Part shown: positions 1 through 64,000 of the stretch, piece after piece
Position numbering within the stretch: position 1 is the stretch's first letter
Layout of the letters: each line of letters opens with the position of its first letter
Assembly: GCA_964645775.1 (NCBI GenBank)
Contig: CAZYBU010000001.1
Location: 115,639 to 179,638, forward strand
Origin: an uncultured Leptospirales bacterium
Lineage (GTDB): Bacteria > Spirochaetota > UBA4802 > UBA5550
Direction: 5' to 3'
Length of the DNA: 64,000 nucleotides
Program-made: the position numbers and the translations under genes
The notes under the pieces: generated by a model
Seen by the model: the letters and a program-made list of their open reading frames with translations, nothing else
Told to the model about the DNA's origin: nothing
Databases searched by the model: none

Positions 1-7
1 GTTTGAT

Positions 8-1558
8 ATGAGAGGGAGGCTTTCTTACTCTAATCAGGCGGCAAGGATCCAGTTTCCGAAACTTGAAGAGGGTGATGCCGACAATCCCATTATTCTTTCC
101 ATTCTGGAGGCTATTCCCCGTTTTCAGCCAGGAAACCTGAGGTTTCTCATAGATGAATTTTCACAAAATGGAAATGATTACGAGATAAATATGTACCTGT
201 CGCGGGAATCCTGGACGATTCGTTGTTATATCACGGATATCACTTACAAAAGAGAAGCGAGAAGCCTGGAGACCCGTGCGGAGAAGATGAACCGCGCTCT
301 TATGAGCGCATCTCTGATAATATCCCGGAACCTTGAGTTTGACGAGGTCGTCAGGGAGACCCTGGAGGCGGCCCGGACTATTATCGGGAGCCGTTACGCC
401 CTTTTCGGCAGGGTGGAAAATGGGGAGGTTGTCTCCTTTTATCATTCAGGATTTACCGATGAGGAACTTGCCCGCCTGAACCGGTTGCCCGCTGCCAGAG
501 AGGGACTCCTGGCGAAGGTCATCTCTTCCAATGAGCCGGTTATGATAAATGACATTCAATCTCAACCCTTTTTCAAAGGACTGCCGGAGAATCATCCTCC
601 AGTTAATCGATTACTTGCCGCGCCCCTTAACCGTGATCATTCCGTCCAGGGGATCATCATCCTGAGTGAAAGGGAGGAGAACTCGCCCTTTGATGAGAAT
701 GACAGGGACATACTTCAGAGTCTCTGCCTGAACGCTTCCGCGGCCGTGGAGAATTCCCTGCTCTACGAAAAGGTCAAAGACTTCAATCAGGAACTTGAAC
801 GAAGAGTCGAGGAGAGCACAACTGAACTGAAGAAAGCGCTTGCCGTGGCGGAGGAGGCGGGCCGCGCCCGTTCAGAGTTTATCGCGAACGTTTCTCACGA
901 ACTGAGGACACCCATGAACTCTATCATCGGATTTACGGATGTTCTGATGGAAGCCGCCTTTGGGAAGCTTAACGAAGATCAGAAGAAATACCTTGAACAG
1001 ATACGATCAAGCGCCGATCATCTTCTTGGTATGGTAAATGATATTATTGAGATATCCCGCTATGAAAGCGGACGTATCAGCGTACTGGCCGAAGACCTCT
1101 ATCTTACGGACGTGTTGCGAAGCATTGAAAAGATGGTTGCGCAATACGTGAAAGAGAAAAAACTTGCTTTCAGCATTGATATTGATGCGGGATTACAGAA
1201 CCATATGGTAAGAACTGATGCGGCACTTCTAAAAAGAATACTGATGATCATGATCATGAATGCCGTGAAGTTTGTGCCGCATGGAGGAATCTGCCGGATT
1301 TTGGCGGAAGATAAAGATGACGGTTTTATTATATCCGTTGAAGATGATGGAAACGCTATACCGGAAGGAAAAGAAGAAACGATCTTCCAGGTATTCGGCC
1401 AGTCTTCAACAGGAGAACGATGGTCACAGACAGGTATCGGTTTAAGTTTAGCAAGAAAGCTTGCCCGGCTGCTGGGCGGTGATCTGATAGCCTCCGGAAC
1501 CGGAGAAGAAAAGGGAAGTATTATTAAATTGAAGCTTCCCAATAAAAAGAGTAACTGA
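8..1558 (+). CDS. cytoplasmic GAF-domain sensor histidine kinase (5' end may continue upstream of window)
   Basis: 516-aa ORF. H-box SHELRTPMNSIIGF. HATPase G-boxes (QTGIGLSLARKLARLLGGDL). Central GAF-like region. No TM helices. Followed 17 nt later by a response regulator. Confidence 0.8.
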   Translation: MRGRLSYSNQAARIQFPKLEEGDADNPIILSILEAIPRFQPGNLRFLIDEFSQNGNDYEINMYLSRESWTIRCYITDITYKREARSLETRAEKMNRALMSASLIISRNLEFDEVVRETLEAARTIIGSRYALFGRVENGEVVSFYHSGFTDEELARLNRLPAAREGLLAKVISSNEPVMINDIQSQPFFKGLPENHPPVNRLLAAPLNRDHSVQGIIILSEREENSPFDENDRDILQSLCLNASAAVENSLLYEKVKDFNQELERRVEESTTELKKALAVAEEAGRARSEFIANVSHELRTPMNSIIGFTDVLMEAAFGKLNEDQKKYLEQIRSSADHLLGMVNDIIEISRYESGRISVLAEDLYLTDVLRSIEKMVAQYVKEKKLAFSIDIDAGLQNHMVRTDAALLKRILMIMIMNAVKFVPHGGICRILAEDKDDGFIISVEDDGNAIPEGKEETIFQVFGQSSTGERWSQTGIGLSLARKLARLLGGDLIASGTGEEKGSIIKLKLPNKKSN

Positions 1559-1574
1559 TCAGGGGGTACCGGTT

Positions 1575-2690
1575 ATGAGTAGATCTCCCCGTGTACTGGT
1601 TGTCGATGATGAGGAGAGGAATCTCAAGCTCATAGAAGCCATGCTGATTCCTCATAAATACGAGGTCTTTCTCTCCCCTCATGGGGAGGATGCCCTGAAA
1701 AGAGTGAGGGAGATAGACCCCGATGTCATACTTCTTGATGTAATGATGCCGCAGATAGACGGTTTCGAGGTGGCGAAAAACCTCAAGAATGATGAAGAGC
1801 TAAAGACCATTCCGGTGGTCATGGTAACGGCCCTGAATGAAATCGATGACAGGGTCCGGGCCCTGGAGGCCGGTGCCGATGACTTTCTTACCAAACCGGT
1901 CAATATAACCGAATTGCGGGCCCGGGTCTCCTCCCTGGTGAAGGTAAAGGCCTACAATGACTACATGAAGGACTACCAGAAGAAGCTGGAAGAAGAGGTT
2001 GCCAGGAGAACAGGTCAGCTCAAGCGTGCTTATGAGCAACTCAAGGAGGCCACCTTTGAGGCTACCTACAGGCTTACAAAGGCCTCTGAGTACAAGGACG
2101 AGGACACCGGAACACACATTATCCGTATGAGTAAATACTGCGCTGTCGTTGCCCGCAGGCTGGGACTCAATGACCAGGTGGTGGAGGCAATATTCCAGGC
2201 AGCGCCCATGCACGACGTGGGAAAGATAGGTATACCGGACAGGATCCTCCTGAAACCGGGGAAACTGGATGAAAAAGAATGGGCTATAATGAAGCAGCAT
2301 ACGGTCATAGGGGCACGGATACTGGAAGGTTCCGATTCAAATCTGCTTCGCATGGGTGAGACCATAGCATTGAATCATCACGAAAGATGGGATGGGACCG
2401 GATATCCCCACGGCATAAAGGGGCGAAAAATCCCCCTTGCCGCCCGGATAGCCTCCATAGCGGACGTATTCGATGCCCTGATCTCGAAGAGACCCTACAA
2501 AGAGGCCTTTCCCATCGAGAAGTCCCTGGATATAATACGTGAAATGAATGGCGTCAATTTCGACCCTGAGGTTGTAGAGGCATTCTTCAGCTCGCTGGAT
2601 GAAATTCTTTCAGTCGTGCACCGATACAGTGATTTAGAAACAGAGAGCCTCCTGTATAAAATGAACCAGCCTCTTGAAGACGTCTCGTAA
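1575..2690 (+). CDS. response regulator, REC + HD-GYP domain (putative c-di-GMP phosphodiesterase, RpfG-like)
   Basis: N-terminal receiver (RVLVVDDEE ... ILLDVMMP ... TKP). C-terminal HD motif (HDVGKIGIP) and HHERWDGTGYP (HD-GYP signature). Confidence 0.85.
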   Translation: MSRSPRVLVVDDEERNLKLIEAMLIPHKYEVFLSPHGEDALKRVREIDPDVILLDVMMPQIDGFEVAKNLKNDEELKTIPVVMVTALNEIDDRVRALEAGADDFLTKPVNITELRARVSSLVKVKAYNDYMKDYQKKLEEEVARRTGQLKRAYEQLKEATFEATYRLTKASEYKDEDTGTHIIRMSKYCAVVARRLGLNDQVVEAIFQAAPMHDVGKIGIPDRILLKPGKLDEKEWAIMKQHTVIGARILEGSDSNLLRMGETIALNHHERWDGTGYPHGIKGRKIPLAARIASIADVFDALISKRPYKEAFPIEKSLDIIREMNGVNFDPEVVEAFFSSLDEILSVVHRYSDLETESLLYKMNQPLEDVS

Positions 2691-2708
2691 TGCTCTGGAG
2701 CTGATATT

Positions 2709-4055
2709 TTGAGGATACAGACTATCCTGGCATCAAAAAGCGGAATAGAGGTACGGGCCCGGGGCTGGGTCCGCACCCGGAGGGATTCCCGTGAAATAAG
2801 TTTTATTGAAATTAATGACGGGTCATGCCTGGAGAACCTGCAGGCTGTGGTGGGCCACGGCATCGAAGGCCTGGAACTGGGTCGCCTTACCGTGGGTGCC
2901 GGTTGCGTTATGGACGGAAGGCTGGTCGATTCTCCGGCAAAGGGACAGAGGGTTGAACTGAAAGTTGAAAAGATACAGGTAGTTGGAGACGCGGACCCGG
3001 AGACCTATCCTTTGCAGAAGAAACGCCATTCCTTTGAGTTTCTCCGGGATATGGCCCACCTGAGGCCAAGGACCAATACCTTCGGGGCCGTGAACAGAAT
3101 ACGGAACATCCTTGCGCGGGAGGTTCACAATTTCTTTCAGGAGCGGGGATTCATCTATGTACAGACACCGATCATAACTTCAAGCGACTGTGAGGGGGCC
3201 GGGGAGATGTTCCGGGTCGTCACCTCCGATGATATGGGAAACCTTACGGATGACTTTTTTGGTGCCAGAACCGGTCTTACGGTCAGCGGCCAGCTGGAGG
3301 CGGAACTTCTGGCCCTTGCCCTGGGTGATGTCTATACCTTCGGTCCCACTTTCCGGGCAGAAAACTCGAATACCTCCCGTCACCTGTCCGAGTTCTGGAT
3401 GGTAGAACCGGAGATGGCCTTCGCGGAGCTGGAGGATGCCATAGAACTTGCCATTGAATGCCTTCGACATCTTTTTCGTTCCGTTCTGGGTGAAGGCAGG
3501 CCGGACATGGAATTTTTTGATGAACGTATAGCTCCTGGAAAGATTGATACTCTTACCGGAATCCTCTCCACTGAACTCAAAGTGGTGACCTACACCGAGG
3601 CTATAGAGGTCCTGCAGAGGTCGGGTCGTTCCTTCGAATTTGAGCCGCTCTGGGGAGAGGACCTCCAGTCTGAACATGAGAAGTATCTGACAGGGGAATG
3701 GGTCCAGGGGCCGGCAGCTGTTATTGATTATCCGGCTTCCATTAAACCCTTCTATATGAAACTTAATAATGACGGAAAAACGGTCAGGGCCATGGACCTG
3801 TTGATTCCTGGGGTGGGGGAGATCATCGGAGGAAGCCAGAGAGAAGAGCGTCTCGATGTTCTGACCGGAAGGATGAAAGAGTCGGGCATAGAACCGGAAG
3901 ACTACCAGTGGTACCTGGACAGTCGAAGGTTCGGAAGCGTTCCCCATGCCGGATTTGGTCTCGGTTTTGAGAGGATGGTTCAATTCGTCACCGGGATGCA
4001 GAATATCCGAGATGTGATACCCTTTCCACGGACGCCGGGTAACGCCTCGTTTTAA
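2709..4055 (+). CDS. asnS: asparaginyl-tRNA synthetase
   Basis: 448 aa. Class II aaRS motifs. [24 protein letters not shown] and GAGEMFRV are typical of AsnRS. C-terminal [10 protein letters not shown]. Confidence 0.88.
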
Positions 4056-4066
4056 AAAGGATATAT

Positions 4067-4105
4067 TCTCACGCGACCCGGGGGTGTGAGAGGTTCGTCA
4101 GTTTT
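4067..4105 (+). terminator. possible intrinsic terminator after asnS (weak)
   Basis: Inverted repeat TCTCAC...GTGAGA with GC-rich loop, followed by a short T-run (gttttg) about 10 nt downstream. Not a textbook terminator. Confidence 0.25.
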
Positions 4106-4324
4106 GACCGGTTCCATTCGATCATGGCGCGGGGTCTTTCCAGGGATCGTCCACGACCCGGTACAGTTCATGAAGGATGAGGATATTCTTTCCTGCCGTT
4201 GTTTACTCCAGTTATTCCCTGACCTACTCGAAAAAATCTGATTTCCTCTTCATGAAAAGGATAAAGAATTTTTGATGAGAGAAAAACCAGCACAAATTTA
4301 TTGCGAAGAGGAAATTCATTTATC

Positions 4325-4353
4325 TTGACCTTATGGATAAAGAATCCTATGAT
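4325..4353 (+). promoter_or_regulatory. sigma70-like promoter upstream of aldehyde:ferredoxin oxidoreductase gene
   Basis: TTGACC (4325-4330), 17-nt spacer, TATGAT (4348-4353). RBS GGAGG 6 nt before the ATG at 4395. Confidence 0.5.
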
Positions 4354-4394
4354 AGGGCAGACTGTAAACGGTCCTTTCCCGGCAGGAGGCATCC

Positions 4395-6269
4395 ATGAAA
4401 ACCACTATCAGCGGAACAAGCAATCGAGTTCTTGAAGTTGACCTGACAAACCGGAAATCCCGGGTTGTAGAAATAGACAAAAGGGACAGAAAGCTCTATC
4501 TCGGCGGCAAGGGACTGGGGCTAAAACTTCTCTATGACAGGTTTCAACCGGGGATAGATACCCTGGGCCCGGAGAATATCCTCGTCTTTATGACGGGAGT
4601 GCTCATGGGCTCCGGGGCGCCATGCTCCGGCAGGTTCGTCGGAATCACCCGTTCACCCCTTACCGGAATAATAGCAACATCCTCCTGCGGCGGTCCTTTC
4701 GGCATGGCCCTTAAGACTACCGGCTGGGATGGTCTCATCATCCGGGGCAAATCGGCTAAACCGGTTTACCTGTCCCTGGATGACATGGAAGCCCATTTTC
4801 ATGATGCCAAAAAGCTCTGGGGAGAGGACACGGAAAAGACCACGGACGCACTGAGTAAAGATGGAAAAGGTTCCCTTGTTATCGGCCCGGCCGGAGAGAA
4901 TCTTGTCCGTTTCGCCAATATCCGCTCCGGTGATCGGTTCCTGGGACGGGGAGGTCTCGGTGCTGTTATGGGGTCAAAGAACCTCAAGGGAATTGTGGCT
5001 GCCGGTGACCTGGTCAAGATAGAACCGGTTCATAAAAAACGCTTCGACAGGTACCGGAAAAAGGCCACGACTTTTATTAACCGGAATGAAGTGACCTCCC
5101 ATCTCTACCGGAAGTTCGGCACCAATGCCAACATGAAGGTCAACAATGAGAAGAGAATTCTTCCGGTACGGAATTTTACCATCGGTTCGCATGGCAAGGC
5201 CCGCCGTCTTTACGGACAGACCCTGGGAGCAGAGAGGATGACAGGTTTCCATACCTGCAAGCCCTGCACTATCCTCTGCGGTCATAAGGGGATCTTTCAG
5301 GGTAAGGAACGTCCGGTCCCGGAATACGAGACTGCGGGACTCTTCGGCCCAAACCTGGAGATCTTTGACCCGGACATGATTTCAGAGTGGAACGAAATTT
5401 GCTCACTTACCGGGATGGATACCATATCTGCTGCCGTTACTCTTGCCTGGGTCATGGAAGCGGGAGAAAAGGGTCTCTATGAAACGGACCTGCGTTTCGG
5501 TTCTCCGGATGGGATATCCCGAACATTGAACAATATGGCAAAGTGCAAGGGGAAAGATGCCGAGCTGGGGAGGGGCAGCCGCTGGCTTGCACAAAAATAT
5601 GGGGGCTTTGATTTCGCCATGCAGGTTAAAGGATTGGAAATGGCCGCCTATGATCCCAGGGGGGCCTGGGGGCAGGGTCTCTCTTACGCTGTGGCAAACC
5701 GGGGGGCCTGCCATCTCTCCACTTCCGCCTTCACGGTTGAGCAGTACTTTGACATGATCAAACCGGAAACCAGCAGCAGCAAGGCTTCCATGGTAAAGTT
5801 CCTGGAAGATACCTTCGCCGCGGTTAATTCACTGCATATGTGCCAGTTTACCGGTTTCCCTTTTGAACTGGAGCCTCCCCTGGTGAAGCTGAGTCCCACA
5901 CCGGTACTAAGAGTGTTGATGACGGCCATGGCGGGTGTAGCCATGTATTTCATGGATATAAGTCTCTGGCCTAAACTCTACGGGGCCATTCTTGGAAGGA
6001 GACTTTCGACACTGGCTTTTCTGAAGGCCGGTGCCCGTATTCATGTCCTTGAACGGTTCATGAACGTGCGGGAGGGCATTGATCGCCAGGATGACACCCT
6101 TCCTGAGCGGCTCACCCATGAACCGAGGACTATCGATGAGAAGGGATACACGGTACCCCTTGAACCGATGCTTAACAGGTACTATCGGGTCCGGGGTTTT
6201 GACAGGATGGGAAGGCCAACGGGCCGTACTCTCAGAAAATATCGAATTCCGGAGCCTGAACTGACATGA
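4395..6269 (+). CDS. aor: tungsten-containing aldehyde:ferredoxin oxidoreductase (AOR family)
   Basis: 624 aa. N-terminal MKTT..RVLEVDLTN...YLGGKGLGLKLLYD is typical of AOR. Length and internal Cys-containing motifs fit the AOR family. Confidence 0.88.
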   Translation: MKTTISGTSNRVLEVDLTNRKSRVVEIDKRDRKLYLGGKGLGLKLLYDRFQPGIDTLGPENILVFMTGVLMGSGAPCSGRFVGITRSPLTGIIATSSCGGPFGMALKTTGWDGLIIRGKSAKPVYLSLDDMEAHFHDAKKLWGEDTEKTTDALSKDGKGSLVIGPAGENLVRFANIRSGDRFLGRGGLGAVMGSKNLKGIVAAGDLVKIEPVHKKRFDRYRKKATTFINRNEVTSHLYRKFGTNANMKVNNEKRILPVRNFTIGSHGKARRLYGQTLGAERMTGFHTCKPCTILCGHKGIFQGKERPVPEYETAGLFGPNLEIFDPDMISEWNEICSLTGMDTISAAVTLAWVMEAGEKGLYETDLRFGSPDGISRTLNNMAKCKGKDAELGRGSRWLAQKYGGFDFAMQVKGLEMAAYDPRGAWGQGLSYAVANRGACHLSTSAFTVEQYFDMIKPETSSSKASMVKFLEDTFAAVNSLHMCQFTGFPFELEPPLVKLSPTPVLRVLMTAMAGVAMYFMDISLWPKLYGAILGRRLSTLAFLKAGARIHVLERFMNVREGIDRQDDTLPERLTHEPRTIDEKGYTVPLEPMLNRYYRVRGFDRMGRPTGRTLRKYRIPEPELT

Positions 6270-7402
6270 AAAAGCAGAATCATATCAATGCCATGGAATA
6301 TATGTTCTTGACCACACCGAAGGTCATATCGGGTAAAGCTGCGGTCAGCCACCTGCCTGGAGAGCTTGCTTCCCTGGACGTGAGTCGCCCACTTCTCCTG
6401 GCAGGCAGGGAATCGGAAAAGCTCGATGTAGACGCCCTGGGCCGGTTCATCATCCGGGAGAGCGAAACCACCATAGGCGCGGTGATACCTGATCTTTCCG
6501 GGTATCCCTCCGTGGCCCAGGTGGAGCGGGTCGTGGAGATGTATCACGCCAGGGGATGTGATTCCATCTTAGCCATAGGTTCGGATTCGGTGCTCTCCAC
6601 AGCCAAAGCGGCCGGACTGCTCGCTTCCGATGAAAAGACCGACCTTGCCGCCTGTATGAGGGGAGAGGCCGAACCGGGTGAAACTGTCCCACTCGTTGTC
6701 ATTCCATCCGTGGGACCCTGCACGGAAGCGGGTACAGGGATGGTACGTTTTGAAACAGGGTTTTTCTACGCGCGGGGAAGCTCGCCTGACCTGGTCTGCA
6801 TTGACCCCCGGGCAAGCCGATTCCTGGACGACTTGTCACGAAAACGGACGGTCTATGCCACTCTGGTCCGATCCATGGAAGCGGCCCGAAGCGAGGCCCA
6901 TAGTCCGATGGTGGACGCCTGGGCATTCTCTTCACTGAGACTTGTCTGCGAACAGTGTCACGGGAAGAAGGGATCGGACGGTGACCTGAGACTTTTTAAC
7001 GCGGCTCTTTACGCCGGGGTCGCCTGGGAGAACAGCGCCCGGGGTCCGGTAAGCAGGCTTGTCGGGATTATTGCCCGTTCATCGGGTCGGGACAGTGAAA
7101 CTCTCTCCGCCTGGCTCCTTCTTCCCTGGTTAAAAAGTGTCATGGATAAGCAGGGGGGGCTGCGGGACGAACTCCTCATGGCCTGCAAAGGCTTTGGTTC
7201 CGTCGCATCTCCCGATGATCCTGAACGTTTTAACCGCACTCTTGATGTGGTAAAGGATTGCCTGGGTGATGTGGAACCGGGTGTTCCGGTTACGAAAATG
7301 AAAGAGATCCTGGATGAATACTGCCGGGAAGAGAGGCCTGCGAAGGAAGAAGAAAAACAGCTCAGGGAACTTCTGGATCGGGCCACGGGAGGTGCGAAAT
7401 GA
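6266..7402 (+). CDS. iron-containing alcohol dehydrogenase-like protein (degenerate motifs, possibly non-canonical)
   Basis: 378 aa, overlaps the aor stop by ATGA. Fe-ADH fold cues (LAIGSDSVLSTAKAAGL, VIPSVGPCTEAGTG), but the canonical GGGSxxD and His-rich metal motifs are altered. Confidence 0.5.
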   Translation: MKKQNHINAMEYMFLTTPKVISGKAAVSHLPGELASLDVSRPLLLAGRESEKLDVDALGRFIIRESETTIGAVIPDLSGYPSVAQVERVVEMYHARGCDSILAIGSDSVLSTAKAAGLLASDEKTDLAACMRGEAEPGETVPLVVIPSVGPCTEAGTGMVRFETGFFYARGSSPDLVCIDPRASRFLDDLSRKRTVYATLVRSMEAARSEAHSPMVDAWAFSSLRLVCEQCHGKKGSDGDLRLFNAALYAGVAWENSARGPVSRLVGIIARSSGRDSETLSAWLLLPWLKSVMDKQGGLRDELLMACKGFGSVASPDDPERFNRTLDVVKDCLGDVEPGVPVTKMKEILDEYCREERPAKEEEKQLRELLDRATGGAK

Positions 7403-7959
7403 AAAATATACCCCTGCATGCGAATAAGGGATATCCGGAACTGCGACCGGGCAGTTCCCTCTTGAAGAAGATATATATTATGATCATGTTATGGATTGTG
7501 GGACGGGCCATCCAGGTTGCCGCGAAGGTGGATACCGTTGTCAGGAAGGAGATCGAGAACCTGCCTGAAGGTTTCAGTTTCTCACTTGGGGTCTTGCCGG
7601 CCGGACCGACAATGGTCATGGCGTATGATAAAAAGGGTGACTTCAGGTATATGGGAAGCGGCCGGGATGTGAAGCCGAAACTGAGGCTGGGCATCAAGAG
7701 CATGGACACGGCTTTCCTGGTCTTTACCTTCCAGGAATCGACGTCCGTGGCATTTGCCCGGGACCGGTTCGTGGCGGACGGTGACCTTCCTGCCGCCCTC
7801 TCCGTGGTAAGAATTCTCGACCGGATCGAGGTCCTTCTTCTCCCTAAGATCATCGCCAAACTGGCGGTTAAACGTTATCCTGCGTGGAAGAAACAGTCTC
7901 CACTCGGTAAATGGAAGAGCCGCCTCCTTGTTTACATGCGGGTCTTCACTATAGGATAA
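7399..7959 (+). CDS. hypothetical protein
   Basis: 186-aa ORF start-overlapping the previous stop (ATGA). No recognisable motif. Coding status uncertain. Confidence 0.35.
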   Translation: MKNIPLHANKGYPELRPGSSLLKKIYIMIMLWIVGRAIQVAAKVDTVVRKEIENLPEGFSFSLGVLPAGPTMVMAYDKKGDFRYMGSGRDVKPKLRLGIKSMDTAFLVFTFQESTSVAFARDRFVADGDLPAALSVVRILDRIEVLLLPKIIAKLAVKRYPAWKKQSPLGKWKSRLLVYMRVFTIG

Positions 7960-7964
7960 GGGGT

Positions 7965-9236
7965 ATGAACGTGAACATGATAATGCCGAAATACTATGAA
8001 TTCTGTGCCAGTGTCCGTGTCCTCTCAGGTAAAAAGTCCCTGGATCAGGTGGCTGATTATCTGAAGAAGAGAAATACAACCAGACCTCTAATTATCACGG
8101 ACGAAGGTGTATCTGCGGTCGGTCTGGTCAAGACGGTAACAAAATCTCTCGGTAAGACCGCCTCTGCTATCTTTGACCAGGTCCCCATGGATTCTGACCT
8201 CCTGGTCGTACAGAAGATAGCGGCTCTTTACAGGAAAAAGAAATGCGATAGCATTATCGCCCTCGGAGGAGGGTCCGTCCTGGATACGGCCAAGGGAGTC
8301 AATATCCTGGTCTCTCTGGGTGGTGAAAATCTCATGGATTACGCGGGGGCCGGCGTCATCAGGAGAAGGTTACAACCTCTGGTTGCTGTTCCCACCACGG
8401 CAGGTACCGGCTCAGAGATGACTGCTGCGGCTGTAATTGCGGACAGAAAGCGGAATATCAAGCTGACTTTTGTGTCCCAGTTTTTGTTGCCTGACCTGGC
8501 CGTTCTAGACCCGAGAATGACGATGACCCTTCCGCCCCATATCACTGCAGCCACGGCCATGGACGCCATGACTCACGCCTGTGAGGCGTACACATGTCTT
8601 GCCAAGAACCCCCTGAGTGACGCTCTCTCTCTGAAGGCAATCGAGTTGTTAAGCCAGAACCTGATCGATGTCATGAATAACCCTAAGAACGAGAAGGGCA
8701 GGCTTGCCCTGGCGAACGGTGCCACCCTGGCAGGTATGTCATTTTCAAATTCCATGGTGGGCATGGTCCATAACCTGGGACATTCAACGGGTGCACTTTG
8801 CCACGTTCCCCATGGGCAGGCCATGGCCATTTTTCTACCCTACGGCCTGGAGTATAATCTACATAAGACCGCCCGCCATACGGGTGAATTGCTTTACTCT
8901 CTTGTCGGTCCGGAGGACTTCGCCGCCACGCCGGAGAAAAAAAGGCCCCGCCGTGCCATCGAGGCCATAAGAGAACTAAACCTGGGTCTTCATGAACTGA
9001 CCGGCGGGCGCCACGCCACCTGCCTGAAGGAACTGACAGATCGGGAAGGAAGGGAAATAGTACCCAGGGAGAAACTGCCTGATATAGCTCGAACCGCTCT
9101 GGGGGACGGAGCAAGTGTCTATAACCCCGAGGAGAGCGATTTTGAGGATAACCTTATGGTGCTGGAACACGCCTGGGAAGGCATTCCCCTGGACCTGAAA
9201 AAGGTGGTCAGGGGGAGGCGCGGACAAAAATTCTGA
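7965..9236 (+). CDS. iron-containing alcohol dehydrogenase (Fe-ADH family)
   Basis: Start moved to the ATG at 7965 (MNVNMIMPKYY) behind AGGATAAGGGG. Canonical GGGSVLDTAKG, AVPTTAGTGSEMT, and His motifs GMVHNLGHSTGALCHVPHG. Confidence 0.88.
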   Translation: MNVNMIMPKYYEFCASVRVLSGKKSLDQVADYLKKRNTTRPLIITDEGVSAVGLVKTVTKSLGKTASAIFDQVPMDSDLLVVQKIAALYRKKKCDSIIALGGGSVLDTAKGVNILVSLGGENLMDYAGAGVIRRRLQPLVAVPTTAGTGSEMTAAAVIADRKRNIKLTFVSQFLLPDLAVLDPRMTMTLPPHITAATAMDAMTHACEAYTCLAKNPLSDALSLKAIELLSQNLIDVMNNPKNEKGRLALANGATLAGMSFSNSMVGMVHNLGHSTGALCHVPHGQAMAIFLPYGLEYNLHKTARHTGELLYSLVGPEDFAATPEKKRPRRAIEAIRELNLGLHELTGGRHATCLKELTDREGREIVPREKLPDIARTALGDGASVYNPEESDFEDNLMVLEHAWEGIPLDLKKVVRGRRGQKF

Positions 9237-9312
9237 TTTTCCCTTACCGTTTGAAACCTCTTCGTGATTTTGATACCTTGGATATGAAGTATTAATACTT
9301 TTTCAGGGGGAG

Positions 9313-10626
9313 GTGAAAGGACAGGGTCCCTGTCTTTTATGCTATATGGGTGAAAAACGGAAATATAACATCTTCATTCCCGGTCTGGATGATTTTAACC
9401 TGAAAGAACTAAACTCCCTGGCCAATTCAGAACAGTACAACTTTCATCCTCTCCTGACCTTTGATGAGATTTTCGGGGAGAACCCTCTTCCCATACAGGA
9501 TGTAATGGAGAAGAGCGAGGAGATCCTCAATAACTTTGAAGGGGAGATCGATGGTATCACAGGATTCTGGGATTTTCCCGTTACCTCAATTGTGCCTTAC
9601 CTGACGGATAAACTGGATCTTCCAGGTCCTTCCCTGAAGAGCGCTCTGCTCTTTGAGCATAAGTACTGGAGTCGTCTGGTACAGAGCCGGGCCATTGACA
9701 TGTATCCTGCCTTTGAGGTGGTCAATCCCTTTGACGAGAATCCCAGGGAGAAGATGACCTTTGAGTATCCATTCTGGCTGAAACCTGTTAAGGCCACGGC
9801 ATCGTACCTCGGCTTTAAAATAGAGAACGACCGTGAGTTCGATGAAGCCATTTCAAAAATAAGGGCAGAGATAGACTGTTATGCCGATCCTTTTAACTGG
9901 CTGATGAACAAAGCAGACCTTCCCGGGGAGTATAGCAGGATAGACGGTTATCACTGCATCGCAGAGGAATTAATTTCCGGGGACCAGTGCACGGTATCCG
10001 GCTATACCTATGGAAATGATATTCGCATCTACGGTGTTGTGGACTCCATAAATTACTCGAACGGAAAGTCCTTCTTCAGGTACGAGTATCCTTCATCTCT
10101 GCCCCGCAAGGTCAAGAAGTACGTGAGCGAGAGCTCAAAAAGGATCATAGACGAGTCCGGTTTCCGGGACAGCCCCTTTAACATAGAGTTTTTCTATGAC
10201 GAGGCCTTCAATCATATCTGGACCCTTGAGGTTAACCCCAGACTTTCTCAGTCACACAGCTACCTTTACCGAATGGTAGACGGTGATTCAAACTTCGAAA
10301 TTATGATCAGGCTTGCCATGGGTCAGGTTCCCCATTTTCCTCGCAGGGAGGGTCCCTACGAGGTGGCCGGAAAATTCTTCCTTCGACATTTCCAGGATGG
10401 AACCGTCCGCAAGGCACCGTCGGAAAAGGAGATCGAGGAATATCACCGGAGAAATCCTTACAGCCGGGTAGACATGCAGGTGAAGGAAGGGATACGCCTA
10501 TCGGACCTTCACCGGCAGGACAGCTACAGTTATGATCTGGCTCATATCTTTCTGGGAGCCGGGGACCGAGACGAGCTGCTCGACCGGTATCACAGTTTTC
10601 TTCAATACCCGTTTGAAATCGACTGA
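9313..10626 (+). CDS. ATP-grasp domain protein (carboxylate-amine ligase-like), function unknown
   Basis: 437 aa. Motifs IAEELISGDQCTVSGYTYG and NIEFFYDE...LEVNPRLSQSH resemble ATP-grasp B and C-terminal subdomains. Confidence 0.6.
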   Translation: MKGQGPCLLCYMGEKRKYNIFIPGLDDFNLKELNSLANSEQYNFHPLLTFDEIFGENPLPIQDVMEKSEEILNNFEGEIDGITGFWDFPVTSIVPYLTDKLDLPGPSLKSALLFEHKYWSRLVQSRAIDMYPAFEVVNPFDENPREKMTFEYPFWLKPVKATASYLGFKIENDREFDEAISKIRAEIDCYADPFNWLMNKADLPGEYSRIDGYHCIAEELISGDQCTVSGYTYGNDIRIYGVVDSINYSNGKSFFRYEYPSSLPRKVKKYVSESSKRIIDESGFRDSPFNIEFFYDEAFNHIWTLEVNPRLSQSHSYLYRMVDGDSNFEIMIRLAMGQVPHFPRREGPYEVAGKFFLRHFQDGTVRKAPSEKEIEEYHRRNPYSRVDMQVKEGIRLSDLHRQDSYSYDLAHIFLGAGDRDELLDRYHSFLQYPFEID

Positions 10627-10649
10627 ATAAAGAATCGCTGAGATGTGAG

Positions 10650-12677
10650 TTGCCCATGCGAATCATTGAAAATTTTCCCTATGAAACAAAAGAGATAGAG
10701 AATGTATTTATTCCGCTACGGGACGGAATCCAACTTGCTGCCCGTATATGGCTGCCTGTCCAGGCGGAAAAGAGCCCGGTGCCGGCCATTCTCGAGTATA
10801 TACCTTACAGAAAGCGGGACAATACCGCCTACAGGGACTCCCTGACTCATCCCTGGTTTGCCGGCCATGGTTACGCATCCGTTCGTGTCGATATGCGAGG
10901 AAGCGGAGATTCTGAAGGGCTCCTGACCGACGAGTACCTGGAAGCGGAACTGGAAGATGGCGAGGACGTTCTTCATTGGATCGGACAACAGCCATGGTGC
11001 AACGGTTCCGTCGGTATGATCGGGATATCCTGGGGAGGATTTAACGGACTCCAGCTGGCGGAGAGGCAGCCGCCGGAACTTGGGGCTGTCATTACCGTTT
11101 GCTCTTCCGATGACAGGTACGCTGATGATGTTCATTATATGGGAGGCTGCCTGCTGGGAGACAACCTCTCATGGGCCTCGACAATGTTTGCCTTTAACTC
11201 AACGCCGCCCGATCCCGGGATAGTGGGGGAGAATTGGAGGAAGATGTGGATTGACCGGCTGAAGGGATGCGGATTGTGGATTGAAAACTGGCTCACTCAT
11301 CAGCACAGAGACGCTTACTGGAAGCATGCGTCCATTTGCGAGAACTACGATGCGGTGAAGGTACCGGTCCTGGCCGTGAGCGGGTGGGCCGACGGATATT
11401 CCAATGCCGTCTTTCGGCTTGTAAAGAACCTGGGAGGCCCGGGAAAGGGGCTTATCGGTCCGTGGAGCCACAGGTATCCACACATGGGAGTCCCGGGGCC
11501 TCCCATCGATTTTCTCGGTGAATGCCTTCGCTGGTGGGACCACTGGTTGAAAAAGGAGGAGAGGGGCGTGGAAGAAGACCCCGCGCTTCGGGTATGGATG
11601 CAGGCCAGTGAACCTCCACATACAAATTACAGCTACAGGTCTGGACGCTGGGTATCCGAGGAGAACTGGCCCTCCCCGAATATTGAAGAGATTTCCCGTC
11701 CGCTGGCCGAAGGGAGGATCTGCAATGGTGAATGTGAAGGAGAAGAGGGTATCCTGCCCCTGCAGTCTCCCCTGACACTGGGATTATTCGGTGGTAAGTG
11801 GTGTTCCTATAGCGCTACGCCTGATCTTCCTTATGATCAGAGAGAAGAGGATGGAGGGGCCCTGGTTTTCGATACCCGCCCCCTGGAAGAAGATGTTGAG
11901 ATCCTGGGAACTCCGCGAGTAAGGCTCAGATTTTCTTCGGACCGCCCCGTTGCCATGGTGGCTGTCCGTCTTTCTGATATGGCGCCGGACGGAAAGGCTA
12001 CCCGGGTCACATTCGGTCTCCTTAATCTCACTCACAGGAACAGCCATGAAAAACCGGAAGAACTGGAGCCGGGAAAGGTCTACGATGTGGAAATTATCAT
12101 GAACGGCATAGCCCAGAACTTTCCACGGGGGAACAGGATCCGTCTCTCTTTATCCACATCATACTGGCCCATGGCCTGGCCCCCACCTGAACCGGTTCGC
12201 CTCAGCTTTCGCCTGGAGGGGTGCTCCCTCACTCTTCCGGAACGAAGGCCCAGGGAAGAAGATGAACGACTGCGTCCCTTAGGTGAACCGGAATCCGCGT
12301 ATCCCTTGAGGGTACGACAGATTAAAGAAGGAGAACATAACTGGAAAGTCTACCGGGACCTGGCCAGCGACCGATCGACCCTTGAGGTCATCAGGGATGA
12401 CGGGGTTGTGCGTCTTGAAGATATTGACCTGGATATGGAAACCCGGTCCATGGAATGGTATACTTCTGTGAACGGAGACTTCCATTCTGTTGAGGGTAAG
12501 ACACTGTGGATTCGGGGCTTCAGCAGGGGAGACTGGAAGGTAAGGACGCGGACGCGAACGGTTCTGACATGCGATTCGGAGCATTTTTATATAAACGCGG
12601 AACTGGACGCTTATGAGAACGAGTACCGTATCTTCTCCAGGGACTGGAACCTGAAAGTCCCTCGCATGCTTGTCTGA
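10650..12677 (+). CDS. CocE/NonD family hydrolase (X-Pro dipeptidyl-peptidase S15-like alpha/beta hydrolase)
   Basis: 675 aa. Nucleophile elbow GISWGG, LPVQAEKSPVPAILEYIPYRKRD N-terminus, and C-terminal beta-sandwich region are typical of CocE/NonD. Confidence 0.82.
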   Translation: MPMRIIENFPYETKEIENVFIPLRDGIQLAARIWLPVQAEKSPVPAILEYIPYRKRDNTAYRDSLTHPWFAGHGYASVRVDMRGSGDSEGLLTDEYLEAELEDGEDVLHWIGQQPWCNGSVGMIGISWGGFNGLQLAERQPPELGAVITVCSSDDRYADDVHYMGGCLLGDNLSWASTMFAFNSTPPDPGIVGENWRKMWIDRLKGCGLWIENWLTHQHRDAYWKHASICENYDAVKVPVLAVSGWADGYSNAVFRLVKNLGGPGKGLIGPWSHRYPHMGVPGPPIDFLGECLRWWDHWLKKEERGVEEDPALRVWMQASEPPHTNYSYRSGRWVSEENWPSPNIEEISRPLAEGRICNGECEGEEGILPLQSPLTLGLFGGKWCSYSATPDLPYDQREEDGGALVFDTRPLEEDVEILGTPRVRLRFSSDRPVAMVAVRLSDMAPDGKATRVTFGLLNLTHRNSHEKPEELEPGKVYDVEIIMNGIAQNFPRGNRIRLSLSTSYWPMAWPPPEPVRLSFRLEGCSLTLPERRPREEDERLRPLGEPESAYPLRVRQIKEGEHNWKVYRDLASDRSTLEVIRDDGVVRLEDIDLDMETRSMEWYTSVNGDFHSVEGKTLWIRGFSRGDWKVRTRTRTVLTCDSEHFYINAELDAYENEYRIFSRDWNLKVPRMLV

Positions 12678-12685
12678 CTACTGCA

Positions 12686-13756
12686 TTATTTCGGCAGGGG
12701 ATTCTTTCCCCGTTCCTGGGCAAGACGTATATAGTTCTCCGCCCCGCTGGCGGGGGGAACGTAAAGATCATCTTCAGATTTTTTCTGGAGCGTAATGGCC
12801 TCAGGTTCACAGGTGGTTACGCAGAGTCCGCATCCGATGCAGCGGTTCAGATCAACCACGGCAGCGTCTTCCAGGGTAATGGCCTCCATCTGGCACCTGT
12901 CCAGGCAGATGGAACAGAGAGTACAGAGTTCTTCGTCCACAACGGCGAAGTAGTTGCTCTGAACGGCTTTCGCCGGGCTGGGTTGCATCTTAATGGATCG
13001 GAGGATTCCGCAGCAGTCCCCGCAGCAGGAGCACATCCCTCCCGCCTTCTGGGAGTTAAAGGGCTGCATTACAAGTCCCGCTTTTTCGCTTTTCTCCGCT
13101 ACCTCCAGGGCCTCCTGGTTCGTTATGTACCGGCCCAAACCGTTCTCCACGTAGTAATCGGCGTGAGACCCAAAGATCAGGCAGGTATCAATGGGGCTGT
13201 CACATCCTCTCTCATTATTATGGGCCAGGACCCGGCAGACACAGTCGGCCAGGGCGATGGTCTTTTGTTCGTTCAGTATAGTGACAACGTCTTCGTAGGG
13301 GGCCACGGGCCATCTGTGGACGATCTTCTCGTTGACCGGGATGGTGCGCATGACAGGGGTACTGTACCCCTGGAGACGTTTACCGTAGGCCTCATCGAAA
13401 TATTCATCCATCATGGCCGCGAATTCCTGGTCCATCCGCTTGAGCTGAAATTCGAAGATACCTACAACAAAGGGTATAGCCCCGTAGCGAGCAGTGTCTC
13501 CTTTCCGATGACGGAAGACAAGTCCTCGACGGGACATGTCTTGAAGGCGCTCGGACGTTATCTCCGGATCTTCATCCAGACGGGCGGCTATTACCGAAGG
13601 TTCTTCAAGAAGGGGAGACATCTGGATGCAGGTTCGCGCGTCCTCTTCGCTGAATAGTTTTTTCAGGATACGGATTTCAACTCCCGATTCCGTCGCGGGA
13701 TACCCGCTGGAGAGAGTGTCCAGTTTCTCCTGCAATGATCTGTAGATATCGCTCAT
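12686..13756 (-). CDS. 4Fe-4S dicluster ferredoxin-domain protein
   Basis: 356 aa. Two CxxCxxCxxxCP motifs (CTLCSICLDRCQ, CIGCGLCVTTCEP) plus an extra CSCCGDCCG cluster. Convergent with the hydrolase gene. Confidence 0.7.
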   Translation of the reverse strand: MSDIYRSLQEKLDTLSSGYPATESGVEIRILKKLFSEEDARTCIQMSPLLEEPSVIAARLDEDPEITSERLQDMSRRGLVFRHRKGDTARYGAIPFVVGIFEFQLKRMDQEFAAMMDEYFDEAYGKRLQGYSTPVMRTIPVNEKIVHRWPVAPYEDVVTILNEQKTIALADCVCRVLAHNNERGCDSPIDTCLIFGSHADYYVENGLGRYITNQEALEVAEKSEKAGLVMQPFNSQKAGGMCSCCGDCCGILRSIKMQPSPAKAVQSNYFAVVDEELCTLCSICLDRCQMEAITLEDAAVVDLNRCIGCGLCVTTCEPEAITLQKKSEDDLYVPPASGAENYIRLAQERGKNPLPK

Positions 13757-14250
13757 GAGTCATTACCATCCATTTCGTGATGTTCGTGATGTGGAACGAT
13801 TCGGGCCGCTTCCGTCGCGGATTTGCCCATGATAACGATGCGGGTTCCATCGATCCAGAATGAAAACCAGGGAAAGGGGGCGGTCCCTGATTCAGTTTTT
13901 TCTGTTCTGTGCCAGGGAATAAAGAGAGGGGAATGACCCATGGAAAAAAGTTTCATAAGCTCGAGACCGATTCCCTCATGGGTGATCGTAACCGTGGCAA
14001 CGGCAGAATAGCTGCTGAAATTTCCAAGACGAAGGGATTGCCAGGTGAATTGTTTACCTGCCATCAGGGCGCCTCTTCTCATGGGGTAGCTGTCGGCAAG
14101 TTTTTTCCATCCGCTTGACCTGGCGATGAGCTGGATGATACCGATCCAGAAGAGAATGAAAAGAAGCGTGACCCCGGCAATAAAGGGAAGATATGCGGGA
14201 ATAACAGGTTCCATGTTCACATGGAGAGGAGAATGACTGTTGTTCGTCAA
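13753..14250 (-). CDS. small integral membrane protein
   Basis: 165 aa. One strong TM helix (PFIAGVTLLFILFWIGIIQLIA). Overlaps the downstream Fe-S gene start by 4 nt. Confidence 0.45.
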   Translation of the reverse strand: MTNNSHSPLHVNMEPVIPAYLPFIAGVTLLFILFWIGIIQLIARSSGWKKLADSYPMRRGALMAGKQFTWQSLRLGNFSSYSAVATVTITHEGIGLELMKLFSMGHSPLFIPWHRTEKTESGTAPFPWFSFWIDGTRIVIMGKSATEAARIVPHHEHHEMDGNDS

Positions 14251-14269
14251 GCTGAAATACCTGATGATT

Positions 14270-15277
14270 TTACTCTGTCTGTGATCGGGGGGATTCTCTT
14301 CTTCTTTTCAAAGGTTCCGAGTAGCGAAGGAGCCAGGCTCTGACCGGTAAACGGAAGATACAGGCAAGAGGTGGTATGAGGGGATGAATATTCTTCCGGA
14401 CCCTGTGGAAGTGGTCATCCAGAGTGTGTCTCTGGAAAATCAGTTCTTTCTGAACCTTTTTCGTGTCCCCGTAGAAGCCGCAGTAAAATTTTCCGGATGA
14501 AAAGGCATTGTCAGGAAAAAACCGTTTCCCCAGTCCGTAGAGCCCGAGGTATCGGTCCAGGTATTCCCTGAAGGTAGTGCGGCAGGTATCTCCTCCCGCG
14601 AGATTATGAACCCTTCCATAGAGAGTTTCGTTTTCAAGGACGCGGACCAGGGCCAGAGCCGTGTCGTCGCTTTCCAGAATCTCCACGGAAGTGTCCAGAG
14701 GCATAAGAAAGAGAAGGCGCATGTTCTCCCGATTCAGGGGTTTTACCGGCGTGGTTATATACGCCAGTCGGAAAATGACCCAGGTGAGAGATGAGTCTCG
14801 TACGATCCGTTCAGCGTCGAGTTTACTCTTTCCGTAATGGTCGCCGGGATTGGGATTTGGTGAATCGCCGCAAAGGATTACGGGATCAGACAACCGGTCC
14901 CCGTACACGGAAATGGAGGATGTGAAGACAAACCTGGCAGAGGGGGAGACCTCTTCAAGGGCACGGACAAGGTTACCGGTGCCCTGGACGTTGATTTTCT
15001 CCGCGAGATCCGGCCTGTCCCAGGCCAGGGGAGGGATTACGCCCGCCAGGTGAATGCAGGCGTCAATGTCCCGACAGGCCTTCAGACAGTCTTCGCGGCT
15101 GGTTATATCTCCCCAGATGACCTCAACGCAATGAGAGATGTCATGATGAAAACGTATGTTTTTTTTCGAGGGACGAAGGAGAACTCGAATTTTTAATGCT
15201 TCTTCGTGGCGCAGGAGTTCCTTAAGGGTCTCTCCACCCACATCACCCGTGGAGCCGGTAAGAAGGATTCGTTTCAT
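14270..15277 (-). CDS. NAD-dependent epimerase/dehydratase family protein (SDR)
   Basis: Rossmann motif LLTGSTGDVGGETL. Start chosen at MKRILLTG (15277). The ORF extends to 15322. Confidence 0.72.
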   Translation of the reverse strand: MKRILLTGSTGDVGGETLKELLRHEEALKIRVLLRPSKKNIRFHHDISHCVEVIWGDITSREDCLKACRDIDACIHLAGVIPPLAWDRPDLAEKINVQGTGNLVRALEEVSPSARFVFTSSISVYGDRLSDPVILCGDSPNPNPGDHYGKSKLDAERIVRDSSLTWVIFRLAYITTPVKPLNRENMRLLFLMPLDTSVEILESDDTALALVRVLENETLYGRVHNLAGGDTCRTTFREYLDRYLGLYGLGKRFFPDNAFSSGKFYCGFYGDTKKVQKELIFQRHTLDDHFHRVRKNIHPLIPPLACIFRLPVRAWLLRYSEPLKRRRESPRSQTE

Positions 15278-15340
15278 GTTGTTCGTCTTTCCGCAATATG
15301 TGATATGTAGCATGACCCCCAAAGAAAGGCAATAGATATT

Positions 15341-15661
15341 TCAGGACAAACCGCTGAAGGTAAAAAATCTTTCAGCCTCCATGAAATAGAGGATACTCAT
15401 GAAAGTCTCTTTTTCCCCCTCAATCATTAGATCCTTTTTTCTGGAACGGAGCTCTTTGCCCAGGGAAAGCATCAAACAGATGCCGGATGAGTCGATCCTT
15501 TGAATCCGGGAAATATTCAGGATTACGTCCGGGTATCCTGCTTCACCGATTAAACGGTTTAAATGCCTGCGGAGAAGGGGGACCGTATCCAGATCCAGGG
15601 AAGGCGAACAAAGAGTGATCCTTAGGCGGTCCTTTTCCTTCGAATGAATCGCGTATGACAT
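15341..15661 (-). CDS. STAS-domain protein (anti-sigma-factor antagonist-like)
   Basis: 106 aa. STAS fold signature ...LDLDTVPLLRRHL...VILNISRIQRIDSSGICLM. Confidence 0.65.
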   Translation of the reverse strand: MSYAIHSKEKDRLRITLCSPSLDLDTVPLLRRHLNRLIGEAGYPDVILNISRIQRIDSSGICLMLSLGKELRSRKKDLMIEGEKETFMSILYFMEAERFFTFSGLS

Positions 15662-15679
15662 GGTGATTATCCTTTAGTC

Positions 15680-15702
15680 TTTTACAGGGTACACGTAAAA
15701 AA
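15680..15702 (-). promoter_or_regulatory. conserved 23-nt upstream element, copy 1 (19 nt upstream of the STAS gene start)
   Basis: ttttacagggtacacgtaaaaaa matches 20/23 positions with a second copy at 39590-39612, which lies 20 nt upstream of another minus-strand gene. Confidence 0.4.
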
Positions 15703-15811
15703 CCGCATGGATGAAAAAAAAAGAGGTCTGTTTTATCAGAAGATATTTCGCGTTGACGTATTAAATGTGAAAAGGTAGTATTATTGATATAGGAGCCATC
15801 CTGGAGGAACC

Positions 15812-18217
15812 ATGAAACGATCCCGAGTCTTTTTCCTTATTGTTGTTCTTATCCTGGTAGCGGCGGGAACCTTCTTTTGGGTTACCCGGGACATGAGAGC
15901 TTCGGCCCTTCCAGCGCTTGACGGGGAGGCAAAGCTTCCCGGCCTAACGGGAGAGGTGACGGTTATCCGGGATGATCACGGCATACCTCACATAACGGCC
16001 GCGACTGAAGAGGACCTCTACCGGGCCACAGGTTATGTCATGGCACAGGACCGGCTGTGGCAGATGGATCTCCTTCGAAGGGTAACGGCCGGAAGACTCT
16101 CCGAGATTATCGGGAAGCCCATGGTTAAGCCGGACGTACTCTTCCGAAGCCTCCGTATTCGGGAAAAAGCCGGTGAGATTGTGAAGGAGATGGACCCGGA
16201 GATGCGAGGAAACCTTGAGGCCTTCCGGGATGGAGTGAATATCTACCTACGGTCCATCGATAAGCTTCCCTTCGAGTTTCGGCTCCTGGGGTACGAGATG
16301 GAACCCTGGACACTGATCGATTCGGTCAGCCTGATCGGGTACATGTCCTGGGATCTCTCCACGGCCTGGAGCACGGAAATTGTCATGAACCTTATCCGGG
16401 AGAAGGTGGGAGACGAGATGTTCCGGCGGCTGGAGCCGGACTTCCTGAAGGATACCACCGTCTTTCCCGATTACGGGGTGGACCTCAGAGAGCTTCATCG
16501 GATCTTCGCCCGGCAGAGGGAAGTCCGGGAGAACCTGGGACTGGTTGTCCTCCAGGGTAGCAATAACTGGGCCGTGTCCGGCAAGAAGACCGCGGACGGG
16601 AAACCGATACTGGCTAATGACATGCACCTGGGGCTTTTCGTGCCCGGCATCTGGTACCAGATCCATCAGTATGTCCCGGGAAAACTGAATGTCACGGGTG
16701 TGGCCCTTCCGGGTCAGCCCATGGTTATCTGCGGCCATAATGAAGATATTGCCTGGGGCATGACCAATGTCATGCTCGATGATATAGATTTCTATGTTGA
16801 GAAGATTCATCCTGAAGATCCGGACAGGTACCTTTTCCGGGGACAGTGGCGCGAGTTTACAAAGAGGCAGGAAGTCATAAAAATCCGGGGCAAGGACCCG
16901 GTTAAAAAAACGATCCGTTTTACGCACCGGGGTCCCGTGATCTCAGGCATGAAGGATACGGGCGATAAAACCGTTTCAATGAGGTGGATCGGTAACGAGA
17001 AGAGTAATGAACTGCTTACGGTTTACAGGCTGAACCGTGCCCGGAACTGGAAAGAATTCCTTGAGGCCCTGGAGACCTTTGTTGCCATTGGCCAGAATGT
17101 TGTCTATGCCGACGTGGAGGGCAATATCGGTATTGTCAACACGGGAGGGGTCCCCCTTCGGCCGGAAGGGGATGACGGGTCCCGCCTTTATCCCGGCTGG
17201 ACAGGCGAACATGAGTGGAAGGGTCTCGTTCCCTTCAGCGAAAAACCGAAGCGGTTTAATCCCCCGGAAGGGTTCGTGGCGTCGGCTAACAACCGGACGG
17301 TCGACGAGAGGTTTCCCCACGTGATTACACGGTGGGGATTCGCTGTATCCTACCGTATAGAACGAATCAATGAGCTGCTGAATTCCCATGAGAAAATCAC
17401 CGTGGAAACGATGAAAAAGTTCCACAATGATACCTTTACCCATCTCCTCGGTGAGATGGAACCCGCCATCCGGGTGCTGAATGAGAACAGGGACCAGTTA
17501 AGCGGGCGGGAGAATAAAGCACTTGATATCCTCATGGCCTGGGACGGGCGCATGGATATTGAAAGCGGGGCCGCGGCGGTACTCGATTCATTCTACCTTT
17601 CCCTGGCCCGGGGGATTTTCTACGACGAAATGGGAAAAGATCTCTTCAATCGGTTTTTTTCCAGTAAAATGATCAGCCAGCAGGCCTTTCGACAGATACT
17701 GAAAGACCCGGACAACCCCTGGTATGACTTCAACGAAACAAAGAAAAAGGAAGGATTCAGAGAAGTTGTCCTGTCCGCTTTCAGGGACGCCGTGGGTGTA
17801 CTGCGTGTGGAGATGGGAAGGAACCCGGCGAAGTGGAGATGGGGAGATGTTCACAGCATCACACTGAAGCATCCCCTGGGTCGAATGTGGGTTGTAGACG
17901 CGATCTTTAAACTGAACAGCGGCCCCTACCCGGTGCCGGGAAGCTTCCATACGATACCGCAGTTTATGTACAGACAGGCCAAACCCTTTGAGGTGGTGCA
18001 CGGTCCTTCCCAGAGGCATATCTATACGCCTGGAGAATGGGACAGGTCATTGAGTATGATACCCACGGGCACATCTGGTATCCCGGGTAGTCCTTATTAC
18101 TGTGACCAGGCCCCGGGATTCATGAAGGGAGAGTATCATGATGATCCATTCTCTTCGGAAGCTGTGGAGAAGGCGGCCAGATACAGATTGACCTTTTGGC
18201 CGATGAAACAGAGATAA
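15812..18217 (+). CDS. penicillin acylase family protein (Ntn-hydrolase S45, AHL-acylase-like)
   Basis: 801 aa. Signal/TM N-terminus. Beta-subunit N-terminal nucleophile motif LQGSNNWAVSG. Family-typical length. Confidence 0.85.
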   Translation: MKRSRVFFLIVVLILVAAGTFFWVTRDMRASALPALDGEAKLPGLTGEVTVIRDDHGIPHITAATEEDLYRATGYVMAQDRLWQMDLLRRVTAGRLSEIIGKPMVKPDVLFRSLRIREKAGEIVKEMDPEMRGNLEAFRDGVNIYLRSIDKLPFEFRLLGYEMEPWTLIDSVSLIGYMSWDLSTAWSTEIVMNLIREKVGDEMFRRLEPDFLKDTTVFPDYGVDLRELHRIFARQREVRENLGLVVLQGSNNWAVSGKKTADGKPILANDMHLGLFVPGIWYQIHQYVPGKLNVTGVALPGQPMVICGHNEDIAWGMTNVMLDDIDFYVEKIHPEDPDRYLFRGQWREFTKRQEVIKIRGKDPVKKTIRFTHRGPVISGMKDTGDKTVSMRWIGNEKSNELLTVYRLNRARNWKEFLEALETFVAIGQNVVYADVEGNIGIVNTGGVPLRPEGDDGSRLYPGWTGEHEWKGLVPFSEKPKRFNPPEGFVASANNRTVDERFPHVITRWGFAVSYRIERINELLNSHEKITVETMKKFHNDTFTHLLGEMEPAIRVLNENRDQLSGRENKALDILMAWDGRMDIESGAAAVLDSFYLSLARGIFYDEMGKDLFNRFFSSKMISQQAFRQILKDPDNPWYDFNETKKKEGFREVVLSAFRDAVGVLRVEMGRNPAKWRWGDVHSITLKHPLGRMWVVDAIFKLNSGPYPVPGSFHTIPQFMYRQAKPFEVVHGPSQRHIYTPGEWDRSLSMIPTGTSGIPGSPYYCDQAPGFMKGEYHDDPFSSEAVEKAARYRLTFWPMKQR

Positions 18218-18300
18218 CGGTTACCCTGAAAAAGGGTTCGAAACTATACTGGAGACCGTCAATTATTCCTGTAGTTGCATTTACGCGCAGAATAATTCCG

Positions 18301-18332
18301 CCCCGGAAATCGGCGGGGATAGTAGTTTTTTT
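18301..18332 (+). terminator. possible intrinsic terminator after acylase gene (weak)
   Basis: GC stem CCCCG/CGGGG with 8-nt loop, then a T7 run at 18326-18332. Confidence 0.3.
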
Positions 18333-18392
18333 ATGGTGAGTAAAGTTAAAGAATAAATACTGACTGGAGACTGACCAAGGAGATGTGTTAAG

Positions 18393-19763
18393 ATGAATGT
18401 TAAAAAAGTAATCAAGGCCCAGCGGGCCTTCTTCGAAAGCGGAATAACTCTTGACCTGGAATTCAGGCTTAACACCCTGCGGCGTCTGTACCGGGCCATA
18501 CAGAGATACGAACATGAAATAACGGATGCCCTTCATAAAGATTTTATGAAACCTCCCTTTGAAGGATATATCACGGAGGTGGGCGTTATCCTGGATGAGA
18601 TACGTTATATCCGGAAGCATCTGAAGAAATGGGCAAAGCCGAAGAAGGTGAAGACGCCCCTGTTACATTTTCCTTCTAAATCATACATCCATCATGAACC
18701 TTATGGAACGACCCTTATCATAGCGCCCTGGAATTATCCCTTTCAGCTTATGATGTCACCCCTTATCGGCGCTCTGGCCGCGGGAAACACGGCCCTGCTT
18801 AAGCCGGCCATGGATACAAAACATACGGCTGAGATCATAGGGAAGATAATCGACGAGACCTTCACGAAGGACTACGTGGCGGTCTTCGACGGTACCCGCA
18901 AGCAGGGGCGCAAACTGGTGGAAGAGGACTTTGACTATATCTTCTTCACCGGGAGCACGGCAGCGGGTAAAGTGGTGGCTCAGGCGGCCGGTGCTCACCT
19001 GACTCCCTGCACCCTGGAACTGGGCGGAAAGAGCCCGGCCATCGTGACAGCGACAGCGGACCTGGATATTACGGCCCGGCGGATCGTATGGGGAAAGTTC
19101 GTGAATGCGGGGCAGACCTGTATCGCTCCCGATTACCTGATGGTGGAAGAACCGGTGCGGGAAGAACTCCTGAAGAAGATGAAGTCCCTGATTCGGGCCT
19201 TTTACGGAGAAGACCCGAGGACCAGTGAAAGCTACAGTCGTATCATCAATTCTTCTCAGTACGATCGGCTTGTGAGACTTCTGGAGAGTGGAGATATCTT
19301 TGTTGGTGGAAGAAAAAACAGGAAAGAACGGTATATCGAGCCGACCATACTCACAAACGTGAAATACTCGGACCCCATCATGAATGAGGAGATCTTCGGC
19401 CCTCTTCTCCCGGTTCTTTCTATCAAAAAGGTTGATGACGCCGTGAAGGTGATCAATAACGGTAATCGTCCTCTGGCAGCCTATATCTTTTCCAGCGATA
19501 AAGATGAACAGGAGAAGCTGATCCGGGAGGTCCGTTACGGGGGAGGATGCGTCAATGATGTCCTCATGCATGTTGCCAATCCCCATCTTCCCTTTGGAGG
19601 AGTTCGGGCCTCAGGCCAGGGACGCTATCACGGGGAACACAGTTTTAAAGCCTTCTCCAACATGAAGAGCGTGCTGAGGAAAGGGTACAGGTTCGATATG
19701 GTGCTCCGGTATCCACCCTACACTCAGGGTGCTCTTTCTCTCATTAAAAGGATGCTAAAATGA
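18393..19763 (+). CDS. aldehyde dehydrogenase (ALDH3-like family)
   Basis: 456 aa. Catalytic motifs ELGGKSP and NAGQTCIAPDY. Preceded by AAGGAGATG. Confidence 0.88.
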   Translation: MNVKKVIKAQRAFFESGITLDLEFRLNTLRRLYRAIQRYEHEITDALHKDFMKPPFEGYITEVGVILDEIRYIRKHLKKWAKPKKVKTPLLHFPSKSYIHHEPYGTTLIIAPWNYPFQLMMSPLIGALAAGNTALLKPAMDTKHTAEIIGKIIDETFTKDYVAVFDGTRKQGRKLVEEDFDYIFFTGSTAAGKVVAQAAGAHLTPCTLELGGKSPAIVTATADLDITARRIVWGKFVNAGQTCIAPDYLMVEEPVREELLKKMKSLIRAFYGEDPRTSESYSRIINSSQYDRLVRLLESGDIFVGGRKNRKERYIEPTILTNVKYSDPIMNEEIFGPLLPVLSIKKVDDAVKVINNGNRPLAAYIFSSDKDEQEKLIREVRYGGGCVNDVLMHVANPHLPFGGVRASGQGRYHGEHSFKAFSNMKSVLRKGYRFDMVLRYPPYTQGALSLIKRMLK

Positions 19764-20113
19764 ACGTACCTGAAGCCCTGAAGGGAAGGCGTTCCATTAT
19801 TTTTTTTGATCTTTCACGCACGGAAACAAGGACCTGTCGGCGCGACCTGGCCTCCTTTGCGCGCTGAGAATGAGAATCACACGTGGTTGCGGAGCATGAT
19901 CTCCGCGGGATGGGGCTCCAGGTAGTATTGTCCCTTGAGGTAAGGTTCGTCGTATTTGCGAACATGGTGACGAATCAGTGTCACGGGAACGACCAGTGGC
20001 GTAAGCCCTCTTCGGTATTCCTCTATGCCCTCGATCAGTTCCTGGAGTTCATCGGAAGTGATCCGATACTTGAAGTATCCCGTCATGTGCTGATACCGAG
20101 CCGAAGGGGAGAC

Positions 20114-20863
20114 TCAGGCATATCTTTTTTGGGTTTCTCCGTTTTCTCCCCTCAGGGGCACTTCCCTGTGCAGAAAAAATCCGGAAGCAATGAAGAATTG
20201 GCCCAGGAAATAGACGGAGATGGATATAAGGGATATTCCCTCAAGAGGATAAAGGTAATGAGTTACCACGCCTGTTGTGCCTGCCAGAAGAAGAAGAATC
20301 GAACCCAGGGCCACCGGTTCATTTATAGGCTGCATGAGAAAGGCTGAAAGGGCCACAAGGGTAAGGGTTATGTGATAGAGCATCACAGGGAACAGCATGT
20401 CGGGTCGAATGCTGCTGAAAAAGAGGGTTACGGCGAGAGCATATATTGATATAAGAAGAAGAACAAGGCCCCGCTTTTTATTGAAGGTGAAACTGGAGGA
20501 GAAAGCCAGAAGATAAAAAATATTGGCGATAAGGAACATAACCATGCTCATGAGAGCGAAGCGAGTGCTGTCGAGTTCCATGACCACGTCCCCACCCATG
20601 TAAAAGAGAAGAGCCAGGACAACGAGGCGGCCCTGGAAGGAAGTATTCTTGAGGGAAACAACAAATGCCAGGGTCAGGAGGGGCAGTGCCTTCAGGAAAA
20701 AGCTTCCAGTATAGGGGATGCCCTTGAAAACGAGAACGAGAAACAGGATAGAGGTGAGGCCAAAAAAGATTAGCAGGGCCCTGATCCAGAAACCGAGTTG
20801 TTCATAAGCCTGCATTGTCTTTTTCATATCCTGAGATGTAGCTATATCTCGTTTATACGTCAA
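20114..20863 (-). CDS. polytopic integral membrane protein (about 8 TM)
   Basis: 249 aa, hydrophobic throughout. Possibly YhhN-like, but no firm family signature. Confidence 0.5.
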   Translation of the reverse strand: MTYKRDIATSQDMKKTMQAYEQLGFWIRALLIFFGLTSILFLVLVFKGIPYTGSFFLKALPLLTLAFVVSLKNTSFQGRLVVLALLFYMGGDVVMELDSTRFALMSMVMFLIANIFYLLAFSSSFTFNKKRGLVLLLISIYALAVTLFFSSIRPDMLFPVMLYHITLTLVALSAFLMQPINEPVALGSILLLLAGTTGVVTHYLYPLEGISLISISVYFLGQFFIASGFFLHREVPLRGENGETQKRYA

Positions 20864-21185
20864 TTTCTTTTCACGATTTTTTTTTACATTCTCCCGAAAG
20901 TGTTTTTATTGGTATAGACGTGAAAGCATAATCTTCATTCTTCTGGCACTCCCGCTTTCGGTGGTGGATTTCTTCAACGGGTCATTCTTAAAAACCGGAA
21001 AGTCTTGCAGGGAAAGGTTGAGGATATCCCGGACAGCAATTAGATCTGGGTCAAAAAACGCGCCTCCAGCAGGGATTCCGATATACTTCGCATAGATAAT
21101 AACGAAACCTGTATCGAGAAGAAATACTTCTACCTGAAAAACGACGACATCATCGAAGGGTAACTGATATTTTTTGACTGATCTC

Positions 21186-21214
21186 TTGACAGAGACAAAG
21201 GTGATATATATTTT
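21186..21214 (+). promoter_or_regulatory. putative sigma70 promoter of the tetR-efflux operon
   Basis: TTGACA at 21186-21191 followed 15-17 nt later by TATATT/TATTTT. Immediately abuts the palindromic operator. Confidence 0.45.
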
Positions 21215-21232
21215 AATTAACCAGTTAATTAA
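21213..21232 (+). promoter_or_regulatory. perfect inverted repeat, candidate TetR operator
   Basis: TTAATTAAC-CA-GTTAATTAA (9-bp arms, 2-bp spacer), 16 nt upstream of the tetR start and overlapping the -10 region. Confidence 0.5.
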
Positions 21233-21247
21233 ACTACAGGATCAATC

Positions 21248-22003
21248 ATGAATTCAACAACTCAGCAGTCTGAAAAAACCAGGGAGAGAATACTGGCTGC
21301 GGCCAAGCGGGAATTCGCCCGCAGGGGATACGAGGGCGCCCGTACCGGTTCTATCGCGAAAGAAGCCGGTGTGAACTCGGCCCTGATCCATTATTACTTC
21401 AAGAGCAAGGAGGGGCTATATCTGGAGCTTCTTTATCGACTGCTGGGAGTAGACCAGGCTCCGGTTATTTATGATTTTATCCGGGACCTGGACCGGGATA
21501 TGGATCCTCCTGAAACCCTTTACCTGATTATTTACATGCTTATCCTCCTGCATCATCTGACAACGGATACGGAGGTGAACCGCATCATTGCCAGGGAAAT
21601 GGCGGATGAACGGGAACGTATACAGCAGATCGTGCGGGACTACTTCATTCCCCGCCTCGGAATGCTCGAGGAACTTGTCCGTTCCGGAGTGGAACAGGGA
21701 TATTTTGAAACCAGCAGTCCCCTCCTCGTGGTTCTGAGCATTATATCTCTTATCGTTAACTACAGTTCTAACAGAGATGTTTTCCGGGGAACGGAGATGT
21801 TCGATTCCCTCTACAGTGAAATGGGGTTCGAGAAATTCAGCCGTTTCTGTATCGAATATACCTTCAAGGCCCTTACCCCTGTGGGTAAAAAGGTTCGCAT
21901 CCCCGCGGTGGAACCTGAGATTCTGGAGGAAGCCGCGAACGTGATTAATGATTGGAAAAACAGTTTTATACTCATACTTCATAAAGAAGAGGAGCAGACA
22001 TGA
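21248..22003 (+). CDS. TetR/AcrR family transcriptional regulator
   Basis: HTH region RERILAAAKREFARRGYEGARTGSIAKEAGVNSALIHYYFKSKEGLY. Confidence 0.88.
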   Translation: MNSTTQQSEKTRERILAAAKREFARRGYEGARTGSIAKEAGVNSALIHYYFKSKEGLYLELLYRLLGVDQAPVIYDFIRDLDRDMDPPETLYLIIYMLILLHHLTTDTEVNRIIAREMADERERIQQIVRDYFIPRLGMLEELVRSGVEQGYFETSSPLLVVLSIISLIVNYSSNRDVFRGTEMFDSLYSEMGFEKFSRFCIEYTFKALTPVGKKVRIPAVEPEILEEAANVINDWKNSFILILHKEEEQT

Positions 22004-23358
22004 AGTACCGTCTTATTGCTGTCCTGATTATGCTTTCCGTCCCACTTTCTGCTTCCGGTGAGGAGGCCCTGACCCTGAAGGGTGCGGTGGAGGGAGCTTT
22101 GAACAGGAATACAGGGTACCTGATCGCCCTGGAACAGGCCCGGGAGAGCAAATACAAGGTTCGGGAAACATGGGGAATGCTCTGGCCATCCATCTCCTCC
22201 GACATCTCCGTCACCTTCCAGGACGCGGACGAGGGTATGAATGCCTACACCGACGGCCAGTACGATATCACCTTCATTAACGGACAGTGGCAGGTCAACC
22301 CCGGCGCCTTCTACCACAGTCTCATCTCTTCCCGCAAGGGCCATATCATGGCTACCCTGGAGGCACGCAGGGTCAGGGCGGATACGATTATTCAAACCAT
22401 TAAGAACTATTTCAGTATTATGCTGGCTGCGGAGTCTATTGACCTTTCGGAAGAGTCGGTCCGGGCCCTTGCCGAGAACCTGCGGGTGGTGACCGTGGGA
22501 TACAGGAAGGGAATGGTTTCCCGTCTCGATTATCTGAACGCCCGCGTTGCTCTGGCCAATGAGAAGGTGAAGCTCATAAACGTTCGGAATAACCTGATGA
22601 CCGCCCGTGCGGTTATGAACATGCACCTTGGGAGGGAGATCGAAGAACCGATCCGGATAGAGAAGACCTTTCGGGATATGACCGAGGAGGAACTCGCTTT
22701 CACGAAACTCTCCGGAGAGGAAGAAGAGAAGGTGACCCGCAGACTGGTAGCCGAGGCCCTGAGGAACCGGCCGGAACTGATCCAGGTCCGGGTCCGGAAA
22801 GAGATGGAGAAACAGGGAGAGTGGTCAGCCCGATCGGTCTATGTGTGGCCCACGATCTTTGTTCAGGGCCAGTGGAAGACATCCAAAGCCATGCCGGCTG
22901 AGAACATCCCCTTTGGGATGGGATCATTTTTCCCGGATGACTGGAACAAGAGCTGGAGCATTACCCTGGGGGCCTCCTATTCATGGGGAAGTCTGGTACC
23001 CCTGGACAGGAGCCACGCTCAGGTTAAGCAGGCGAAGTCCCGGCAGGAACAGAGCCGTCTCCAGATGGAGGAACTTATCCGAAGTATCCACCTGGAGGTG
23101 AAAAGTAACATCCTCAAGCTGAAATCGGCGTCCCTTTCCCTCCAGGCTCAGAAAGGAAACGTTGAGACGGCCCGGGCGAGCCTGGGGACCGCCATCGTCC
23201 AGTTCCGTAACGGTATCATAGACAATACGAAACTGCTGGAGGCGAACATCCAGTTAAAGACGGCCCAGAATCTATACATCCAGGCCATCCATGATTACCA
23301 CGTGGCCCGGGCCGAGTTGAATCGGGCCGTGGGAAAGGAATACTTCCCCATCGAATAG
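22000..23358 (+). CDS. TolC-family outer membrane efflux protein
   Basis: 452 aa. Signal peptide. Duplicated coiled-coil/beta repeats. Start overlaps the tetR stop. Confidence 0.8.
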   Translation: MKYRLIAVLIMLSVPLSASGEEALTLKGAVEGALNRNTGYLIALEQARESKYKVRETWGMLWPSISSDISVTFQDADEGMNAYTDGQYDITFINGQWQVNPGAFYHSLISSRKGHIMATLEARRVRADTIIQTIKNYFSIMLAAESIDLSEESVRALAENLRVVTVGYRKGMVSRLDYLNARVALANEKVKLINVRNNLMTARAVMNMHLGREIEEPIRIEKTFRDMTEEELAFTKLSGEEEEKVTRRLVAEALRNRPELIQVRVRKEMEKQGEWSARSVYVWPTIFVQGQWKTSKAMPAENIPFGMGSFFPDDWNKSWSITLGASYSWGSLVPLDRSHAQVKQAKSRQEQSRLQMEELIRSIHLEVKSNILKLKSASLSLQAQKGNVETARASLGTAIVQFRNGIIDNTKLLEANIQLKTAQNLYIQAIHDYHVARAELNRAVGKEYFPIE

Positions 23359-23379
23359 GAAATATTACAGGAATATGCC

Positions 23380-24333
23380 ATGACGAGAAAAAGAAAAAAC
23401 ATCCTAATAGCCATAGCCGTTGTCTTCAGTCTGCTTATACTTTACCGTTTTGGAGAACGGATTCATCACTGGGTAACCGGAGGAGAGCAGAAGGAAACCA
23501 TTTCCGAGGTCCCTGTGCGGGTACAGACCGCGGAGAGAACCGATCTCAGGAAAAAACTCAGGTTAACCGGTGACGTAAAAGGTTCTGAAGTGGTGAACCT
23601 CTTCGCCCAGGTGCCAGGGAAGATACGGAATATCCGGGTCAAGGAAGGCGACCGGGTCGTGAAGGGTCAGACAGTCATGACCATCAACCGGGACATCGTG
23701 GGGATGCACTACATGCCGGCTATCGTGGAGTCGCCCATTACTGGATACGTGGGGTCCGTACTGGTCGATCGTGGGATGACCGTAACCCAGACCATACCCC
23801 TGGGGCAGGTTGTGAGCATGGACCAGGTAGAGGTGATCGTCTACATAATCGAAGAGCAGATCAACCAGGTCAAGCTGGGAATGGAAGCTGAGATTCATGT
23901 TCAGGCCTTTCCGGACCGGGTCTTTAACGGCCGGGTGACCAAGAAGAGCGCCGTGGTCGACCCGGTAAGCCGGACCCAGAAGGTACATATTAACTTAATA
24001 AACAGGGACCTCTCCCTGCGGCACGGGATGTTCGCCACGGTCTACATCATCACCGATGTGAGGGAGGATGTTGTGGTCATTCCCGTGGATTCCCTTATGC
24101 AGGACAGGGAAGGGACGTGGTATGTTTACCTGGCAGTGGATAAAAAAGCCGTTCGTAGAGATGTTAAGTCCGGTCTTCGGGTAGAGAACAGTATTGAAAT
24201 ACGGGAAGGCCTCAAAGAAGGAGATCAGATCATAAACCTGGGAAAGGAGAACGTTTCAGAAGGAGATGTCCTGATCATTTACCGGGAAGAGAAAAAAGAA
24301 GAGAGAAAGGAGCCGGGCGATGAGACTGAGTGA
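23380..24333 (+). CDS. efflux RND periplasmic adaptor (MFP), apparently lacking the alpha-helical hairpin
   Basis: 317 aa. N-terminal TM anchor. Lipoyl-like VKEGDRVVKGQTVMTIN followed directly by beta-barrel/MP domains. No long coiled-coil segment. Confidence 0.75.
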   Translation: MTRKRKNILIAIAVVFSLLILYRFGERIHHWVTGGEQKETISEVPVRVQTAERTDLRKKLRLTGDVKGSEVVNLFAQVPGKIRNIRVKEGDRVVKGQTVMTINRDIVGMHYMPAIVESPITGYVGSVLVDRGMTVTQTIPLGQVVSMDQVEVIVYIIEEQINQVKLGMEAEIHVQAFPDRVFNGRVTKKSAVVDPVSRTQKVHINLINRDLSLRHGMFATVYIITDVREDVVVIPVDSLMQDREGTWYVYLAVDKKAVRRDVKSGLRVENSIEIREGLKEGDQIINLGKENVSEGDVLIIYREEKKEERKEPGDETE

Positions 24334-27300
24334 CCTTTCTGTTAACCGGGCCGTTTTCGCGGCCATGCTCTTTATCGGTCTTACGGTCATCGGAGGGGTC
24401 AGTTATTCCAAGATGGCTATCGACCTCTTTCCGGATATAGAGTACCCGGTAGCCATTATTATCACCGAGTATGAAGACGTGGGGCCCAAGGAGGTGGAGA
24501 GCACTGTTACCCGCCCCCTTGAGGAGGCCGTGGCAGGTATAAATAATATCGAGACCCTCTCGTCCCAATCATTCGAAGGTGTCTCTCTGGTAACCGTTGA
24601 GTTCGCCTGGGGAACCGACATGGGAGCCGGTGTGGCTGACATACGGGAGAAGCTTGATCTTATCAAGCAGGCCCTTCCCAACGAAGTTGGAACACCGATG
24701 GTACTCAAATTCGATGTTTCCATGATGCCAATCCTGATAATAGCGGTTACGGGTGAAAGGAGTATTCAGGATATTCGTAACTATGCCGAAGACCACCTGA
24801 AGAGCCGGTTTGAGCAGGTGGACGGCGTGGCCACGGCCGATGTCATCGGAGGGTACGAGGACGAGGTCAAGGTAGAGCTGGACCGTAACCGCATGGACGC
24901 CTACGGGATATCCATTGATACTATCACGCAGGTGCTTTTCCTTGAAAACATGAATACCGCCGGAGGAGAGGTAAAGACGGATATCATGAAGTACACCCTC
25001 CGTACCCGTGGAGAGTTCCAGACCCTGGATGACATTCGAAACGTTGTTGTGGGAGTTAAAAACAGGACCCCGGTCTATCTGAGTGACATCGGGCGGGTTT
25101 ATATGGGACCCGAAGAGAAGGACAATATAGTGCGGCTAAACGGTCATGACGGTGTTATCATGATACTGCGGAAGCAGTCGGACATGAACACGGTCCAGGT
25201 TGCCCGCAGGGCCGTAAAGAGACTGGATGGAATTCAGGAGAACCTTCCCGCGGGGATCGGGCTGAACGTCTTTTTCAACCAGTCCGAGTACATAGAGAAA
25301 TCGATCAATAACCTGATCCGGACCGCCATCCAGGGAGGTGTAATCGCCATTTTCGTAGTCTTCATTTTTCTTCGAAGCATGCGCGCGGCTTTGATACTGG
25401 GCCTGTCGATACCCCTCTCCATTATTATAACCTTTATCGGTATGTATATCTTTGATCTCTCCCTGAATATGATGTCCCTGGGGGGGTTGGCCCTGGGCGT
25501 GGGGATGCTTATAGACAATTCCATTGTTATTTTGGAGAACGTTTTCCGATTCAGGGAACGAGGGGCTCGTCCCATGGAGGCGGCGAAACTGGGCGCCGAT
25601 GAAATGGCCATGGCCATCACTGCGTCAACATTGACCACTATCTCGGTCTTTCTTCCCTTCCTCTTTACCGAGGGCCTGGCCGGGCAGCTTTTCAAGGACA
25701 TGGCCCTCACCATCGCCTTCTCCCTCCTGGCTTCTCTTCTGGTGGCCCTGACCCTGGTCCCTATGATGACTTCCCGGGTCATAAAGGTGCTCCATCCTGC
25801 CTACGGGGACCGAATCCCGGTGGTGGGACGCCTGTTGGACTGGACGGATAAGGCCTTTCATGAACTGGAATACTACTATGGAAGGGTCATCCGATGGGCC
25901 CTGTCACATCGTAAACGGGTGGTAGCCTATACAGGTATGGCGATAGTTATCGGTCTTGTACTACTTCCCTTTGCCGGAATGGAGTTTATTCCGGAACAGG
26001 ATGAGAACCGGCTTACCTTCTATGTGGAGCTTCCCGTGGGGACCAACCTGGAGAGCACGGAAGAAGTCATGAAGATGGTGGAGAAACGGGTCATGAACGT
26101 CTTAAAGAAGGATGAATACGCGGGACTCAATGTCCGGGCCGGGCAGGGAACCGGGATCTCCGCCGTTTTCAGTGAGACAAAGGACCATATGGGAAAGGTT
26201 GAGATCCGCTTTACGGGTCAGAGCGAACGGGAACGATCCGACAATGAGCTGAGAAAGATTCTGAGATTGGCTCTCCGGGACGTGCCCGGCGCGAAGATAA
26301 ACTTTTCCCGGGGTGGCAGGGAAGGAGGCGGGCTGGGAGGATCTTTTATCACGGTGGAGATCTATGGCTACGACCTGGAGGACGCGGCCTCCTATACCCG
26401 GGAGATATACCGGGCCCTCGAGAAGATCCCCGGTGTCTACGATCTGGAAATATCGAGGGAGGAGGGACTACCTGAGAAACAGATTATTATTAACAGAGAC
26501 AAGGCCTCCAAGATGGGCCTTAATACTACTGTCGTGGCTAATATGGTAAAGGACAGTGTGGCAGGCAAGAAGTCGACTATCTACAGAAAGGAAGGGGAAG
26601 AGTATGACGTGGTCGTCCGTCTGCGGGAAGAGGACAGAAGGACCATACGGGACATACTTTCCCTGAAGATACAGACTCCCACGGGGGACGCCGTTCCCCT
26701 GGGAAACATTATTAACATAAAAACCATAAGTGGACCCACGGCCATTGAACGTAAGAAACAGGAGCGGGTTGTCTTCATAAACTGCAAGGCGGAAGGGAGG
26801 GACCTCAGGAGCGTGGCCCTGGACATGAAAAAGGTCATCAGGAATATTGTTCCACCGAAGAACTTCCATGCCCGGGTGGCCGGCTCCTATGAGGACATGA
26901 ACGAGTCCTTCCGGGATCTTTCGCTCGCTCTTCTTCTGGCAGTGGTCCTGATCTACATTATCATGGCTTCCCAGTTCGAGTCTCTCTGGGCGCCTTTTAT
27001 CATCATGGTGACCATGCCGACCATGATCTTCGGTGTTTCCTTTTTCCTGTTCCTGACGGGAACGACCTTTAATGTTATATCCTTCATGGGGGTGCTGATG
27101 CTTGCCGGCATTGTGGTTAACAACGCCATTGTCTACGTGGACTACACGAACATTCTGCGAGCCCGGGGGAAAAGCCTCCATGAGGCCCTTTCCACGGCCG
27201 GTGAACTGCGATTACGACCCATCCTGATGACCACCTTCACGACCATCTTCGGCCTGGTGCCCATGGCCATAGGACTGGGGGAAGGATCGGAGCTGACCAC

Positions 27301-27442
27301 ACCCCTGGCGCGTGCCGTTATCGGGGGATTGAGCTCATCGTTCATCTTTACTCTGGTCTTTCTTCCGGTAGTCTATTCCCTGCTGGAGCAGATCAAGGAG
27401 AGCATACAGGCCCGGCTCGCCCGTGCAAAGGGAGGATATTGA
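24320..27442 (+). CDS. RND efflux transporter permease (AcrB/HAE1-like, 12 TM)
   Basis: 1040 aa. N-terminal MRLSDLSVNRAVFAAMLF and two large periplasmic loops flanked by TM bundles, as in AcrB. Confidence 0.88.
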   Translation: MRLSDLSVNRAVFAAMLFIGLTVIGGVSYSKMAIDLFPDIEYPVAIIITEYEDVGPKEVESTVTRPLEEAVAGINNIETLSSQSFEGVSLVTVEFAWGTDMGAGVADIREKLDLIKQALPNEVGTPMVLKFDVSMMPILIIAVTGERSIQDIRNYAEDHLKSRFEQVDGVATADVIGGYEDEVKVELDRNRMDAYGISIDTITQVLFLENMNTAGGEVKTDIMKYTLRTRGEFQTLDDIRNVVVGVKNRTPVYLSDIGRVYMGPEEKDNIVRLNGHDGVIMILRKQSDMNTVQVARRAVKRLDGIQENLPAGIGLNVFFNQSEYIEKSINNLIRTAIQGGVIAIFVVFIFLRSMRAALILGLSIPLSIIITFIGMYIFDLSLNMMSLGGLALGVGMLIDNSIVILENVFRFRERGARPMEAAKLGADEMAMAITASTLTTISVFLPFLFTEGLAGQLFKDMALTIAFSLLASLLVALTLVPMMTSRVIKVLHPAYGDRIPVVGRLLDWTDKAFHELEYYYGRVIRWALSHRKRVVAYTGMAIVIGLVLLPFAGMEFIPEQDENRLTFYVELPVGTNLESTEEVMKMVEKRVMNVLKKDEYAGLNVRAGQGTGISAVFSETKDHMGKVEIRFTGQSERERSDNELRKILRLALRDVPGAKINFSRGGREGGGLGGSFITVEIYGYDLEDAASYTREIYRALEKIPGVYDLEISREEGLPEKQIIINRDKASKMGLNTTVVANMVKDSVAGKKSTIYRKEGEEYDVVVRLREEDRRTIRDILSLKIQTPTGDAVPLGNIINIKTISGPTAIERKKQERVVFINCKAEGRDLRSVALDMKKVIRNIVPPKNFHARVAGSYEDMNESFRDLSLALLLAVVLIYIIMASQFESLWAPFIIMVTMPTMIFGVSFFLFLTGTTFNVISFMGVLMLAGIVVNNAIVYVDYTNILRARGKSLHEALSTAGELRLRPILMTTFTTIFGLVPMAIGLGEGSELTTPLARAVIGGLSSSFIFTLVFLPVVYSLLEQIKESIQARLARAKGGY

Positions 27443-27759
27443 TGAGTTCCGGAAAGAAGGGAAAGAAACCGTCTATGAAACTGGTCTTTATCATCTACAG
27501 CAACCCTGTGGATGAGGAAATCATAGAGATCCTGAGAGAAGAAGGCGCGGGTTACAGCAAGTTTGTGAACGTACTGGGAGAGGGAGACCGGGAACCTCAG
27601 CTGGGGAGCCATATCTGGCCCGGAATCAATAACTGTATTATCTCAGCCATGGACGAGACCATGGAGAAAAAAATGAGTAAGCGTATCATCTCCCTTAAGG
27701 AAAGGTACCAGGGAATCGGGATAACGGTCTTTTCAACGGGTCTTGATAGCTGGGAATAA
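27439..27759 (+). CDS. small soluble protein translationally coupled to the RND pump (possible PII/CutA-like fold, DUF3240-like)
   Basis: 106 aa, ATGA overlap with the RND stop. Beta-alpha-beta pattern (KLVFIIYSNPVDEEIIEILRE...GITVFSTG). Family assignment is an inference. Confidence 0.4.
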   Translation: MMSSGKKGKKPSMKLVFIIYSNPVDEEIIEILREEGAGYSKFVNVLGEGDREPQLGSHIWPGINNCIISAMDETMEKKMSKRIISLKERYQGIGITVFSTGLDSWE

Positions 27760-27863
27760 AAGGGTTCCAGTTTTAAGGCCTGCCTTGATCCTGGTGGGAT
27801 ACTACCTGGTATCCAACAATTCCCGGGAAGAATGGAGCGGGAACCTGCTTCGAAAGGAATGGA

Positions 27864-30800
27864 TTATCTGCGCCCCATGAGTCTCTGGATGTCCATGTGG
27901 ATGAGATAGATCGAAGGTGTGAAGAGCAAAGTTATCACTGTGGCAAAGAGAAGTCCGTAGGCCATAGCCATGACCGTGGGCACGATGGCGTTGGATGTGC
28001 CTCCAATCCCGTAGACAGTCGGTAAAAGACCAAGGACCGTGGTCAAAGTCGTAAGAATAACTGGACGAAGCCGCTGGCGGGCACCGTCAATGATTCTCTT
28101 GATGGGGAATTCACTGTTATCCCGTATCTCACGGTTGATAAAATCGATCATTACCACGTTATCGTTTACCACAACCCCGGAAAGACCGATGATACCGACA
28201 ATGCCCATGAAGGTCAGCGGTATGCCGTGCAGGGTAAAGGCCAGGAGGGCCCCGATTATACTGAAGGGTATGGTTATCATGATAAGGAGCGGCTGGCTGA
28301 CCGACCGGAAAAGAACCGTAAGCATAAAATAAATCATAACAATGGCAATGGAGAAAGCCCTGCCGAGACCTCCCAGGGACTCTTCGGTCTCCTTGGCCTC
28401 TCCTCCCATGGTAATGGATACTTCCGGATGGGCTTGTATGGTCTGGGAGAACCGGGTCAGTACCTTCTCCGCTACCTGTGACGATGTGATCTGCTTCTCG
28501 TCCACGTTTGCTGTTATGGTGATGACACGGTCCCCGTTATAGTGGTTGATGACCGATTTACCTGTCTGCTTTTCAATCCTGGCCACTTCACCGAGACGAA
28601 TAAGACGTCCAAACTGGTTAGGTATGAGAAGGTTCTCGATAAATTTCCTGTCTCTCTTGTATCGTTCGTCAACCTGTACGCGGAAATCGAGGGTGTCCTC
28701 AATGGTCTCGATAGATGTGGCAACACTCCCCTCATAGGCGACTCGGACCGTCTGGGCCACGGTCGCGACATTCAGGCTGAATTGAGCAAGACGTTCATAA
28801 TCAAAGGAGATATTCAACTCCTTCTTGCCCGCTTTCTGGTCATTGGTAACGTCAAAGACACCGGGAAGGGTTTCAAGGTATTCTTCGATATCCTTCTGGA
28901 TTTTGCCGGTCAGGGTCATATCCTTGCCGATGATCTTTATGTTGACAGGTTCCCCTGTTGGCGGACCCAAAGACATCTTCTCGTAGAGAATCCGGGTGAA
29001 AGCTGGATACGTATCAATATTGATTTCTTTGCGGAGATTATGAATGATCCTTTCGGCTGTCCGGTCTCGTTCGGTCCTGGGAACAAGGACAACGATTATC
29101 TGGGACCAGTTTTCATGGGCACCTTTCAGATCACCGGGTCTAACATCGTGTGTCCCCAGGATAATCCGTGTGGATACCATCTCATTCTCCGGTACGACCT
29201 CCCTAAGGTCTTTCTCCACCTTAAGGGAGAGGGTGTCCATGTACTCCTGGCTTGTCCCGTCCGGCGCCTCAAGATTTATATAAATTCTGTCGGAAGAATC
29301 GTCCCAGAAGAGGACAAAACCACGGATGGTCTCCCTGGATATGAACAGAGTTCCCACGAGACCGGCAATTATCAGAAGAACCATGAAATATCTGAATTTC
29401 AGAACTCTTGCAAGGAAACGGCTGTACCATTTTTCCAGTACGGAGAACCATCCTCCTCCTGTTACCTTCAAGGCTTTGCCCTGTTTATTCTTTTTGGACC
29501 CGTGTATGAGATGATTTGGAAGGAGAAAATAGCCCTCAAAGAGAGAAGCAAGAAGGGCCACGGTGATGACGAGGGGAAAGATGAAAATGACCTTGCCCAT
29601 CATCCCTTTGATGGCAAGCATTGGAAGAAAAGCCACGATGGTTGTTGTTATGGATACTGTCACAGGAGCGATAACTCTTCTTACTCCATTTGCAGCGGCA
29701 TCAAGGGGAGGAAGACCCCGCTCCCGTTCCACGAAAATTGCTTCACCGATAACGATACCGTCATCCACCAGTATTCCGAGAATGGTTACAACAGCGGCTA
29801 TGGAAACCAGGTTAAGGGTTATGCCATAGAGGTTCATCCCGATGAGGGTAATCATGAGACTGATCGGTATGGCCACGGCTATCCAGAAGGAAGAACGGAG
29901 ATTCAGAAAAAACAGGAGTACCAGAACAACCAGTATGAAACCTATAGCAGCGTTCCCGAGAACGGCATTGAGCATGGAGGATATGGAATCGGATTGATCG
30001 TTAATGATTTCAGCCTGGAATTCGGAATCTATAAGTGGATCGGTTTCAATAAATGTTCTGACGTTTTCCGCCGTGGTGATGATATCCGCGTTTTCATTTT
30101 TCACGATTTCAAGGATAATGGCCCTTTTGCTGTTAACACGGGTCAAACTTGTTGTTTGTTTAAACCCGTAGGAGACGTCGGCGATATCCTGTATGCGGAT
30201 CTTCTTTCCCTCGAAGTTTGAACGTATTATAACATCCCTGACATCCAGGGGATCTTCAAACTCACCGATGGTGACAATGGTCTGCTCGTTCTGAAGGGAC
30301 TGCAGGGTTCCGCCCGTTGCGCGAACGTTTCTCGCGCGGATACTGTCTACTACGTTATTCAGTGACACGTAGTAGCTGTCCATCTTAGTAAGATCGACAT
30401 CGATATGGACCTCTCTTTCCCGGTATCCGTATTTTCGAACCGAACTGACCCCTTCAATCTTGAGGAGAAGTTCTTCCATTTTATCGGACTGATAGTTTAG
30501 CCTGTATTCGTCAGGCTCTGATTCTCCACGGGACATAACGGCAATGTGCATGATACCCATCATTTTGGGATTGAGGTCCAGAATCTTGAGGGTTTCGACG
30601 TCTTCGGAAATGGATGGAATATTTGAGGTCGTTATGTTCCGGAATACCTCGTCCTTGACAGCCTGCTTGTTCTGGAGGTCGTAGTCGAGGAAAAGAGCGA
30701 TGGTTCCCAGGTTTTCGATGGAATAGGATGAGAAGTAACGGATACCGGATATCTTTCTCAGCTCCTTTTCGATCGGTATAACAGCGTTCATCTCTACGTC

Positions 30801-30974
30801 ACGGGAACTGGCACCTGGATACACTGCATAGATGACCATTTTGTCCATGTCGACCGAAGGGTACATCTCCCGGTTGATGTTTGTGCTGCTCATGATACCG
30901 GCAAAAAAGATAAAGATCATGATCAGGTTGACCAGGAGTGTGTTGCCGGCGAAGAAGCGTAGAATGCGATTCAT
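27864..30974 (-). CDS. second RND efflux transporter permease
   Basis: About 1036 aa from MNRILRFFAGN (the ORF extends to 31001). AcrB-like 12-TM topology. Confidence 0.82.
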   Translation of the reverse strand: MNRILRFFAGNTLLVNLIMIFIFFAGIMSSTNINREMYPSVDMDKMVIYAVYPGASSRDVEMNAVIPIEKELRKISGIRYFSSYSIENLGTIALFLDYDLQNKQAVKDEVFRNITTSNIPSISEDVETLKILDLNPKMMGIMHIAVMSRGESEPDEYRLNYQSDKMEELLLKIEGVSSVRKYGYREREVHIDVDLTKMDSYYVSLNNVVDSIRARNVRATGGTLQSLQNEQTIVTIGEFEDPLDVRDVIIRSNFEGKKIRIQDIADVSYGFKQTTSLTRVNSKRAIILEIVKNENADIITTAENVRTFIETDPLIDSEFQAEIINDQSDSISSMLNAVLGNAAIGFILVVLVLLFFLNLRSSFWIAVAIPISLMITLIGMNLYGITLNLVSIAAVVTILGILVDDGIVIGEAIFVERERGLPPLDAAANGVRRVIAPVTVSITTTIVAFLPMLAIKGMMGKVIFIFPLVITVALLASLFEGYFLLPNHLIHGSKKNKQGKALKVTGGGWFSVLEKWYSRFLARVLKFRYFMVLLIIAGLVGTLFISRETIRGFVLFWDDSSDRIYINLEAPDGTSQEYMDTLSLKVEKDLREVVPENEMVSTRIILGTHDVRPGDLKGAHENWSQIIVVLVPRTERDRTAERIIHNLRKEINIDTYPAFTRILYEKMSLGPPTGEPVNIKIIGKDMTLTGKIQKDIEEYLETLPGVFDVTNDQKAGKKELNISFDYERLAQFSLNVATVAQTVRVAYEGSVATSIETIEDTLDFRVQVDERYKRDRKFIENLLIPNQFGRLIRLGEVARIEKQTGKSVINHYNGDRVITITANVDEKQITSSQVAEKVLTRFSQTIQAHPEVSITMGGEAKETEESLGGLGRAFSIAIVMIYFMLTVLFRSVSQPLLIMITIPFSIIGALLAFTLHGIPLTFMGIVGIIGLSGVVVNDNVVMIDFINREIRDNSEFPIKRIIDGARQRLRPVILTTLTTVLGLLPTVYGIGGTSNAIVPTVMAMAYGLLFATVITLLFTPSIYLIHMDIQRLMGRR

Positions 30975-30975
30975 C

Positions 30976-32472
30976 TCAGTAGACCAGGTCCTGGTAATCA
31001 AAATTAAGATCGATAAGCTTACGTCTGATCTGGAGGATTTCGATCTTCTCCTGGGCTATCCGGTTTTCACTGTCCAGGACGTAAGTGAGATTAAGGCGGG
31101 CCATGTTGTATTTTCTGTATTCGGTCCTTAGTTTGGCTTCGAGGGCCTGAAGGTTCAGCTTCTTGTACCGCAGGCTGCGTTTGATACTTTCAGCCATCTC
31201 GCCGATGTTGGAAAGTCCCTGTTCATACTTCCTCCGGGATATCTCGTACTCATGGTTAAGCTGTTTTTTAAGTATTCTGGATTTCCTGTAGTCGGCCTTG
31301 CCTTCATGGTTGCCGATCGGATAGGTCAGCATCAGGCCGACTTCCAGGCCCACGTTTTCGCTGGATGTAAAAATCTTTCCAAAAGCGGCCCCGGCTTCGG
31401 GGTCCATTCCCTTTTTAGATACCTGGGCCATGAGGCTGAGCTGGGGCAGGGTTTTATTTCTGCCGGCTTTCTCAGCCATGTCAAGGCGCCGCATGGAATA
31501 CTGGTATATTCGCCAGTTGCCTGTTTTTTCGAAGGGGACGGGACTGAATTCCCTGGCCATGGATTTTTCTACGTACTTTTCAAAGGTAGATTCATCTGGA
31601 ATATATTTTTCCGTGTCAATGTAGGGATAGAGGTTAACATTTATTTGTTTAAAAGTCGATTTCAGGGTGTTCAACTGGTCCAGGTAGGTGTAGAGTGCCA
31701 GGTTAGATTTATTTACGTCATCCAGGTCGGCCATTCCCGAACGGTAATGACGCTGAACAGTAGCAACGATCCTTCTCGTGTTTGTAATGGTGCCTTCCAG
31801 TATTTCGATGATCCGCTGGTAAAGGATCCAATCGAAATAGAGTTTCCGGTAGTAGGTCTGAATGGATTTTCTGTACTGTTCCTGCCGGATCTTTTCAATT
31901 TCAGATTCAAACTTCGCGTCCTTTTCCGGGAAACGGTCGAGAAGTCCGAAGGAATTATAGAGGAGAGGTTGAGCCACTCCCACGTAGATTACCGGCTGGT
32001 AAAGGGTTTCATCAAAATGACCGCTCAATGAGGCGGGAGGAGACGTGTCATAATCATAGCTGGAATCCAGAATGCCGAATTTTACACCGGTCTTTAATCG
32101 TGTACCTGTTCTGGCGAAAGTCCGGGAAACACCGGTATCGACCTGAAGGCCGTGCACGCGGGAATGCGCGTTTATCTCTCCATCGATGGCAACCCCCAGG
32201 TCCCCGGAGCCGGAAAGAGACATGGAGGTATTGTCTAAAATATACTTTGTCTCCGATTCAAGGGTCCAATCCTCGATCTTTTTTTCTCTGTTGATCTTGT
32301 TTTCGGCCAGCAACTCTTCCATCTCGCTTTTCTTTAGTTCAGGAAGTTCATTTTTAAGAATCTGGCAATACTGTTCAAAGCTGATGGCTGTTTTATTTTC
32401 AGCGCTGTCCCGGGCCTCAAGGGAGAGGGGACTCACGGCAAGGATTATGAAGAGGAGGGTACACTGTTTCAT
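30976..32472 (-). CDS. TolC-like outer membrane efflux protein
   Basis: Start set at MKQCTLLFIILAVSPLSLEA (signal peptide). Two-repeat coiled-coil-rich architecture. Ends 1 nt before the RND start. Confidence 0.55.
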   Translation of the reverse strand: MKQCTLLFIILAVSPLSLEARDSAENKTAISFEQYCQILKNELPELKKSEMEELLAENKINREKKIEDWTLESETKYILDNTSMSLSGSGDLGVAIDGEINAHSRVHGLQVDTGVSRTFARTGTRLKTGVKFGILDSSYDYDTSPPASLSGHFDETLYQPVIYVGVAQPLLYNSFGLLDRFPEKDAKFESEIEKIRQEQYRKSIQTYYRKLYFDWILYQRIIEILEGTITNTRRIVATVQRHYRSGMADLDDVNKSNLALYTYLDQLNTLKSTFKQINVNLYPYIDTEKYIPDESTFEKYVEKSMAREFSPVPFEKTGNWRIYQYSMRRLDMAEKAGRNKTLPQLSLMAQVSKKGMDPEAGAAFGKIFTSSENVGLEVGLMLTYPIGNHEGKADYRKSRILKKQLNHEYEISRRKYEQGLSNIGEMAESIKRSLRYKKLNLQALEAKLRTEYRKYNMARLNLTYVLDSENRIAQEKIEILQIRRKLIDLNFDYQDLVY

Positions 32473-32629
32473 GGTCTTAGGTATCATGTTATAGGCAACC
32501 CGGGTTTGACTGTATAGGACTCGTTGCAATCTAGGCATAAGACAGGGAAAGTTCAACACATTAATCTTCTATTTAAAGTCATGTGAAAATAGCCTTGCAA
32601 AAAATGACGTTACCCTGTTCCCGTAAGCT

Positions 32630-34462
32630 ATGATCTACGCATCAACCATGGAGCTGGTCCGGGGGCTTGAAAAACAGGGCGATCTTATTCGAATAAAGGA
32701 TGAGATAGACCCTTTCCTGGAAATGGGAGAAATCCAGCGCAGGGCCTACAGGTCAGGAGGGCCGGCCCTTCTCTTTGAGCGGGTAAAGGGCTCTCCCTTC
32801 CCGGCTGCCTCAAACCTTTTCGGAACACCGGAACGGATACGGTACATTTTCCGGGACACGATCGATGGAGTGAAAAGGGTCATGGAGATCAAAGGGGACC
32901 CTTCCTCTGTGTCAAAAAATCCACTGAAGGTTCTCTCCCTTCTGCCCGTCCTTTACCATGGTCTTCCGAAAAGGGTCTCGGCCCGTCGCACACCTTCCCT
33001 GTGGAGAACAACAACTCTTGATAAGCTGCCCGGTATTGTCTCCTGGAAAAAGGACGGTGGGCGATACATTACTCTGCCCCAGGTCTACACGGAAGGTCCG
33101 GAGAGCAGAGGCCCCCTGGGATCGAACCTGGGGATGTACAGGGTCCAGCTGGACGGCAACGACTACGGTCCCACGGAGGTGGGGCTGCACTACCAGATAC
33201 ACAGGGGTATCGGGCATCATCATTACGAGCATCTCAGGCGGAAACTTCCGATGCGGGTCAGTATCTTCATCGGGGGGTCTCCCGCCATGACCCTGGCCGC
33301 GGTCATGCCCCTTCCGAAAGACGTTCCCGAGGTTGCCTTCGCCGGACTTTTGGCCGGAAGGCGCTTCCGGTATTCACTTAACGATGGATTTGTCGTTTCG
33401 GCCGACGCGGACTTTGTCATAACGGGATGGATACGTCCCGGCGCGGTTAAACCTGAGGGCCCCTTCGGGGACCACCTGGGATATTACAGCCTTGTTCATG
33501 AGATGCCGGTCATGGAGGTGGAAGCGGTCTATCACCGTAAGGACGCGGTTTGGCCCTTCACGGTCGTAGGACGGCCTCCCCAGGAGGACACGGAATTCGG
33601 TTCCTTTATCCATGATATTACCGGTCCTGCCGTGCCGGCCGAGGTCCCGGGTCTGCATGAGGTCCACGCCGTGGATGAGGCGGGCGTCCATCCCCTGCTC
33701 CTTGCCATAGGATCGGATCATTACGTTCCCTACATGGCACGATCCCGGCCTGCCGAGCTTCTTACTATAGCCAACGGGATCCTCGGTTCTGGCCAGCTAT
33801 CCCTGGCCAAGTTTCTCCTTATCGCCGCCAGGGAGGATGCCGGGACTCTCACGACAAAGGATGTGAAAGGATTCTTTACCCATATCCTGGAGCGCATTCA
33901 GCTGGAGCGGGATATCCATTTTCATACCAATACCACCATCGATACCCTCGATTACTCGGGTGACGGCCTTAACCGGGGTTCAAAAGTTATCCTGGCGGCC
34001 GCTGGCAGGCCTGTCAGGAAACTGAAAGATCGTGTTCCGGAACATCTTACCCTGCCGGCGGGATTTTCCGATCCTGAAGTGATTATGCCGGGTATCATGG
34101 CTGTCAGGGGACCGGATTTTGAAAAGGAAGGTGATGAGATGGACCGCCTCACGCTCCACCTGGAACAGGTCCGAAAGATGGACGATTTTCCTGTGATCGT
34201 TGTTGTAAATGACAGCCGGTTCTGCGCCGGGGACTTCAGCAACTTTCTCTGGGTGACCTTTACCCGGTCCAACCCCGCTTCAGATATCTACGGAGTCAGG
34301 AGTTTCACGGAGAACAAACACTGGGGCTGTCACGGTCCCCTGCTCCTGGATGCCCGCGTAAAGTCCCATCACGCGCCTTCTCTGGAGGAGGACCCGGATG
34401 TAAACGAGCGGGTGGACCGGATTATCGAAGCGTGCCCGGAGATTGTGAAAAAGAGCGGGTAA
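32630..34462 (+). CDS. UbiD-family (prenylated-FMN) decarboxylase with extended C-terminus
   Basis: 610 aa. N-terminal ...LVRGLEKQGDLIRIKDEIDPFLEMGEIQRRAY...GPALLFERVKGS is typical of UbiD. Confidence 0.8.
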   Translation: MIYASTMELVRGLEKQGDLIRIKDEIDPFLEMGEIQRRAYRSGGPALLFERVKGSPFPAASNLFGTPERIRYIFRDTIDGVKRVMEIKGDPSSVSKNPLKVLSLLPVLYHGLPKRVSARRTPSLWRTTTLDKLPGIVSWKKDGGRYITLPQVYTEGPESRGPLGSNLGMYRVQLDGNDYGPTEVGLHYQIHRGIGHHHYEHLRRKLPMRVSIFIGGSPAMTLAAVMPLPKDVPEVAFAGLLAGRRFRYSLNDGFVVSADADFVITGWIRPGAVKPEGPFGDHLGYYSLVHEMPVMEVEAVYHRKDAVWPFTVVGRPPQEDTEFGSFIHDITGPAVPAEVPGLHEVHAVDEAGVHPLLLAIGSDHYVPYMARSRPAELLTIANGILGSGQLSLAKFLLIAAREDAGTLTTKDVKGFFTHILERIQLERDIHFHTNTTIDTLDYSGDGLNRGSKVILAAAGRPVRKLKDRVPEHLTLPAGFSDPEVIMPGIMAVRGPDFEKEGDEMDRLTLHLEQVRKMDDFPVIVVVNDSRFCAGDFSNFLWVTFTRSNPASDIYGVRSFTENKHWGCHGPLLLDARVKSHHAPSLEEDPDVNERVDRIIEACPEIVKKSG

Positions 34463-35012
34463 ACTCCAGCCAGACCTTCAGGTCCAGCTCCGTCGGGGAT
34501 ATCTTTCTCCGGTCCGCCTCTTCGAGGAATATCTTTTCATAGGCCAGGTACTGCTTCCTTGTAAGGGTGGCGTTTGGGACAGGATGGCCCATCCTCCTGA
34601 GAAAGGAGCGGATGTGACGGTCCAGGCCGGCGACCCTGACATTCTTCCTGGCATGCAGGAGAAAACATCGGGAAGTCTTCATGCCTATGCCGGGGATGAT
34701 CTCCAGGTCGTCAACAGTACAGGTGAAGAGATCAATGCCGGAACGGGCCAGAGCAAGGAAGGCGCGGGCCTTCTGGTTGTACTGGCCGATACCCGAATCC
34801 TTCATGAGAAGGGGGATCTCATCCGGGTCAGCATCAAGAAGGGCCTGGAAGGGAGTATGGATCCTTTCAGGATCGAGACGGGACAGGAGCCGTTCAAGAC
34901 CGCGGGACGCGGAGAGGGCTGACTTGTTCGCCGCACATATCCAGAAGAGAAGAACCTCCTGGAGAGAGGACTCATCCCTGTCAAAATCCGTGATATTGGA
35001 AGGATCGACCAT
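34422..35012 (-). CDS. HhH-GPD superfamily DNA glycosylase (endonuclease III-like, no Fe-S cluster)
   Basis: 196 aa. Helix-hairpin-helix LEIIPGIGMKTSRCFLL followed by catalytic Asp (AGLDRHI). Confidence 0.6.
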   Translation of the reverse strand: MVDPSNITDFDRDESSLQEVLLFWICAANKSALSASRGLERLLSRLDPERIHTPFQALLDADPDEIPLLMKDSGIGQYNQKARAFLALARSGIDLFTCTVDDLEIIPGIGMKTSRCFLLHARKNVRVAGLDRHIRSFLRRMGHPVPNATLTRKQYLAYEKIFLEEADRRKISPTELDLKVWLEFTRSFSQSPGTLR

Positions 35013-35032
35013 CCTGCCCTGTCGTACTTCTT

Positions 35033-36613
35033 TCAGTCAGCCTGTTTGCTGTCGGGAAGCAGACGCAGGAGGACCATGCCCGCAAGGAAGGCGGGACCGA
35101 AAATCAGGGAAAGGGACGTTCCCGCCTGGAAAAGGGCCTCCCGGCCAAGGACCAGTGTGAAGAGGCCGGTGGCTTCTCCGGGAATCATGGTGGTAAAGAG
35201 ACCACTGCCGAGATGCAGGAAGATCCAGATCCCCCAGAGGGCCAGGAGAAGGAACAGAGAAGGGTAGAGGAGTATTCTTCCCAGGGCTTGTAGTCTTCGT
35301 CTCAGGGGCGCCCGGTTCATTAAAAGGATTAATAGATACAGAAGGGAAAGTCCCAGAGGAATGTACAGGGCATAAGGTACGTACTGAAAAAGTCTCATGG
35401 CTATGACCAGTTTTTCGGCCGGTTCCCCTTTGAGATTTCTGGTTATTGTGATCTTGCCATGACGAATACTTATCCCCTGCTTTTTCATGATGTTTCGGCC
35501 TATGGCTTCGATCAGTCCCGTTTCTGAAAGACGGAAGACGGCTGTCAGCAGGTTTTTGTTCTGGATACCTTCTGTGGATCGAACCTTCTCCACGAACATA
35601 TCCGCCAGGAGATGCTTCTTTTCTCCTGAATCGCTCCTGACATTAAGGTTGATGGTAATTACTGGAAGGTTGATCTCCTTTGAGTGAAGGATGGTGTATC
35701 CTTTCCGAATCCGGACATCCTTGATGGAACCAATGCGGACCTGTCGTTCGTAGGTGGTGAGGAAAGAAAAGAGCTTTTCGAGCTCAGTGCGAATCTGGCT
35801 GGCGATGACTTTTTCTCTTAGGATATGGTTAAGGGTCGGGGTTAATATATTCAGGTCAGAGTGAAGGGATCCAAGCAGGGAAGAACTCTCTTGTTTCGCT
35901 ATACGTTCCGCCCTCTTTTCGCTCCTTTCAAGTCTCCTGCGGGCTTGATCCAGTTCATCCTTCTTTTTTTTGAGTCTCACTTTCAAAGAAGCGATATCAT
36001 CTTTCCGTTCGTTTCGGATCGTTCGAATAGACATCAGAAGATCTTCCAGTCTCTGAATTTCATTCTTTTTAAACTTCTGGAACGCTTCCTTGTCAGTATA
36101 GAGGTCTTGCATTTCGGACCACTTCAGGTCCCTGGTATCCTCAAGAGATCTCTTTGCTGTCTGGAATTCGGACTCCCTGCCCATTTCCTGGAGACGCTGA
36201 TGGATCGATTCATATTCTTCTTTTATCTGGTCATACCTCTGTTGAACTTCATCGAGGTTTACCTTCTCATCGATCTCCTGTTCGATTTTCCGGTTGGTTT
36301 TCAGGGTTGCTATCTCTACGTAGGTGCCGATAAGGTCTGCTTCGGAAAGAGTTTTTGTATAGAAATCGGGTGATAATAAAAGATTGAGAAAAATGGCTAA
36401 GACCACTGTGACGGGTATAAAGAAAAAGGCCAGAATATTGGATAGATGAAAAAATATTGACGGTCTGCCTTCAGGTGAACGTGACATGGCTGCCTCCAGT
36501 TTCTCTGAAGGAAAATAATCCGGTTGAAGTATTTCAAGCTTTTTTTCAAATGCTCGTAAACCATGTACAGCGGGTAATAATACTTTCCTGAAGATGATTT
36601 TACGTGTAAGCAA
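35033..36613 (-). CDS. membrane protein with long coiled-coil region, unknown function
   Basis: 526 aa. N-terminal TM, about 200 aa of charged heptad-like sequence (EEYESIHQRLQE..., KKKKDELDQARRRLERSEKRAERIAKQE), C-terminal multi-TM segment. Confidence 0.5.
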   Translation of the reverse strand: MLTRKIIFRKVLLPAVHGLRAFEKKLEILQPDYFPSEKLEAAMSRSPEGRPSIFFHLSNILAFFFIPVTVVLAIFLNLLLSPDFYTKTLSEADLIGTYVEIATLKTNRKIEQEIDEKVNLDEVQQRYDQIKEEYESIHQRLQEMGRESEFQTAKRSLEDTRDLKWSEMQDLYTDKEAFQKFKKNEIQRLEDLLMSIRTIRNERKDDIASLKVRLKKKKDELDQARRRLERSEKRAERIAKQESSSLLGSLHSDLNILTPTLNHILREKVIASQIRTELEKLFSFLTTYERQVRIGSIKDVRIRKGYTILHSKEINLPVITINLNVRSDSGEKKHLLADMFVEKVRSTEGIQNKNLLTAVFRLSETGLIEAIGRNIMKKQGISIRHGKITITRNLKGEPAEKLVIAMRLFQYVPYALYIPLGLSLLYLLILLMNRAPLRRRLQALGRILLYPSLFLLLALWGIWIFLHLGSGLFTTMIPGEATGLFTLVLGREALFQAGTSLSLIFGPAFLAGMVLLRLLPDSKQAD

Positions 36614-36714
36614 ACCCCGCCCCCTTCGGCGGCAGGGATGTTAGAGTTTTTTCATTGCAAATAAATCTAAGGGATAAATACGTATATATTAGAAATATGG
36701 AGAGGTAATCGTTT

Positions 36715-37152
36715 ATGCTTTTTCTGGCTTTTATTCTGATTTACGGCTTGCTTATTGCCGCTGTCTACATCGGAGGTGCTTCGTTTGTCGTCATTTTCGA
36801 CGCGCCTACCTTTGCCATTGTTTTACTGCCGGGGCTGCTTCTAATGCTTTTCGGCAGGAAGTGGAAAGCATTCGTTAACGGGCTTCAGGTGATGTGGAAT
36901 CCCGAGGAAACCCTTTCCGGAGACAAACGTCGGGAAGCGAAGGTCTGTTTTGATATGCTCTATAAGGTCACCATGATAGCCGGTTTTACTGGGACACTTA
37001 TCGGTCTGGCTATCCTTATGTCCTCGGCCCCGGATAGTACCAGTTTTCTTAAGGGTTTTTCCGTCGCAATTCTGAGCAGTATCCACGGATTAATTTTCGC
37101 CTTTTTCCTTTATTACCCGGCACTTATAATTATTGAAAGAGGTAAGGACTGA
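36715..37152 (+). CDS. small membrane protein (3-4 TM)
   Basis: 145-aa hydrophobic ORF. RBS GAGAGGTAA upstream. Faint resemblance to MotA/TolQ-type TM hairpins. Confidence 0.45.
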   Translation: MLFLAFILIYGLLIAAVYIGGASFVVIFDAPTFAIVLLPGLLLMLFGRKWKAFVNGLQVMWNPEETLSGDKRREAKVCFDMLYKVTMIAGFTGTLIGLAILMSSAPDSTSFLKGFSVAILSSIHGLIFAFFLYYPALIIIERGKD

Positions 37153-37158
37153 TTTAAC

Positions 37159-38478
37159 TTATTCTACTGTAAAAAACTCTTCCTTGAATTCCGGTTTGTC
37201 TCTGTACTTTTGCATCATGAAGCCAAGGCCCGGTTCAATGTTCTGAAATATGGCGGGGTTCACATCGATCCCCGCTTTTAGCAGGGCTTCCGCCGCCTTT
37301 TCCGGGTCAGGAGGACAACCGGGTATCTCTATGGTTTCCTTGATTACAGGATTGTCTTTGTGTTTACTGCACATGCACTGTCCCAGTAAAACCGTTTTGT
37401 TGTTCCCGGGTTCCGGTTCCATGATTTTGCCTGTCAGTATTTCCACGTTATCCCAGGGTTCACCTTTCCATGCTGCCATTATGGCAGTGATTATGGCGCC
37501 GTTTACGATTGAGCAGTAGGTACAGAGTGTGCTGTCAAACTTTCTGTAGGTAAGACCCTGGATTCCCATCTTCTCCATTTTTCGGTGCAGCTTTTCATCA
37601 TCTGTATAGGGGAAGTCGTACTCATGGTAAGAGGATAATGAATCAATAGATTCTCCCATAATCTCAATGTCAGAAAGGTCGGCAGGTCTGCCCGCTTTCT
37701 TTGCCGCCAGTGCGATATGTGGTACGATTGAAGGTTCATGTCCAAGAATCTTTGCGCCGACCATGTCTGCTGTGAGGATATCATTTGAGGCGATAACTAT
37801 CTCCGATCTCCTGGCTTTGCCGTCCAGGGCCGGGCCTTTTTCCAGAGTGTAGATACCATCTATAACAGAAACGATAGGTGGAAAAATTCCCGGAAGGCTT
37901 GAAATCCAGTAATCCAGAGGATAGTCCATGTCTTCTGAATGGCATTTTTTCCGCGAGGCAATGTTTAAGAGTCCTTTTAAATTTTTCATGGAAAGGCTGA
38001 CCATTGCCTGGGCGTGTGTTTTCAAGACAGGAACATCTACAATCACGTCCGATTCCCGGGCATCTTTGCTTACCCAGAGATTCAGCCTTTCATCTACCTT
38101 AACCCTGTCAAAAGGGCGATCAAAGATGTTTAGTATCTCTACTCCGAATCGTTCACGTATCTTGTTATATCCCAGACTTTCAAAGGCATGTCGTGGTGTC
38201 TCCAGGTCTCCTTCCTTAAATGTGATGATGCCCTCACCGATAACTATCGAGCCAACTTTCAGATCTGATAAATATGAAACGATCTCTTCAATTACCCTGG
38301 ATGTGGTAATTACTCCCCATTTAGGGAAAGTTGCTTTCATGGTCCATAGAACAATATTAGGTTTAACAAAAACCCTGTCCCCGGCTTTTATGGAGTTGAA
38401 AGCACCTGAAAGTTCTATCGCTTTCTTGATGCTTTCATTGTTTTCCGAATATTGAGTAATAGCAGCTTTGTATGACAT
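37159..38478 (-). CDS. DUF362-like protein with C-terminal Cys-rich region
   Basis: 439 aa. N-terminus ...DRVFVKPNIV... is typical of DUF362. C-terminal CTYCS...CMCSKH...PGCPP cysteines. Confidence 0.6.
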   Translation of the reverse strand: MSYKAAITQYSENNESIKKAIELSGAFNSIKAGDRVFVKPNIVLWTMKATFPKWGVITTSRVIEEIVSYLSDLKVGSIVIGEGIITFKEGDLETPRHAFESLGYNKIRERFGVEILNIFDRPFDRVKVDERLNLWVSKDARESDVIVDVPVLKTHAQAMVSLSMKNLKGLLNIASRKKCHSEDMDYPLDYWISSLPGIFPPIVSVIDGIYTLEKGPALDGKARRSEIVIASNDILTADMVGAKILGHEPSIVPHIALAAKKAGRPADLSDIEIMGESIDSLSSYHEYDFPYTDDEKLHRKMEKMGIQGLTYRKFDSTLCTYCSIVNGAIITAIMAAWKGEPWDNVEILTGKIMEPEPGNNKTVLLGQCMCSKHKDNPVIKETIEIPGCPPDPEKAAEALLKAGIDVNPAIFQNIEPGLGFMMQKYRDKPEFKEEFFTVE

Positions 38479-38590
38479 GACTTCCTCCTGTAATAGGGCA
38501 ATGTAACATTCGGTTTTCTCAAGATCAACAGGTAAAATGTGATATAGCCTGATTCAGTTTGATCAGAATTCTGAAAATTGATACAATTAG

Positions 38591-38603
38591 ACCGATAACT
38601 ATC
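38591..38603 (-). repeat. GATAGTTATCGGT motif copy 1 (20 nt upstream of DinB-like gene)
   Basis: Plus-strand accgataactatc. One of four intergenic copies within 2.7 kb. Confidence 0.6.
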
Positions 38604-38622
38604 TATCTCAAAGGATGAGAAT

Positions 38623-39111
38623 ATGGAATATGATCAGGCTCTTCGAGAGCATCTTCTTGTTAATCTTGATAATAGTCAGGCTCATGTGGAATTTGACCAG
38701 GTAATACGAGATTTTCCATTTGAATTAAGTGGAAAAGTAATCGAATCTGTACATCACAGTGCCTGGGATTTAATGTACCATTTGTGGGTTTGCCAGCATG
38801 ATATTATTGAATATGTCCATGATCCACAAAATCATGTTTCTCCTTTATATCCTTCAGGGTTGTGGCCGGATTCCCATGTCCCTGTTTCTGAGGATTTGTG
38901 GAATAAAACTATCTCAGGATATCATAAAGATATGGAATTATTTCGAGAAACAATTAAGTCACCCGATGTGGACCTTTTGGCTCTTTTGCCTCATACAGAA
39001 GGACATACCTTGATGAGGGAAGCGCTTATTATCGGGCGTCATGCGAGTTATCATATAGCGCAACTGGTTGATCTTCGAATGCTACTGGGGATCCCGGTCA
39101 GGGACTGGTAG
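38623..39111 (+). CDS. DinB/YfiT-like four-helix-bundle protein
   Basis: 162 aa. His-containing helices (HHSAWDLMYHLWVCQHD, ASYHIAQLVDLR). Low-GC gene. Confidence 0.55.
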   Translation: MEYDQALREHLLVNLDNSQAHVEFDQVIRDFPFELSGKVIESVHHSAWDLMYHLWVCQHDIIEYVHDPQNHVSPLYPSGLWPDSHVPVSEDLWNKTISGYHKDMELFRETIKSPDVDLLALLPHTEGHTLMREALIIGRHASYHIAQLVDLRMLLGIPVRDW

Positions 39112-39126
39112 AAACGATTCAGATTA

Positions 39127-39570
39127 TTACGGGATGGAATCTGGCATTCCCCAGATTATTTTCCAATACATCCCACCTTGTTTCGTTTCACCGTTAATGA
39201 TTGCATAGCAGGACCCTGGATGGTTATCATTACCTTTTGTTTGATTAATGATTTTCTGGACAAGTCTTTCCAATAATAATTCAATTGCCTCTGCCAGAAA
39301 CAGGGAAACCGATTGTTTTAACACTTTCCTGACATCCAGTAGTAGCTCATAGTCATTTTCGCTCAAATCCAAATGAAACCTGATCCAGTTCGAATCCTTT
39401 CTTCTTGGTTGGTATCTGATTCTGGAGAATGAATAGGATTTTCTAACAAGGGGTACCGATTCCCGAATTAAAAGGCTAATTATCTGTTTTAGATTTAAAC
39501 CTGTCCGGGCAGCAGCCTGATCAATAATCCTGCGATTTTCCCTCAGCAAACAAACAGTTGTTTCAATCAT
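39127..39570 (-). CDS. small putative DNA-binding protein (RHH/HTH-like N-terminus)
   Basis: 147 aa. N-terminal RRIIDQAAARTGLNLKQIISLLIRES resembles a ribbon-helix-helix or HTH motif. Low GC. Confidence 0.4.
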   Translation of the reverse strand: MIETTVCLLRENRRIIDQAAARTGLNLKQIISLLIRESVPLVRKSYSFSRIRYQPRRKDSNWIRFHLDLSENDYELLLDVRKVLKQSVSLFLAEAIELLLERLVQKIINQTKGNDNHPGSCYAIINGETKQGGMYWKIIWGMPDSIP

Positions 39571-39589
39571 TGATTTCTCCTTAACTGTT

Positions 39590-39612
39590 TTTTATATGGT
39601 ACACGTCAAAAT
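39590..39612 (-). promoter_or_regulatory. conserved 23-nt upstream element, copy 2 (20 nt upstream of the 147-aa gene)
   Basis: ttttatatggtacacgtcaaaat. 20/23 identical to 15680-15702 with the same spacing to a minus-strand start codon. Confidence 0.4.
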
Positions 39613-39633
39613 TAAGAAATGTGAAAAAAATCT

Positions 39634-39665
39634 GGATAGTTATCGGTTCCACCGGTAACTAACGG
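39634..39665 (+). repeat. GATAGTTATCGGT motif copy 2, here as a near-palindromic double site
   Basis: ggatagttatcggttccaccggtaactaacgg contains GTTATCGGT-TCC-ACCGGTAAC, an inverted repeat with one mismatch. Confidence 0.6.
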
Positions 39666-39707
39666 TTTTCCTTTGCATATGGAGGTAAAGATAGCCATCC
39701 TGCGCCG

Positions 39708-40010
39708 GTGGTTACACATGTAATGGATGGAATTATTCGTATTTTTGGAAGGGCGATGAAAAATTTTCGACTAGGGAGGGATAAACGAAAAGAGGTTCTG
39801 AAAAGACTTTATCGGACGGTTCTGGCCACTGAAATTACTCGGAACCCGAAGGCGGAATTTTCCGCATTTGTTCGAAATGAACCCCCAACAGCTGCACTTT
39901 ATGGTGGTCGCACAGTTTTTGATGATTCACAAAGGATAAGCAACTTACTTTATTTGACCGATAACTATCCTAACATAATATTCATATGCACTCTTTTTGA
40001 AAAAGGTTGA
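39708..40010 (+). CDS. hypothetical small protein (doubtful)
   Basis: 100-aa ORF in the low-GC islet. Contains motif copy 3 near its 3' end. No motif support. Confidence 0.25.
   Translation: MVTHVMDGIIRIFGRAMKNFRLGRDKRKEVLKRLYRTVLATEITRNPKAEFSAFVRNEPPTAALYGGRTVFDDSQRISNLLYLTDNYPNIIFICTLFEKG
39957..39970 (-). repeat. GATAGTTATCGGT motif copy 3
   Basis: Plus-strand accgataactatcc, about 70 nt upstream of the lipid-kinase gene. Confidence 0.55.
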
Positions 40011-40041
40011 CCCCCTTCTTAAGGGTGCTATGACTTGAAGC

Positions 40042-40986
40042 ATGGAAAAGATCCGTGAAAACCGGCAAATCGGTATCATCCTTAACCCCAGGGCGAGGAA
40101 AGTTAAAAGGAACCCTGAAAAGATGAAGAACCGGTTTGAGAAAATTGTTGGCACTTATGGTGAGGTAAACCTGACCTTTAATGATATCGACCTTGAAAAG
40201 ACTCTGAATCATTATAAAGACAGTAATTACAGATTTCTGGGCATTACAGGAGGGGACGGCACTCTTCACCACGTCATTTCCATGATTAAAAACCGGTTTT
40301 CAGACTATGATCCCTGTATTCTCGTTCTCAAAGGCGGGACCATGGATAATGTTGGACGATCCAAAGGGATCCAGGGGTCTGACACTGCAATTCTGAGTCG
40401 GTTTATAAAGATTGTGCTTAACGATTTTCCACTGACAGTTCGCGAGCAATCCCTTATAAGGGTTGGTGATAATTATGGTTTTATTGTTGGGGCAGGATTC
40501 ATAACTTCCTTCTTAAAAAAGGCCTATGAAAAGAGAAAGGGATATTTCCAGAATGTGGTAGCGGGTGTGGATACTGTTGCGGATGCTTACCGGGACAAAA
40601 AATCTCGACGTTACTTTCGAGCCCTGAGAGGTGATTTTTACGTAGATGGGGAAAGGCTCCCCTTTCAAAAGGCCCACGGGATTATCTGTGCTACTGTTTC
40701 TTCACTGGCACACGGAGTTCACCCTATGTATCGGGCAAAAGGTCGTGAAGATATTTGTCATTGCATAATCAATGGTCGATCTGCACCATGGCTGGTTTCA
40801 CATGCTCTCCTTATGCTCTCAGGTAGACCGATAAAATCGCAAAAGAAGCATTTTGATGGTGTTATTGAAAGATTTGAAATTAGCTTACCAGGTCCTTTTG
40901 ACTACACTATAGATGGTGACATCTACACTTCATCCGGAAACCTTGTCGTTGAAAAAGCAGGAAAGGTGAAAATTGTCATACTATAG
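40042..40986 (+). CDS. DAGK_cat-type lipid kinase (YegS/BmrU-like)
   Basis: 314 aa. Nucleotide-binding motif GITGGDGTLHHV. N-terminal IGIILNPRARK. Confidence 0.72.
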   Translation: MEKIRENRQIGIILNPRARKVKRNPEKMKNRFEKIVGTYGEVNLTFNDIDLEKTLNHYKDSNYRFLGITGGDGTLHHVISMIKNRFSDYDPCILVLKGGTMDNVGRSKGIQGSDTAILSRFIKIVLNDFPLTVREQSLIRVGDNYGFIVGAGFITSFLKKAYEKRKGYFQNVVAGVDTVADAYRDKKSRRYFRALRGDFYVDGERLPFQKAHGIICATVSSLAHGVHPMYRAKGREDICHCIINGRSAPWLVSHALLMLSGRPIKSQKKHFDGVIERFEISLPGPFDYTIDGDIYTSSGNLVVEKAGKVKIVIL

Positions 40987-41194
40987 ATTCAGTAACCAGA
41001 GTTTTTCAAGGCAATGATACCGTATAGATGGAATATTCACATATCCTCCAATTATTTACCAGAAGCAAAAAGTTTGCGATACATAAAACCATCTCCTTTG
41101 CCGGAGGAGTGAGAGTCTTCCCTGTCCAGTTTTCCGCACTCGTCATTTTTGTCGCCTCACAAATGCATGAACCTGAAACTTTGCGAATATAATG

Positions 41195-41215
41195 GCGATA
41201 GTTATCGGTTCCATC
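41195..41215 (+). repeat. GATAGTTATCGGT motif copy 4
   Basis: gcgatagttatcggttccatc, 2 nt downstream of a TATAAT hexamer in the rpiB upstream region. Confidence 0.55.
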
Positions 41216-41414
41216 TATTTCAGAATTGTTGATGAGAAGGAGCTGGTGCAGCGATTCGGGGATGGATACAGAAGAAATCATGAAAAACACCCTTTTTTAT
41301 GCCATGAATTCGTAAGTGAAAACCGTTATTATCTAATCTCTACAGGGTTCTATACCCGATAAGTATGCAGGTACATTTTTTTGTTGTCAAATGAGAGAGG
41401 TACAGTAAAGATTT

Positions 41415-41888
41415 ATGTCACATTATGAAGGAGGGCACGGATTGAAAATTGCCATAGGTTCTGATCACGCGGGCTATTCTTTAAAAGAAGAGATCAAGAG
41501 ACATCTGGTCAGTCACGATATTATGGATATGGGAACTCATTCAACGGAATCCTGCGATTATCCCGACTTTATCGCGCCTGTGGGAGAAACGGTTCGTGAT
41601 GGTGATGCCGATCTGGGTATAGTTATCTGTGGTTCCGGCATAGGGGCATCACTTGTGGCTAACAAGGTCCACGGAATACGGGCCGCCCTCTGTTTTAACG
41701 GTTACATGGCCGAGATGTCCAGGAAGCATAATAACGCTAACGTTCTTGCCCTGGGGGCCCGTGTTATCGGCCTGGATATCGCCATAAACATTGTGGATAC
41801 GTGGCTTGCAACCGGATTCGAAGGCGGCAGGCACCAGAGAAGAGTTGATAAGATTCATGAAGTGGAAACGAGGCAGTGCCAGTACTGA
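41415..41888 (+). CDS. rpiB: ribose-5-phosphate isomerase B
   Basis: 157 aa. KIAIGSDHAGYSLKEEI...GIVICGSGIGASLVANKVHGIRAAL is typical RpiB/LacAB. Confidence 0.85.
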   Translation: MSHYEGGHGLKIAIGSDHAGYSLKEEIKRHLVSHDIMDMGTHSTESCDYPDFIAPVGETVRDGDADLGIVICGSGIGASLVANKVHGIRAALCFNGYMAEMSRKHNNANVLALGARVIGLDIAINIVDTWLATGFEGGRHQRRVDKIHEVETRQCQY

Positions 41889-43588
41889 GATACATTCCTG
41901 ATCGCCTTCTTCCCCTGGCGGTCTGTTTTATACTCCTTCCTCTTTCACAGGGGGTGGGTGATTCCGGATATCTTGTTGTCTTCCCCAAAATTTCCGGTGA
42001 CCATCTACAAAATGCCCGTGTGGTCGATATGCCGGATGGTTCAACAGGTTACACGGTACGCGATCTCTCTTACGGTAACAGAAAAGGAGAGATAAAACAG
42101 GAGCTGGTTCTCTCTTTCAATCGATCGCCCGACAAAATGGGAAGAGACGATACTCGAAGGTATGACATCCGGAAGGCTTCTTTCCAGCTGGAAAATAGTG
42201 AAGCCAGTTTCGGATCTTCCTCGGCTCTTTTTTACAAGAGTGAACACGGTATAGAGATAGCCACGGAGAGGAGTCAATGGCTTGGTAGTTGTGGAGATCT
42301 CGGTTCGTTTACCTTCGAGTTCCGATTGAGGCCCACGGCTTTGAAGGATGGGAGCGTCCTTTTTTCCAGGGTGGGACGGCTTTCCGGTTCACCTATCGGG
42401 TTTGAGGTCGTGATCCTGGGACGGAGGATTGTAAGCCGGTTCCACAATATGTTTCAGACTGAGAACGGTAACAGGGTGAACATCGCTCTTACCCGGGGAC
42501 CCCAACTTGAAAGAGACCGCTGGTATCATTACCTGGTAACCTTTGATCGTCAGAGTGGTCGGATGGTCAGTTATCTTAACAACAGGGAGAATGAGACACT
42601 CTATATTACGGAAACCGGAAGACCGGGTGAAGGAGTATACACGCCTCTCTTCACCGCTCCCGGTGAGAAGGAAGATACCTGTGTCGATATGCCAGAAGTG
42701 CGTATCGGTAACCGTTATGCAGGATACCTCGATGAAATTCGGTTGAGCAGGTATGACCGGGTGGAGCTCTCCCGCCGTAGTGATATTGCCTGGAAAAGAT
42801 ACAGGGATACCGAGAAAGCCGGTAGAAACCCTTATAATTATGAGGGTATTGTTACAAGCCCTGTGTACAGTTTTAAGGGCACAGGAACCAGAATTACTCA
42901 TTTCCAATGGAATGAGAAAAAGAAAGACCATACTTTTATATGGATGGAATTCCGTATAGCTGACAGGCGATTCACCCGCGATGACCGTGATCTTAAATGG
43001 TACCGTATTAAAAACGGGGAGAGGACAATTTACCTGAAAAAAACAACGGAAGACCTCTATCTGAGGGGAAAGTATTATCAGTGGAGGGCTCACCTGGTGC
43101 CCTCGCCGGACGGCAGCCACGCTCCCGTAATATATACTATTTCATTGAGATATCAGCCCGATCTAAAACCGAAACCGCCCATGTTTCTTGAGACAACTGT
43201 AACAGGCGACCGAAGCGTTACTCTTAAATGGCTGAAAAGCTACGAAGATGATATAGCAGGATACAGGATTTACTATGGAACCGCATCCGGCAAATATGAT
43301 GGTATCATTGAGAGAGTAAAGGGTAAGCCCATTACCAACGATTTTTCCAGCGGGGATTATATTGAGCTGACCATAACAAATGATCTGGTTGAAGAGAACA
43401 GGGAAGCGGATACAAGGGAATTGCTTGATTATCCCAGGATCAGGAACAGGGTTCTCTACTTCTTTGCTGTAAGTGCCTATGATACCTACAGGACAGGAAC
43501 TCCCTATAATCATGAATCCGACCTCTCTGAAGAGGTAACCGGTCGACCCCATCTCGGATCAGAGATTACTCCTTCAAAACCTCATTGA
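41876..43588 (+). CDS. secreted protein with LamG/ConA-like jelly-roll and C-terminal fibronectin type III domain
   Basis: 570 aa. Signal peptide. Region ...DRWYHYLVTFDRQSGRMVSYLNNRE... is LamG-like. ...DRSVTLKWLKSYEDDIAGYRIYYGTASG... is FN3. Confidence 0.6.
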   Translation: MPVLRYIPDRLLPLAVCFILLPLSQGVGDSGYLVVFPKISGDHLQNARVVDMPDGSTGYTVRDLSYGNRKGEIKQELVLSFNRSPDKMGRDDTRRYDIRKASFQLENSEASFGSSSALFYKSEHGIEIATERSQWLGSCGDLGSFTFEFRLRPTALKDGSVLFSRVGRLSGSPIGFEVVILGRRIVSRFHNMFQTENGNRVNIALTRGPQLERDRWYHYLVTFDRQSGRMVSYLNNRENETLYITETGRPGEGVYTPLFTAPGEKEDTCVDMPEVRIGNRYAGYLDEIRLSRYDRVELSRRSDIAWKRYRDTEKAGRNPYNYEGIVTSPVYSFKGTGTRITHFQWNEKKKDHTFIWMEFRIADRRFTRDDRDLKWYRIKNGERTIYLKKTTEDLYLRGKYYQWRAHLVPSPDGSHAPVIYTISLRYQPDLKPKPPMFLETTVTGDRSVTLKWLKSYEDDIAGYRIYYGTASGKYDGIIERVKGKPITNDFSSGDYIELTITNDLVEENREADTRELLDYPRIRNRVLYFFAVSAYDTYRTGTPYNHESDLSEEVTGRPHLGSEITPSKPH

Positions 43589-43624
43589 CACCTCCCATTC
43601 CTGTTTTTATCTGTCCTATCTATT

Positions 43625-45034
43625 ATGCAGACAACCTCCATGGAACGAAAAAAAATTGATATATCTTTACCTCCCGAGTTACGGAATGACATCGTGACTA
43701 TTCAGGAGACTCTCCGCCAGGCTGGTCATGAATGCTATCTGGTGGGGGGTTCTGTTCGTGATCTGATACTCGGGGACTTTATGGGAGACGTGGACTTTGC
43801 CACGAGCGCCCATCCGAAAATCGTCATGAGTCTCTTCAGCCGCGTGATACCCACCGGTATTCGCCATGGCACAGTCACAATCCTTATGGGAGACTGCACC
43901 TATGAAATAACCACCTACAGATCGGAGGGAACCTACGTCGATGGCCGCAGGCCTGAAAAGGTCTATTTTTCTGAAACACTGGAAGAGGATGTTATCCGAA
44001 GGGATTTTACGATCAATGGACTCGCTTATGATATTGAAAGCGGAGAGGTGATCGATTATATTGGAGGTCTCCGTGACCTGGATGATGGCGTTATCCGTAC
44101 CATAGGCGATCCCATGAAACGCTTCACCGAAGATGGTCTTCGGCCTATACGGGCGTGCCGGTTCTCCGCTCGTCTCGGTTTTACAATAGATGAAGATACC
44201 TTTCAGACCATACCTCGGACCCTTGATGTCACAAGGCGGGTCTCTGTTGAACGGATACGTGATGAATTCATGAAACTTCTGAGAAGTGACCGGCCTTCCG
44301 TGGGGATTGAAAATCTTCGTGTCTCGGGCCTGTTAGATATTTTTATGCCGGAACTGGTACAAACGTACGGAGTGGAGCAGAACCGTTTCCATATTTTTGA
44401 TGTATATCATCACAGTATTCACGCCTGTGACGCGGCTCCGGCCGAATATCCTCTTATCCGAATGGCAGCCCTGCTTCACGATATCGGCAAGGTTCCGACC
44501 CGGCAAATGGGAGAAGATGGCGATTACACCTTCTATAATCATGAGGTTGTGGGAGCCAGGATGGTAAAGCGTATCATGAAGCGGATGAAGTTTTCGAATG
44601 AAGATATTAACCGGGTTAATAATCTTGTTCTGAACCACATGTTCCACTATAAGGACGAATGGACGGATGGAGCGGTTAGAAGGTTTTTGAGAAAGGTGGG
44701 AGTAGAGAATGTCGATGAACTCTTCTCCCTTCGTATCGCTGACCGCACGGGTAACGGTTCCCGTGAAGGTATGCCTGTTCCCATGAAGAAGCTTCGGAAA
44801 CGAATCGAAAGAATTATTGAGGAAGAAAACGCCATTACCGTACGGGACCTGGAGATTGACGGCAATACCGTTATGAAAGAATGTAATCTTTCTCCAGGGC
44901 CCATGGTCGGAAGGGTCCTGCATGAACTACTGGAGTTGGTGCTGGATGATCCTGCCATTAACGAAAATGAAAAACTGGTCCTCCTGGCCAGGGAAATCTG
45001 TACACGTTTGAAGGAAGAACGTGGTGAATCCTGA
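43625..45034 (+). CDS. cca: CCA-adding tRNA nucleotidyltransferase / polyA polymerase family with HD domain
   Basis: 469 aa. Pol-beta NTase motif GGSVRDLILG...DVDFAT. HD motif in C-terminal half (HDIGK). Confidence 0.82.
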   Translation: MQTTSMERKKIDISLPPELRNDIVTIQETLRQAGHECYLVGGSVRDLILGDFMGDVDFATSAHPKIVMSLFSRVIPTGIRHGTVTILMGDCTYEITTYRSEGTYVDGRRPEKVYFSETLEEDVIRRDFTINGLAYDIESGEVIDYIGGLRDLDDGVIRTIGDPMKRFTEDGLRPIRACRFSARLGFTIDEDTFQTIPRTLDVTRRVSVERIRDEFMKLLRSDRPSVGIENLRVSGLLDIFMPELVQTYGVEQNRFHIFDVYHHSIHACDAAPAEYPLIRMAALLHDIGKVPTRQMGEDGDYTFYNHEVVGARMVKRIMKRMKFSNEDINRVNNLVLNHMFHYKDEWTDGAVRRFLRKVGVENVDELFSLRIADRTGNGSREGMPVPMKKLRKRIERIIEEENAITVRDLEIDGNTVMKECNLSPGPMVGRVLHELLELVLDDPAINENEKLVLLAREICTRLKEERGES

Positions 45035-45578
45035 ACGAGTTTTCTGCTTTATTGCTCTCCTCCTTCTGGTCTTTGCAGGTTGTTCGGACGAAGGCGATTC
45101 AGCTTCTTCCACGGATAACATCGGAAACAAAACATTTCTTCAGGAGAAAAGTGAAGATCTCCAGCATGAGAGCAGGGAAAAGCAGGCGGGAGAACCTGTT
45201 ACAGCTGAATCTATCCATGGAAGATGGAAACTGCATTATCGGGGAAACTATGGATATGATTTCTACTTCGGTCAGGGGTATAATGCCCGTATAATTATCA
45301 GTCTTAACACACAATACCTTGTCTTTCATGGTGTCTATACCGTTAAGGATGGCGTGGTCACAATAAATATTTTCAAGATGAAATCAGAGACTGATCGCAA
45401 CAGGGTCTACGCAAAGAAGGACTTTATAAAGGTTAAGTCCTCAAAATTTGAATTTAACGGTACAAGGGTGAAAAGTAATGGCCGATCCATGCTGTACCTG
45501 AAACCGGGAGTGATAACCATAGATGGCCACGATTCACGGGGATATTTTGAACCTCTTCTAAAACTCAGGAAGATTTGA
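45021..45578 (+). CDS. lipoprotein, unknown function
   Basis: 185 aa. Signal peptide with lipobox LLVFAGC. Confidence 0.5.
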   Translation: MVNPERVFCFIALLLLVFAGCSDEGDSASSTDNIGNKTFLQEKSEDLQHESREKQAGEPVTAESIHGRWKLHYRGNYGYDFYFGQGYNARIIISLNTQYLVFHGVYTVKDGVVTINIFKMKSETDRNRVYAKKDFIKVKSSKFEFNGTRVKSNGRSMLYLKPGVITIDGHDSRGYFEPLLKLRKI

Positions 45579-45579
45579 A

Positions 45580-46326
45580 ATGGTACATGTCGTGATCCCC
45601 ACAACTGATGGCTACGAACTCGATGGTACTCTCTACGGAGATACAGGAGGAGAGACACCGGCCATTGTCTACTGTCATGGTATGCTCTCGAGCAAAGATG
45701 GATATAAGGTTCGTCATCTCGGTCCCTTTCTGGCCGACAAAGGGTATCCTCTTCTCGCCTTTACCTTTTCAGGCGCTACCCCATCCGGGAATATCTTTCA
45801 TCATCTTTCGATCCTGAATGAAGTGAAGGAACTGGCCAGTGTTGCAGGATGGATGCGTTCCAGAGGCTATGATAAAATTCATCTTGTGGGATCCAGTCTC
45901 GGAGGTCTGATTGTTCTTATTTACGCTTCCGGATGGGATCCCGCTCTCTGCGCTCTTACAACCGTGGCTACACCTGTTGACCTCAAGGAAGCCTTTACGG
46001 CCTGGAAGGTTCCACCTGCAGATGAGCTTGACCCGGAGAGTTTTACGAACATAGAGGGGACATCTATCACAAACCGATTTTTCCTGGAAGGATATGAGCT
46101 TGATGTTTCCTCTTACCTGAAACGCATTGATCTTCCACTTCAGGTAATACACGGATCTGAAGATGAGACCGTCCCCTTCATCAACGCCTCCCGTTTGATC
46201 TCTATGGTACCCGATGAGGCGAAACAGGTTACTCTTGATGGAGGTGACCATTCACTGACTCGGAGTGAATGGCTGAACATGATACAGGAAAGGATATTTG
46301 AATGGACTTCCTTCTGCAAAAGCTGA
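45580..46326 (+). CDS. alpha/beta hydrolase (dienelactone-hydrolase/esterase-like)
   Basis: 248 aa. GxSxG elbow HLVGSSLGG. Probable catalytic Asp and His downstream (IHGSEDE..., GGDHS). Confidence 0.72.
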   Translation: MVHVVIPTTDGYELDGTLYGDTGGETPAIVYCHGMLSSKDGYKVRHLGPFLADKGYPLLAFTFSGATPSGNIFHHLSILNEVKELASVAGWMRSRGYDKIHLVGSSLGGLIVLIYASGWDPALCALTTVATPVDLKEAFTAWKVPPADELDPESFTNIEGTSITNRFFLEGYELDVSSYLKRIDLPLQVIHGSEDETVPFINASRLISMVPDEAKQVTLDGGDHSLTRSEWLNMIQERIFEWTSFCKS

Positions 46327-46727
46327 ACTACGCGGGAATCTATGCCGCCCTTGCCGGTCTCTATCTTTTGGGAACCGGAATAATGGAAATTACTCGTCCT
46401 CTCACGGTTTCGGGTCTCTGGGAAAGGTTTATCCAATCACGGCTGTTTCCCGCTTACGGGGTTCTGCTTACACTTCTGGCTCTACCGTTGACCCTTTACA
46501 GGGGATATTTTTCCTGGTTTATTCTTATCATGGGAGCGCTTGCCGCCATTACCGGTCCTGTTATACTTCTTTTCCCCGGCTTTATTCAGAAGAACATGAT
46601 GGCTATGACTCGAAACGAGGAAGGAGAGGATCTGCTTCCGGGAGTCGTACGCATGGACGGTATTCTTCGTATCGTTCTGGGACTCATCTTCCTTACGGGA
46701 GTAAGCCTGACACTTTCACTTTCCTGA
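46302..46727 (+). CDS. small membrane protein (4 TM)
   Basis: 141 aa, hydrophobic. Overlaps the previous gene end by 25 nt. Confidence 0.45.
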   Translation: MDFLLQKLNYAGIYAALAGLYLLGTGIMEITRPLTVSGLWERFIQSRLFPAYGVLLTLLALPLTLYRGYFSWFILIMGALAAITGPVILLFPGFIQKNMMAMTRNEEGEDLLPGVVRMDGILRIVLGLIFLTGVSLTLSLS

Positions 46728-46821
46728 GAATCCAAAAATATTTGACACCTCTCTTCCCGATCCTTCATGATAGACTTAGGCTAAGCCTGCCCGCTAAAAC
46801 GCGTTAAACCCTGGAGAACCG

Positions 46822-49800
46822 ATGAATTATATCAATGTCAGTCACAGCCGCAGATACAGCGGAACGATTAGCGGTAGATCAAGTGAAATCCAAGATAGAT
46901 TTCCCGCCTCAAACATCCTTGAAGAGGATGGATTCTGGTCCACCCAGGTCCGGGAATCACCGATCTCCGAATATGTCATAATTGATTATGGAGAGGATGT
47001 GTTCATCGATTATGTAGAGATACATCCTGTAACCGAACAGCCTTCTGGTTTCCCTTCGTATTTCCATTTGGAGTGCAGTGATGACACTTCCGTCTGGAGG
47101 ATACTGCTCACCGAGAAAGAGTATAATACCGATGGGACCCCATACCGAGTAGATCTGCCCCTTACGCGTACGAGGTACGTTAAATTTGCAGCACCTCGTT
47201 CATGTGAAATGGAAAAAAAATTTCAGATCCGGGTAGCCCGTATCGAGGCCGGAATCTCCGGAATACTGGAACTGGATGCCACGAGCAGCGAGCAGGAACA
47301 TGATGTTAAGAACCTCCTTTCCGATAACAACCGGGAGACGTGGCTTTCAAGTCCAAAAAGCAATCCCTCACGGGAGACTCTGAACATAGACCTGGGAGAC
47401 GTTTACGGAGTAAACCGGATTATCCTGGAATCATCCCTGAAGGGTTTCCCCGCCAATATCACCATCGAAACAAGCGCGGGTGAAGATGTCTGGACAATTC
47501 TCCATGATGAGAAAGGATTCCTGGCTGAATCTTTCAAAAAGTATTACTGGGAAGAGGGTGTTATCCAGGCCCGTTTTATCCGCGTGGAAATGTCCACTAC
47601 GCCCTTCTTCGAGAACCGGCATCAGGTTCAGCTCGCCTCCCTCGAGATCTGTGCCGCTCACCTGGAAGAAAACCATTCACATAATATTGGAGAGCTTACA
47701 ACGCACGCTTCAGTCTTTATGCCAGGAATGGTAAGACTCGCTCGTGATGGTGAAGAAACAATGGGGACAGCCGTTCAGGCCAATGACCGTCGTCTTAGGG
47801 ACGCTACGGAACTTTTCAAGGGGATTGTTCGTTTCGCTGAAGAAGGCGAGTCTGAACCGCTCGTAGCTCTCCAGTCGTCAGATCCGAGGGTACAGCCGGC
47901 CACAGGGGAACAATACGGCATAGTGCGTCTGGCTTTTGACAGGGAGACCAAACCGGGTAGTGTGATCCAGGGAAGTGATTCGCGGCTTCAGCACGCTACA
48001 CCGGATAATTTTGGTATTGTCCGAATTTGTCCCAATGGCGAATACATGGAAAGTGGAGTCATTACCGGTAATGACTGCCGTCTTCAGAAGGCAACGACAG
48101 ACGAGCCAGGAATAAGCCGTATTGCCAAAAATGGAGAGTCTTCCCATGATGCCGTTGTTAGCTCCACGGACAGAAGACTTTCTCACGCGGGGACCACATC
48201 TTATGGAATTGTTATACTTGCGGGAGACGGGGAGGAGAACGAGGGAAAGGTTATTCAGGCTAATGATCGTCGATTAAAAGATGCAACAACCCTGGCGCCC
48301 GGTATTGTTGAGCTTGCGGAGGACGGGGAGGAGAGCCCGGGAACCGTTGTTCAGGGTAATGACCGCCGTCTTCGGGACGCCACCACGGAATCAAAGGGGA
48401 TCGTTGAGCTTGCGGAGGACGGGGAGGAGAAGAACGGAACCGCTGTCCAGGGTAATGACCGCCGTCTTCGGAACGCCACCACGGAATCAAAGGGGATTGT
48501 GGAACTGGCAGAGAACGGAGAGAAGAATCCGGGGGTTGCCGTTCAGGGTAACGATCGCCGGCTGGAAGATGCTACCATAATTTCTACCGGCATTGTTCGT
48601 CTGGCTTCGGATGGAGAAGAGGCTGAAGGTTCCGCTGTTCAGGGCAATGACCGTCGACTTCGGGAGGCAACGACAATTTCTACCGGCATTGTTCGTCTGG
48701 CTTCGGATGGAGAAGAGGCTGAAGGTTCCGCTGTTCAGGGCAATGACCGTCGTCTTCGGGACGCTACCACGGAATCGAAGGGCATTGTAGAGCTGGCCGG
48801 GGATGGGGAGGATAAGCCGGGTACCGCTGTACAGGGTAACGACCATCGTCTCAAGGAAGCGACGACAGTCTCTACAGGTATTGTTCGTCTGGCCCTGAAC
48901 GGTGAGGAGACGGAAGGGGCGGCTGTTCAGGGTAACGACAGTCGTCTTCGGGACGCCACCACGGAATCGAAGGGCATTGTAGAGCTGGCCGGGGATGGAG
49001 AGGATAAACCGGGTACCGCTGTCCAGGGCAGCGATCGTCGTCTCCGTGACTCCAGCACGACATCAAAAGGTATAGTAGAGCTGGCGGAGGATGGGGAAAG
49101 CGTCCCTGGAGTCGTTGTTCAGGGTAATGATTCCAGACTACGGATAGGAACAGAAGAATATCCCGGGATTCTGCGTGTCGCTCCTGCCGGGGTCTCCCGG
49201 GAAGGACTTGTGGTGCAATCCAATGATCCACGGCTTGTGGACTCGAGAGAACCCCTTCCCCATGAACATGAGTACGCTCCTCTGCATCATCGACTGGAAG
49301 ATCATGAGGGTATCCTGGCGGTGGATGACAGCAGGGCCATGAAATTTATGGATGTTAATCCTCCTTTGTCCGATTCATCCGTGATTTACGGTAAAAACAA
49401 ATCGGAGGGAACGGGAGCTATCGGTATAACCGGAACGGTTCGTCCCGGGAATGGCAAGAAATCTACCGCTTACGGGGTAGTGGGCGATAGTTTGCATATC
49501 GGGGTCCGCGGACAGGCAACAGGAGATTCCGATTCCCGGGGATGCGGAGTGGCCGGCCTCGCCAGGAGTGGTCATGGAGGAGCTTTCCTGAGCGAGCATG
49601 GGTATTCACTCATGGTCGATGGATATGGCCGGGAAACAAACAGTCTGGATGAAACAATTAATCTTAAAGGGGATGGGAAAGCCCTTTATGTGGATGGTGC
49701 GTCATTTTTTAAAGGTCAGGCTACTTTTCAGTTCAGCAGGGATGAAGCGACCGGAAACCTGGTAGAGTTCTTTGAGGTGGATGACGAAGAGTATATTTCC

Positions 49801-50154
49801 CCTGGTGATATCCTGGTTGTAAGCGACCGGGGAAAATCGATGCTGTCGAAATCACGTATCACATATAACCGGTCTGTTATAGGAGTTGTTTCTGACACTC
49901 CGGCTGTTATTCTTAATGGTGCACCTGAGGGGAAGGTATATGCCGTTGCCCTCGCCGGTAAGGTGATGTGTAAAGTGGATGCCCGGAACAAACCCATACG
50001 GCCTGGAGATTTCATTGTCACATCGGACACTCCCGGCTGCGGGATGAGCGGAAAAATCGATTCTTTTGATAAAATAGGCACTGTCCTGGGCAAGGCCCTG
50101 GATGGGCTGGAGGAGGGGCTGGGGACCATCCCTCTTTTTATTCAGCCTATGTAA
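46822..50154 (+). CDS. giant repeat protein with 2x discoidin (F5/8 type C)-like domains, 16 tandem 32-aa repeats and a unique C-terminal domain
   Basis: 1110 aa. No signal peptide. The region from aa 30 to about 290 shows two galactose-binding-like modules. 16 x G[IV]V[ER]LAxDGE...VQGNDRRLRDAT repeats. 300-aa Gly-rich C-terminal domain. Confidence 0.8.
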   Translation: MNYINVSHSRRYSGTISGRSSEIQDRFPASNILEEDGFWSTQVRESPISEYVIIDYGEDVFIDYVEIHPVTEQPSGFPSYFHLECSDDTSVWRILLTEKEYNTDGTPYRVDLPLTRTRYVKFAAPRSCEMEKKFQIRVARIEAGISGILELDATSSEQEHDVKNLLSDNNRETWLSSPKSNPSRETLNIDLGDVYGVNRIILESSLKGFPANITIETSAGEDVWTILHDEKGFLAESFKKYYWEEGVIQARFIRVEMSTTPFFENRHQVQLASLEICAAHLEENHSHNIGELTTHASVFMPGMVRLARDGEETMGTAVQANDRRLRDATELFKGIVRFAEEGESEPLVALQSSDPRVQPATGEQYGIVRLAFDRETKPGSVIQGSDSRLQHATPDNFGIVRICPNGEYMESGVITGNDCRLQKATTDEPGISRIAKNGESSHDAVVSSTDRRLSHAGTTSYGIVILAGDGEENEGKVIQANDRRLKDATTLAPGIVELAEDGEESPGTVVQGNDRRLRDATTESKGIVELAEDGEEKNGTAVQGNDRRLRNATTESKGIVELAENGEKNPGVAVQGNDRRLEDATIISTGIVRLASDGEEAEGSAVQGNDRRLREATTISTGIVRLASDGEEAEGSAVQGNDRRLRDATTESKGIVELAGDGEDKPGTAVQGNDHRLKEATTVSTGIVRLALNGEETEGAAVQGNDSRLRDATTESKGIVELAGDGEDKPGTAVQGSDRRLRDSSTTSKGIVELAEDGESVPGVVVQGNDSRLRIGTEEYPGILRVAPAGVSREGLVVQSNDPRLVDSREPLPHEHEYAPLHHRLEDHEGILAVDDSRAMKFMDVNPPLSDSSVIYGKNKSEGTGAIGITGTVRPGNGKKSTAYGVVGDSLHIGVRGQATGDSDSRGCGVAGLARSGHGGAFLSEHGYSLMVDGYGRETNSLDETINLKGDGKALYVDGASFFKGQATFQFSRDEATGNLVEFFEVDDEEYISPGDILVVSDRGKSMLSKSRITYNRSVIGVVSDTPAVILNGAPEGKVYAVALAGKVMCKVDARNKPIRPGDFIVTSDTPGCGMSGKIDSFDKIGTVLGKALDGLEEGLGTIPLFIQPM
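47725..49260 (+). repeat. in-frame tandem array of 16 x 96-bp units
   Basis: Exact period of 96 nt. Units 10/11 (48589-48780) and 12/14 are nearly identical at the nucleotide level. Confidence 0.85.
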
Positions 50155-50156
50155 TG

Positions 50157-50768
50157 TCAGGGTGAGAGGTTATTCAGGACCTCTATCTCATCCCGGTTGA
50201 AGACTTTGTCCTGGTATTCATTCAACTCTTTTGATATTTCCTGGCTGATATAGGTTATTCTACGGGAATAAGGATTATCTTCATATTGGTTAACCCAGAG
50301 GATGATGATGGTCTTTTCGGATGTCCATGCTATGGACCCCTGCATATCTTTAATGGATTCCATGTTAGCGGGACCAAATTTTTCTTCCAGTTTACTTTTT
50401 ACGTCTTTGTAATCAAGATAGGGGAATGAGAGAGCTACATAAAAAAGGCGGCTTTCCCCTTTAGATTCCTCATCTTCAGCAGAGGGATCCCCGGCAGGAG
50501 TCTCTTTTTCCGTTGATGGGAGCTTTGATGGATCAAGATATAAAAAGCCATAATAATACGTAATGGAGCCATCTCTGGATATGATGACCCGTTTATCATC
50601 CGTATATACAATTTTTCCCTTGATAGTATCCTTCGCGTCCTTCATGGATGTCCCCCATGTCATCTCCCCGTATCCTTCAGGAAGGGCCTTTCGGTTTTCC
50701 TGAGAAAAGATGACAGAAGCGACTAAAAGGACAGAAAGGATGATCGTTATTTGTTTCATTCTTCTCAC
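50157..50768 (-). CDS. secreted protein, unknown function
   Basis: 203 aa. Signal peptide MKQITIILSVLLVASVIFS. Confidence 0.5.
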   Translation of the reverse strand: MRRMKQITIILSVLLVASVIFSQENRKALPEGYGEMTWGTSMKDAKDTIKGKIVYTDDKRVIISRDGSITYYYGFLYLDPSKLPSTEKETPAGDPSAEDEESKGESRLFYVALSFPYLDYKDVKSKLEEKFGPANMESIKDMQGSIAWTSEKTIIILWVNQYEDNPYSRRITYISQEISKELNEYQDKVFNRDEIEVLNNLSP

Positions 50769-50895
50769 CCGGCAAACATGTTTTTTGCGTTTCTGCTACA
50801 AGAATTACGGTTACTCCAATTATCGGCAGCGGCTCTTCATCTCCATAGGATGAATATTCTGTTTGACAGTATTAAGTAGATTGCAGTAACAGACA

Positions 50896-51585
50896 ATGAT
50901 GTTTTTCAGGATTAACATATCACTATTTCTACTCTTCTTCCTTGTCCTCTCTACATTTTCCTGTGCCGGTGCCAAGGTTATGGAACGCAGGGACAATCTG
51001 GGCAGGACCGTGAGGATCAGTTACTATGAACGGGGTGATCTCAAGCATGTTGAAGAGATCAAATATGTAGATAACTCCTTCAATCCCAGGAAAGTGGAAT
51101 ACCGTTATTTTAACGGTTCCAGGTGGGTGGTTCGGAAGGAGGAACGGTATTATTACCGGGATAATAATCTCTTCAGACTGGCCTTTTTTGTGCATAAAAA
51201 AGAAGAAATTGAACAAACGGGCTCTATTGTTTACAGATATAGCGGTACAAAACCCCTGAGGATTGAGTATTACAAGAATGGGCCGGGAGGTGATTACCTG
51301 ATGGCCCTGGACCAGTACACATACAAAGGCAGGGATATTGTACAGCGCAGGCTGATTGAGTACAAGATTAATCCGGAAACCGGCAAGAGAATGCAGGTGG
51401 GTCAATATGTCATCCATTATGAAAAGGGCGAACCGAATATGATACGCTCATGGGTGCTAAATAAAAAAACCCAAAAAATAATTGAAAAAAAAGAAGAGCG
51501 GAAGCAGGAAGTTAAGGAAACAATCCAGAAACTTGAAGAACGATTTCTTCATGCCTGTAAGGGTCCTGAATTCACTGCCATTTAA
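50896..51585 (+). CDS. secreted/lipoprotein with Y-rich short repeats, unknown function
   Basis: 229 aa. N-terminal signal peptide. Repeated YxxG/RxEYY segments. Confidence 0.5.
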   Translation: MMFFRINISLFLLFFLVLSTFSCAGAKVMERRDNLGRTVRISYYERGDLKHVEEIKYVDNSFNPRKVEYRYFNGSRWVVRKEERYYYRDNNLFRLAFFVHKKEEIEQTGSIVYRYSGTKPLRIEYYKNGPGGDYLMALDQYTYKGRDIVQRRLIEYKINPETGKRMQVGQYVIHYEKGEPNMIRSWVLNKKTQKIIEKKEERKQEVKETIQKLEERFLHACKGPEFTAI

Positions 51586-51600
51586 TCAAGGGAGGAACTG

Positions 51601-51918
<318 letters not shown>

Positions 51919-51921
51919 GTT

Positions 51922-52368
51922 ATGAGAGCCCTTATTCAAAGGGTTAGCCGTGCTTCAGTCAGGGTGGATTCTCATACGGTTTCCGCTATTGATGATGGCC
52001 TCTGTGTCCTCCTCGGCATCCATCAACAGGATACCCACGAGGACTCCGATTATGTTATCCGGAAACTTCTTTCCCTTCGTCTCTTCTCTTCACCCAAAGG
52101 TGAGATGACTCTCTCTGTGACAGAAGCCGGCTGTCAGCTGCTCCTTATCTCGCAGTTTACCCTCTATGGTGATACAAGAAAGGGTACCCGTCCATCCTGG
52201 TCTGAGGCCATGCCTCCAGATGAAGCCCGGAAGATGTATGAAGAATTTGCCCGCAGGTTACGGGAATGCTACCCCTATGTAAAAGAAGGAGTCTTCGGCG
52301 CCTCAATGGATCTGGAGATATGCAACAGGGGACCGGTCACTCTGCTGATAGAGTCAAAGAAAAGCTGA
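51922..52368 (+). CDS. dtd: D-aminoacyl-tRNA deacylase
   Basis: 148 aa. MRALIQRV...LLG... N-terminus and overall length typical of Dtd. Confidence 0.85.
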   Translation: MRALIQRVSRASVRVDSHTVSAIDDGLCVLLGIHQQDTHEDSDYVIRKLLSLRLFSSPKGEMTLSVTEAGCQLLLISQFTLYGDTRKGTRPSWSEAMPPDEARKMYEEFARRLRECYPYVKEGVFGASMDLEICNRGPVTLLIESKKS

Positions 52369-52371
52369 GTA

Positions 52372-53451
52372 TTATCCGTCTATTCCGGTCATGCTGAATG
52401 AATACATGAGAAACCTGCGCGTGTTGGATGAACTCTCAAATGTCTCAGAAGTTTCATTTATTCTCCCTGACATAAGGTGAAGGGTATCTTTCGAAAGTTC
52501 CCTGAGGTTTCGCTGAAGGGTTTCGAAAAACGCTGGGGGCAGAAAATCGAGTACCTTCATGAAATCGTTACAGAGGGAATGACTTTCAAGGAGAGTGTCC
52601 AGCCAGGATGGAGCAAGTGAGAAAATAATTTTCTCAATGGATGAATAAAACAATTCATCTGAGTTCGAGTTTATTCGATTATAGATTCCAGCAGTTTTGA
52701 GAAACCATCTGAGAACCATTTCCTTCCGCAACTGGCGCGTTTCATGCTCCAGCAGTAGCAGAGAAAAAAGGGCCTGGTAGCTGTTTGATGGAAGAGGATT
52801 CTTTTCCAGGGCGGAAAGAGAGAAAGAATTGGCATAATCGATCAGTTCGCAGAAAAGAAGGTCCTGGTTTTTTTTACAGATTATGCTTCTGCCTGCCAGG
52901 ATGAGGCCGGCGCAGGCAATGACTTTGAGGTCGGGATAGTAGTTTCCCCGCGTTACATTGTGGAAAAATGGAAGGGTCTCTTCATGGATCGGAGAGTAGA
53001 GCAGAACTTTCATGAAAAGGGAATTTCCGTCCCGCTCCACATTTTCGATCAGGGTCTCCGTAAAGTTCCATAAACCGAGTTCACGTATTATTGAAGTGTC
53101 ATCAACCAGGATTTGGTCCATCTTCAGCATCTCAACGTATTTATCCCTGTCCGTGTAATACAATGAATAGTGGTAAAGCCTGTTAAAGAGGTCGCGGTAC
53201 ACGTAGTGGCGGATCGGGTCGTCAGGGTCATCCCGCTGAGATGTCTCAAATACGATCTGGTCCAGGATATGTAGAAAACCCAGGTCGATAAGGCATGAAG
53301 ATGAAACATCCCTGTTCTCTTCCACTGTGCGGGAAAGGAGGAAAGAGAGTTGCATGAGTCCCTCCCGGTGACTTCCGTTCTTTTCAAGCCTCTTTCTGCA
53401 AATCGAGGCGATTTCTTTACATCTGTCATGAAGCTGATTTCGATTATTCAT
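52372..53451 (-). CDS. hypothetical all-alpha protein
   Basis: 359-aa ORF with no recognisable motif. Convergent with dtd. Confidence 0.45.
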   Translation of the reverse strand: MNNRNQLHDRCKEIASICRKRLEKNGSHREGLMQLSFLLSRTVEENRDVSSSCLIDLGFLHILDQIVFETSQRDDPDDPIRHYVYRDLFNRLYHYSLYYTDRDKYVEMLKMDQILVDDTSIIRELGLWNFTETLIENVERDGNSLFMKVLLYSPIHEETLPFFHNVTRGNYYPDLKVIACAGLILAGRSIICKKNQDLLFCELIDYANSFSLSALEKNPLPSNSYQALFSLLLLEHETRQLRKEMVLRWFLKTAGIYNRINSNSDELFYSSIEKIIFSLAPSWLDTLLESHSLCNDFMKVLDFLPPAFFETLQRNLRELSKDTLHLMSGRINETSETFESSSNTRRFLMYSFSMTGIDG

Positions 53452-53536
53452 ACTCTTTCCCCTGTTTCAAATCAATTGGGGTGGGACCGCTGTCGAGTTT
53501 TTTTTCCAAAAAAGTGTAATCGGACGTGTACCATGT

Positions 53537-54547
53537 ATGAAGGAGATTCAGTCAATACTGATCGGCGCGGTCCTGCTCCTGGTACTTTTTCAGGCGGAAT
53601 CCCATGGTGCACTTGTTATAAGTGAATTCACCACATCCGCTTCCTCTGATTGGGTCGAGGTCCAGCTTCGGGGAGAGGAGGCAATGGATATATCCCCGCT
53701 TCTGGTTACCATGTATTACGGATCCAACGAATCCCTGGCAGATGAGCCGGTCACCCTGAGAGGAAGTGACCTTCCGGATACACCCTGGAATGACCGGTAT
53801 GCGGTGATACATTTCACCGATGTCGGAGAGGATGAGACCGATTCAGCGGGAGATATTAACGGTAACGGGATCAGGGACATCTATTGTCAGAACTATTCCG
53901 GGACCCTCTGGAATACGGATGGAATCGTTGCGATAGATTCGGACGATGATCCTGAGAATGGCGGCATCCTGGATATGGTAGCGTACAGTCACCATGACGG
54001 CGGTTATCACTCAACGATTTTGGGATACATCGAGGCTGGTATTGATCAGGGTCAGTGGATGCCGGACCGCGAGGGTGGACCGGGTTGTTTTGACATCGGA
54101 GAAAATGGACTTAAGTCCCACATGTCCGTTTCAAGGAAGGAGGGAGAGGACAGCAACAGCGCCGATGATTTTCAGGTGACCCCCTACCAGACCCCGGGCC
54201 GGCCGAATATCTTTCCATCAAAAAAGAATAGGTTTCCCCTGATCCAGCTTTCCGGAACCGGAAAGAAAATACTCCTGGGCGGTTCCAGTAAAAATGACAG
54301 GGCGAATATCCGTCTTCTTGTTCACGAGAACTGTCGTGTCTCTTTTCAGGTCTTCTCTGTCTCCGGATTGTCGGTATCCTCCAGGCAGGTGCTGGAAGAG
54401 TGTTATCCCGGCATCCACGAGATCTCATGGAAACCACCGGCACGGCTTGTCACCGGTCTTTACCTGGGTCTAATCGAGGCAACTTCCAGGGGGAGTGGCC
54501 GCTACAGCAGGATGGTGATCTATTTGATCATCTCCAGGGGGCGCTGA
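53537..54547 (+). CDS. secreted lamin-tail-domain (LTD)-like protein with T9SS/FlgD-Ig-like C-terminal domain
   Basis: Signal peptide. LTD-like start ALVISEFTTSASSDWVEVQL. C-terminal beta-sandwich ...RVSFQVFSVSGLSVSSRQVL...GLYLGLIEA...RMVIYLI resembles por-secretion CTD. Confidence 0.5.
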   Translation: MKEIQSILIGAVLLLVLFQAESHGALVISEFTTSASSDWVEVQLRGEEAMDISPLLVTMYYGSNESLADEPVTLRGSDLPDTPWNDRYAVIHFTDVGEDETDSAGDINGNGIRDIYCQNYSGTLWNTDGIVAIDSDDDPENGGILDMVAYSHHDGGYHSTILGYIEAGIDQGQWMPDREGGPGCFDIGENGLKSHMSVSRKEGEDSNSADDFQVTPYQTPGRPNIFPSKKNRFPLIQLSGTGKKILLGGSSKNDRANIRLLVHENCRVSFQVFSVSGLSVSSRQVLEECYPGIHEISWKPPARLVTGLYLGLIEATSRGSGRYSRMVIYLIISRGR

Positions 54548-55806
54548 TGAATGTAATCGTGATCATTGCCCTTTCAGCCCATCTTGCGCAGGCCTTCTCC
54601 TATGGTACGGTTTCCGCGGAATCTCCCTACCCCTTTGCCAGGGCCCGGGAGCTGGCCCACGGCATGATGGTAACGGACAATCCCGCCCGGCTAAATGGGA
54701 GGCGGGGACTCTGGTTAACGGGTTCGGCCACCCGTCCCTATTCCCTTCCGGAACTGGGAGCCACGGTTACCGGCGCCGGTTACACTTCTGAAAACTGGTC
54801 CACTTCCCTGGGCTGGACCCATTTTGGTCTTGAAGGATACAGGGAGCATTCTCTGGGGCTTACTCTTGCCTGGCGCCCTTTTCCTCTGCTCAGGATAGGG
54901 GTCCGCGGGACCTGGTATCACCTTGATATGGACATCGACTCCCATACGATGAATGGAGGGGACCTGGATCTGGGGATTGAGGTGGTTCCCCTGGAGTGGC
55001 TGGTTCTATCGGGGAGAGTAAGCAATCTGCTTTCCCTGACCCGAAGGGGCGGCGAGAACTGGATACCGGGCGAATGGTCCGTGGGGGCCTCAGTCCATCC
55101 CTTCCGGGGCAGTGCTATCTCCTGGAACGGGAGCGAAACGATCTACGGATTCATTAACAGTCTGGAGGTCCGCCTCGATATTCTGCGTGAGTTATCCATT
55201 GCCGCGGGATACGCACGTGAAACGGAGACCTTTACAGCGTCCGCGACCCTTATGCTTCCCTTCCTGGCTGTTTCCTATGGGACATCCTACCATACGAGCC
55301 TGGGCTACACACATCTCTTTTCCATGGAACTGAGCCAAAAACGAAGCAGTGTGGAACCTCTAATTCATGGAAGAAGAGAAAAAAGGAAGAGTAAAGATCC
55401 GAAACCGAATATTCAAAAGGCGAACGCGGAAGTTCTTGGCCGGGTAAGAGGCATATCGCCTGAGCTGGCGGAGCGGATCGTTATCTACAGGGAGAGCATC
55501 GGTCCTGTAACGGAGAAGGCCCTGGTGCAGCTCGGTCTAACGGAAGGAGAACTCAGGGATCTCAGGAATCGCATCACTGGACTGGAAAAGACAAAATCAG
55601 ACTGGAGAAAAAAGAAATTCCAGAAACGTAAAGGAAGGAGGATTCTTGCGGCCGATCTCTTTAACCGGCTCGTGGGGGCCGGAGTACAACCGGCCGATGC
55701 CCTTAAAGTTGTCCGCGCCATGCCAGGAGGAGATGTTCGGGTTATTCTTGAATCTTACCCTGATGCTGTGCGTGAAGAGGCGGTACGGCTGTGTGGCGGT
55801 GGTTAG
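54547..55806 (+). CDS. putative outer-membrane beta-barrel protein with C-terminal ComEA-like helix-hairpin-helix DNA-binding module
   Basis: Start at MNVIVIIALSAHLAQA (TGATG overlap with the upstream stop). About 280 aa of amphipathic beta-strands. ...ANAEVLGRVRGISPELAERIVIYRESIGP... matches the ComEA HhH. Confidence 0.5.
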   Translation: MNVIVIIALSAHLAQAFSYGTVSAESPYPFARARELAHGMMVTDNPARLNGRRGLWLTGSATRPYSLPELGATVTGAGYTSENWSTSLGWTHFGLEGYREHSLGLTLAWRPFPLLRIGVRGTWYHLDMDIDSHTMNGGDLDLGIEVVPLEWLVLSGRVSNLLSLTRRGGENWIPGEWSVGASVHPFRGSAISWNGSETIYGFINSLEVRLDILRELSIAAGYARETETFTASATLMLPFLAVSYGTSYHTSLGYTHLFSMELSQKRSSVEPLIHGRREKRKSKDPKPNIQKANAEVLGRVRGISPELAERIVIYRESIGPVTEKALVQLGLTEGELRDLRNRITGLEKTKSDWRKKKFQKRKGRRILAADLFNRLVGAGVQPADALKVVRAMPGGDVRVILESYPDAVREEAVRLCGGG

Positions 55807-57338
55807 TTCTCTGGACTCTGGTTGTCCTCCTCTTCCCCATAAAGGCCTGGGCAGACAGGAAAGAGGATTTCCGTCTCTCTCTCTATGGAGGATATACCAT
55901 GGAAAGAGAGGAGGAGAGCCCCGTTCTTGTCATGGGAGGCAGAAGTCGTTACAGTGACGGAAGGGGGCTCCAGGCCTCCCTGGCTTTAAAGCACTATCCC
56001 GGGGAGAGGACTTCTTCCACCTCTACGCTGTTGCTTGAACGTGAAAGGGGAGGCATCGCCGCAGGTAATTACCATCTCCATATAGGGACCGGGCTCTATG
56101 TGGGAAAACGTTCTTTTTATGTGTCATCACCCTACGATTTGATGCCGGCAGTTAGCCGTGAGATGAAACTCAAGGCCGACACCTCCGGTACAGGTGATTA
56201 TTCTCTGCGTGGAGCCGCTCTCTACTTCAACCCCGGAAAGAATGTTCGGATCGGAGCCTGGTATTCCAATCGGTTACGGTACGCGGATTTGACCGAAAGA
56301 CGAATAGAAACTACCCTGGAGACCCTGGACGGTTACCCTTACCCACAGGGGGATCGGAGGGATTCCGTAGTCCGTCATGACCAGGGTATATTTATTTCAT
56401 TCACCGGCAAACATGTATGCCTGGAGTCAACCTTCTCCGTCATGGCACTGGAGAACGACCGTCGCATCCTTACCTGGGGATACAGTGAGATTGACGGAGG
56501 ACCCTGGTCAAAGGACCTCCAGGCGGGAGGCAGCCTCTACGGACGGATAGCCTGGCCCGGGTTCGTTCTTTTCGGGGAAGTGGCCCACAGTCATATCCGG
56601 GGACAGTATGGAAAGAAGAAAACAACAGGGAGAGGCGGTAACGCCATGAGAGCCGGGATAGTCGGAGGAAGTAAAAAAATTTCACTTTCCCTGCTTCTTC
56701 ACAGGGAGGAACCCGATTACCTGGCGCCCCTGTCTGATGGAATTTCCGTCAGAAACAGATGGGAACTGCGGTTTAGACTGAGACCCCTGAAATGGTATTC
56801 TCTGACCCTGCTTGCCGAAACAAAAAGGACCCGTTCACGGGAGGCAGGAGAGCCTGAACCTGCCCGGGCATCGGCGGGGATGACATTTCGATGGAAAAAA
56901 ATGGAGGCTAAAGTTTCCGGTCGTATCGTCTACGGTGGAGTGGAGCCCCTCTCCTGGCAGGTTAAATCCAGCTTCCTCGGGAGAATCGGGAAGAGATGGT
57001 CCCTGGAGGGACGGTCTCTCTACCAGCGTCAGGGAAGCGCCGCCGGGGGAAGCGCTGAGGCTCTCTGTGCCTGGCATCCCCTTACGGTATTATCCCTGGA
57101 TGGCCGCTACCGCTTCCGTTTTGTTAAAGAGGGAAAAGGAGTTTATCTGGGAAGCTACTCAGTGGACCCCTCTCTTTTCCCCCTTGTGTACCGTAACAGG
57201 ACAGGCCATGAGGCTTCAGTGAGAGTATTGTTGAAACAAAAGAATCTGAGATTGGCCCTGAAAGGGGGAATGTCCTTTCTTGCCGACAGGATATCAGAGG
57301 CCCGCATGGATTTCGCGGCTGGATTAAAATTTCCCTGA
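55791..57338 (+). CDS. putative outer-membrane beta-barrel protein
   Basis: 515 aa. Signal peptide MWRWLVLWTLVVLLFPIKAWA. Alternating hydrophobic beta-pattern. C-terminal ...AAGLKFP. Confidence 0.45.
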   Translation: MWRWLVLWTLVVLLFPIKAWADRKEDFRLSLYGGYTMEREEESPVLVMGGRSRYSDGRGLQASLALKHYPGERTSSTSTLLLERERGGIAAGNYHLHIGTGLYVGKRSFYVSSPYDLMPAVSREMKLKADTSGTGDYSLRGAALYFNPGKNVRIGAWYSNRLRYADLTERRIETTLETLDGYPYPQGDRRDSVVRHDQGIFISFTGKHVCLESTFSVMALENDRRILTWGYSEIDGGPWSKDLQAGGSLYGRIAWPGFVLFGEVAHSHIRGQYGKKKTTGRGGNAMRAGIVGGSKKISLSLLLHREEPDYLAPLSDGISVRNRWELRFRLRPLKWYSLTLLAETKRTRSREAGEPEPARASAGMTFRWKKMEAKVSGRIVYGGVEPLSWQVKSSFLGRIGKRWSLEGRSLYQRQGSAAGGSAEALCAWHPLTVLSLDGRYRFRFVKEGKGVYLGSYSVDPSLFPLVYRNRTGHEASVRVLLKQKNLRLALKGGMSFLADRISEARMDFAAGLKFP

Positions 57339-57380
57339 AGGCTTGACGATACTGTACCGTTTTTGTATATTGATCTTCCA

Positions 57381-57735
57381 GGGGACGATCCGGTTTCGAC
57401 TGCAATGATGGATCGTCAGCTGCATGTCGAGCGCGCTGTCATCTCGTAAAAAATGGCAGGCAAAAGATAACTGCAAACGATAATTTTGCACTGGCTGCTT
57501 AAATAGCGGCCACGGAAGCCGGTTGGCTGCTCCTCTGAGTCGCCGGATTTCCGTCATAATCCAGAGGATAGCCGGATGCCCCGCCGTCAGGCTGAAGGCG
57601 AATCTTTAAGGCGGCTTGAGGATGATTACGGTGTCCTGTCCCGGTATCATCCTCGAGATTTAACGACAGGAATAAGCATGTAGACGCTGGCGGAACGTAT
57701 TGCAGGACGCGGGTTCGACTCCCGCCGTCTCCACA
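57381..57735 (+). ncRNA. ssrA: tmRNA (transfer-messenger RNA)
   Basis: 5' GGGGACGATCCGGTTTCGAC... 3' tRNA-like end GGACGCGGGTTCGACTCCCGCCGTCTCCA. Internal tag reading frame GCAAACGATAATTTTGCACTGGCTGCTTAA encodes ANDNFALAA*. Confidence 0.9.
57473..57502 (+). other. tmRNA tag-peptide coding segment (ANDNFALAA, stop TAA)
   Basis: Resume codon GCA at 57473, TAA at 57500-57502. Tag resembles the E. coli ANDENYALAA degradation tag. Confidence 0.8.
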
Positions 57736-57740
57736 TCAGG

Positions 57741-57763
57741 CCCGGTTAAGCCGGGTCTTTTAT
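57741..57763 (+). terminator. intrinsic terminator of ssrA
   Basis: CCCGG-TTAAG-CCGGG hairpin followed by TCTTTTAT. Confidence 0.65.
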
Positions 57764-57868
57764 ATATGTTCAGTATTTATTCATTACCATTATTTGCCAA
57801 AGAACTATATAATCCCAACCGCTTTGTTCGCACGTAAAAGATTCTTTTGGAATAATTTCTGATATGTG

Positions 57869-58510
57869 TTAAAATTTCTTCTGTTCAATGAGGTTAAGCC
57901 TGGCAAGCTGCGTAAAAAGACGGTTGCTGACCCTGTCCAGGTAGTGTTTGCGGGCGCTCTCCCCGTCAAAATCCCGGACCTCGAAGTATGACCTGCTGTG
58001 GTCCATGTAACGGATGTCCAGGTTCGTGTCCATAAAAGCGAGGACAGTATTGAAACTCATAAAACCCATCTGAGGATAGTATCCGCCATCCACCTCGTAA
58101 ATAAAAATACCATCCACTCCCTTTTCATCCATATAGGCTCTGAGCTTTTCACGGTTTCTCTGGACCGTAGTGGTGATCATTCCCAGGGTTTTATACTTTA
58201 AAAAGTCCTTCTCCTCGGATATCTGGTAAAACCTGTCATCGTAGCTGTTGAAACCGGAGAGAGAATTGATCTTGCCGGTGAACATCTTCAGTGTTACCTG
58301 TCCCTCGTATGTGGGCAGCCAGCGGGTAAGGGTCTCTTCATATTTTTCCCGGGGAATCAGAGAGTTCTCATCCAGGCGAAGCAGTAAACCCGCTGTTTCT
58401 ATCGACTCCAGGCTTCTCCTGATGCGCATATCTTCCTTTATTCCGTATCCCCTGCATGAAAGTATTGTCAGGATGGGGATCGTAAGAAAGATAAGAAGAA
58501 AGCGTTTCAT
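57869..58510 (-). CDS. lipoprotein, unknown function
   Basis: 213 aa. Signal peptide with lipobox LTILSC. Confidence 0.5.
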   Translation of the reverse strand: MKRFLLIFLTIPILTILSCRGYGIKEDMRIRRSLESIETAGLLLRLDENSLIPREKYEETLTRWLPTYEGQVTLKMFTGKINSLSGFNSYDDRFYQISEEKDFLKYKTLGMITTTVQRNREKLRAYMDEKGVDGIFIYEVDGGYYPQMGFMSFNTVLAFMDTNLDIRYMDHSRSYFEVRDFDGESARKHYLDRVSNRLFTQLARLNLIEQKKF

Positions 58511-58515
58511 GATTA

Positions 58516-59310
58516 TCAGAGTGATTTAAGAATTCGCTGACCGAAATCGGTGCAGGTTAGGTATACGGTATCATCACCGGAGTCATCATTCATTGAGAGT
58601 ACGTTAAAATGCCGCAGCCAGGTAATCAAATAGAAATCGATAAAGGAAATCTGGAACACGTCCCCACTGGAAGCGAAGCCTGTGATTTCAAAGAATTCGT
58701 TGGTTATCTCAACAAGATTGCCCCTTCCGCTTTGACGGGAGAGAAGGTCGCGGATGATATACCTGCAGTGCCAGAGTTCGTCGGCAGATCCAGGGTCTGA
58801 AGGAAAAATAACTTTCCAGTCTACCCGGTTCCAGAAGGCATCTATGAGACGGAAATAGATACCTGTAACGCTATCATCGCTGACATCCACTTCACCATTT
58901 TTAACCAGTACCATCTGGCCCTTTTTCAGAATGTTTATCATCTGTTTCGCGAAGATCGTGAGAATCTCATCGTCCCATGAGGCATGACGTCTCTCTTCCA
59001 GTCGCTCATCCCTGATGCATTTCTTATAAAAGGCATCGGGCAGGGTGCCTTCATTATCTGCGGTTGGATGGAGTTCCGTAATGCCATCAAGGAGTACACG
59101 GGCCATTACGGTGGCAAAAGATTCTTTTATGGGAATGAGCTCTTCCCTGCGGAAGAGGGGGGTCAATCCAGTATAATAGGTCTGTATGACAGTTTCGGTG
59201 TCACCGGGTAGTGGAGTGGACTCCGGTTCAAATTCATTCAGCCGAAAAAATGGATAGTGAGGGTTGGAAACTTGCCTCTTTTTATCGGTTGGTATCTTTA
59301 TTTTTCCCAT
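58516..59310 (-). CDS. hypothetical protein
   Basis: 264-aa ORF with no recognisable motif. 5 nt upstream of the lipoprotein gene. Confidence 0.45.
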   Translation of the reverse strand: MGKIKIPTDKKRQVSNPHYPFFRLNEFEPESTPLPGDTETVIQTYYTGLTPLFRREELIPIKESFATVMARVLLDGITELHPTADNEGTLPDAFYKKCIRDERLEERRHASWDDEILTIFAKQMINILKKGQMVLVKNGEVDVSDDSVTGIYFRLIDAFWNRVDWKVIFPSDPGSADELWHCRYIIRDLLSRQSGRGNLVEITNEFFEITGFASSGDVFQISFIDFYLITWLRHFNVLSMNDDSGDDTVYLTCTDFGQRILKSL

Positions 59311-59545
59311 CAGCGTTTTAATACTCAGAATATGTGTATTTCAAGAATTAATTACGCTAACGGCAATGTCCCTGCATTGTTCCTTACAGGATATACGTAT
59401 GTGTGTAACCGTCAGCCGTGAGGTGCTATTCAAATTAATTGATAAAACAGTTATAGTAAAATTAATATGACGTCAAGATAAATCTATAAAAAAAATATTT
59501 TTTTTGGAAAGCTCAGACCGCCAAGTCTCCATACAAGAGCATCGC

Positions 59546-60223
59546 TTAATTCCTGAGCATGGCTGCTGCGGTCTCTCCTGAAAGGTTGCCCTGAGCGGTC
59601 AGGGCCTGATCATTTTTCCTGGCTATGAGTTCACCGGTTACTCCGGTTGTCCGGAGAGCGGTTTCAACGTCAAGGTTAAAAGCGGGTGGAATTCCTGACT
59701 TGGCTGAAAGTTCAAAATTTCGTTCCCGGCTGATTTCGAGTCTCCCCCGCAACTTTCCCTGGATAGTGTCGAAACTGTCCGGGGGCACCCTTGCCCCCTG
59801 TTCCAGTCTGCCCCCAAGACGCACGAGATCATCTATTTCGGTGTCACCCGTGGTTACAGGTGGGGGTGGCAGGATGGTCATGGGTGATGTCCGGACATCA
59901 GCCTGCTGTGTGCGCTGATTTGTCCGGGATAGTGAAGTGAGATTAGCCATGGTCTCTTCCAGCTGACGTTTGTCCAGCTCCCCTGTCATTATAGTACGTG
60001 AGGCGATATTTCTGAGCTGGGAAGAGAGGACCATGGCCTCTTGTATGATGTTCATCGACATCCGGGACAGGGAAATGGCACGATTAACGGAACGGTTTGA
60101 GGTTGAAACAGGTTGCCGGAGTGGGGAATTATCAGGTGTACGATTTTCGGGCAGAGGCTGTGTCCTGTTGCCATGCAATCCCTGACCTGGAGTGAAACTG
60201 TTCACATCCTGGTGAATCTTCAT
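59546..60223 (-). CDS. hypothetical low-complexity (Pro/Thr/Arg-rich, probably disordered) protein
   Basis: Start set at MKIHQDV (60223) with GGAGGG RBS (plus 60229-60234). The ORF extends to 60247. No signal peptide. Confidence 0.45.
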   Translation of the reverse strand: MKIHQDVNSFTPGQGLHGNRTQPLPENRTPDNSPLRQPVSTSNRSVNRAISLSRMSMNIIQEAMVLSSQLRNIASRTIMTGELDKRQLEETMANLTSLSRTNQRTQQADVRTSPMTILPPPPVTTGDTEIDDLVRLGGRLEQGARVPPDSFDTIQGKLRGRLEISRERNFELSAKSGIPPAFNLDVETALRTTGVTGELIARKNDQALTAQGNLSGETAAAMLRN

Positions 60224-60257
60224 GATATCCCTCCCTGGGTATGGCACTGCTGCTGAC

Positions 60258-60301
60258 AGTATAATAATATATTGAGAAGGGGGGGGGTGTCAATTTTTTT
60301 T
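60258..60301 (-). promoter_or_regulatory. near-consensus sigma70 promoter whose spacer contains a 9-nt homopolymeric C tract (G9 on + strand)
   Basis: Minus strand reads A8-TTGACA-CCCCCCCCCTTCTCAA-TATATT. The spacer is 16 nt, with the G9 tract at plus 60279-60287. Lies about 35 nt upstream of the 59546-60223 gene. Confidence 0.55.
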
Positions 60302-60382
60302 ACTCGCAGGGAACATTCCTGTTTGTACCTTGACACGGCACACAAATAATGATTTTTCTGAAAGAGAATTATTCAGAGGGAA

Positions 60383-60574
60383 TTGCCCATGAAACAATGG
60401 ATACCTGTTCTTGTTTTGATAATCCTTTTCGGATGTTCAGAGGATAAAAGGAACAGTGTGCCCCTTGACCAGGTAAAACCGGATGGATCAAGTGATTACA
60501 GGTATATTTTCCGTGATATCCTGAAAAAAGAGCAGGAGGAGAAGGCGCGTGAAGAGAGAAACCAGTTCAGATAA
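60383..60574 (+). CDS. possible small lipoprotein
   Basis: 63 aa. Signal peptide plus lipobox LFGC. Overlaps the htrA start. Uncertain. Confidence 0.3.
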   Translation: MPMKQWIPVLVLIILFGCSEDKRNSVPLDQVKPDGSSDYRYIFRDILKKEQEEKAREERNQFR

Positions 60575-61751
60575 GGGTGAAAACATTATTCAAATAATCA
60601 TTGCCTTTAGCAGGGGAAAATTAGCATCCCTGGCAGGAGGAATTCTGGCAGGGATTATCATTACCACGGTCCTTTTTCAGTTTTCCTGTTCCCGTGAGCC
60701 GGGTGACGCCTCTCTCTTTGGCAACAGAATATCTTCTCCTCTCAGGGAAAAGTCCGATAAGACAGAGGCCCACAGGCTCCAGGAGACTTTTCGGGAGATA
60801 TTTGAGCTCTACAGAAACAGGGTCGTTTTTATTACCACGGAACAGGTGGTGAAGGTACCTTCACATCCCTTTTTTGATGATCCCTTTATGAGGGAATTCT
60901 TCGGGGGGCATTCCCGTGTTCAGAAGAGGAGGGGGCTCGGCACCGGGTTTATTCTTTCCGAAGATGGGTATATATGCACTAACCATCATGTGGTCAACGG
61001 CGTTGATAGCATATATGTAAGGATGAACAAGGATGACTACCGTGCAAGGGTGATAGGTACCGACCCTAATACTGATATTGCTCTGCTGAAGATAGATGCG
61101 GACAAAAAGCTGGAACCTGTCTTTTTCGGGGATTCTGACAGGGTAACCGTGGGAGACTGGGCTATTGCCATCGGTAATCCTTTTGGACTGGACCGTACTT
61201 TTACCGTAGGTGTGATAAGCGCAATCCGCAAGGACGTAGACATGGTCGGTAATTCCCATATACAGACAGACGCTTCAATTAATCCGGGAAACTCCGGTGG
61301 TCCCCTCATTAACATTTACGGGGAAGTGATCGGTATTAATCGAATGATCTATTCAAAAAGCGGGGGGCATATAGGGATCGGTTTCGCCATACCGGTCAAC
61401 ACATCTCGTTCAATTCTTGCCCAGCTGAAGAAACATGGACATGTTGAAAGAGGGTTCATAGGTGTAAGCATTGTACCCATGACAGAGGATTACGCCCGAC
61501 AGCTGGGCCTGGATTCGGTTCGGGGCGCTTTTATCGGTGATGTCTTGAAGGGGAGTCCCGCGGATAAAGGCGGCATACGGGTTGGTGACGTTATCCTGGA
61601 GATTGATGGAAAGAGAGTAAAGAATTACAGGGATCTGATCCGAATCGTCGGACAGGCGAAGGTGGGAGAGAAGCTTAGGATGACTGTTTGGAGAGAAGGT
61701 AAACGAAAGAACCTGATGGTTGTAGTGGGAGAGAGGCCGAAAAACTCCTGA
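60549..61751 (+). CDS. htrA: HtrA/DegP-family periplasmic serine protease with one PDZ domain
   Basis: 400 aa. Catalytic triad context (TNHHVV, DIALLKI, GNSGGPL). C-terminal PDZ (GAFIGDVLKGSPADKGGIRVGDVILEIDG). N-terminal TM anchor. Confidence 0.85.
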   Translation: MKRETSSDKGENIIQIIIAFSRGKLASLAGGILAGIIITTVLFQFSCSREPGDASLFGNRISSPLREKSDKTEAHRLQETFREIFELYRNRVVFITTEQVVKVPSHPFFDDPFMREFFGGHSRVQKRRGLGTGFILSEDGYICTNHHVVNGVDSIYVRMNKDDYRARVIGTDPNTDIALLKIDADKKLEPVFFGDSDRVTVGDWAIAIGNPFGLDRTFTVGVISAIRKDVDMVGNSHIQTDASINPGNSGGPLINIYGEVIGINRMIYSKSGGHIGIGFAIPVNTSRSILAQLKKHGHVERGFIGVSIVPMTEDYARQLGLDSVRGAFIGDVLKGSPADKGGIRVGDVILEIDGKRVKNYRDLIRIVGQAKVGEKLRMTVWREGKRKNLMVVVGERPKNS

Positions 61752-61869
61752 GTAAAGCCCTGATTTGTCATACCTTTTGGAGTAATACGTAATTTAGGTA
61801 AAATATTTTCTTCCGATCGGAAAAGAAGTTTACTCCCAACTATAAGATGTTACCTTTTTACCGTAATAT

Positions 61870-62094
61870 ATGGTTTGCGAGGTTGTTATGAGTTCAACGG
61901 CTCGTGGCATTTTGTACATTCTGGGTTTTATCGTGGCGGTATATCTGCTTTTCCAGTATGTATTGCCCTTTCTTCTCAGTTTTCTCGGTGTGGCGCTGAC
62001 CATTATTGTAAAGGTGGTCATGTGGGTGGCCCTGATCGTCGGTTTTGTCGTGCTGGTTTCTTATATCATGCAATATTTTAAAGACAGGAATTGA
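61870..62094 (+). CDS. small membrane protein (2 TM), unknown
   Basis: 74-aa hydrophobic ORF in a 540-bp gap. Confidence 0.3.
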   Translation: MVCEVVMSSTARGILYILGFIVAVYLLFQYVLPFLLSFLGVALTIIVKVVMWVALIVGFVVLVSYIMQYFKDRN

Positions 62095-62293
62095 CAGACC
62101 GGTAACAGAATCCCGTTCTATTCGTCGAAAGGCAGGGTGGTTGATTTAATGACCTTGATTAATTATTTTTATTTATGGGATAATTGTAGAAATAATGATT
62201 GATTTATCATGTTCGAAAAAAAGAATTGGTCGTTCGGGTAAACAGGTTCCCGTAACGTAAGACCATTCTTCACGGCAGCTTCTGATTACCTAC

Positions 62294-64000
62294 ATGAAAA
62301 TAACAAGAGAAAAAATCGTTCCTCTGGTACTTGCTTCCCTTCTACTACTGGTATCCCTTACAGCGGGTGGTGCTTTCGGCTATATTCTTTCGGAACTGCA
62401 TAACATGACGGGTATCGAAAACCTGAAGGCCTTTCAGCCAAGTATTCCGACCCGTCTCTATGATGTTAACGGTGAACTGATAGCGGAACTTTTCGATGAA
62501 AAAAGGGACCTGGTATTCTACGAGGACCTCCCGAAACCGGTGATTCACGCCTTTCTCGCAGCGGAGGATAAGGACTTCTATGACCACTTCGGTATAAATC
62601 CCATGGCTATTGTTCGCGCCATGATAAAGAATATCCAGGCGTCAATATCCGTCGGGGAGATAGTTGTCGTACAGGGTGGTTCAACCATAACCCAGCAGTT
62701 GTCCAAGCGGCTTTTTACGGAGGGAGAACGTACTCTGTCCCGTAAGATTGTGGAGGCGATCATAGCATTGCAGATTGAGAGCCGTTTTTCCAAGGAAGAA
62801 ATCCTTGAGATGTACTTTAACCAGATATACCTGGGGCATGGATGTCACGGTATCGCCACAGCTGCACGTTTTTTCTTTGATAAGGATGTTCGTCATCTTA
62901 ACGCGGCCGAGGCATCTGTTCTCGCCGCCCTGCCTTCCAAACCGAACGGATATTCTCCCCTTCGCTATCCTCGGACGGCCTTTGAAAAGAACAAGGATAC
63001 CGTTCGGCGCATGAAGGAGGCCGGCTTTATTACCGATGACCAGGCCGAAAGGATCTTTACGGAGTTCTGGCCTCGTTTTGTCGACTCCCTCAGGATAGAG
63101 TTCCCGACAAAAACGGCCCTGACGAAAAACGTGGACCGGGCACCCCATTTCACGGATTACATTCGACAGATACTCATATCACGGTTCGGAGAAGAACGGG
63201 TTTATAATGAAGGTATGCAGGTCTATACCACACTCGACCTGAAACGTCAGGAATATGCCGAGAAATCCCTGAAAGAGGGACTTATCCGGCAGGATGAGAT
63301 ATCGACCAAGGCAAACGCATACTACCGTTCGGCCCTGGACAGGGGGCTTTTCGGGGCCTACAGTACCCTGCGCATGATTTTTAATCTTCCCGGTGTCATC
63401 ATCCGAAATGACCTGGAAACGAAATTCAAGAAACTGATGGTCGATGATTTCAATGATTCTATAGACATCCTTGCGCTGCTTACCGGAGTGGAAGGTCCGG
63501 GAGAGGCCTTCCAGGCCTTTAGAGACCTTACTTCGACCATATCCACTTCGATGAAGGTGGAAGGAGCCCTTATAGCCGTGGAACCAAAAACAGGATACAT
63601 CACCAGCATGGTGGGTGGTTCAGAGTTTCAGGTTTCAAACCAGTTTAACAGGGCGGTTCAGGCCCGGAGACAACCCGGTTCGGCTTTCAAGCCCTTCGTG
63701 TATGGTGCCGCTCTCGAGGCCGGTAAGATAACCACGGCAACAAACCTGCCGGACGTGCCCATTGTTGACATCGACGCCCAGGGGGATACCTGGGAGCCGG
63801 GCAACTATGAAGGTGATTACCGGGGAATGGTACCTGTCTATTTTGCTCTGCCGGCTTCCATCAATATCATATCGGTGAGAATCTATGATCTTGTAGGCCC
63901 GGATGTAATTATCGATTACGCGTCACGTATGCTGAATGTTCCGGTTACCAGGTTCAATCCGAATCCTACTCTTGCTCTGGGAACAACCGAGGTAACACCC
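62294..64000 (+). CDS. mrcA: class A penicillin-binding protein (PBP1A-type transglycosylase/transpeptidase), 3' end beyond window
   Basis: Not in the ORF track (no stop in the window). Translation gives a TM anchor. Glycosyltransferase motifs EDKDFYDHFGINP and QGGSTITQQL. Transpeptidase SxxK (GSAFKPF). Confidence 0.85.
   Translation, partial: MKITREKIVPLVLASLLLLVSLTAGGAFGYILSELHNMTGIENLKAFQPSIPTRLYDVNGELIAELFDEKRDLVFYEDLPKPVIHAFLAAEDKDFYDHFGINPMAIVRAMIKNIQASISVGEIVVVQGGSTITQQLSKRLFTEGERTLSRKIVEAIIALQIESRFSKEEILEMYFNQIYLGHGCHGIATAARFFFDKDVRHLNAAEASVLAALPSKPNGYSPLRYPRTAFEKNKDTVRRMKEAGFITDDQAERIFTEFWPRFVDSLRIEFPTKTALTKNVDRAPHFTDYIRQILISRFGEERVYNEGMQVYTTLDLKRQEYAEKSLKEGLIRQDEISTKANAYYRSALDRGLFGAYSTLRMIFNLPGVIIRNDLETKFKKLMVDDFNDSIDILALLTGVEGPGEAFQAFRDLTSTISTSMKVEGALIAVEPKTGYITSMVGGSEFQVSNQFNRAVQARRQPGSAFKPFVYGAALEAGKITTATNLPDVPIVDIDAQGDTWEPGNYEGDYRGMVPVYFALPASINIISVRIYDLVGPDVIIDYASRMLNVPVTRFNPNPTLALGTTEVTP

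Follow-up and report, generated by a model that had tools for sequence, protein, structure and literature searches.

A predicted trimeric fibre built from phage tail-fibre-type modules and encoded by a conserved gene of uncultured Spirochaetota

In the 64,000-nt stretch of DNA analysed here (the window), we found a complete ORF for a protein of 1110 amino acids (aa), an identical copy of which is encoded on a 264-kb NCBI contig. The ATG of this gene, hereafter the fibre gene, is the earliest possible start downstream of the preceding stop codon, and is preceded by a ribosome-binding site (Table 1). A promoter-like site was also noticed upstream, which is suggestive by its position only, because the region contains about as many such sites as expected (5 versus 4.7). 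The GC content of the gene is ordinary. Its neighbours are housekeeping genes, as stated in the initial annotation, namely cca, a gene for an alpha/beta hydrolase, trxA and dtd. The gene facing its 3' end encodes a 203-aa protein, which had no match in Pfam, NCBIfam or PDB; it was adjacent and convergent in 57 of the 70 orthologous loci whose sequence extends far enough downstream (median gap, 69 nt; median identity, 43%).

Table 1. Coordinates of the fibre gene, its modules and adjacent features in the window
Feature	Position	Strand	Remark
Promoter-like site (TTGACA, 18 nt, CATGAT)	46742..46771	+	10/12 matches; 50 nt before start codon
Ribosome-binding site GGAG	46813-46816	+	Before fibre-gene ATG
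Complete 1110-aa ORF (discoidin, fibre-repeat and G2-type chaperone protein)	46822..50154	+	Uninterrupted 1110 codons
Discoidin domain 1 (F5/8 type C, CBM32-like), aa 1-146	46822..47259	+	Pfam PF00754 at aa 20-126; AF2 pLDDT 80-94
Discoidin domain 2, aa 147-284	47260..47673	+	Pfam PF00754 at aa 153-259; AF2 pLDDT 82-93
Linker, aa 285-301, with conserved H285 x H287	47674..47724	+	AF2 pLDDT <50 over aa 285-304
Shaft, 16 x 32-aa repeats, aa 302-813	47725..49260	+	Exact spacing; TRF; PHROG 910; gp12/gp34 profile matches; AF2
HxH segment, aa 814-830 (H814-E-H816-E-Y818 ... H823 ... H828), putative axial metal site	49261..49311	+	Invariant His
Gly-rich neck, aa 836-977, G-x-x-G type repeats	49327..49752	+	Many invariant Gly
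Beta-tulip domain, aa 978-1110, phi29-gp12-type (Peptidase G2) putative intramolecular chaperone/trimerisation cap	49753..50151	+	AF2 pLDDT 83-92; sub-cut-off PF11962
Counterpart of phi29 gp12 autocleavage site, G978-N979-L-V-E982 on S691|D692-F-A-E695	49753..49767	+	hhalign
Convergent 203-aa secreted protein, function unassigned	50157..50768	-	Visible signal peptide; most conserved neighbour

The two F5/8-type-C modules proposed earlier for the first 290 aa were recovered by Pfam. PF00754 (F5_F8_type_C; gathering cut-off, 28.2 bits) matched the whole protein over two stretches (E = 4.9e-20, 72.4 bits), and the second domain exceeded the cut-off when scanned alone (E = 4.5e-10, 40.2 bits). The AF2 model gave a beta-sandwich jelly-roll fold to aa 1-284 (pLDDT 80-94), and a Foldseek search with this part, a check that the initial annotation had suggested, returned tandem CBM32 modules, neuropilin b1b2 and the C1C2 domains of factors V/VIII (E around 1e-13). 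No part of the protein varies more than the discoidin domains, which show 34-35% identity to the orthologues. We predict that they act as lectin heads, in which case one end of a trimer would bear six sites for glycans. In the linker that follows, H285 and H287 are invariant in one alignment (A1) and reach at least 90% conservation in another (A4).

The central part is a chain of repeats, whose number (16, all in frame) had been counted correctly from the sequence. The units start at aa 302, 334 and so on to 782, each being exactly 32 aa long without indels, and follow the consensus G-[IV]-V-x-L-A-x-D-G-E-x3-G-x-A-V-Q-G-N-D-x-R-L-x-D-A-T-x4. TRF detected a 96-nt period in the DNA over positions 48304-49130, together with super-periods of 192 and 288 nt. 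This regularity is far beyond chance, and the chain of 16 units is kept in 81 of 120 orthologues. The identity of the shaft to orthologues is 54-66%.

The impression that the repeats recall phage tail fibres gained support from profile searches: (i) PHROG 910, 'tail collar fiber', matched them at E = 4e-16, (ii) four of the six best matches in a PDB profile search were T4-type fibres (gp12, E = 0.012, 0.14 and 0.7; a gp34-like fibre, E = 0.062), and (iii) hhalign placed a double unit, weakly (E = 0.043, probability 1.2%), on gp34 aa 748-801, which are crystallised trimeric repeats (PMC5537660). We compared the shaft with the 'mixed alpha-beta fibrous domain' of T4 gp12/gp34 (PDB 5IV5, 5NXF; PMC5537660), taking as the hallmarks of that type the consensus A-T-x4-G-[IV]-[IV]-x-L-A, a terminal short helix and a period of about 33-47 aa. 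In both proteins, units of about 32-36 aa appear to begin with this consensus, a Gly opens an outward strand, and a second short strand and a terminal short helix follow. DSSP on the AF2 monomer model, the confidence of which is low in the shaft (pLDDT 55-73), assigned a strand (GIVxLA), a strand (AVQ) and a helix of 3-4 residues (D.RL) to most of the 16 units, a few lacking one of these elements; the order strand, loop, short strand, helix described for the T4-type unit (PMC5537660) is thus present in the model. The similarity is weak, and there are clear differences: the terminal helix reads [ST]-P-x-x-L in T4 but [NS]-D-x-R-L here, T4 fibres carry 4-7 irregular units with variable loops whereas the spirochaete fibre has 16 of strictly 32 aa, and T4 fibres depend on the separate chaperones gp57/gp38 whereas a chaperone seems to be supplied here in cis. 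As judged from the sequences, the shaft shows a weak but consistent resemblance to the gp12/gp34 repeats that build the trimeric alpha/beta fibres of T4.

In the model, the ND.RL element seems to form the short axial helix at the close of each gp12/gp34-type repeat, rather than being, as first suggested, a relative of the SD.RLK start of tail-spike chaperones. We looked for a Peptidase S74 chaperone as a profile match with an S-D-x3-K catalytic motif opening a C-terminal helical domain. PF13884 had no Pfam match at E <= 1 in the whole protein or its parts, ND.RL recurs 16 times inside the shaft, and the C-terminal fold is a beta-tulip; an S74 intramolecular chaperone was rejected on these grounds. 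The earlier idea of a tail-spike-type chaperone holds in spirit, since a chaperone does appear to be involved, but the element and the family had been misidentified.

Downstream of the repeats, the spirochaete fibre has an HxH segment, as T4 gp12 and gp37 do. H814, H816, H823 and H828 are invariant across 121 aligned sequences. In R-pyocin fibres and in gp37 and gp12 of T4, Fe/Zn is bound at the three-fold axis by HxH motifs (PMC6116203), and by analogy the segment probably holds a metal ion on such an axis. The adjoining Gly-rich neck shows scant regular secondary structure in the monomer model, where its pLDDT rose from <50 with 25 sequences to 59-89 with 121 sequences; in a trimer it would presumably form an intertwined beta-structure. 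Thousands of relatives combine this neck with the beta-tulip.

The C-terminal domain had been regarded as novel. The predicted structure of aa 978-1110, however, matched the fold of the C-terminal autochaperone of phi29 gp12, identifying it as a beta-tulip of the G2 chaperone type. PF11962 (Peptidase_G2; gathering cut-off, 25 bits) remained below its cut-off on both the full protein (14.6 bits) and the C-terminal slice (17.2 bits), and gave sub-threshold matches in 14 of 25 orthologues (best E, 1e-4). At 50% identity, there are 19,001 related clusters with the neck-plus-beta-tulip module, mostly missed by Pfam, some of which match PHROGs for tail fibres or pre-neck appendages or the N-terminal domain of the Bdellovibrio MAT proteins. 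The nearest relatives of the fold include capsid-binding decoration proteins, and we compared it with decoration/cement proteins carrying a beta-tulip (the base of phi29 gp8.5, the HFTV1 capsid stabilisation protein, TW1 gp56 and the lambda gpD class; PMC7602432). The tulip of gp8.5 is N-terminal and binds the capsid, whereas that of the spirochaete fibre is C-terminal, no capsid genes lie close to the fibre gene, and the sequence evidence favours the G2 chaperone branch.

Gp12 of Bacillus phage phi29 (pre-neck appendage/tail spike; PF11962; PDB 3GQ7, 3GQH, 3SUC) aligns in register with the spirochaete fibre across S691|D692-F-A-E695, and likewise has no signal peptide. Its body is a pectate-lyase-like beta-helix enzyme, whereas the spirochaete fibre has a repeat shaft and N-terminal lectins, and gp12 is a virion gene product, in contrast to that of a putative chromosomal core gene. 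The Asp/Glu pair of phi29 (D692, E695) we take to be catalytic for autocleavage (MEROPS family G2), a role that Xiang et al. reportedly established in 2009. Mature gp12* of phi29 terminates at residue 691 (PMC6542822). The conserved D-x-A-E is absent from the spirochaete fibre, in which the Asp is replaced although the Glu is kept. Among 97 scored orthologues, position 979 is occupied by N (53), G (38) or S (6) and never by D, whereas in broad relatives the two columns hold D in 127 of 133 and E in 143 of 144 sequences.

If the fibre were nevertheless a conventional self-cleaving one of the G2 type, the ~130 C-terminal aa would be cleaved off once the trimer has formed, as happens in phi29 gp12, leaving the Gly-rich neck as an exposed functional tip. 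The C-terminal homology and fold, together with a near-invariant Glu982 (= E695), agree with such processing. Asn can drive peptide-bond cleavage in other autoprocessing proteins, and the Asn at 979 could in principle still allow cleavage via a succinimide. Nevertheless, the occurrence of N, G or S in the orthologues, where other relatives have D, implies that there is no conserved chemistry at this position, the Glu is lost in addition to the Asp in a sister subfamily with 8 repeats, and the beta-tulip, at 61% identity to orthologues, is among the regions that vary least, which would be unexpected for a part to be discarded. We thus regard self-cleavage as improbable. As a nearly universal Asp has been replaced, the chaperone is probably left uncut and retained as a cap, to judge from the alignments.

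The fibre protein had been described as an orphan, but its homologues fall into more than 258 clusters, and at least 225 GTDB species representatives encode relatives; all 80 of those listed are Spirochaetota or unclassified MAGs. Full-length orthologues show 45-55% identity, and the genome loci share a conserved block composed of the fibre gene, the convergent 203-aa gene, trxA and dtd. The fibre protein is about as conserved as that of dtd (about 52% versus 49% identity). We propose that the fibre gene belongs to the core genome of an uncultured Spirochaetota lineage and is inherited vertically.

A location outside any recognisable prophage or injection-system locus, which had been noted at the outset, was confirmed. 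None of the 30 ORFs scanned in the window matched a Pfam phage family, and no phage structural gene was found in the Pfam-annotated gene calls of three homologous loci (L001-L003); the 80 genome loci were checked solely for the window's own neighbour genes. The family was not found in IMG/VR, nor by tblastn in 50,697 GenBank phage records. With no phage genes in the window ORFs scanned or in the three annotated loci, and none of the family in these viral collections, a prophage, tailocin or eCIS structural locus at the fibre gene was rejected. The protein may yet belong to a domesticated phage-like particle (tailocin, GTA or eCIS) as its tail or head fibre, with the main gene cluster elsewhere in the genome; assembly in the cytoplasm followed by release through lysis would then account for the absence of a signal peptide. 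Each module has a phage counterpart, and the kinship of the beta-tulip to capsid-binding decoration proteins means that a capsid-like lattice could serve as a docking site for the C-terminus. Certain GTA fibre genes do sit apart from the main GTA cluster. We still consider such a particle rather unlikely, as, besides the lack of phage structural genes at the loci above and of the family in viral databases, (i) the protein evolves slowly, about like dtd and unlike a receptor binder in an arms race, (ii) its syntenic position is fixed, and (iii) in the AF2 model the lectin begins at residue ~4, with no baseplate-adaptor domain.

The absence of a signal peptide, already noted from the sequence, was verified: over the first 45 aa, 10-residue hydropathy peaks at -0.22, compared with 3.2-3.4 in the two neighbouring secreted proteins, and neither a signal peptide, a TM segment nor a known secretion tag was found in any of 117 orthologues. 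With no export signal, a role at the surface or outside the cell needs a Sec-independent route. Alternatively, the protein might stay inside the cell as a spacer or cytoskeletal element, with its discoidins on the inner membrane leaflet or on a cytoplasmic polysaccharide. The lack of an export signal in every orthologue, the core-gene behaviour and the resemblance of the tandem discoidins to the C1C2 domains with which coagulation factors V/VIII bind membranes are in line with this idea, to which we give little credence: the characterised relatives of the shaft and cap are all extracellular virion or surface fibres (PMC10769870), and the discoidins evolve fastest, as would be expected more for a variable ligand outside the cell than for a conserved one inside it.

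A close parallel in a bacterium may be the MAT (mosaic adhesive trimer) proteins of Bdellovibrio bacteriovorus (PMC10769870; NF053851), which are likewise chromosomal, phage-derived and trimeric, as we infer for the spirochaete fibre, with a chaperone-type C-terminus and used by the bacterium itself. Each of the 21 MATs carries a signal peptide, after which comes a conserved N-terminal domain of ~130 aa that is predicted to lie next to the predator surface, whereas their C-terminal tips are variable and 13 of the 21 end in an S74 chaperone (PMC10769870). The MAT N-terminal domain was detected in 3 of 60 proteins with the spirochaete-type C-terminal module. The spirochaete fibre itself has neither a match to MAT_N (NCBIfam NF053851) nor a signal peptide, and membership of the MAT family was rejected. 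Since its variable lectins are N-terminal and its conserved end is C-terminal, the polarity appears to be reversed relative to MAT.

On balance, we favour, as somewhat better than an even bet, a homotrimeric fibre composed of phage tail-fibre modules whose gene is now a core gene of an uncultured Spirochaetota lineage. From the N- to the C-terminus, such a fibre would comprise two discoidin/CBM32 domains, a rigid shaft of 16 repeats, the HxH segment, the Gly-rich neck and the beta-tulip. Three beta-tulips would meet first and fix the register, upon which the neck and shaft would zip N-ward inside the cytoplasm, as in phage fibres. The uncleaved chaperone would stay as a conserved cap or base, and the fast-evolving discoidin heads would form a distal, polysaccharide-binding end, the protein acting as an adhesin or spacer. 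It is distinctly more speculative to suppose that a phage fibre was captured long ago and its polarity reversed, with the uncleaved chaperone as a permanent base and diversifying N-terminal lectins at the distal end; its deployment with no known secretion signal would then imply an undescribed Sec-independent export or release, or an intracellular use.

Bacterial reuse of phage receptor-binding fibres is only now being recognised, as exemplified by Bdellovibrio MAT and tailocins, and the spirochaete family would add a case from another phylum that is vertically inherited in at least 225 species. Its G2-type autochaperone, from which the cleavage-site Asp has been lost, would offer a natural experiment, and the very large size of the 'G2-like' neck-plus-beta-tulip module matters for the annotation of both phage and bacterial fibres. 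The strictly regular shaft of 16 x 32 aa may be of use in fibre design, as a model or a scaffold, and the deployment of a 120-kDa fibre that lacks a signal peptide could bring to light an unusual export route of spirochaetes.

The ORF of the fibre gene is uninterrupted and encodes 1110 aa, and no N-terminal extension of the product is hidden, because no start codon lies between its ATG and the preceding in-frame stop. The initial annotation had described the sequence correctly (the ORF, two discoidin modules, 16 in-frame repeats, the absence of a signal peptide and the neighbouring genes), and its interpretation was partly supported. Pfam matched the F5/8-type-C (discoidin) domain at aa 20-126 and aa 153-259 (E 4.9e-20 for the whole protein), and the second domain, scanned alone, reached 40.2 bits (cut-off 28.2). 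Foldseek likened this tandem to paired CBM32 domains, neuropilin b1b2 and the C1C2 pairs of factor V/VIII. Neither a signal peptide nor a TM segment was found in the fibre protein, the maximum N-terminal hydropathy of which is -0.22, as opposed to 3.2-3.4 in two secreted neighbours. An intracellular structural role, which the missing signal would suit and the fast evolution of the discoidin domains less so, appears to us improbable. Against the PDB, a search with the full sequence returned noise only.

The shaft (aa 302-813) comprises exactly 16 units of 32 aa without any indel, with the consensus A-T-x4-G-[IV]-V-x-L-A-x-D-G-E-x3-G-x-A-V-Q-G-N-D-x-R-L-x-D, and its DNA shows a tandem period of 96 nt together with super-periods of 192 and 288 nt. 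The proposal that these repeats are of the tail-fibre type was backed by a match to PHROG 910 ('tail collar fiber protein', E 4e-16), and the concordant similarities to T4 gp12 and gp34, each weak, suggest a resemblance to that type. Of the six PDB matches to a double-unit profile, three were T4-type gp12 (E 0.012, 0.14 and 0.7) and one was a long-fibre subunit resembling gp34 (E 0.062), and hhalign placed the double unit, with weak similarity, on aa 748-801 of T4 gp34. [quoted passage not shown] In the AF2 monomer, most shaft units consist of two strands followed by a D.RL helix of 3-4 residues, at pLDDT 55-73. When the full model was compared with the PDB by Foldseek, discoidin matches swamped the list and nothing was found on the shaft. 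The suggested link to S74 chaperones was rejected, as Pfam scans of the fibre protein gave no S74 match at E <= 1.

An unbroken 16-unit chain is present in 81 of 120 orthologues, and 15 units in another 20. Position-specific signatures of units 1-5 and 16 are conserved between orthologues, and units 6-15 are homogenised and reach 90% amino-acid identity to one another, as units 10 and 11 do; the super-periods lie in the central repeats at 72-83% identity. The super-periods and the near-identity of units 10 and 11 point to recent duplication or gene conversion within an array of conserved unit number. Immediately C-terminal to unit 16, H814-x-H816, Y818, H823 and H828 are invariant; HxH forms an octahedral Fe/Zn site on the axis of T4 gp37, T4 gp12, the P2 spike and R-pyocin fibres (PMC6116203). 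H285 and H287 form a further conserved H-x-H, invariant in the orthologue alignment A1 and at least 90% conserved in the alignment A4. It sits in the linker that joins discoidin domain 2 to the shaft, modelled by AF2 at low confidence, and could bind an additional axial metal where head and shaft meet.

The C-terminal domain, initially held to be novel and unplaceable, is a widespread module of phage fibres, namely a Gly-rich neck plus a beta-tulip chaperone. Pfam Peptidase_G2, a model built on the phi29 gp12 autochaperone, matched 14 of 25 orthologues, all below threshold. A profile of the last 311 aa searched against 1.84 billion cluster representatives recovered 19,001 clusters (10,549 at E <= 1e-10), in which the matched segment is nearly always the extreme C-terminus of proteins of 250-3000 aa; a profile of these 311 aa gave one chance match only in the PDB. 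Among 60 sampled relatives, some match Peptidase_G2, several 'tail fiber' PHROGs or a 'pre-neck appendage' PHROG, and some carry the N-terminal domain of the mosaic adhesive trimer (MAT) fibres of Bdellovibrio. Foldseek matches to viral models included 'Preneck appendage protein barrel' and many uncharacterised Caudovirales proteins. The module is thus a very large family, not new yet poorly covered by Pfam, as any Peptidase_G2 match was obtained in only 7 of the 60. AF2 modelled aa 978-1110 confidently (pLDDT 83-92). The neck fell below pLDDT 50 in the first run (aa 800-1110, 25 sequences), and a deeper alignment raised its confidence, still without regular secondary structure in the monomer. 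Relatives sharing the neck and beta-tulip (P0139-P0269) are mostly 250-500 aa, lack a signal peptide and bear G-x-G-V-x-G-x-S type repeats; a minority have a signal peptide and the MAT N-terminal domain.

Far from being an orphan, as first annotated, the fibre protein has at least 258 homologous clusters among 5.8 billion proteins searched, and relatives in 225 species when one genome was scanned per GTDB species. The best 120 clusters are nearly all of 1020-1130 aa with full-length identities of 45-55%, and the named ones among them all stem from MAGs of Spirochaetota, with contigs as long as 4.9 Mb. The 80 of the 225 species that were listed are all Spirochaetota or unclassified ('uncultured bacterium') MAGs, some labelled Leptospirales or Leptospiraceae by the submitters. 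Orthologues are about 52% identical, a level close to the 49% of dtd and below the 65% of trxA. The GC content is ordinary (52% vs 50% for the window) and gives no signature of horizontal transfer. No relatives were found in IMG/VR scanned with the family alignment, or in 50,697 phage genomes queried by tblastn with the repeats and the C-terminus, a search in which the low-complexity filter may have masked the repeats.

The fibre gene is surrounded by cca, a lipoprotein gene, an alpha/beta hydrolase gene, trxA, dtd and genes for a 141-aa membrane protein and a convergent 203-aa secreted protein, and elsewhere the window codes for efflux pumps and for proteins of metabolism and signalling. As the initial annotation had stated, this is no recognisable prophage or injection-system locus: a scan of 30 ORFs of the window gave no match to any phage family. 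The 203-aa protein, without any Pfam, NCBIfam or PDB match, is convergent and adjacent in 57 of the 70 orthologous loci with enough downstream DNA (median gap 69 nt), and is either a functional partner or merely a piece of a stable core block. trxA and dtd follow next downstream in about 30 loci, and the upstream trio of lipoprotein, hydrolase and membrane protein recurs in only about 20 of 66. From its distribution, synteny, ordinary GC and lack of relatives in the viral sets searched, the gene behaves as a vertically inherited core gene of the spirochaete lineage, unlike prophage cargo. That the fibre belongs to a phage-like particle encoded elsewhere in the genome would agree with its modules, less so with this inheritance, and we regard it as unlikely.

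Other features were noted nearby (see the table). The 141-aa protein, considered as a holin-like exporter, was rejected as a general partner: upstream neighbours vary, and just 18 of 68 loci have a small multi-TM ORF immediately upstream. The overlapping TTG ORF is probably spurious. The Laminin_G_3 protein is a second lectin-type protein, whose position beside the fibre gene is not conserved elsewhere. The RND transporters lie about 15-20 kb upstream; ABC or MFP genes of type I secretion able to export the fibre were not seen. The 526-aa ORF gave only weak coiled-coil-type NCBIfam matches (TraP IncI1, E 1.9e-5; SMC).

Fibre gene and features of its neighbourhood (window coordinates)
Feature	Position	Strand	Remark
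Two RND (AcrB-type) efflux transporters	24320..27442, 27864..32559	+, -	one adjoins TolC-like outer-membrane factor
526-aa ORF	35033..36613	-	no Pfam domain
570-aa protein	41876..43588	+	Laminin_G_3 (concanavalin-A-like lectin) domain; two genes upstream of cca
169-aa TTG ORF	46298..46807	+	directly upstream of fibre gene; overlaps 141-aa ORF, which is in another frame
141-aa multi-TM membrane protein	46302..46727	+	ATG ORF; matches 133-aa upstream gene called in homologous locus L001
Fibre gene	46822..50154	+	
H285-x-H287 (aa 285-287)	47674..47682		
Central repeats with super-periods	48304..49130		
203-aa secreted protein	50157..50768	-	convergent with fibre gene, stop codons only 2 nt apart

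We take D692 and E695 to be the residues implicated in the autocleavage of phi29 gp12 (MEROPS family G2). hhalign aligned G978-N979-L-V-E982 to phi29 S691-D692-F-A-E695, and the mature gp12* terminates at residue 691 (PMC6542822). In 131 diverse relatives these columns hold D in 127/133 and E in 143/144, whereas the spirochaete family replaces the Asp in every case, by N (53), G (38) or S (6), and retains the Glu. As a lead from the conservation pattern only, the family may have lost a catalytic cleavage residue. [quoted passage not shown] In a sister subfamily (P0128, P0131, P0136-P0138 and P0150; 838-867 aa, with discoidin domains and about 8 repeats) the Glu is lost as well and the motif is more degenerate; its genes are also chromosomal, beside MTHFR (e.g., 1856..4375 of locus L085).

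Within the fibre protein, orthologue identity is lowest in the discoidin domains (34-35%) and highest in the shaft (54-66%) and beta-tulip (61%). Phage fibres are attached or assembled at their conserved end and bind the receptor with the variable one; in the spirochaete protein, the variable end is the N-terminal lectin pair. We propose that three beta-tulips would trimerise and fix the register, that folding would then proceed towards the N-terminus through the Gly-rich neck, HxH site and 16 shaft units, in the cytoplasm like that of phage fibres, and that the cap would remain attached while the distal head of six discoidin domains would bind polysaccharide. The closest cellular analogue, the MAT fibres of Bdellovibrio bacteriovorus, all have a signal peptide and a conserved N-terminal domain predicted beside the cell surface (PMC10769870), both of which are absent from the spirochaete family. 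In its architecture, this conserved cellular gene combines known phage-fibre modules in a new way, and it is of interest for its signal-less deployment and its putatively retained, non-cleaving chaperone.

Follow-up and report, generated by a model that had tools for sequence, protein, structure and literature searches.

The described systems closest to the locus reported here are phage tail-fibre shafts, represented by PHROG 910 (tail collar fiber protein) and T4 gp12, the C-terminal domain of phi29 gp12, the discoidin-type sugar-binding modules, and the coding tandem repeats of a pathogenic treponeme. F5/8 type C modules of the CBM32 kind are usually attached to secreted glycosidases. The body of phi29 gp12 is a β-helix enzyme, and the protein shows autocleavage and ATP dependence; its C-terminal autochaperone corresponds to PDB 3gqh and to the Pfam family PF11962 (Peptidase_G2 IMC domain). 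This autochaperone was described by Xiang et al. (Mol Cell 34:375, 2009), as cited in PMC6542822. In Treponema pallidum, arp and tp0470 contain coding tandem repeats (PMC9531955).

The window analysed here, a 64,000-nt stretch of a contig from an uncultured Leptospirales bacterium, encodes a protein that joins phage-fibre parts to lectin domains around a tandem array. The earlier note on this DNA had assigned the array to a "giant gene", but the open reading frame specifies only 1,110 aa. The gene and its parts are as follows.

46822–50154, forward strand: lectin-headed, phage-fibre-like protein of 1,110 aa, from the ORF list; 46822 is the first possible start downstream of the preceding stop
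46813–46816, forward strand: Shine–Dalgarno-like GGAG ending 5 nt before the ATG, read directly from the sequence
46879–47691, forward strand: two tandem F5/8 type C (discoidin/CBM32-like) domains, aa ~20–145 and 150–290, by Pfam and fold
47725–49260, forward strand: array of 16 × 96 nt, or 16 × 32 aa (aa 302–813), consensus GIVELAEDGExxxGxAVQGNDRRLKDATTxSK, by 96-nt cutting, PHROG 910 and gap-free alignment
49261–49305, forward strand: His-rich motif HEHEYAPLHHRLEDH directly after the array, by orthologue conservation
49369–49728, forward strand: Gly-rich β region, aa ~850–969, with short strands in the AF2 monomer
49729–50151, forward strand: C-terminal domain of ~140 aa that shares its fold with the C-terminal autochaperone of phi29 gp12, the pre-neck appendage, by fold comparison

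The two N-terminal domains matched F5/8 type C/CBM32 modules both in sequence (Pfam PF00754, above threshold) and in fold; here, however, they head a phage-fibre-like protein without a signal peptide. No signal peptide or recognizable export signal was found in the 1,110-aa protein, and we regard the former as absent because the N-terminus lacks a hydrophobic stretch. The repeat array matched PHROG 910 in four stretches (E = 2.8e-18), and its profile matched the T4 gp12 shaft (PDB 5iv5) weakly (E = 0.018). The module common to these proteins and to our array reads A-T-T-x-x-K-G-I-V-x-L-A-x-x-G-E...A-V-Q-G-N-D-x-R-L, and the PHROG 910 phage proteins share with our protein the ...SDARxPxxH continuation that here follows unit 16. 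That last unit runs into a ...NDPRLxDxREPLP junction, which phage copies of the motif also carry. No Pfam model covered the 32-aa unit; Pfam matches to Fibrinogen_BP (PF08017) and bMG3 were sub-threshold, driven by repeats or bias, and were rejected. A whole-protein sequence search of the PDB returned nothing beyond PYL10 at E about 0.5, which we dismissed as chance matching.

AF2 modelled each unit as a strand, a loop, a second strand and a short (4-residue) helical turn, with a pLDDT of ~60–65 over the shaft of the monomer. Downstream of the array, 86 orthologues all retain H814, H816, Y818, H823 and H828; the His-x-His motif may bind metal, as in T4 gp37/gp12 fibres. The Gly-rich region that follows was modelled poorly in the monomer, with a pLDDT below 50 at aa ~850–930 and about 60–75 near aa 960, and many of its Gly residues are invariant among orthologues. 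For the C-terminal domain, a sub-model was confident for the last ~130 residues only; the domain has the fold of the gp12 C-terminal fragment. The likeness emerged only from fold comparison. A PDB sequence search with the C-terminal profile gave no match, and sequence similarity stays under the Pfam threshold: PF11962 scored 17.3 bits against a gathering cut-off of 25, with sub-threshold matches in 12 of 27 orthologues (best E = 3e-4). A further difference from phi29 gp12 is that a repeat shaft stands here in place of the β-helix enzyme body. Taken together, the lectin domains, the phage shaft motif and the gp12-like trimerization domain make a fibrous rod with a binding function plausible; this rod would be trimeric. 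The earlier note had proposed a surface or adhesin rod; the rod itself is thus plausible, but a surface location is unsupported because the protein has no signal peptide.

One search pointed away from a fibre. The array profile matched BurrH (4cja_A) with E = 3.7e-14, as would be expected of a TALE-like α-helical solenoid that binds nucleic acid, but an extra residue has to be inserted in every unit (33 versus 32 aa) for the two to align, most aligned positions have only low-to-moderate posterior confidence, and little beyond "IVxxA" and "AV" is in common. Gly, Pro, Asn and Asp are abundant in the unit, and AF2 gives it two strands and a 4-residue turn, as opposed to the helical hairpins of 33–35 aa in TALE-like repeats. 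Moreover, the unit is found in phage fibre proteins beside the ...SDARTPxxH junction and in the PHROG 910 match, and the domains on either side of the array are a lectin and a phage-fibre chaperone. We therefore judged the BurrH match to be weak periodic, low-information similarity summed over many repeats, and a solenoid of this type is extremely improbable.

Within the array, two kinds of unit can be told apart, and two exact repeats stand out.

47725–48204, forward strand: units 1–5, individually conserved and positionally orthologous between genomes (the diagonal is best in the between-genome unit matrix and against relative L001)
48205–49068, forward strand: units 6–14, an interchangeable core evolving in concert, to which the unit gains and losses of relatives map
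49069–49260, forward strand: units 15–16, positionally conserved
48579–48752, forward strand: 78-nt perfect direct repeat in two copies (48579–48656 = 48675–48752) spanning units 9/10 and 10/11, by exact-repeat search
48766–48998, forward strand: 41-nt perfect repeat at offset 192 (48766–48806 = 48958–48998), the next longest, by exact-repeat search

The precise 96-nt period reported for 47725–49260 was reproduced: all 16 units are in frame with the ORF at 46822–50154, begin with Gly and contain no indels, and the motif is absent from the 96-nt pieces flanking the array on either side. The array lies far beyond chance. Tandem Repeats Finder called only the more similar core (48304–49130; period 96, 8.6 copies, 71% matches), along with 192- and 288-nt higher-order periods. 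Opposite the array, the other strand has no ORF that reaches 150 aa. Across 86 orthologues, Gly1, Gln18, Asp21 and Arg23 are invariant in almost every unit, and the 512-residue array aligned across 25 species with zero gaps. Such invariance of key residues is a sign of purifying selection, not of diversifying selection.

Pairwise DNA identities, computed in the unit register of the earlier note, were 89% (85/96) for units 10/11, 90% for units 7/8, 82% for units 11/13 and 78% for units 12/14, whereas the outer units (1–5, 15 and 16) have only ~40–55% identity with any other unit. To call units 10 and 11 virtually identical is an overstatement: they share the 78-nt perfect tract, but the other ~18 nt of the period are not the same in the two copies, and overall identity is 89%. 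The tract is the longest recombination substrate in the array; the 41-nt repeat belongs to a higher-order period of two units (192 nt), with ...ESK-GIVEL units alternating with ...IST-GIVRL units.

Comparison with relatives showed that the similarity among core units is redistributed from lineage to lineage. In the closest relative, whose protein is 86% identical to that of the window, units 10/11 have only 67% DNA identity, while units 7/8 have 99% and units 11/13 have 92%; the 78-nt tract, synonymous sites included, is lineage-specific. Among 44 genomes, units 6–14 show no positional orthology and are often 95–100% identical within a genome, with up to 36 unit pairs of at least 85% identity in a single genome. 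The recent duplication or gene conversion suggested for this array is in line with the 78-nt tract, which extends over synonymous sites, and with the homogenization of other pairs in the closest relative. On these sequence comparisons, gene conversion among the core units is well supported.

Unit number behaves differently from unit sequence. Sixteen units were found in 86 of the 120 best homologues and exactly 16 in 41 of 61 intact species-level arrays (about two thirds), including arrays whose units have diverged to 64–74% DNA identity; such arrays are present in contigs of 3–4.8 Mb and in one complete chromosome. Because the number is kept even where units are strongly diverged, 16 is an old and probably selected number. 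The earlier note had expected in-frame expansion and contraction with length polymorphism, and essentially regarded the array as a hypervariable, contingency-type locus that rapidly diversifies the length or antigenicity of a surface fibre and has no preferred length. The homogenized core fits this reading, as does the finding that full-length members differ by whole units only (13–17) in 8 of 10 clusters of at least 90%-identical proteins, a pattern that collapse could also produce. Clusters were selected by size and, in part, because their representatives departed from 16, and 8 of 10 therefore overstates how frequent polymorphism is. There is also a spirochaete precedent in arp and tp0470 of T. 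pallidum (PMC9531955): as here, the tandem units are in frame, they are left out of or broken in short-read assemblies, and one copy number predominates; in that species copy number differs between close strains, as it may here. Neither the sequences nor the proteins are related, though. Units of the present array are longer, at 96 nt, and for the most part diverged, and unit number is conserved across a whole clade instead of within one species. The retention of 16 in species arrays and homologues, even at 64–74% unit identity, one cluster in which all eight records have 16 units, and the invariant key residues in every unit also speak against a contingency locus, which we consider quite unlikely. 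What stands of the expectation is that near-identical records can differ by whole units; the window, its duplicate record and the nearest relative all have 16.

The opposite reading is that the number is structurally fixed at 16 and that variation among close relatives is an assembly artefact, with arrays collapsed or expanded in short-read metagenomes. Several observations are consistent with it: the deviations among the 120 best homologues are skewed to fewer units (15 in 20, 14 in 8 and 17 in 1), a 16-unit member is present in seven of the eight polymorphic clusters, and contigs frequently break in the array. In addition, the cluster indels fall in the homogenized core between identical or near-identical units, all other units displayed being 96–100% identical, and because of this location the whole-unit differences could be partly or wholly assembly collapse. 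Yet five species-level arrays of 15, 14 or 12 units (L056, L024, L048, L064 and L068) have a longest exact in-register repeat of only 24–48 nt and are therefore not collapsible by an assembler, and other arrays have 17, 18 or 20 units. Unit number thus does change, at least on evolutionary time scales, and a strictly fixed number is unlikely.

The earlier note had also warned of assembly collapse, and across the family this concern was justified: at least 7 of 80 species-representative contigs terminate inside the array, many cluster members are 350–650-aa "partial" proteins, and two loci have a frameshift within the array. Such trouble in related assemblies, together with a 78-nt perfect repeat at 96-nt spacing that could mask extra copies from short-k-mer assemblers, would allow the array in the window to be mis-assembled, with a true copy number other than 16. 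Against this, 16 is the modal number, and a second record of the window organism (ENA, 200-kb contig), compared as protein, has equal length, falls in the same cluster of at least 90% identity and also has 16 units. The nearest relative has 16 in two metagenome samples, reads of 100–150 nt are long enough to cross a 78-nt repeat, and the window array has neither frameshifts nor fractional units. Collapse of the window array is unlikely because reads are commonly longer than the 78 nt of its longest exact repeat; the window assembly is probably right at 16 units, and a different true number is very improbable. For the family as a whole, the array is a real hazard for assembly and gene calling: many truncated "partial discoidin domain-containing proteins" have entered databases, as have versions that are off by one.

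The protein has relatives far beyond the window. We found 258 homologues, nearly all in Spirochaetota MAGs, and relatives are encoded in at least 270 Spirochaetota species-representative genomes with partly conserved synteny. In a large clade of uncultured Spirochaetota, this phage-tail-fibre-like gene has probably become part of the ordinary chromosomal gene set. Literature searches on this protein family in spirochaetes found nothing. On the phage side, a pattern scan recovered copies of the unit, DASTTxKGxVELATDGExxAGVVVQGNDSRLSDARTPxxH, at 29 IMG/VR loci. The phage proteins thus recovered differ from ours in that they carry 1–3 dispersed copies instead of 16 exact-period tandem copies; the present gene, moreover, is chromosomal and has no virion genes near it. 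The 80 IMG/VR loci listed for a profile of the whole protein included no full-length relative, and tblastn of units 6–16 against 50,697 GenBank phage records gave no match, probably through the low-complexity filter or divergence. The surroundings in the window are housekeeping genes; no phage-type domain was detected among the ~40 window ORFs scanned against Pfam, and a prophage or tailocin context was rejected for this window on that basis. The family has the appearance of a domesticated phage gene.

We consider it likely that the locus encodes a phage-fibre-like shaft on the chromosome whose core units evolve in concert and are gained and lost, while selection holds the rod at 16 units. The array would be the shaft, each 96-nt unit giving one 32-aa module, and would have arisen when a phage module was amplified to 16 head-to-tail copies between the discoidin (sugar-binding) domains and the phi29-gp12-like domain; the latter, by analogy, may nucleate trimer folding. 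The outer units (1–5, 15 and 16) evolve independently. The central units (6–14) repeatedly overwrite one another, through gene conversion or unequal exchange within the array, and the 78-nt tract in units 10/11 represents one recent overwriting event. The same recombination would now and then gain or lose whole units, always in frame, with selection on rod length restoring or keeping 16; that selection on length causes the constant number is suggested by its conservation. The protein would then function as a fixed-length, lectin-tipped fibre. A more specific version, in which a captured phage tail-fibre gene became a host lectin-tipped trimeric rod whose 16-module length serves as a molecular ruler or spacer under selection despite recombination, is tentative and somewhat doubtful; if true, the conserved number would reflect a set physical distance, either within the cell envelope or from one cell to another. 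The array offers a clean natural case of concerted evolution inside a gene with repeat number constant over deep divergence; it uncouples the homogenization of sequence from drift in copy number and suggests that fibre length is under selection. It also defines an uncharacterized family, almost all of it in uncultured Spirochaetota, that is composed entirely of phage-fibre parts and lectin domains; its location and ligand, if found, could bring to light a previously unrecognized envelope or adhesion structure of these environmental spirochaetes.

The genes on either side of the fibre-like gene are partly retained in relatives.

45021–46807, forward strand: lipoprotein-like 185-aa ORF, α/β hydrolase (45580–46326) and small ORF, upstream on the same strand
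50157–50768, reverse strand: convergent gene whose 203-aa product has a signal peptide and falls in no known family, the most conserved neighbour

NCBIfam gave no match for the 1,110-aa protein or its neighbours, nor did Pfam for the 203-aa protein. Roughly one in four related loci has the three upstream genes conserved in that position. The 203-aa neighbour has a tblastn match in 66 of 84 related loci and, in those inspected, lies directly tail-to-tail with the fibre-like gene.

The region 47725-49260 was cut into 96-nt pieces, which bore out the earlier note's array of 16 units: all 16 start with Gly and lie, without indels, in frame with a single ORF, and the repeat motif is absent from the 96-nt pieces flanking the array on each side. 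The host ORF, here termed the fibre gene, was described as giant, which at 1,110 aa is wrong; it encodes two N-terminal discoidin/CBM32 domains, the array, a His-rich motif and a C-terminal domain resembling that of phi29 gp12. The fibre gene and its convergent neighbour are arranged as follows.

46822-50154, plus strand: fibre gene ORF, 1,110 aa, with GGAG a few bases 5′ of the ATG
50157-50768, minus strand: 203-aa secreted protein with a clear signal peptide, tail-to-tail with the fibre gene and 2 nt from it

Tandem Repeats Finder called only the more similar core of the array (48304-49130; period 96, 8.6 copies, 71% matches) and also reported higher-order periods of 192 and 288 nt. With the 96-nt cut starting at 47725, DNA identity reached 90% between units 7 and 8, 82% between 11 and 13 and 78% between 12 and 14, and the outer units (1-5, 15 and 16) showed approximately 40-55% at most to any other unit. 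Units 10 and 11, said to be virtually identical, are indeed highly similar (89%) and share the longest perfect direct repeat of the array, 78 nt (48579-48656 and 48675-48752), although the wording was somewhat overstated; the second-longest perfect repeat, 41 nt, is offset by two units. A two-unit (192-nt) period, 83% identical, runs through 48628-49011, where units ending in TTESK precede units beginning GIVEL and those ending in TxST precede GIVRL units; this alternation suggests conversion or duplication by two-unit blocks.

Comparison of unit orthology across 44 genomes with 16 units revealed that units 1-5, 15 and 16 find their best match in the same-position unit of other genomes, whereas units 6-14 have no positional orthology among these genomes, are mutually 95-100% identical in DNA in many of them and contribute to as many as 36 unit pairs of at least 85% identity within one genome. 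In the closest relative, whose fibre protein is 86% identical and whose 16-unit array is the same in two JGI samples, units 7/8 are 99% and 11/13 92% identical, but 10/11 just 67%. Because the homogenised pairs differ, the 78-nt tract in the window represents a lineage-specific conversion event, one that left the unit count unchanged. The proposed gene conversion among units is thus supported by both observations, and the array evolves in concert with a constant number of units.

A large protein collection contained 258 homologues, and among the best 120 the array has 16 units in 86, 15 in 20 and 14 in 8, with a few arrays of 10-13 or 17. The 61 intact species-level arrays gave a similar picture (16 units in 41, 15 in nine, 14 in three, 9-12 in single or few cases, 18 in one and 20 in one). 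Sixteen units were found in contigs of 3-4.8 Mb, in a complete chromosome and in arrays whose unit DNA identity had fallen to 64-74%, indicating that this number is old and not an assembly convention. The longest arrays are those of loci L026 (18 units) and L035 (20 units); L026 carries a 395-nt perfect in-register repeat, about four identical units, which reflects a very recent expansion or else faulty assembly.

We then compared member lists of ten clusters of at least 90%-identical proteins. Full-length members differ by whole units (15/16, 14/15/16, 15/16/17 or 13/15) in eight of the ten, a proportion that overstates the frequency, as large clusters were preferred and the representative of several had a unit number other than 16; in one cluster all eight records have 16 units. 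In four pairs aligned unit by unit, the absent unit falls in the homogenised core and nearly all other units are 100% identical, three differing by one residue. Frame-preserving gain and loss of units is therefore supported at the family level, but the expectation of copy-number instability needs qualifying, since the number is strongly constrained and the window sits at the modal 16; a truly hypervariable locus without preferred length is accordingly quite improbable.

Near-identical units flank these indels, a pattern expected equally from true unequal recombination and from assembly collapse. The anticipated assembly trouble is evident in the family: at least 7 of 80 species loci stop inside the array with fractional unit counts, the clusters hold many 'partial' proteins of 350-650 aa, and in two species-representative loci the array occupies two reading frames (12+4 units in L078, 7923-11436; 7+10 units in L069, 5737-9353), indicating a frameshift inside the repeat that stems from faulty sequencing or assembly, or else marks a pseudogene. 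A spirochaete precedent is the coding VNTR of T. pallidum arp/tp0470, which short-read assemblies mishandle (PMC9531955). That all variation in unit number is artefact is nevertheless unlikely, since arrays of 15, 14 or 12 units exist whose exact internal repeat is just 24-48 nt, so that units have truly been lost during evolution. Collapse in the window itself is less probable still: its array has the modal number, no exact repeat beyond 78 nt, and agrees with the second record of its own cluster, also of 16 units, and with the nearest relative.

The 32-aa unit belongs to no Pfam family but gives a match (E=2.8e-18) to PHROG 910, 'tail collar fiber protein', and the array profile weakly matches (E=0.018) the T4 gp12 short-tail-fibre shaft. 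An IMG/VR scan found the unit in 29 viral loci, in the form DASTTxKGxVELATDGExxAGVVVQGNDSRLSDARTPxxH, each protein carrying one to three dispersed copies; its continuation RLSDARTPxxH matches the stretch after unit 16, NDPRLVDSREPLPHEHEY. Matching the array profile against PDB also suggested a TALE-like solenoid, through the 33-aa repeats of Burkholderia BurrH (4cja_A, E=3.7e-14) and a curious common pattern, IVxxAxxxG...AV; we rejected it, as the alignment requires an insertion per unit with mostly low-to-moderate posterior confidence at aligned positions and fits neither the composition nor the AF2 model nor the phage-fibre context. We judge the match a weak periodic similarity. In the AF2 monomer each shaft unit forms two strands and a 4-residue helical turn (pLDDT approximately 60-65). 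H814, H816, Y818, H823 and H828 of the His-rich motif are invariant among 86 orthologues; T4 fibres bind metal ions by HxH motifs on the three-fold axis, and the HxH here may do likewise. By analogy with phi29 gp12 (Xiang et al. 2009, as cited in PMC6542822), the C-terminal domain would be expected to drive trimer folding. The domain content makes a rod with a binding function plausible. The earliest start codon available to the ORF is at 46822; the N-terminus so defined contains no hydrophobic stretch, hence no signal peptide, and no export signal is visible in the protein.

The gp12-like module, not reached by Pfam at threshold, appears common in viruses: approximately 290-310 IMG/VR stretches encode a relative, with the signature ADLAExY...GVVS...GRVPCKV...GTVIGKAL in loci L085-L189. 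For the full-length profile, all 80 IMG/VR loci listed match (30-40% identity) in the C-terminal region alone, and none encodes a full-length relative. Twelve viral ORFs were translated; in all ten that read cleanly the domain is the extreme C-terminus (eight of approximately 1,050-2,800 aa, one of 549 aa). Some of these viral proteins come from contigs longer than 90 kb.

A Pfam scan of roughly 40 window ORFs of at least 150 aa found no phage-type domain; approximately 13 had no match and the others are ordinary chromosomal genes (histidine kinase, class II tRNA synthetase, aldehyde ferredoxin oxidoreductase, alcohol dehydrogenases, penicillin amidase, two RND efflux operons, UbiD, RpiB, CCA-adding enzyme and HtrA-like protease). 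Together with the absence of full-length relatives among the 80 listed viral loci, this indicates that the fibre gene behaves as a host gene assembled from phage-fibre parts. Relatives are encoded in at least 270 species-representative genomes, of which submitters labelled many as Leptospirales or Leptospiraceae; source names given among the 120 listed homologues are all Spirochaetota or unclassified-bacterium MAGs, and annotations solely 'discoidin domain-containing protein' or 'hypothetical protein'. Synteny is partly kept: the 203-aa protein, without a Pfam or NCBIfam family, is the most conserved neighbour (tblastn match in 66 of 84 related loci) and may be a functional partner or simply reflect synteny, and 5′ of the gene approximately 25 loci carry a lipoprotein-like ORF together with an alpha/beta hydrolase.

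Coding tandem repeats evolving in concert and phage-fibre modules are already known; new are the order of two CBM32 domains, 16 tandem shaft modules and a gp12-like C-terminal domain, its conservation as a chromosomal gene across a large clade of uncultured spirochaetes, and the way sequence homogenisation is clearly uncoupled from the conserved repeat number. More tentatively, and with considerable doubt, a domesticated phage fibre might provide the envelope with a lectin-tipped ruler of fixed length.

The fibre gene closes a same-strand gene string that includes a 570-aa ORF (41876-43588, plus strand) with a hydrophobic N-terminus and a Laminin_G_3/concanavalin-like lectin domain, which overlaps the rpiB 3′ end by 13 nt and lies near the fibre gene in no related locus. 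Three plus-strand ORFs at 53537-57338 (336, 468 and 515 aa, an HHH_3 motif in the middle one) are represented by homologues close to the fibre gene in approximately 15 related loci (for example, L005, L006, L024 and L031); a homologue in L001 weakly matches Pfam TP_1001_2nd. The two RND-type operons (21248-32559) face each other on opposite strands, each encoding an outer-membrane factor, a membrane-fusion protein and an AcrB-like pump, with a TetR regulator 5′ of the first.

Follow-up and report, generated by a model that had tools for sequence, protein, structure and literature searches.

The ComEA proteins of described competence systems are soluble, linked to an SLBB domain, or anchored in the inner membrane by an N-terminal helix. 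In the T9SS, PorU and PorZ sit on the outer membrane (OM) barrels PorV and PorQ, T9SS-type CTDs are the natural ligands of PorV-type barrels, and cargo with a type-B CTD pairs with an adjacent PorP/SprF gene. In the spirochaete Treponema pallidum, TP0548, TP0859, and TP0865 are FadL-like 14-stranded barrels with a hatch and an alpha-helical, presumably periplasmic, C-terminal extension, which has been proposed to hand substrate to periplasmic or inner-membrane partners (PMC8407342). In Riemerella anatipestifer, pilus-independent DNA uptake across the OM is reported to require the helix-hairpin-helix (HhH) protein RA0C_RS02645 together with RA0C_RS04915/04920, an OM barrel with a surface protein (PMC8459023).

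Here we describe a three-gene locus of an uncultured Leptospirales bacterium, analyzed within a 64-kb window (the whole stretch of DNA, to which all positions refer). Its second gene is predicted to encode, in a single polypeptide, an OM barrel and a ComEA-type HhH module, an arrangement that the initial annotation did not recognize from described competence systems and that is likewise undescribed in the literature we searched. By description, this protein is similar to TP0548, TP0859, and TP0865, as it would be a spirochaetal 14-stranded barrel with a hatch and a helical C-terminal extension; however, the T. pallidum extensions contain TPR instead of HhH, and no partners corresponding to genes 1 and 3 have been described for them. 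The locus can also be likened by description to the R. anatipestifer system, in which DNA uptake by a diderm that lacks the classical pilus/secretin route depends on a surface protein and an OM barrel in addition to an HhH protein.

A Conserved Three-Gene Operon in Uncultured Spirochaetes

The three genes and their boundaries (Table 1), as first annotated, can be read directly in the sequence, and so can both overlaps: genes 1 and 2 share a TGATG junction (TGA at 54545-54547, ATG at 54547-54549), while genes 2 and 3 overlap by 16 nt (GTG at 55791, TAG at 55804-55806). The trio is a translationally coupled three-gene operon, whose product may be an outer-membrane complex. A consensus scan of the intergenic region upstream of gene 1 found a promoter-like site on the minus strand only (53470-53443), and no plus-strand promoter. 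All three genes are under purifying selection, with dN/dS of 0.14, 0.09, and 0.13 for genes 1, 2, and 3 respectively when compared to the L002 homologues (76-86% identical). Because of these values, and because the trio is syntenic in at least 68 loci, the three genes are more than chance ORFs.

Among 76 non-redundant related loci, gene 2 follows gene 1 in 74 and gene 3 is present in 68, so that the synteny in relatives suggested as a check extends to dozens of species. Order and strand are invariant, and the median overlap of genes 2 and 3 is 19 nt. The named loci are all from Spirochaetota MAGs, many with Leptospirales in the title; uncultured Leptospira-like spirochaetes share a conserved three-gene OM operon. 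The flanking neighborhoods are otherwise unrelated between loci. The tmRNA gene ssrA does lie next to the operon (57381-57734, 43 nt past the end of gene 3), as had been pointed out, and this proximity is incidental, the adjacency being limited to the close relatives L002-L004, with different downstream genes at the other loci. The comEC and pilQ genes, which the initial annotation proposed to look for, as well as dprA, comF, and pilus genes, are absent from the 64-kb window and from the conserved flanks of the 76 loci; a ComEC gene lies close by in L012 only, 3 kb downstream of the locus.

Table 1. Features of the three-gene operon and its upstream region
Feature	Position	Strand	Description	Basis
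Divergent intergenic region, orf359 (-) vs. gene 1	53452..53536	.	Presumed operon promoter region	
Gene 1	53537-54547	+	336 aa, secreted	ORF
Gene 1 N-terminal LTD-like domain, aa 25-155	53609..54001	+		Conserved motifs
Gene 1 C-terminal CTD-like domain, aa 231-336	54227..54544	+	Basic, pI about 10	Weak profile matches
Gene 2	54547-55806	+	419 aa, OM barrel-HhH fusion (predicted)	ORF
Gene 2 N-terminal hatch segment, aa 17-52	54595..54702	+	Non-strand, before strand 1 (aa 54)	AF2 model
Gene 2 NPA motif, aa 45-47 (N45-P46-A47)	54679-54687	+	In hatch segment, before strand 1	
Gene 2 FadL/PorV-type beta-barrel, aa 53-265	54703..55341	+	14 strands (predicted)	
Gene 2 ComEA-type helix-hairpin-helix domain, aa 286-347	55402..55587	+		HHH_3 profile
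Gene 2 Lys/Arg-rich helix, aa 348-369	55588..55653	+	Long helix aa 350-377	AF2 model
Gene 2 small C-terminal helical domain, aa 370-419	55654..55803	+	Helices aa 382-417	AF2 model
Gene 3	55791-57338	+	515 aa, probable large OM beta-barrel	ORF
Gene 3 conserved motif GNYxxHxGxGLxVG, aa 92-105	56064-56105	+		
Gene 3 C-terminal OMP beta-signal RMDFAAGLKFP	57303..57335	+		Family conservation

Gene 2: A Predicted FadL/PorV-Type Barrel with a ComEA-Type Module

The AF2 model of gene 2 (pLDDT 92.2) has 14 antiparallel strands between aa 54 and 263, in line with the barrel originally proposed for its N-terminal part. The modeled barrel is structurally close to solved members of the FadL/TodX-PorV/PorQ group, with FadL and TodX among the top structural matches. 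The NPA motif of the hatch is conserved (N 72%, P 82%, and A 69% in 89 sequences). According to the model, aa 17-265 of gene 2 are a FadL/TodX-PorV/PorQ-type 14-stranded OM barrel with an NPA hatch. The representative library contains 199 relatives at E ≤ 1e-3, of which about 85 are full length. Gene 2 differs from PorV/PorQ and FadL/TodX in its small barrel (~250 aa vs. 345-445), in its C-terminal, predicted periplasmic HhH tail, and in the lack of a family HMM match: Pfam Toluene_X, Pfam PorV, and NCBIfam PorV_fam match neither gene 2 nor any of 66 full-length relatives. Among 20 barrel-only relatives, 18 match PorV_fam (best 9.5e-23; P0131 at 50.7 bits, under the 90-bit cutoff), and Toluene_X and PorV are matched at E about 0.01 only. 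Gene 2 further differs in that it occurs in Spirochaetota, in which T9SS is not known.

The C-terminal HhH passes the profile search for ComEA that had been suggested, as aa 288-323 score 29.6 bits against Pfam HHH_3 (PF12836; gathering score 27). It is a double HhH domain of the same type as in ComEA (~65 aa), and the gene 2 family profile aligns over the full domain with solved ComEA chains (8dss 1.2e-15, 8dfk 1.1e-13, 2duy 1.1e-7), 8dss being the best single-domain PDB match (59.6 bits); the profile also matches EEPD1 (3.9e-26). In contrast to ComEA, the module is fused to the C-terminus of an OM barrel, has no comEC/comF context, and scores below the cutoffs of the ComEA-specific models TIGR00426 (18.2 bits, cutoff 53.1) and TIGR01259 (15.2 bits, cutoff 152), which match 32 and 37 of the 66 relatives respectively, again below cutoff (best E 4.9e-06 and 3.8e-07). 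The hairpins also appear partly degenerate in the family alignment: in hairpin 1 the first Gly remains in 49% and the second in 17%, while hairpin 2 keeps its first Gly in 98% and mostly has Ser or Thr in place of the second. Further, with a family median pI of 5.8 the domain is close to neutral, whereas DNA binders are typically basic, and PsbU, which has an HHH_3 domain yet is not a DNA-binding protein, is among the PDB matches. The net charge of the adjoining Lys/Arg-rich helix is +10 for the window protein and has a median of +5 across the family. Taken by its domain type, the ComEA-type module is presumably DNA-binding. The small helical domain at the C-terminus contains a conserved Cys416 (89%) and has a marginal, non-significant match to the RuvA HhH (E about 0.04).

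A 14-stranded barrel of FadL/PorV topology should have both of its termini in the periplasm, and the HhH module should be there too, in the same predicted compartment as ComEA. This family topology speaks against extracellular DNA binding by the HhH, a possibility first raised for the three-gene cluster.

Genes 1 and 3: A Secreted Protein and a Probable Large Barrel

In gene 1, a signal peptide (aa 1-24) is followed by an acidic LTD-like N-terminal domain with a calcium-loop-like insert (DETDxxGDxNxNG) and by a basic, beta-sandwich-like C-terminal domain. Its family has at least 65 homologues (identity ~40%) and no family profile at threshold, the window protein being without any Pfam match. 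The N-terminal domain has the conserved motifs INEF..DWVE, DIS.LYVTMYYG.NE, and WNTD..VAID.DDDP..GG.ID.V.YS. The lamin-tail domain proposed earlier was not borne out by profile searches: LTD (PF00932; gathering score 34.3 bits) does not match the window protein and finds no more than 4 of the 65 homologues, at a best E of 0.058, and the region has no PDB sequence match. With a pI of 4.1 and a net charge of -19 to -23 (65 homologues), this region is also a poor candidate for the DNA-contacting surface domain that the LTD assignment implied.

The C-terminus had been likened to T9SS and FlgD-Ig-like domains. Its weak matches do agree in direction, all pointing toward T9SS-type CTDs, but none is above threshold: the NCBIfam T9SS-dependent M6-like CTD region matches 7 of 65 members (best 0.0011), CHU_C (PF13585) 5 (best 2e-4), TIGR04183 4 (best 0.0029), and the PorU model and Pfam FlgD_ig 2 each, and neither the type A (TIGR04183/PF18962) nor the type B (PF13585) profiles exceed their cutoffs for gene 1. 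Among PDB sequences, the domain's best match (E 0.22) is 8glk_D, a chain of 75 aa whose deposited name is “Endonuclease I”. Gene 1 may dock on the PorV-like barrel of gene 2 via this basic CTD-like tail.

Gene 3 is probably an all-beta OM beta-barrel, as judged from its sequence features. It has a signal peptide (aa 1-21) and about 23 beta-amphipathic segments, in a scan that also scores the soluble gene 1. Its family comprises at least 62 homologues (~17% identical to the window protein), which have the signal peptide and C-terminal beta-signal typical of BAM-dependent OMPs: the terminal residue is F in 48 of 62, the hydrophobic frequencies at positions -1/-3/-5/-7/-9 are 0.97/0.69/0.69/0.81/0.84, and E occupies position -8 in 55 of 62. 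These features agree with the barrel assigned to gene 3 initially, whereas structure prediction did not add to it, the AF2 model from a 2-sequence MSA (pLDDT 26.6) being unusable. Searches of gene 3 against PDB, Pfam, and other profiles gave no match.

Split and Shuffled Versions in Other Loci

Bacteroidota-type loci encode a PorV/PorQ-like barrel and a separate HhH protein with a gene-3-like body, such as the 265-aa barrel and 636-aa HhH protein of L012. Other combinations are a 357-aa barrel-HhH protein with a 647-aa HhH protein (L091), and a 355-aa barrel-HhH protein with a 495-aa protein (L010). The 636- and 647-aa proteins are colinear with the gene-3 HMM (33.9 and 22 bits respectively), and the 495-aa protein resembles their C-terminal parts (1e-7 to 1e-8). 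Outside Spirochaetota, the HhH has two alternative fusion partners, the small barrel and the N-terminus of a gene-3-like protein. The Bacteroidota-type and L010-type loci lack gene 1 while every one of them has the HhH, hence the conserved core consists of the barrel, the HhH, and the gene-3 module, rather than of barrel and cargo. From the split Bacteroidota-type version we infer that the small barrel and the gene-3 barrel act, together with the HhH, as a single functional unit.

The R. anatipestifer system may be likened to this split form, although the HhH is at aa 236-301 in RA0C_RS02645 vs. aa 41-92 in the L012 protein, and RA0C_RS04915, a CarboxypepD_reg/TonB-dependent-like barrel, is not gene-3-like by description.

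Possible Functions of the Three-Gene Operon

Our best guess, offered tentatively, is that the trio may be a DNA-capture or uptake device with no need of a pilus; we infer such a role in DNA binding or uptake from the HhH domain alone. The HhH and the basic helix would hang from the inner face of the OM, both attachment points being periplasmic, and the gene-3 barrel would be the conduit. The OM-tethered ComEA-like module would then bind incoming double-stranded DNA, or other nucleic acid, just inside the OM, and retention by binding could drive uptake, as with soluble ComEA in competent Gram-negatives, but with neither a type IV pilus nor a secretin. The imported DNA might be a nutrient or a substrate for transformation.

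In favor of this DNA uptake role we counted the architecture of gene 2, its ComEA-type HhH and the adjoining basic helix (+5 to +10), the OMP features of gene 3, the obligate linkage of the trio, the domain shuffling, the ComEC near the L012 locus, and the precedent of R. anatipestifer (PMC8459023). Counted against it were the lack of competence or DNA-processing genes both in the 64-kb window and among the conserved neighbors of the trio, the degenerate hairpins and near-neutral charge of the HhH, the ComEA-specific NCBIfam scores far under their cutoffs, the occurrence of HHH_3 in PsbU, and the strongly acidic large domain of gene 1, as well as the reliance on inferred gene 3 fold and pore size and on family topology for the periplasmic orientation of the HhH.

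A rather unlikely alternative is that the operon encodes a surface-protein anchoring module akin to the T9SS CTD-PorV pairing. Gene 1 would be a calcium-binding cell-surface protein whose CTD-like tail fixes it to the PorV/PorQ-like barrel of gene 2, gene 3 a translocon or partner, and the periplasmic HhH and basic tail a tether to protein or envelope instead of a DNA receptor. While PorU and PorZ on PorV and PorQ, and type-B-CTD cargo with PorP/SprF, offer models for such a pairing, every CTD match is under its family threshold, and no T9SS gene (SprA, PorK/L/M/N, PorU) was seen in the 64-kb window or 5-kb flanks, nor is T9SS known in Spirochaetota. Moreover, it is gene 1 that is missing from the Bacteroidota-type and L010-type loci and the HhH that is always kept, and anchoring leaves the HhH without a role.

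Returning to DNA uptake, a PorV-like barrel, a ComEA-type HhH, and a gene-3-type large barrel might constitute a previously unrecognized OM DNA import machine without pilus or secretin, common in fused and split forms to uncultured Leptospirales and Bacteroidota, and capped in spirochaetes by a CTD-anchored surface protein. We regard this generalization as unlikely; if true, gene 1 would form a T9SS-style CTD-PorV docking pair outside the T9SS phyla.

Less probable still, gene 2 could be a FadL-type channel for hydrophobic or other small molecules, whose helical extension passes substrate to periplasmic or inner-membrane partners with the HhH fold as adaptor. The structural matches to FadL and TodX, the conserved FadL-family NPA hatch motif, and the bipartite FadL-like spirochaete barrels with C-terminal periplasmic helical domains (PMC8407342) are consistent with such a channel. 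However, the extension is a specific ComEA-type HHH_3 with a Lys/Arg-rich helix and not TPR, the barrel is small with short loops, gene 2 gives no Pfam FadL match, and the obligate gene-3 partner and the alternative fusion of the HhH to a gene-3-like protein are left unexplained. Finally, a BamG-like accessory subunit of OM biogenesis, or a structural OM tether, is very improbable, since neither bamA nor bamD lies nearby (in the 64-kb window or among the neighbors of related loci), and the NCBIfam BamG model finds just one protein among the 66 family members (E 0.0028) and one among the 20 barrel-only relatives, a likeness that amounts to the shared 14-strand fold.

Organization and Conservation of the Three-Gene Cluster

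The initial annotation reported a three-gene envelope cluster at 53537-57338, and all three ORFs are present there on the + strand (see the table below). Its description of the junctions also agrees with our direct reading: the A of the gene 1 stop codon TGA (54545-54547) is at the same time the first base of the gene 2 start codon in a TGATG, and genes 2 and 3 overlap by 16 nt, the GTG of gene 3 being at 55791 and the TAG of gene 2 at 55804-55806. Against the homologs on metagenome contig L002 (76-86% identical), dN/dS is 0.14, 0.09, and 0.13 for genes 1, 2, and 3 respectively, which marks all three as genes that are expressed and constrained.

Coordinates of the gene trio, its tmRNA neighbor, the parts of the gene 2 product, and the Bacteroidota-type loci
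Feature	Position	Strand	Description
Gene 1	53537-54547	+	ORF, 336 aa
Gene 2	54547-55806	+	ORF, 419 aa
Gene 2, signal peptide	N-terminus		First part of AlphaFold2 model
Gene 2, unstructured N-terminal segment	aa 17-52		AlphaFold2 model
Gene 2, 14 beta-strands	aa 54-263		AlphaFold2 model
Gene 2, HhH helical domain	aa 294-340		AlphaFold2 model
Gene 2, long helix	aa 350-377		AlphaFold2 model
Gene 2, small helical domain	aa 382-417		AlphaFold2 model
Gene 3	55791-57338	+	ORF, 515 aa
tmRNA gene (ssrA)	57381-57734	+	Tag peptide ANDNFALAA
Locus L012 (Bacteroidota-type)	4949-8669		Divergent DUF4835 gene, then PorV/PorQ-like barrel without HhH, then ~640-aa HhH protein with gene-3-like body
Locus L091 (Bacteroidota-type)	5108-9025		Same general organization as L012, the barrel with HhH

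Word-indexed homology searches returned only its own genome for gene 2 and, even with a profile, only itself and one 76% homolog for gene 3; a search of the single gene 2 protein against genome contigs gave no match. By exhaustive representative search, 199 relatives of gene 2 were found, of which about 85 are full-length (413-445 aa, 24-38% identity). Using the gene 1 alignment as a query against one genome per GTDB species, we obtained 75 loci, nearly all titled as Spirochaetota or Spirochaetes MAGs and many as “uncultured Leptospirales” or “Leptospiraceae.” Locus contents were determined by ORF and HMM analysis. The three-gene synteny holds, with gene order and strand invariant across 76 non-redundant loci, all 76 of which have gene 1, 74 having gene 2 as well and 68 gene 3. 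Missing copies of genes 2 and 3 are mostly explained by contig ends, while gene 3 was not detected in two loci (L048 and L058) despite enough downstream sequence. The overlap between genes 2 and 3 has a median of 19 nt in the related loci. In every divergent-member context (L005/L006, L009, L013, L014, and L015) the trio is maintained with abutting or overlapping genes, and the surrounding genes otherwise differ.

Competence or DNA-processing genes are neither conserved near the trio nor present anywhere in the 64-kb window. The sole other recurrent neighbor (27-29 of 76 loci) is a homolog (~366 aa) of a 359-aa protein without a family match, which is encoded divergently from gene 1 at 52372-53451 (- strand); because it is the only recurrent neighbor, its product may be a regulator or cytoplasmic partner. 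Further upstream, at 46822-50154 (+ strand), is a gene whose 1110-aa product contains two F5/8 type C (discoidin) domains, ~14 tandem repeats of ~32 aa each (GIVELAEDGE..VQGNDRRLRDATT), and a weak Peptidase_G2/intramolecular-chaperone-like match at its C-terminus. Both L002 and L005 keep this gene upstream of the trio, as do 13 of the 76 loci.

On the downstream side, the tmRNA gene does come after gene 3, as the initial annotation stated, but a link between the trio and ssrA was rejected, since the adjacency is confined to the close relatives L002-L004 and ssrA has a promoter-like site of its own (57343-57371, TTGACG-17-TATATT) immediately past the end of gene 3. An intrinsic terminator follows at 57738-57758.

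Gene 2 Encodes a PorV-Like Barrel with a ComEA-Type HhH Module

The N-terminal part of the gene 2 product was originally described as barrel-like, and a confident AlphaFold2 model (mean pLDDT 92.2, pTM 0.73, from an MSA of 89 sequences) resolves it into 14 strands. FadL and PorV HMMs gave no sequence-level match to gene 2 itself. Among its shorter barrel-only relatives, 18 of 20 match the NCBIfam “PorV/PorQ family” model, with a best E-value of 9.5e-23 and scores that do not demonstrably reach the family cutoff. Membership of gene 2 in the BamG family was considered and rejected. FadL and PorV barrels have an even number of strands and both termini in the periplasm; with this topology, the HhH tail of gene 2 would be located in the periplasm, rather than outside the cell as the earlier suggestion of extracellular DNA binding would require.

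The identification of the tail as a ComEA-type HhH is borne out by profile searches. It passes Pfam HHH_3, and the gene 2 family profile spans the full double-HhH of solved ComEA chains (8dss, 1.2e-15; 8dfk, 1.1e-13; Thermus 2duy, 1.1e-7), also aligning with the tandem HhH of EEPD1. The ComEA-specific models of NCBIfam pick up roughly half of the family members, with scores far under their cutoffs. The hairpins are partly degenerate and the HhH domain is near neutral in charge. A strongly basic helix comes next (net +10 in the window protein, with a family median of +5). Near the C-terminus, Cys416 (55792-55794) is shared by 89% of the family, and position 292 (55420-55422), at the start of the HhH, is Cys in 61% of the family, with Ala in its place in the window protein. 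It is possible that a disulfide joins the beginning of the HhH to the C-terminal end, which would fit a periplasmic location.

Gene 3 and Gene 1 Products

Gene 3 matched no known family, and its homologs are very divergent (62 sequences, ~17% identity to the window protein), with a common GNYxxHxGxGLxVG motif. The earlier assignment of gene 3 as an outer membrane barrel is favored by signal peptides in the sampled N-termini, by a textbook C-terminal beta-signal (48 of 62 end in F, hydrophobic residues alternate, and 55 of 62 have E at -8), and by ~23 beta-amphipathic segments in a periodicity scan, which recovers 13 of the 14 known gene 2 strands and also scores the soluble gene 1, thus reporting beta content only. 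A TM-helix-like hydrophobic stretch past residue 35 occurs in only three of the 62 homologs. The fold itself gained no support from an AlphaFold2 model built from two sequences, which was unusable (pLDDT 26.6). Simple measures of beta and alpha propensity, taken on single sequences, had no discriminating power, gene 3 profiles (7 and 62 sequences) found nothing meaningful among PDB sequences, and hhalign gave just 27% probability for a relationship with the gene 2 family. Matches to dTor designed-repeat proteins were discounted as compositional. We consider gene 3 to be a probable large outer membrane barrel.

Gene 1 is well conserved (~40% identity among 65 sequences), and encodes a signal peptide, LTD-like sequence motifs, and an insert, DETDxTGDTNxNG, resembling a calcium-binding loop. 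The LTD proposed in the initial annotation did not reach threshold, as Pfam LTD matches four of the 65 members with a best E-value of 0.058. The LTD-like domain is very acidic (pI 4.1), and the last 105 aa are basic (pI ~10). For this C-terminus, previously described as por-secretion/FlgD-Ig-like, all matches are sub-threshold, and in each case the target is a T9SS sorting domain or a protein containing such a domain: a T9SS-dependent protease in its CTD region (7 of 65 members), Pfam CHU_C (5 of 65, best 2e-4), TIGR04183 (4 of 65), the PorU model (2 of 65), and FlgD_ig (2 of 65). Its best PDB sequence match (E 0.22) is 8glk_D, a chain of 75 aa with the deposited name “Endonuclease I,” which may be the cargo CTD in a substrate-bound T9SS complex. 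Gene 1 profiles (4, 7, and 65 sequences) otherwise gave nothing meaningful against PDB sequences. A weak precomputed match of the L002 homolog to PF26342 (TP_1001_2nd) was not reproduced with a local Pfam copy, and nothing on TP1001 was found in the literature searched. The CTD-type matches, together with the PorV-like barrel encoded by the adjacent gene, suggest that the two may form a CTD-barrel docking pair.

Fused and Split Forms in Other Loci

Other loci distribute the same modules differently. In L012, the gene after DUF4835 encodes a barrel-only protein of 265 aa and the next one a 636-aa protein carrying HHH_3 at its N-terminal end, and ComEC is encoded 3 kb downstream; in L091, the two products after DUF4835 are a barrel-HhH protein of 357 aa and an HhH protein of 647 aa. 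A third architecture, in L010 (7001-9552), is without gene 1 and consists of a barrel-HhH protein of 355 aa that lacks the C-terminal helical domain and, with a 4-nt overlap, a 495-aa protein whose likeness to gene 3 is detectable in its C-terminal part only. The 636-aa and 647-aa proteins are mutually homologous (4e-33), the gene 3 HMM (62 sequences) matches both colinearly (33.9 and 22 bits respectively), and similarity to their C-terminal parts is also seen in the 495-aa protein (1e-7 to 1e-8). Both L012 and the window have a gene for D-Tyr-tRNA deacylase close by.

From these architectures and HMM matches, the conserved core has three modules: the small PorV-like barrel, the HhH, and the gene-3-type part. 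Gene 1 is an addition found only in Spirochaetota loci. Fusions place the HhH at the C-terminus of the PorV-like barrel, at the N-terminus of the gene-3-type protein, or at both, and the two fusion positions are periplasmic on standard outer membrane protein topology. Because the HhH migrates between adjacent genes, gene architecture provides good evidence that the three modules act together.

Possible Functions of the Trio

A trans-outer-membrane complex is the best-supported interpretation of the trio product. In such a complex, the ComEA-like module and the basic helix would be tethered beneath the outer membrane, beside the large predicted partner barrel. Capture and retention of incoming DNA, by a ComEA-type ratchet that operates without a pilus or secretin, is the most economical reading of the trio, although we hold it tentatively and at somewhat less than even chances: competence-gene context is absent, the hairpins are degenerate and the HhH neutral, and HHH_3 is also put to non-DNA uses, as in PsbU. 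The nearest functional precedent, likened by description, is the pilus-independent transformation of Riemerella anatipestifer, which requires the HhH protein RA0C_RS02645, an outer membrane barrel, and a surface protein (PMC8459023).

Less probable than DNA capture, and in our view unlikely, is a CTD-PorV-style module that anchors a surface protein, to which the putative docking pair of genes 1 and 2 would correspond. A small-molecule channel of the FadL type with its adaptor in the periplasm, an arrangement proposed for T. pallidum TP0548, TP0859, and TP0865 (PMC8407342), seems more doubtful still. A BAM-accessory or structural role is very improbable.

Each domain of the trio is of a known kind, and we found no description of the barrel-ComEA fusion, its obligate partners, or its split forms in the literature searched. 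[quoted passage not shown] If the DNA reading is wrong, the trio is still a conserved, unannotated outer membrane protein complex of a large uncultured Leptospirales clade; even then, PorV/PorQ-type barrels, and possibly CTD-type docking, exist beyond the phyla known for T9SS.

Other Features of the Window

Between 36000 and 40000, GC content falls to 0.40-0.44, compared with ~0.50-0.54 elsewhere, and this region may be acquired DNA. A 526-aa ORF without a family match (35033-36613, - strand) is located at its edge. Two back-to-back RND efflux clusters occupy 21248-32559, one on the + strand (TetR-OEP-HlyD-AcrB) and the other on the - strand (AcrB-OEP).

Follow-up and report, generated by a model that had tools for sequence, protein, structure and literature searches.

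A C9 tract in the spacer of a conserved, predicted sigma-70-type promoter of an uncultured Leptospirales bacterium is probably incidental rather than a phase-variable switch

We analyzed a 64-kb stretch of DNA (64,000 nucleotides, hereafter the window) from an uncultured Leptospirales bacterium, in which an earlier note had singled out a run of nine G residues as a candidate phase-variable switch. On one side of the run, on the minus strand, lies the ORF of a 225-aa protein with its AGGGAGGG ribosome-binding site (RBS), and on the opposite side lie a gene for a 61-aa lipoprotein and then htrA, just as the flanks had been described. The 225-aa ORF is followed, after a gap of 235 bp, by a gene for a 264-aa protein and then by a gene for a 213-aa predicted lipoprotein (MKRFLLIFLTIPILTILSC...). 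Only two close relatives of the 225-aa protein were found among 5.8 billion proteins, and their loci were compared with the window. The loci closest to it are L001 (Logan assembly of SRR7048223), L002 (ENA ERZ1757541), and L003 and L004 (two JGI metagenomes). The features of the locus, in coordinates of the window, are as follows:

60294..60301, minus strand: A8 tract, immediately 5′ of the −35 hexamer (direct reading)
60288..60293, minus strand: −35 hexamer TTGACA, 6/6 (consensus scan)
60279..60287, minus strand: C9 homopolymer (G9 on the plus strand), filling positions 1-9 of the promoter spacer
60272..60278, minus strand: rest of the spacer, TTCTCAA (direct reading)
60266..60271, minus strand: −10 hexamer TATATT with a 16-nt spacer, 11/12 together with the −35 (consensus scan)
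60264..60269, minus strand: second, overlapping −10 hexamer TATTAT with an 18-nt spacer, 11/12 together with the −35 (consensus scan)
60224..60259, minus strand: predicted 5′UTR, with the likely transcription start near 60257-60259 judging from the position of the −10
60229-60236, minus strand: RBS AGGGAGGG of the 225-aa ORF
59546..60223, minus strand: regulated gene, encoding a 225-aa helical protein of an uncharacterised family
59488-59505: palindrome A8-TA-T8, preceding the TTGACG-15-TATAAC element
59476..59471 and 59455..59450, minus strand: second promoter-like element, TTGACG and TATAAC, 15 nt apart
59311..59513, minus strand: conserved intergenic region between the 225-aa and 264-aa genes, with 93-98% identity to L003 against a background of 60-87%
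58516..59310, minus strand: conserved partner gene, encoding a 264-aa protein with predicted winged-helix domains
57869..58510, minus strand: third co-oriented gene, encoding the 213-aa predicted lipoprotein, syntenic in L001-L004

The product of the first gene had been labelled as disordered, a description that the structure prediction contradicts: AlphaFold2 models a helical core at residues 41-175 with pLDDT mostly above 90, and low confidence is confined to about 40 N-terminal residues and to portions of the C-terminal region. The model suggests a mostly helical protein with a flagellin/FlgL D1-like predicted fold. An exhaustive profile search delimited a family of ~70 representatives of 220-240 aa, which share an N-terminal MKIxTDV, a central helix DALSIAQMSQxIIQKAMxxSSRLRxIA, and a C-terminal NPxxALxAQGNI; homologous genes are present in L002-L004 and L006-L025. 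By sequence, the protein has no Pfam match at E ≤0.1 and no NCBIfam match, and the family shows no significant match to the Flagellin_N/Flagellin_C (bac_flagellin) sequence models. When 44 members were scanned at E ≤1, no flagellin family was among the 25 Pfam families listed of the 36 matched, and a profile search of the PDB gave only insignificant hits, with flagellin C-termini in register at E 0.16-0.27. More generally, the 225-, 264-, 213-, and 61-aa proteins showed no significant family in Pfam, NCBIfam, or a PDB sequence search, an exact-sequence look-up of the 61-aa lipoprotein found no record, and the alignment of the 264-aa protein recovered no relatives in a profile search of species-representative genome contigs. 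The orthologue gene calls in the JGI annotation (P0002, 171 aa; L003 2110-2625 and L004 781-1296) are N-terminally truncated, as a conserved RBS and ATG 162 nt upstream (L003 1948) yield a 225-aa protein collinear with that of the window.

Read directly on the minus strand, positions 60301..60266 are A8-TTGACA-C9-TTCTCAA-TATATT, or AAAAAAAA-TTGACA-CCCCCCCCC-TTCTCAA-TATATT with the tracts spelled out, and the fuller reading is gagtAAAAAAAA-TTGACA-CCCCCCCCC-TTCTCAA-TATATT-ATTATACTG. The layout that had been claimed for this site, namely a perfect TTGACA (6/6), a TATATT, an upstream A-tract, and a 16-nt spacer containing the C9 run, is thus exact. The second −10 hexamer overlaps the first, and both (60264..60271) are part of an AT-rich run, TATATTATTATACT. 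With 6/6 at the −35, 11/12 overall, and spacings of 16-18 nt, the element has the near-consensus hexamers of a sigma-70-type promoter, and the A8 tract resembles a proximal UP-element subsite and may act as one. A scan of both strands of the whole window returned no other promoter match of at least 11/12. However, first-order Markov simulations predict 0.52 sites of at least 11/12 per window by chance, so the hexamer match by itself is not significant, and what takes the promoter beyond chance is its conservation in orthologous and paralogous loci.

L002, which comes from a different sample, differs from the window by 74 substitutions and no gap over 9,455 bp (99.2% identity), and L003 and L004, which represent a sister species, are 79-80% identical at the nucleotide level. 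The −35 TTGACA is invariant in L001-L004, and the segment GAGTAAAAAAAATTGACA, which includes the A8 tract and the −35, is identical in L002, L003, and L004. Identity in L002-L004 extends to the distance of 24 nt from the −35 to the TATACTGTCAG block, the 5′UTR CAGCAGTGCCATACCCAGGGAGGGATA, and the start of the gene. The segment 60192-60251 has 97% identity to L003 against the 60-87% of the background, and the CAGGGAGGG RBS is kept in the sister species. The comparison with L003 and L004 also showed that the intergenic sequence between these conserved motifs is saturated with substitutions. One detail differs: the sole good −10 of L003 is a TATACT at 18 nt, which is column-aligned with the TATTAT of the window. 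Since this 18-nt −10 is the one found in the tract-free sister species, the 16-nt register to which the earlier note assigned the promoter, although present in the window, is unlikely to be ancestral.

Searches that started from the 264-aa partner, which is better conserved, and a scan of metagenomes with the family alignment led to more distant loci. A layout of TTGACA, 17-19 nt, and a −10 precedes the homologous genes in ~15 of these distant metagenomic loci (L006, L009, L010, and L014-L023). In most of L014-L023, TTGACA-N17 is followed by an extended −10 (TGnTACYTT), and in L006 and L010 the TTGACA precedes the ATG by about 60-73 nt and the position of the A-tract is A-rich. The RBS is equally widespread, with (C)AGGGAGGG in nearly all distant loci and a CAGGGAGGG-type RBS throughout the family; the CAGGGAGGG RBS presumably resembles the CsrA site that overlies the Shine-Dalgarno sequence of Bacillus subtilis hag. 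The conserved 22-nt block of 5′UTR and RBS had no exact match in metagenome contigs or genome contigs. The occurrence of the same layout before distant homologues argues that the promoter is real, ancient, and a property of the gene family. That it is real and evolutionarily conserved is well supported by these comparisons, and its activity we infer from them. The original promoter call is therefore upheld, as the A-tract, the TTGACA, the spacing between the −35 and the conserved block that follows it, the 5′UTR, and the RBS are all kept in relatives. Upstream of the promoter, a TGTCAAGGTACAAACAGGAA block (minus-strand reading; window 60310-60350) is perfectly conserved in L003, ~40 nt from the −35. 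It contains a plus-strand TTGACA at 60331-60336 for which the comparison with L003 revealed no −10 at conserved spacing, and the block may bind a regulator or belong to the promoter of the lipoprotein and htrA genes.

Nowhere in the locus is conservation higher than in the intergenic region 59311..59513, whose flanking genes have 60-87% nucleotide identity to L003. One of its motifs, ATAGATTTATCTTGAC, recurs in the very distant L009. The ~150-nt leader of the 264-aa gene is predicted to form a 3′ hairpin that covers the AUG, with a z-score of only −1.6, and the leader structure shows no covariation among three near-identical sequences. Rfam returned no match in the intergenic regions at gathering thresholds or at E ≤1. 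No intrinsic terminator is predicted 3′ of the 225-aa gene, where folding is no more stable than in shuffled sequence. We regard 59311-59513 as a candidate cis-regulatory leader or small RNA. As the gap also holds the second promoter-like element, the C9 promoter may drive the 225-aa gene only. The 213-aa lipoprotein gene may be co-transcribed as the third gene of the series. Just past the end of that gene, and convergent with the minus-strand genes, lies a tmRNA gene (57381-57736, plus strand; Rfam RF00023, 198.8 bits) with the tag peptide ANDNFALAA.

Turning to the tract itself, a homopolymer count bore out the observation that G9 is the only G/C run of at least 8 in the 64-kb window, the next longest being two G7 runs at 7153-7159 and 25480-25486. 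Under a zero-order model 0.41 runs of at least 9 are expected per window, so the tract by itself is not statistically remarkable. G/C runs of at least 6 are under-represented in the window (12 observed vs ~24 expected), and no further G/C run of at least 8 was present in 130 kb of related loci. The Logan contig of L001, assembled from the same sample as the window by an independent assembler, is 100% identical to it over 6,161 bp, spans the tract without a break, and carries an identical C9. A sequencing or assembly artefact, which had been named as a possible refutation, was therefore rejected: two assemblers give C9, and a second sample gives T+C8, likewise 9 nt in total. At the nine positions of the tract, the sequences are:

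Window and L001: CCCCCCCCC, that is, C9
L002: TCCCCCCCC, that is, T+C8, a substitution and not an indel
L003 and L004: TTTCTTCCA, with no homopolymer

The total length of the tract is 9 nt in the window and in L001-L004, and the TTCTC of the rest of the spacer is kept in L003. The homopolymer is not maintained at orthologous promoters, as L003 and L004 read TTTCTTCCA, and the ~15 distant family promoters (L006, L009, L010, and L014-L023) are without a G/C homopolymer in the spacer. From TTTCTTCCA to C9 there are six changes in 9 nt, all towards C. Judged from these alignments, the tract is specific to the window's lineage, and the constrained feature is the length of the spacer and not its sequence; we separate the two because substitutions have saturated the non-motif positions of the intergenic region but left the motifs untouched. 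The tract-length heterogeneity that the earlier note proposed looking for in related genomes was not seen: across three assemblies and two strains, all of them consensus sequences, the length is an invariant 9 nt, and the window and L002 differ by zero indels. This sample comprises two strains and one sister species, and consensus assemblies hide minority length variants; switching at frequencies like the ~2×10^-5 of porA (see below) would be invisible in them.

We then asked what slippage would do to the spacing. The AT-rich run TATATTATTATACT holds 5/6 TAnnnT hexamers at offsets 16, 18, 21, and 24, and we simulated tract lengths from C5 to C13 in silico, taking the available register as a proxy for promoter activity:

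C5 to C11: one or more 5/6 hexamers at 16-18 nt in every case
C8: 17 nt (TATTAT)
C9: 16 nt and 18 nt
C10: 17 nt (TATATT)
C12 or longer: no register within 16-18 nt

Because the hexamers overlap, the promoter would stay on after slips of one or two units, and a slip of ±1 would if anything improve the spacing, to 17 nt at both C8 and C10. The claim that a slip of one unit toggles promoter strength is thus at odds with a promoter that is predicted to keep a usable register from C5 to C11. On this arithmetic, slippage would probably tune expression as a modest rheostat and not as a toggle.

The kind of element is well known, from porA, tp0126, hif, and fim, and C9 would at best be another such case. 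In the porA promoter of Neisseria meningitidis, 11G gives high expression, 10G 2-fold lower, and 9G 13-fold lower, with a wild-type switching frequency of ~2×10^-5 (PMC3639595). The likeness is clear, as in both cases a G/C homopolymer lies within the spacer of a sigma-70-type promoter and slippage would alter the distance between −35 and −10. Nevertheless, the length of the porA tract demonstrably varies, while no variation of C9 is observed in the available assemblies; porA has a single −10 register, so that shortening progressively kills the promoter, while the C9 promoter would be usable from C5 to C11; and the C9 tract is not conserved among relatives and its product is not a known surface antigen. 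Considering that a 1-nt change in porA has only a 2-fold effect (PMC3639595), any effect at C9 should be that of a modest rheostat. In Treponema pallidum, tp0126, which codes for an OmpW homologue, has a poly-G between −35 and −10 and is transcribed optimally at 17 nt, and 76% of 17 tested tracts of at least 8 G are variable within isolates (PMC7864442). The poly-G tracts of this species are common to all subspecies except for the tprL-associated one, which is deleted in pertenue (PMC7864442), and PhasomeIt nominates phase-variable loci at 7 or more G/C (PMC6321876). C9 is in the same range of tract length as those of tp0126, tprE/G/J, and tprL but, unlike them, it does not occur in the sister species, carries a T in the sister strain, and is length-invariant in the available data. 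The tprL tract moreover overlaps the −10 and does not act through spacing, and the T. pallidum genes code for outer-membrane proteins, unlike the product here, which has a predicted flagellin fold and no predicted signal peptide. Simple repeats also occur in other promoters, such as the poly-C of Bordetella fim and the poly-A of Mycoplasma hyorhinis vlp, and in 1993 van Ham et al. are said to have described TA repeats in the spacer of the divergent fimbrial promoters hifA/hifB of Haemophilus influenzae. The present locus shares with these a simple repeat in or beside a promoter spacer in an intergenic region, which in hif is also divergent. Unlike the repeat of hif, which serves two overlapping divergent promoters, C9 belongs to the minus-strand promoter only; it lies ~44 nt upstream of the plus-strand TTGACA. 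A shared divergent promoter of the hif type was therefore rejected, as the tract is solely in the minus-strand promoter and the plus-strand TTGACA (60331-60336) lacks a −10 at a conserved distance.

Taken together, the reading that we favor, with a probability of roughly 65%, is that of a conserved strong promoter with an incidental and largely neutral C9 spacer; its activity, the size of any slippage effect, and the neutrality of the tract we infer from the comparisons above. A near-consensus sigma-70-type promoter, made of an A-rich UP-like tract, TTGACA, and an AT-rich −10, would serve a conserved and probably highly expressed gene, whose product is the 225-aa helical protein with the predicted flagellin/FlgL fold. 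The pyrimidine-rich spacer, TTTCTTCCA in the sister species, would have drifted or been homogenised to C9 in the window's lineage. The resulting tract would be physically prone to slippage, like any G/C run of that length, but the hexamers at 16 and 18 nt would buffer the slips and promoter strength would change only modestly, making the tract an incidental, largely neutral feature of the spacer rather than an evolved ON/OFF contingency switch. A lineage-specific tract, a constant length across assemblies, and a buffered register weaken the case for the phase-variable switch put forward in the earlier note. The lack of any other G/C run of at least 8 in the window or in 130 kb of related loci gives no sign of a genome rich in phase variation, and the product is a conserved protein without a predicted signal peptide, unlike a typical variable surface antigen. 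Counted against the favored reading, flagellum-related genes are phase-variable in several bacteria.

In the main alternative, C9 slippage would generate subclones differing in the level of the flagellin-like protein, as a phase or rheostat element of the porA/tp0126 type. In this scenario C9 would be the lower state (16/18 nt), flanked by the higher 17-nt states C8 and C10. The 9-nt tract lies wholly within the spacer of a near-consensus promoter, between −35 and −10 exactly as in porA and tp0126, and exceeds published length cut-offs (PMC6321876, PMC7864442). There is a precedent in a spirochaete, as tp0126 of T. pallidum works in this way with a 17-nt optimum (PMC7864442), and matches to the Pfam families TP_1001_2nd and LIC10012_N in neighboring genes of related loci provide weak hints of spirochaete affinity. 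Besides, the register arithmetic makes C8 and C10 optimal and hence predicts a graded effect of slippage; the six all-to-C changes relative to the sister species show more direction than drift alone would give and might be a sign of selection for the tract; and a shift from 16/18 to 17 nt could alter expression severalfold, which would be biologically meaningful, as in the immune escape of porA. Nevertheless, we consider such an element unlikely, as three assemblies and two strains show no length polymorphism, the homopolymer is broken by a T in the sister strain and missing altogether from the sister species and all other family promoters, the overlapping −10 hexamers leave no OFF state within ±2 units, the 64-kb window and 130 kb of related loci offer no further candidate contingency tracts, and the product is not an obvious surface antigen. 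Its specific form as a two-sided, buffered variant of porA/tp0126, in which C9 is the lower state and both C8 and C10 reach 17 nt through alternative −10s, is somewhat less probable still.

Two further explanations dispense with slippage altogether. The C/G run might act in another way, as a regulator site, as non-B DNA, as a rigid G:C segment in open-complex formation, or by coupling divergent promoters. Its location in a divergent intergenic region would suit such a role, as would the conservation in L003 of the upstream TGTCAAGGTACAAACAGGAA block, which could be a regulatory site; but the sequence of the tract is not kept in the sister species or the family while the flanking motifs are, no repeat or palindrome includes the tract, and nothing in the data indicates a binding protein, so we give this idea very little credence. 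Least credible of all is that the site has no promoter function and that its hexamers and tract arose by chance or reflect a sequencing artefact. The counts taken alone would allow it, since one 11/12 match per 64 kb is near the expected 0.52 and one run of at least 9 is near the expected 0.41. It is hard to reconcile, however, with the perfect conservation of the −35, A-tract, spacing, 5′UTR, and RBS in a genome ~20% divergent, with the same architecture before homologues in many unrelated metagenomes, and with a tract that was reproduced by an independent assembler and appears as T+C8 in another sample.

If the switch were nevertheless true, phase variation through a promoter spacer, whose known cases come so far mostly from host-adapted pathogens (Neisseria, Haemophilus, Bordetella, and Treponema pallidum), would reach an uncultured and apparently free-living or gut-community lineage as well as a new flagellin-like protein family. 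The locus also teaches caution: a homopolymer in a spacer is not a switch by itself, and the conservation of the tract, its length polymorphism, and the structure of the −10 registers should be checked. The analysis also yielded a widely conserved two-gene module (predicted flagellin/FlgL fold plus winged helix) with a family-wide consensus promoter and RBS, as well as the unusually conserved ~200-nt leader before the 264-aa gene, and these by-products may prove of more lasting use than the question of the switch.

Finally, we made some observations on the wider neighborhood. On the opposite side of the divergent region, the ORF of the 61-aa lipoprotein (60389-60574) runs 26 nt into htrA, the gene of an HtrA/DegP-type protease, counted from its predicted GTG start (60549), and does so in L001-L004 as well, which suggests either translational coupling or a mis-called htrA start. 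A protein of ~1,110 aa with an F5/8 type C (discoidin) domain is encoded at 46822-50154 on the plus strand, within ~10 kb of the module of 225-aa and 264-aa genes. An F5/8 type C protein is also found near the module in the distant L006/L007 (8171-10795), which suggests a longer-range synteny of this gene with the module. The window further contains genes for an aldehyde:ferredoxin oxidoreductase (4395-6269), a penicillin amidase (15812-18217), and a UbiD-family decarboxylase (32630-34462), together with two adjacent, convergent genes for AcrB-type RND efflux pumps at 24320-27442 on the plus strand and 27864-31001 on the minus strand.
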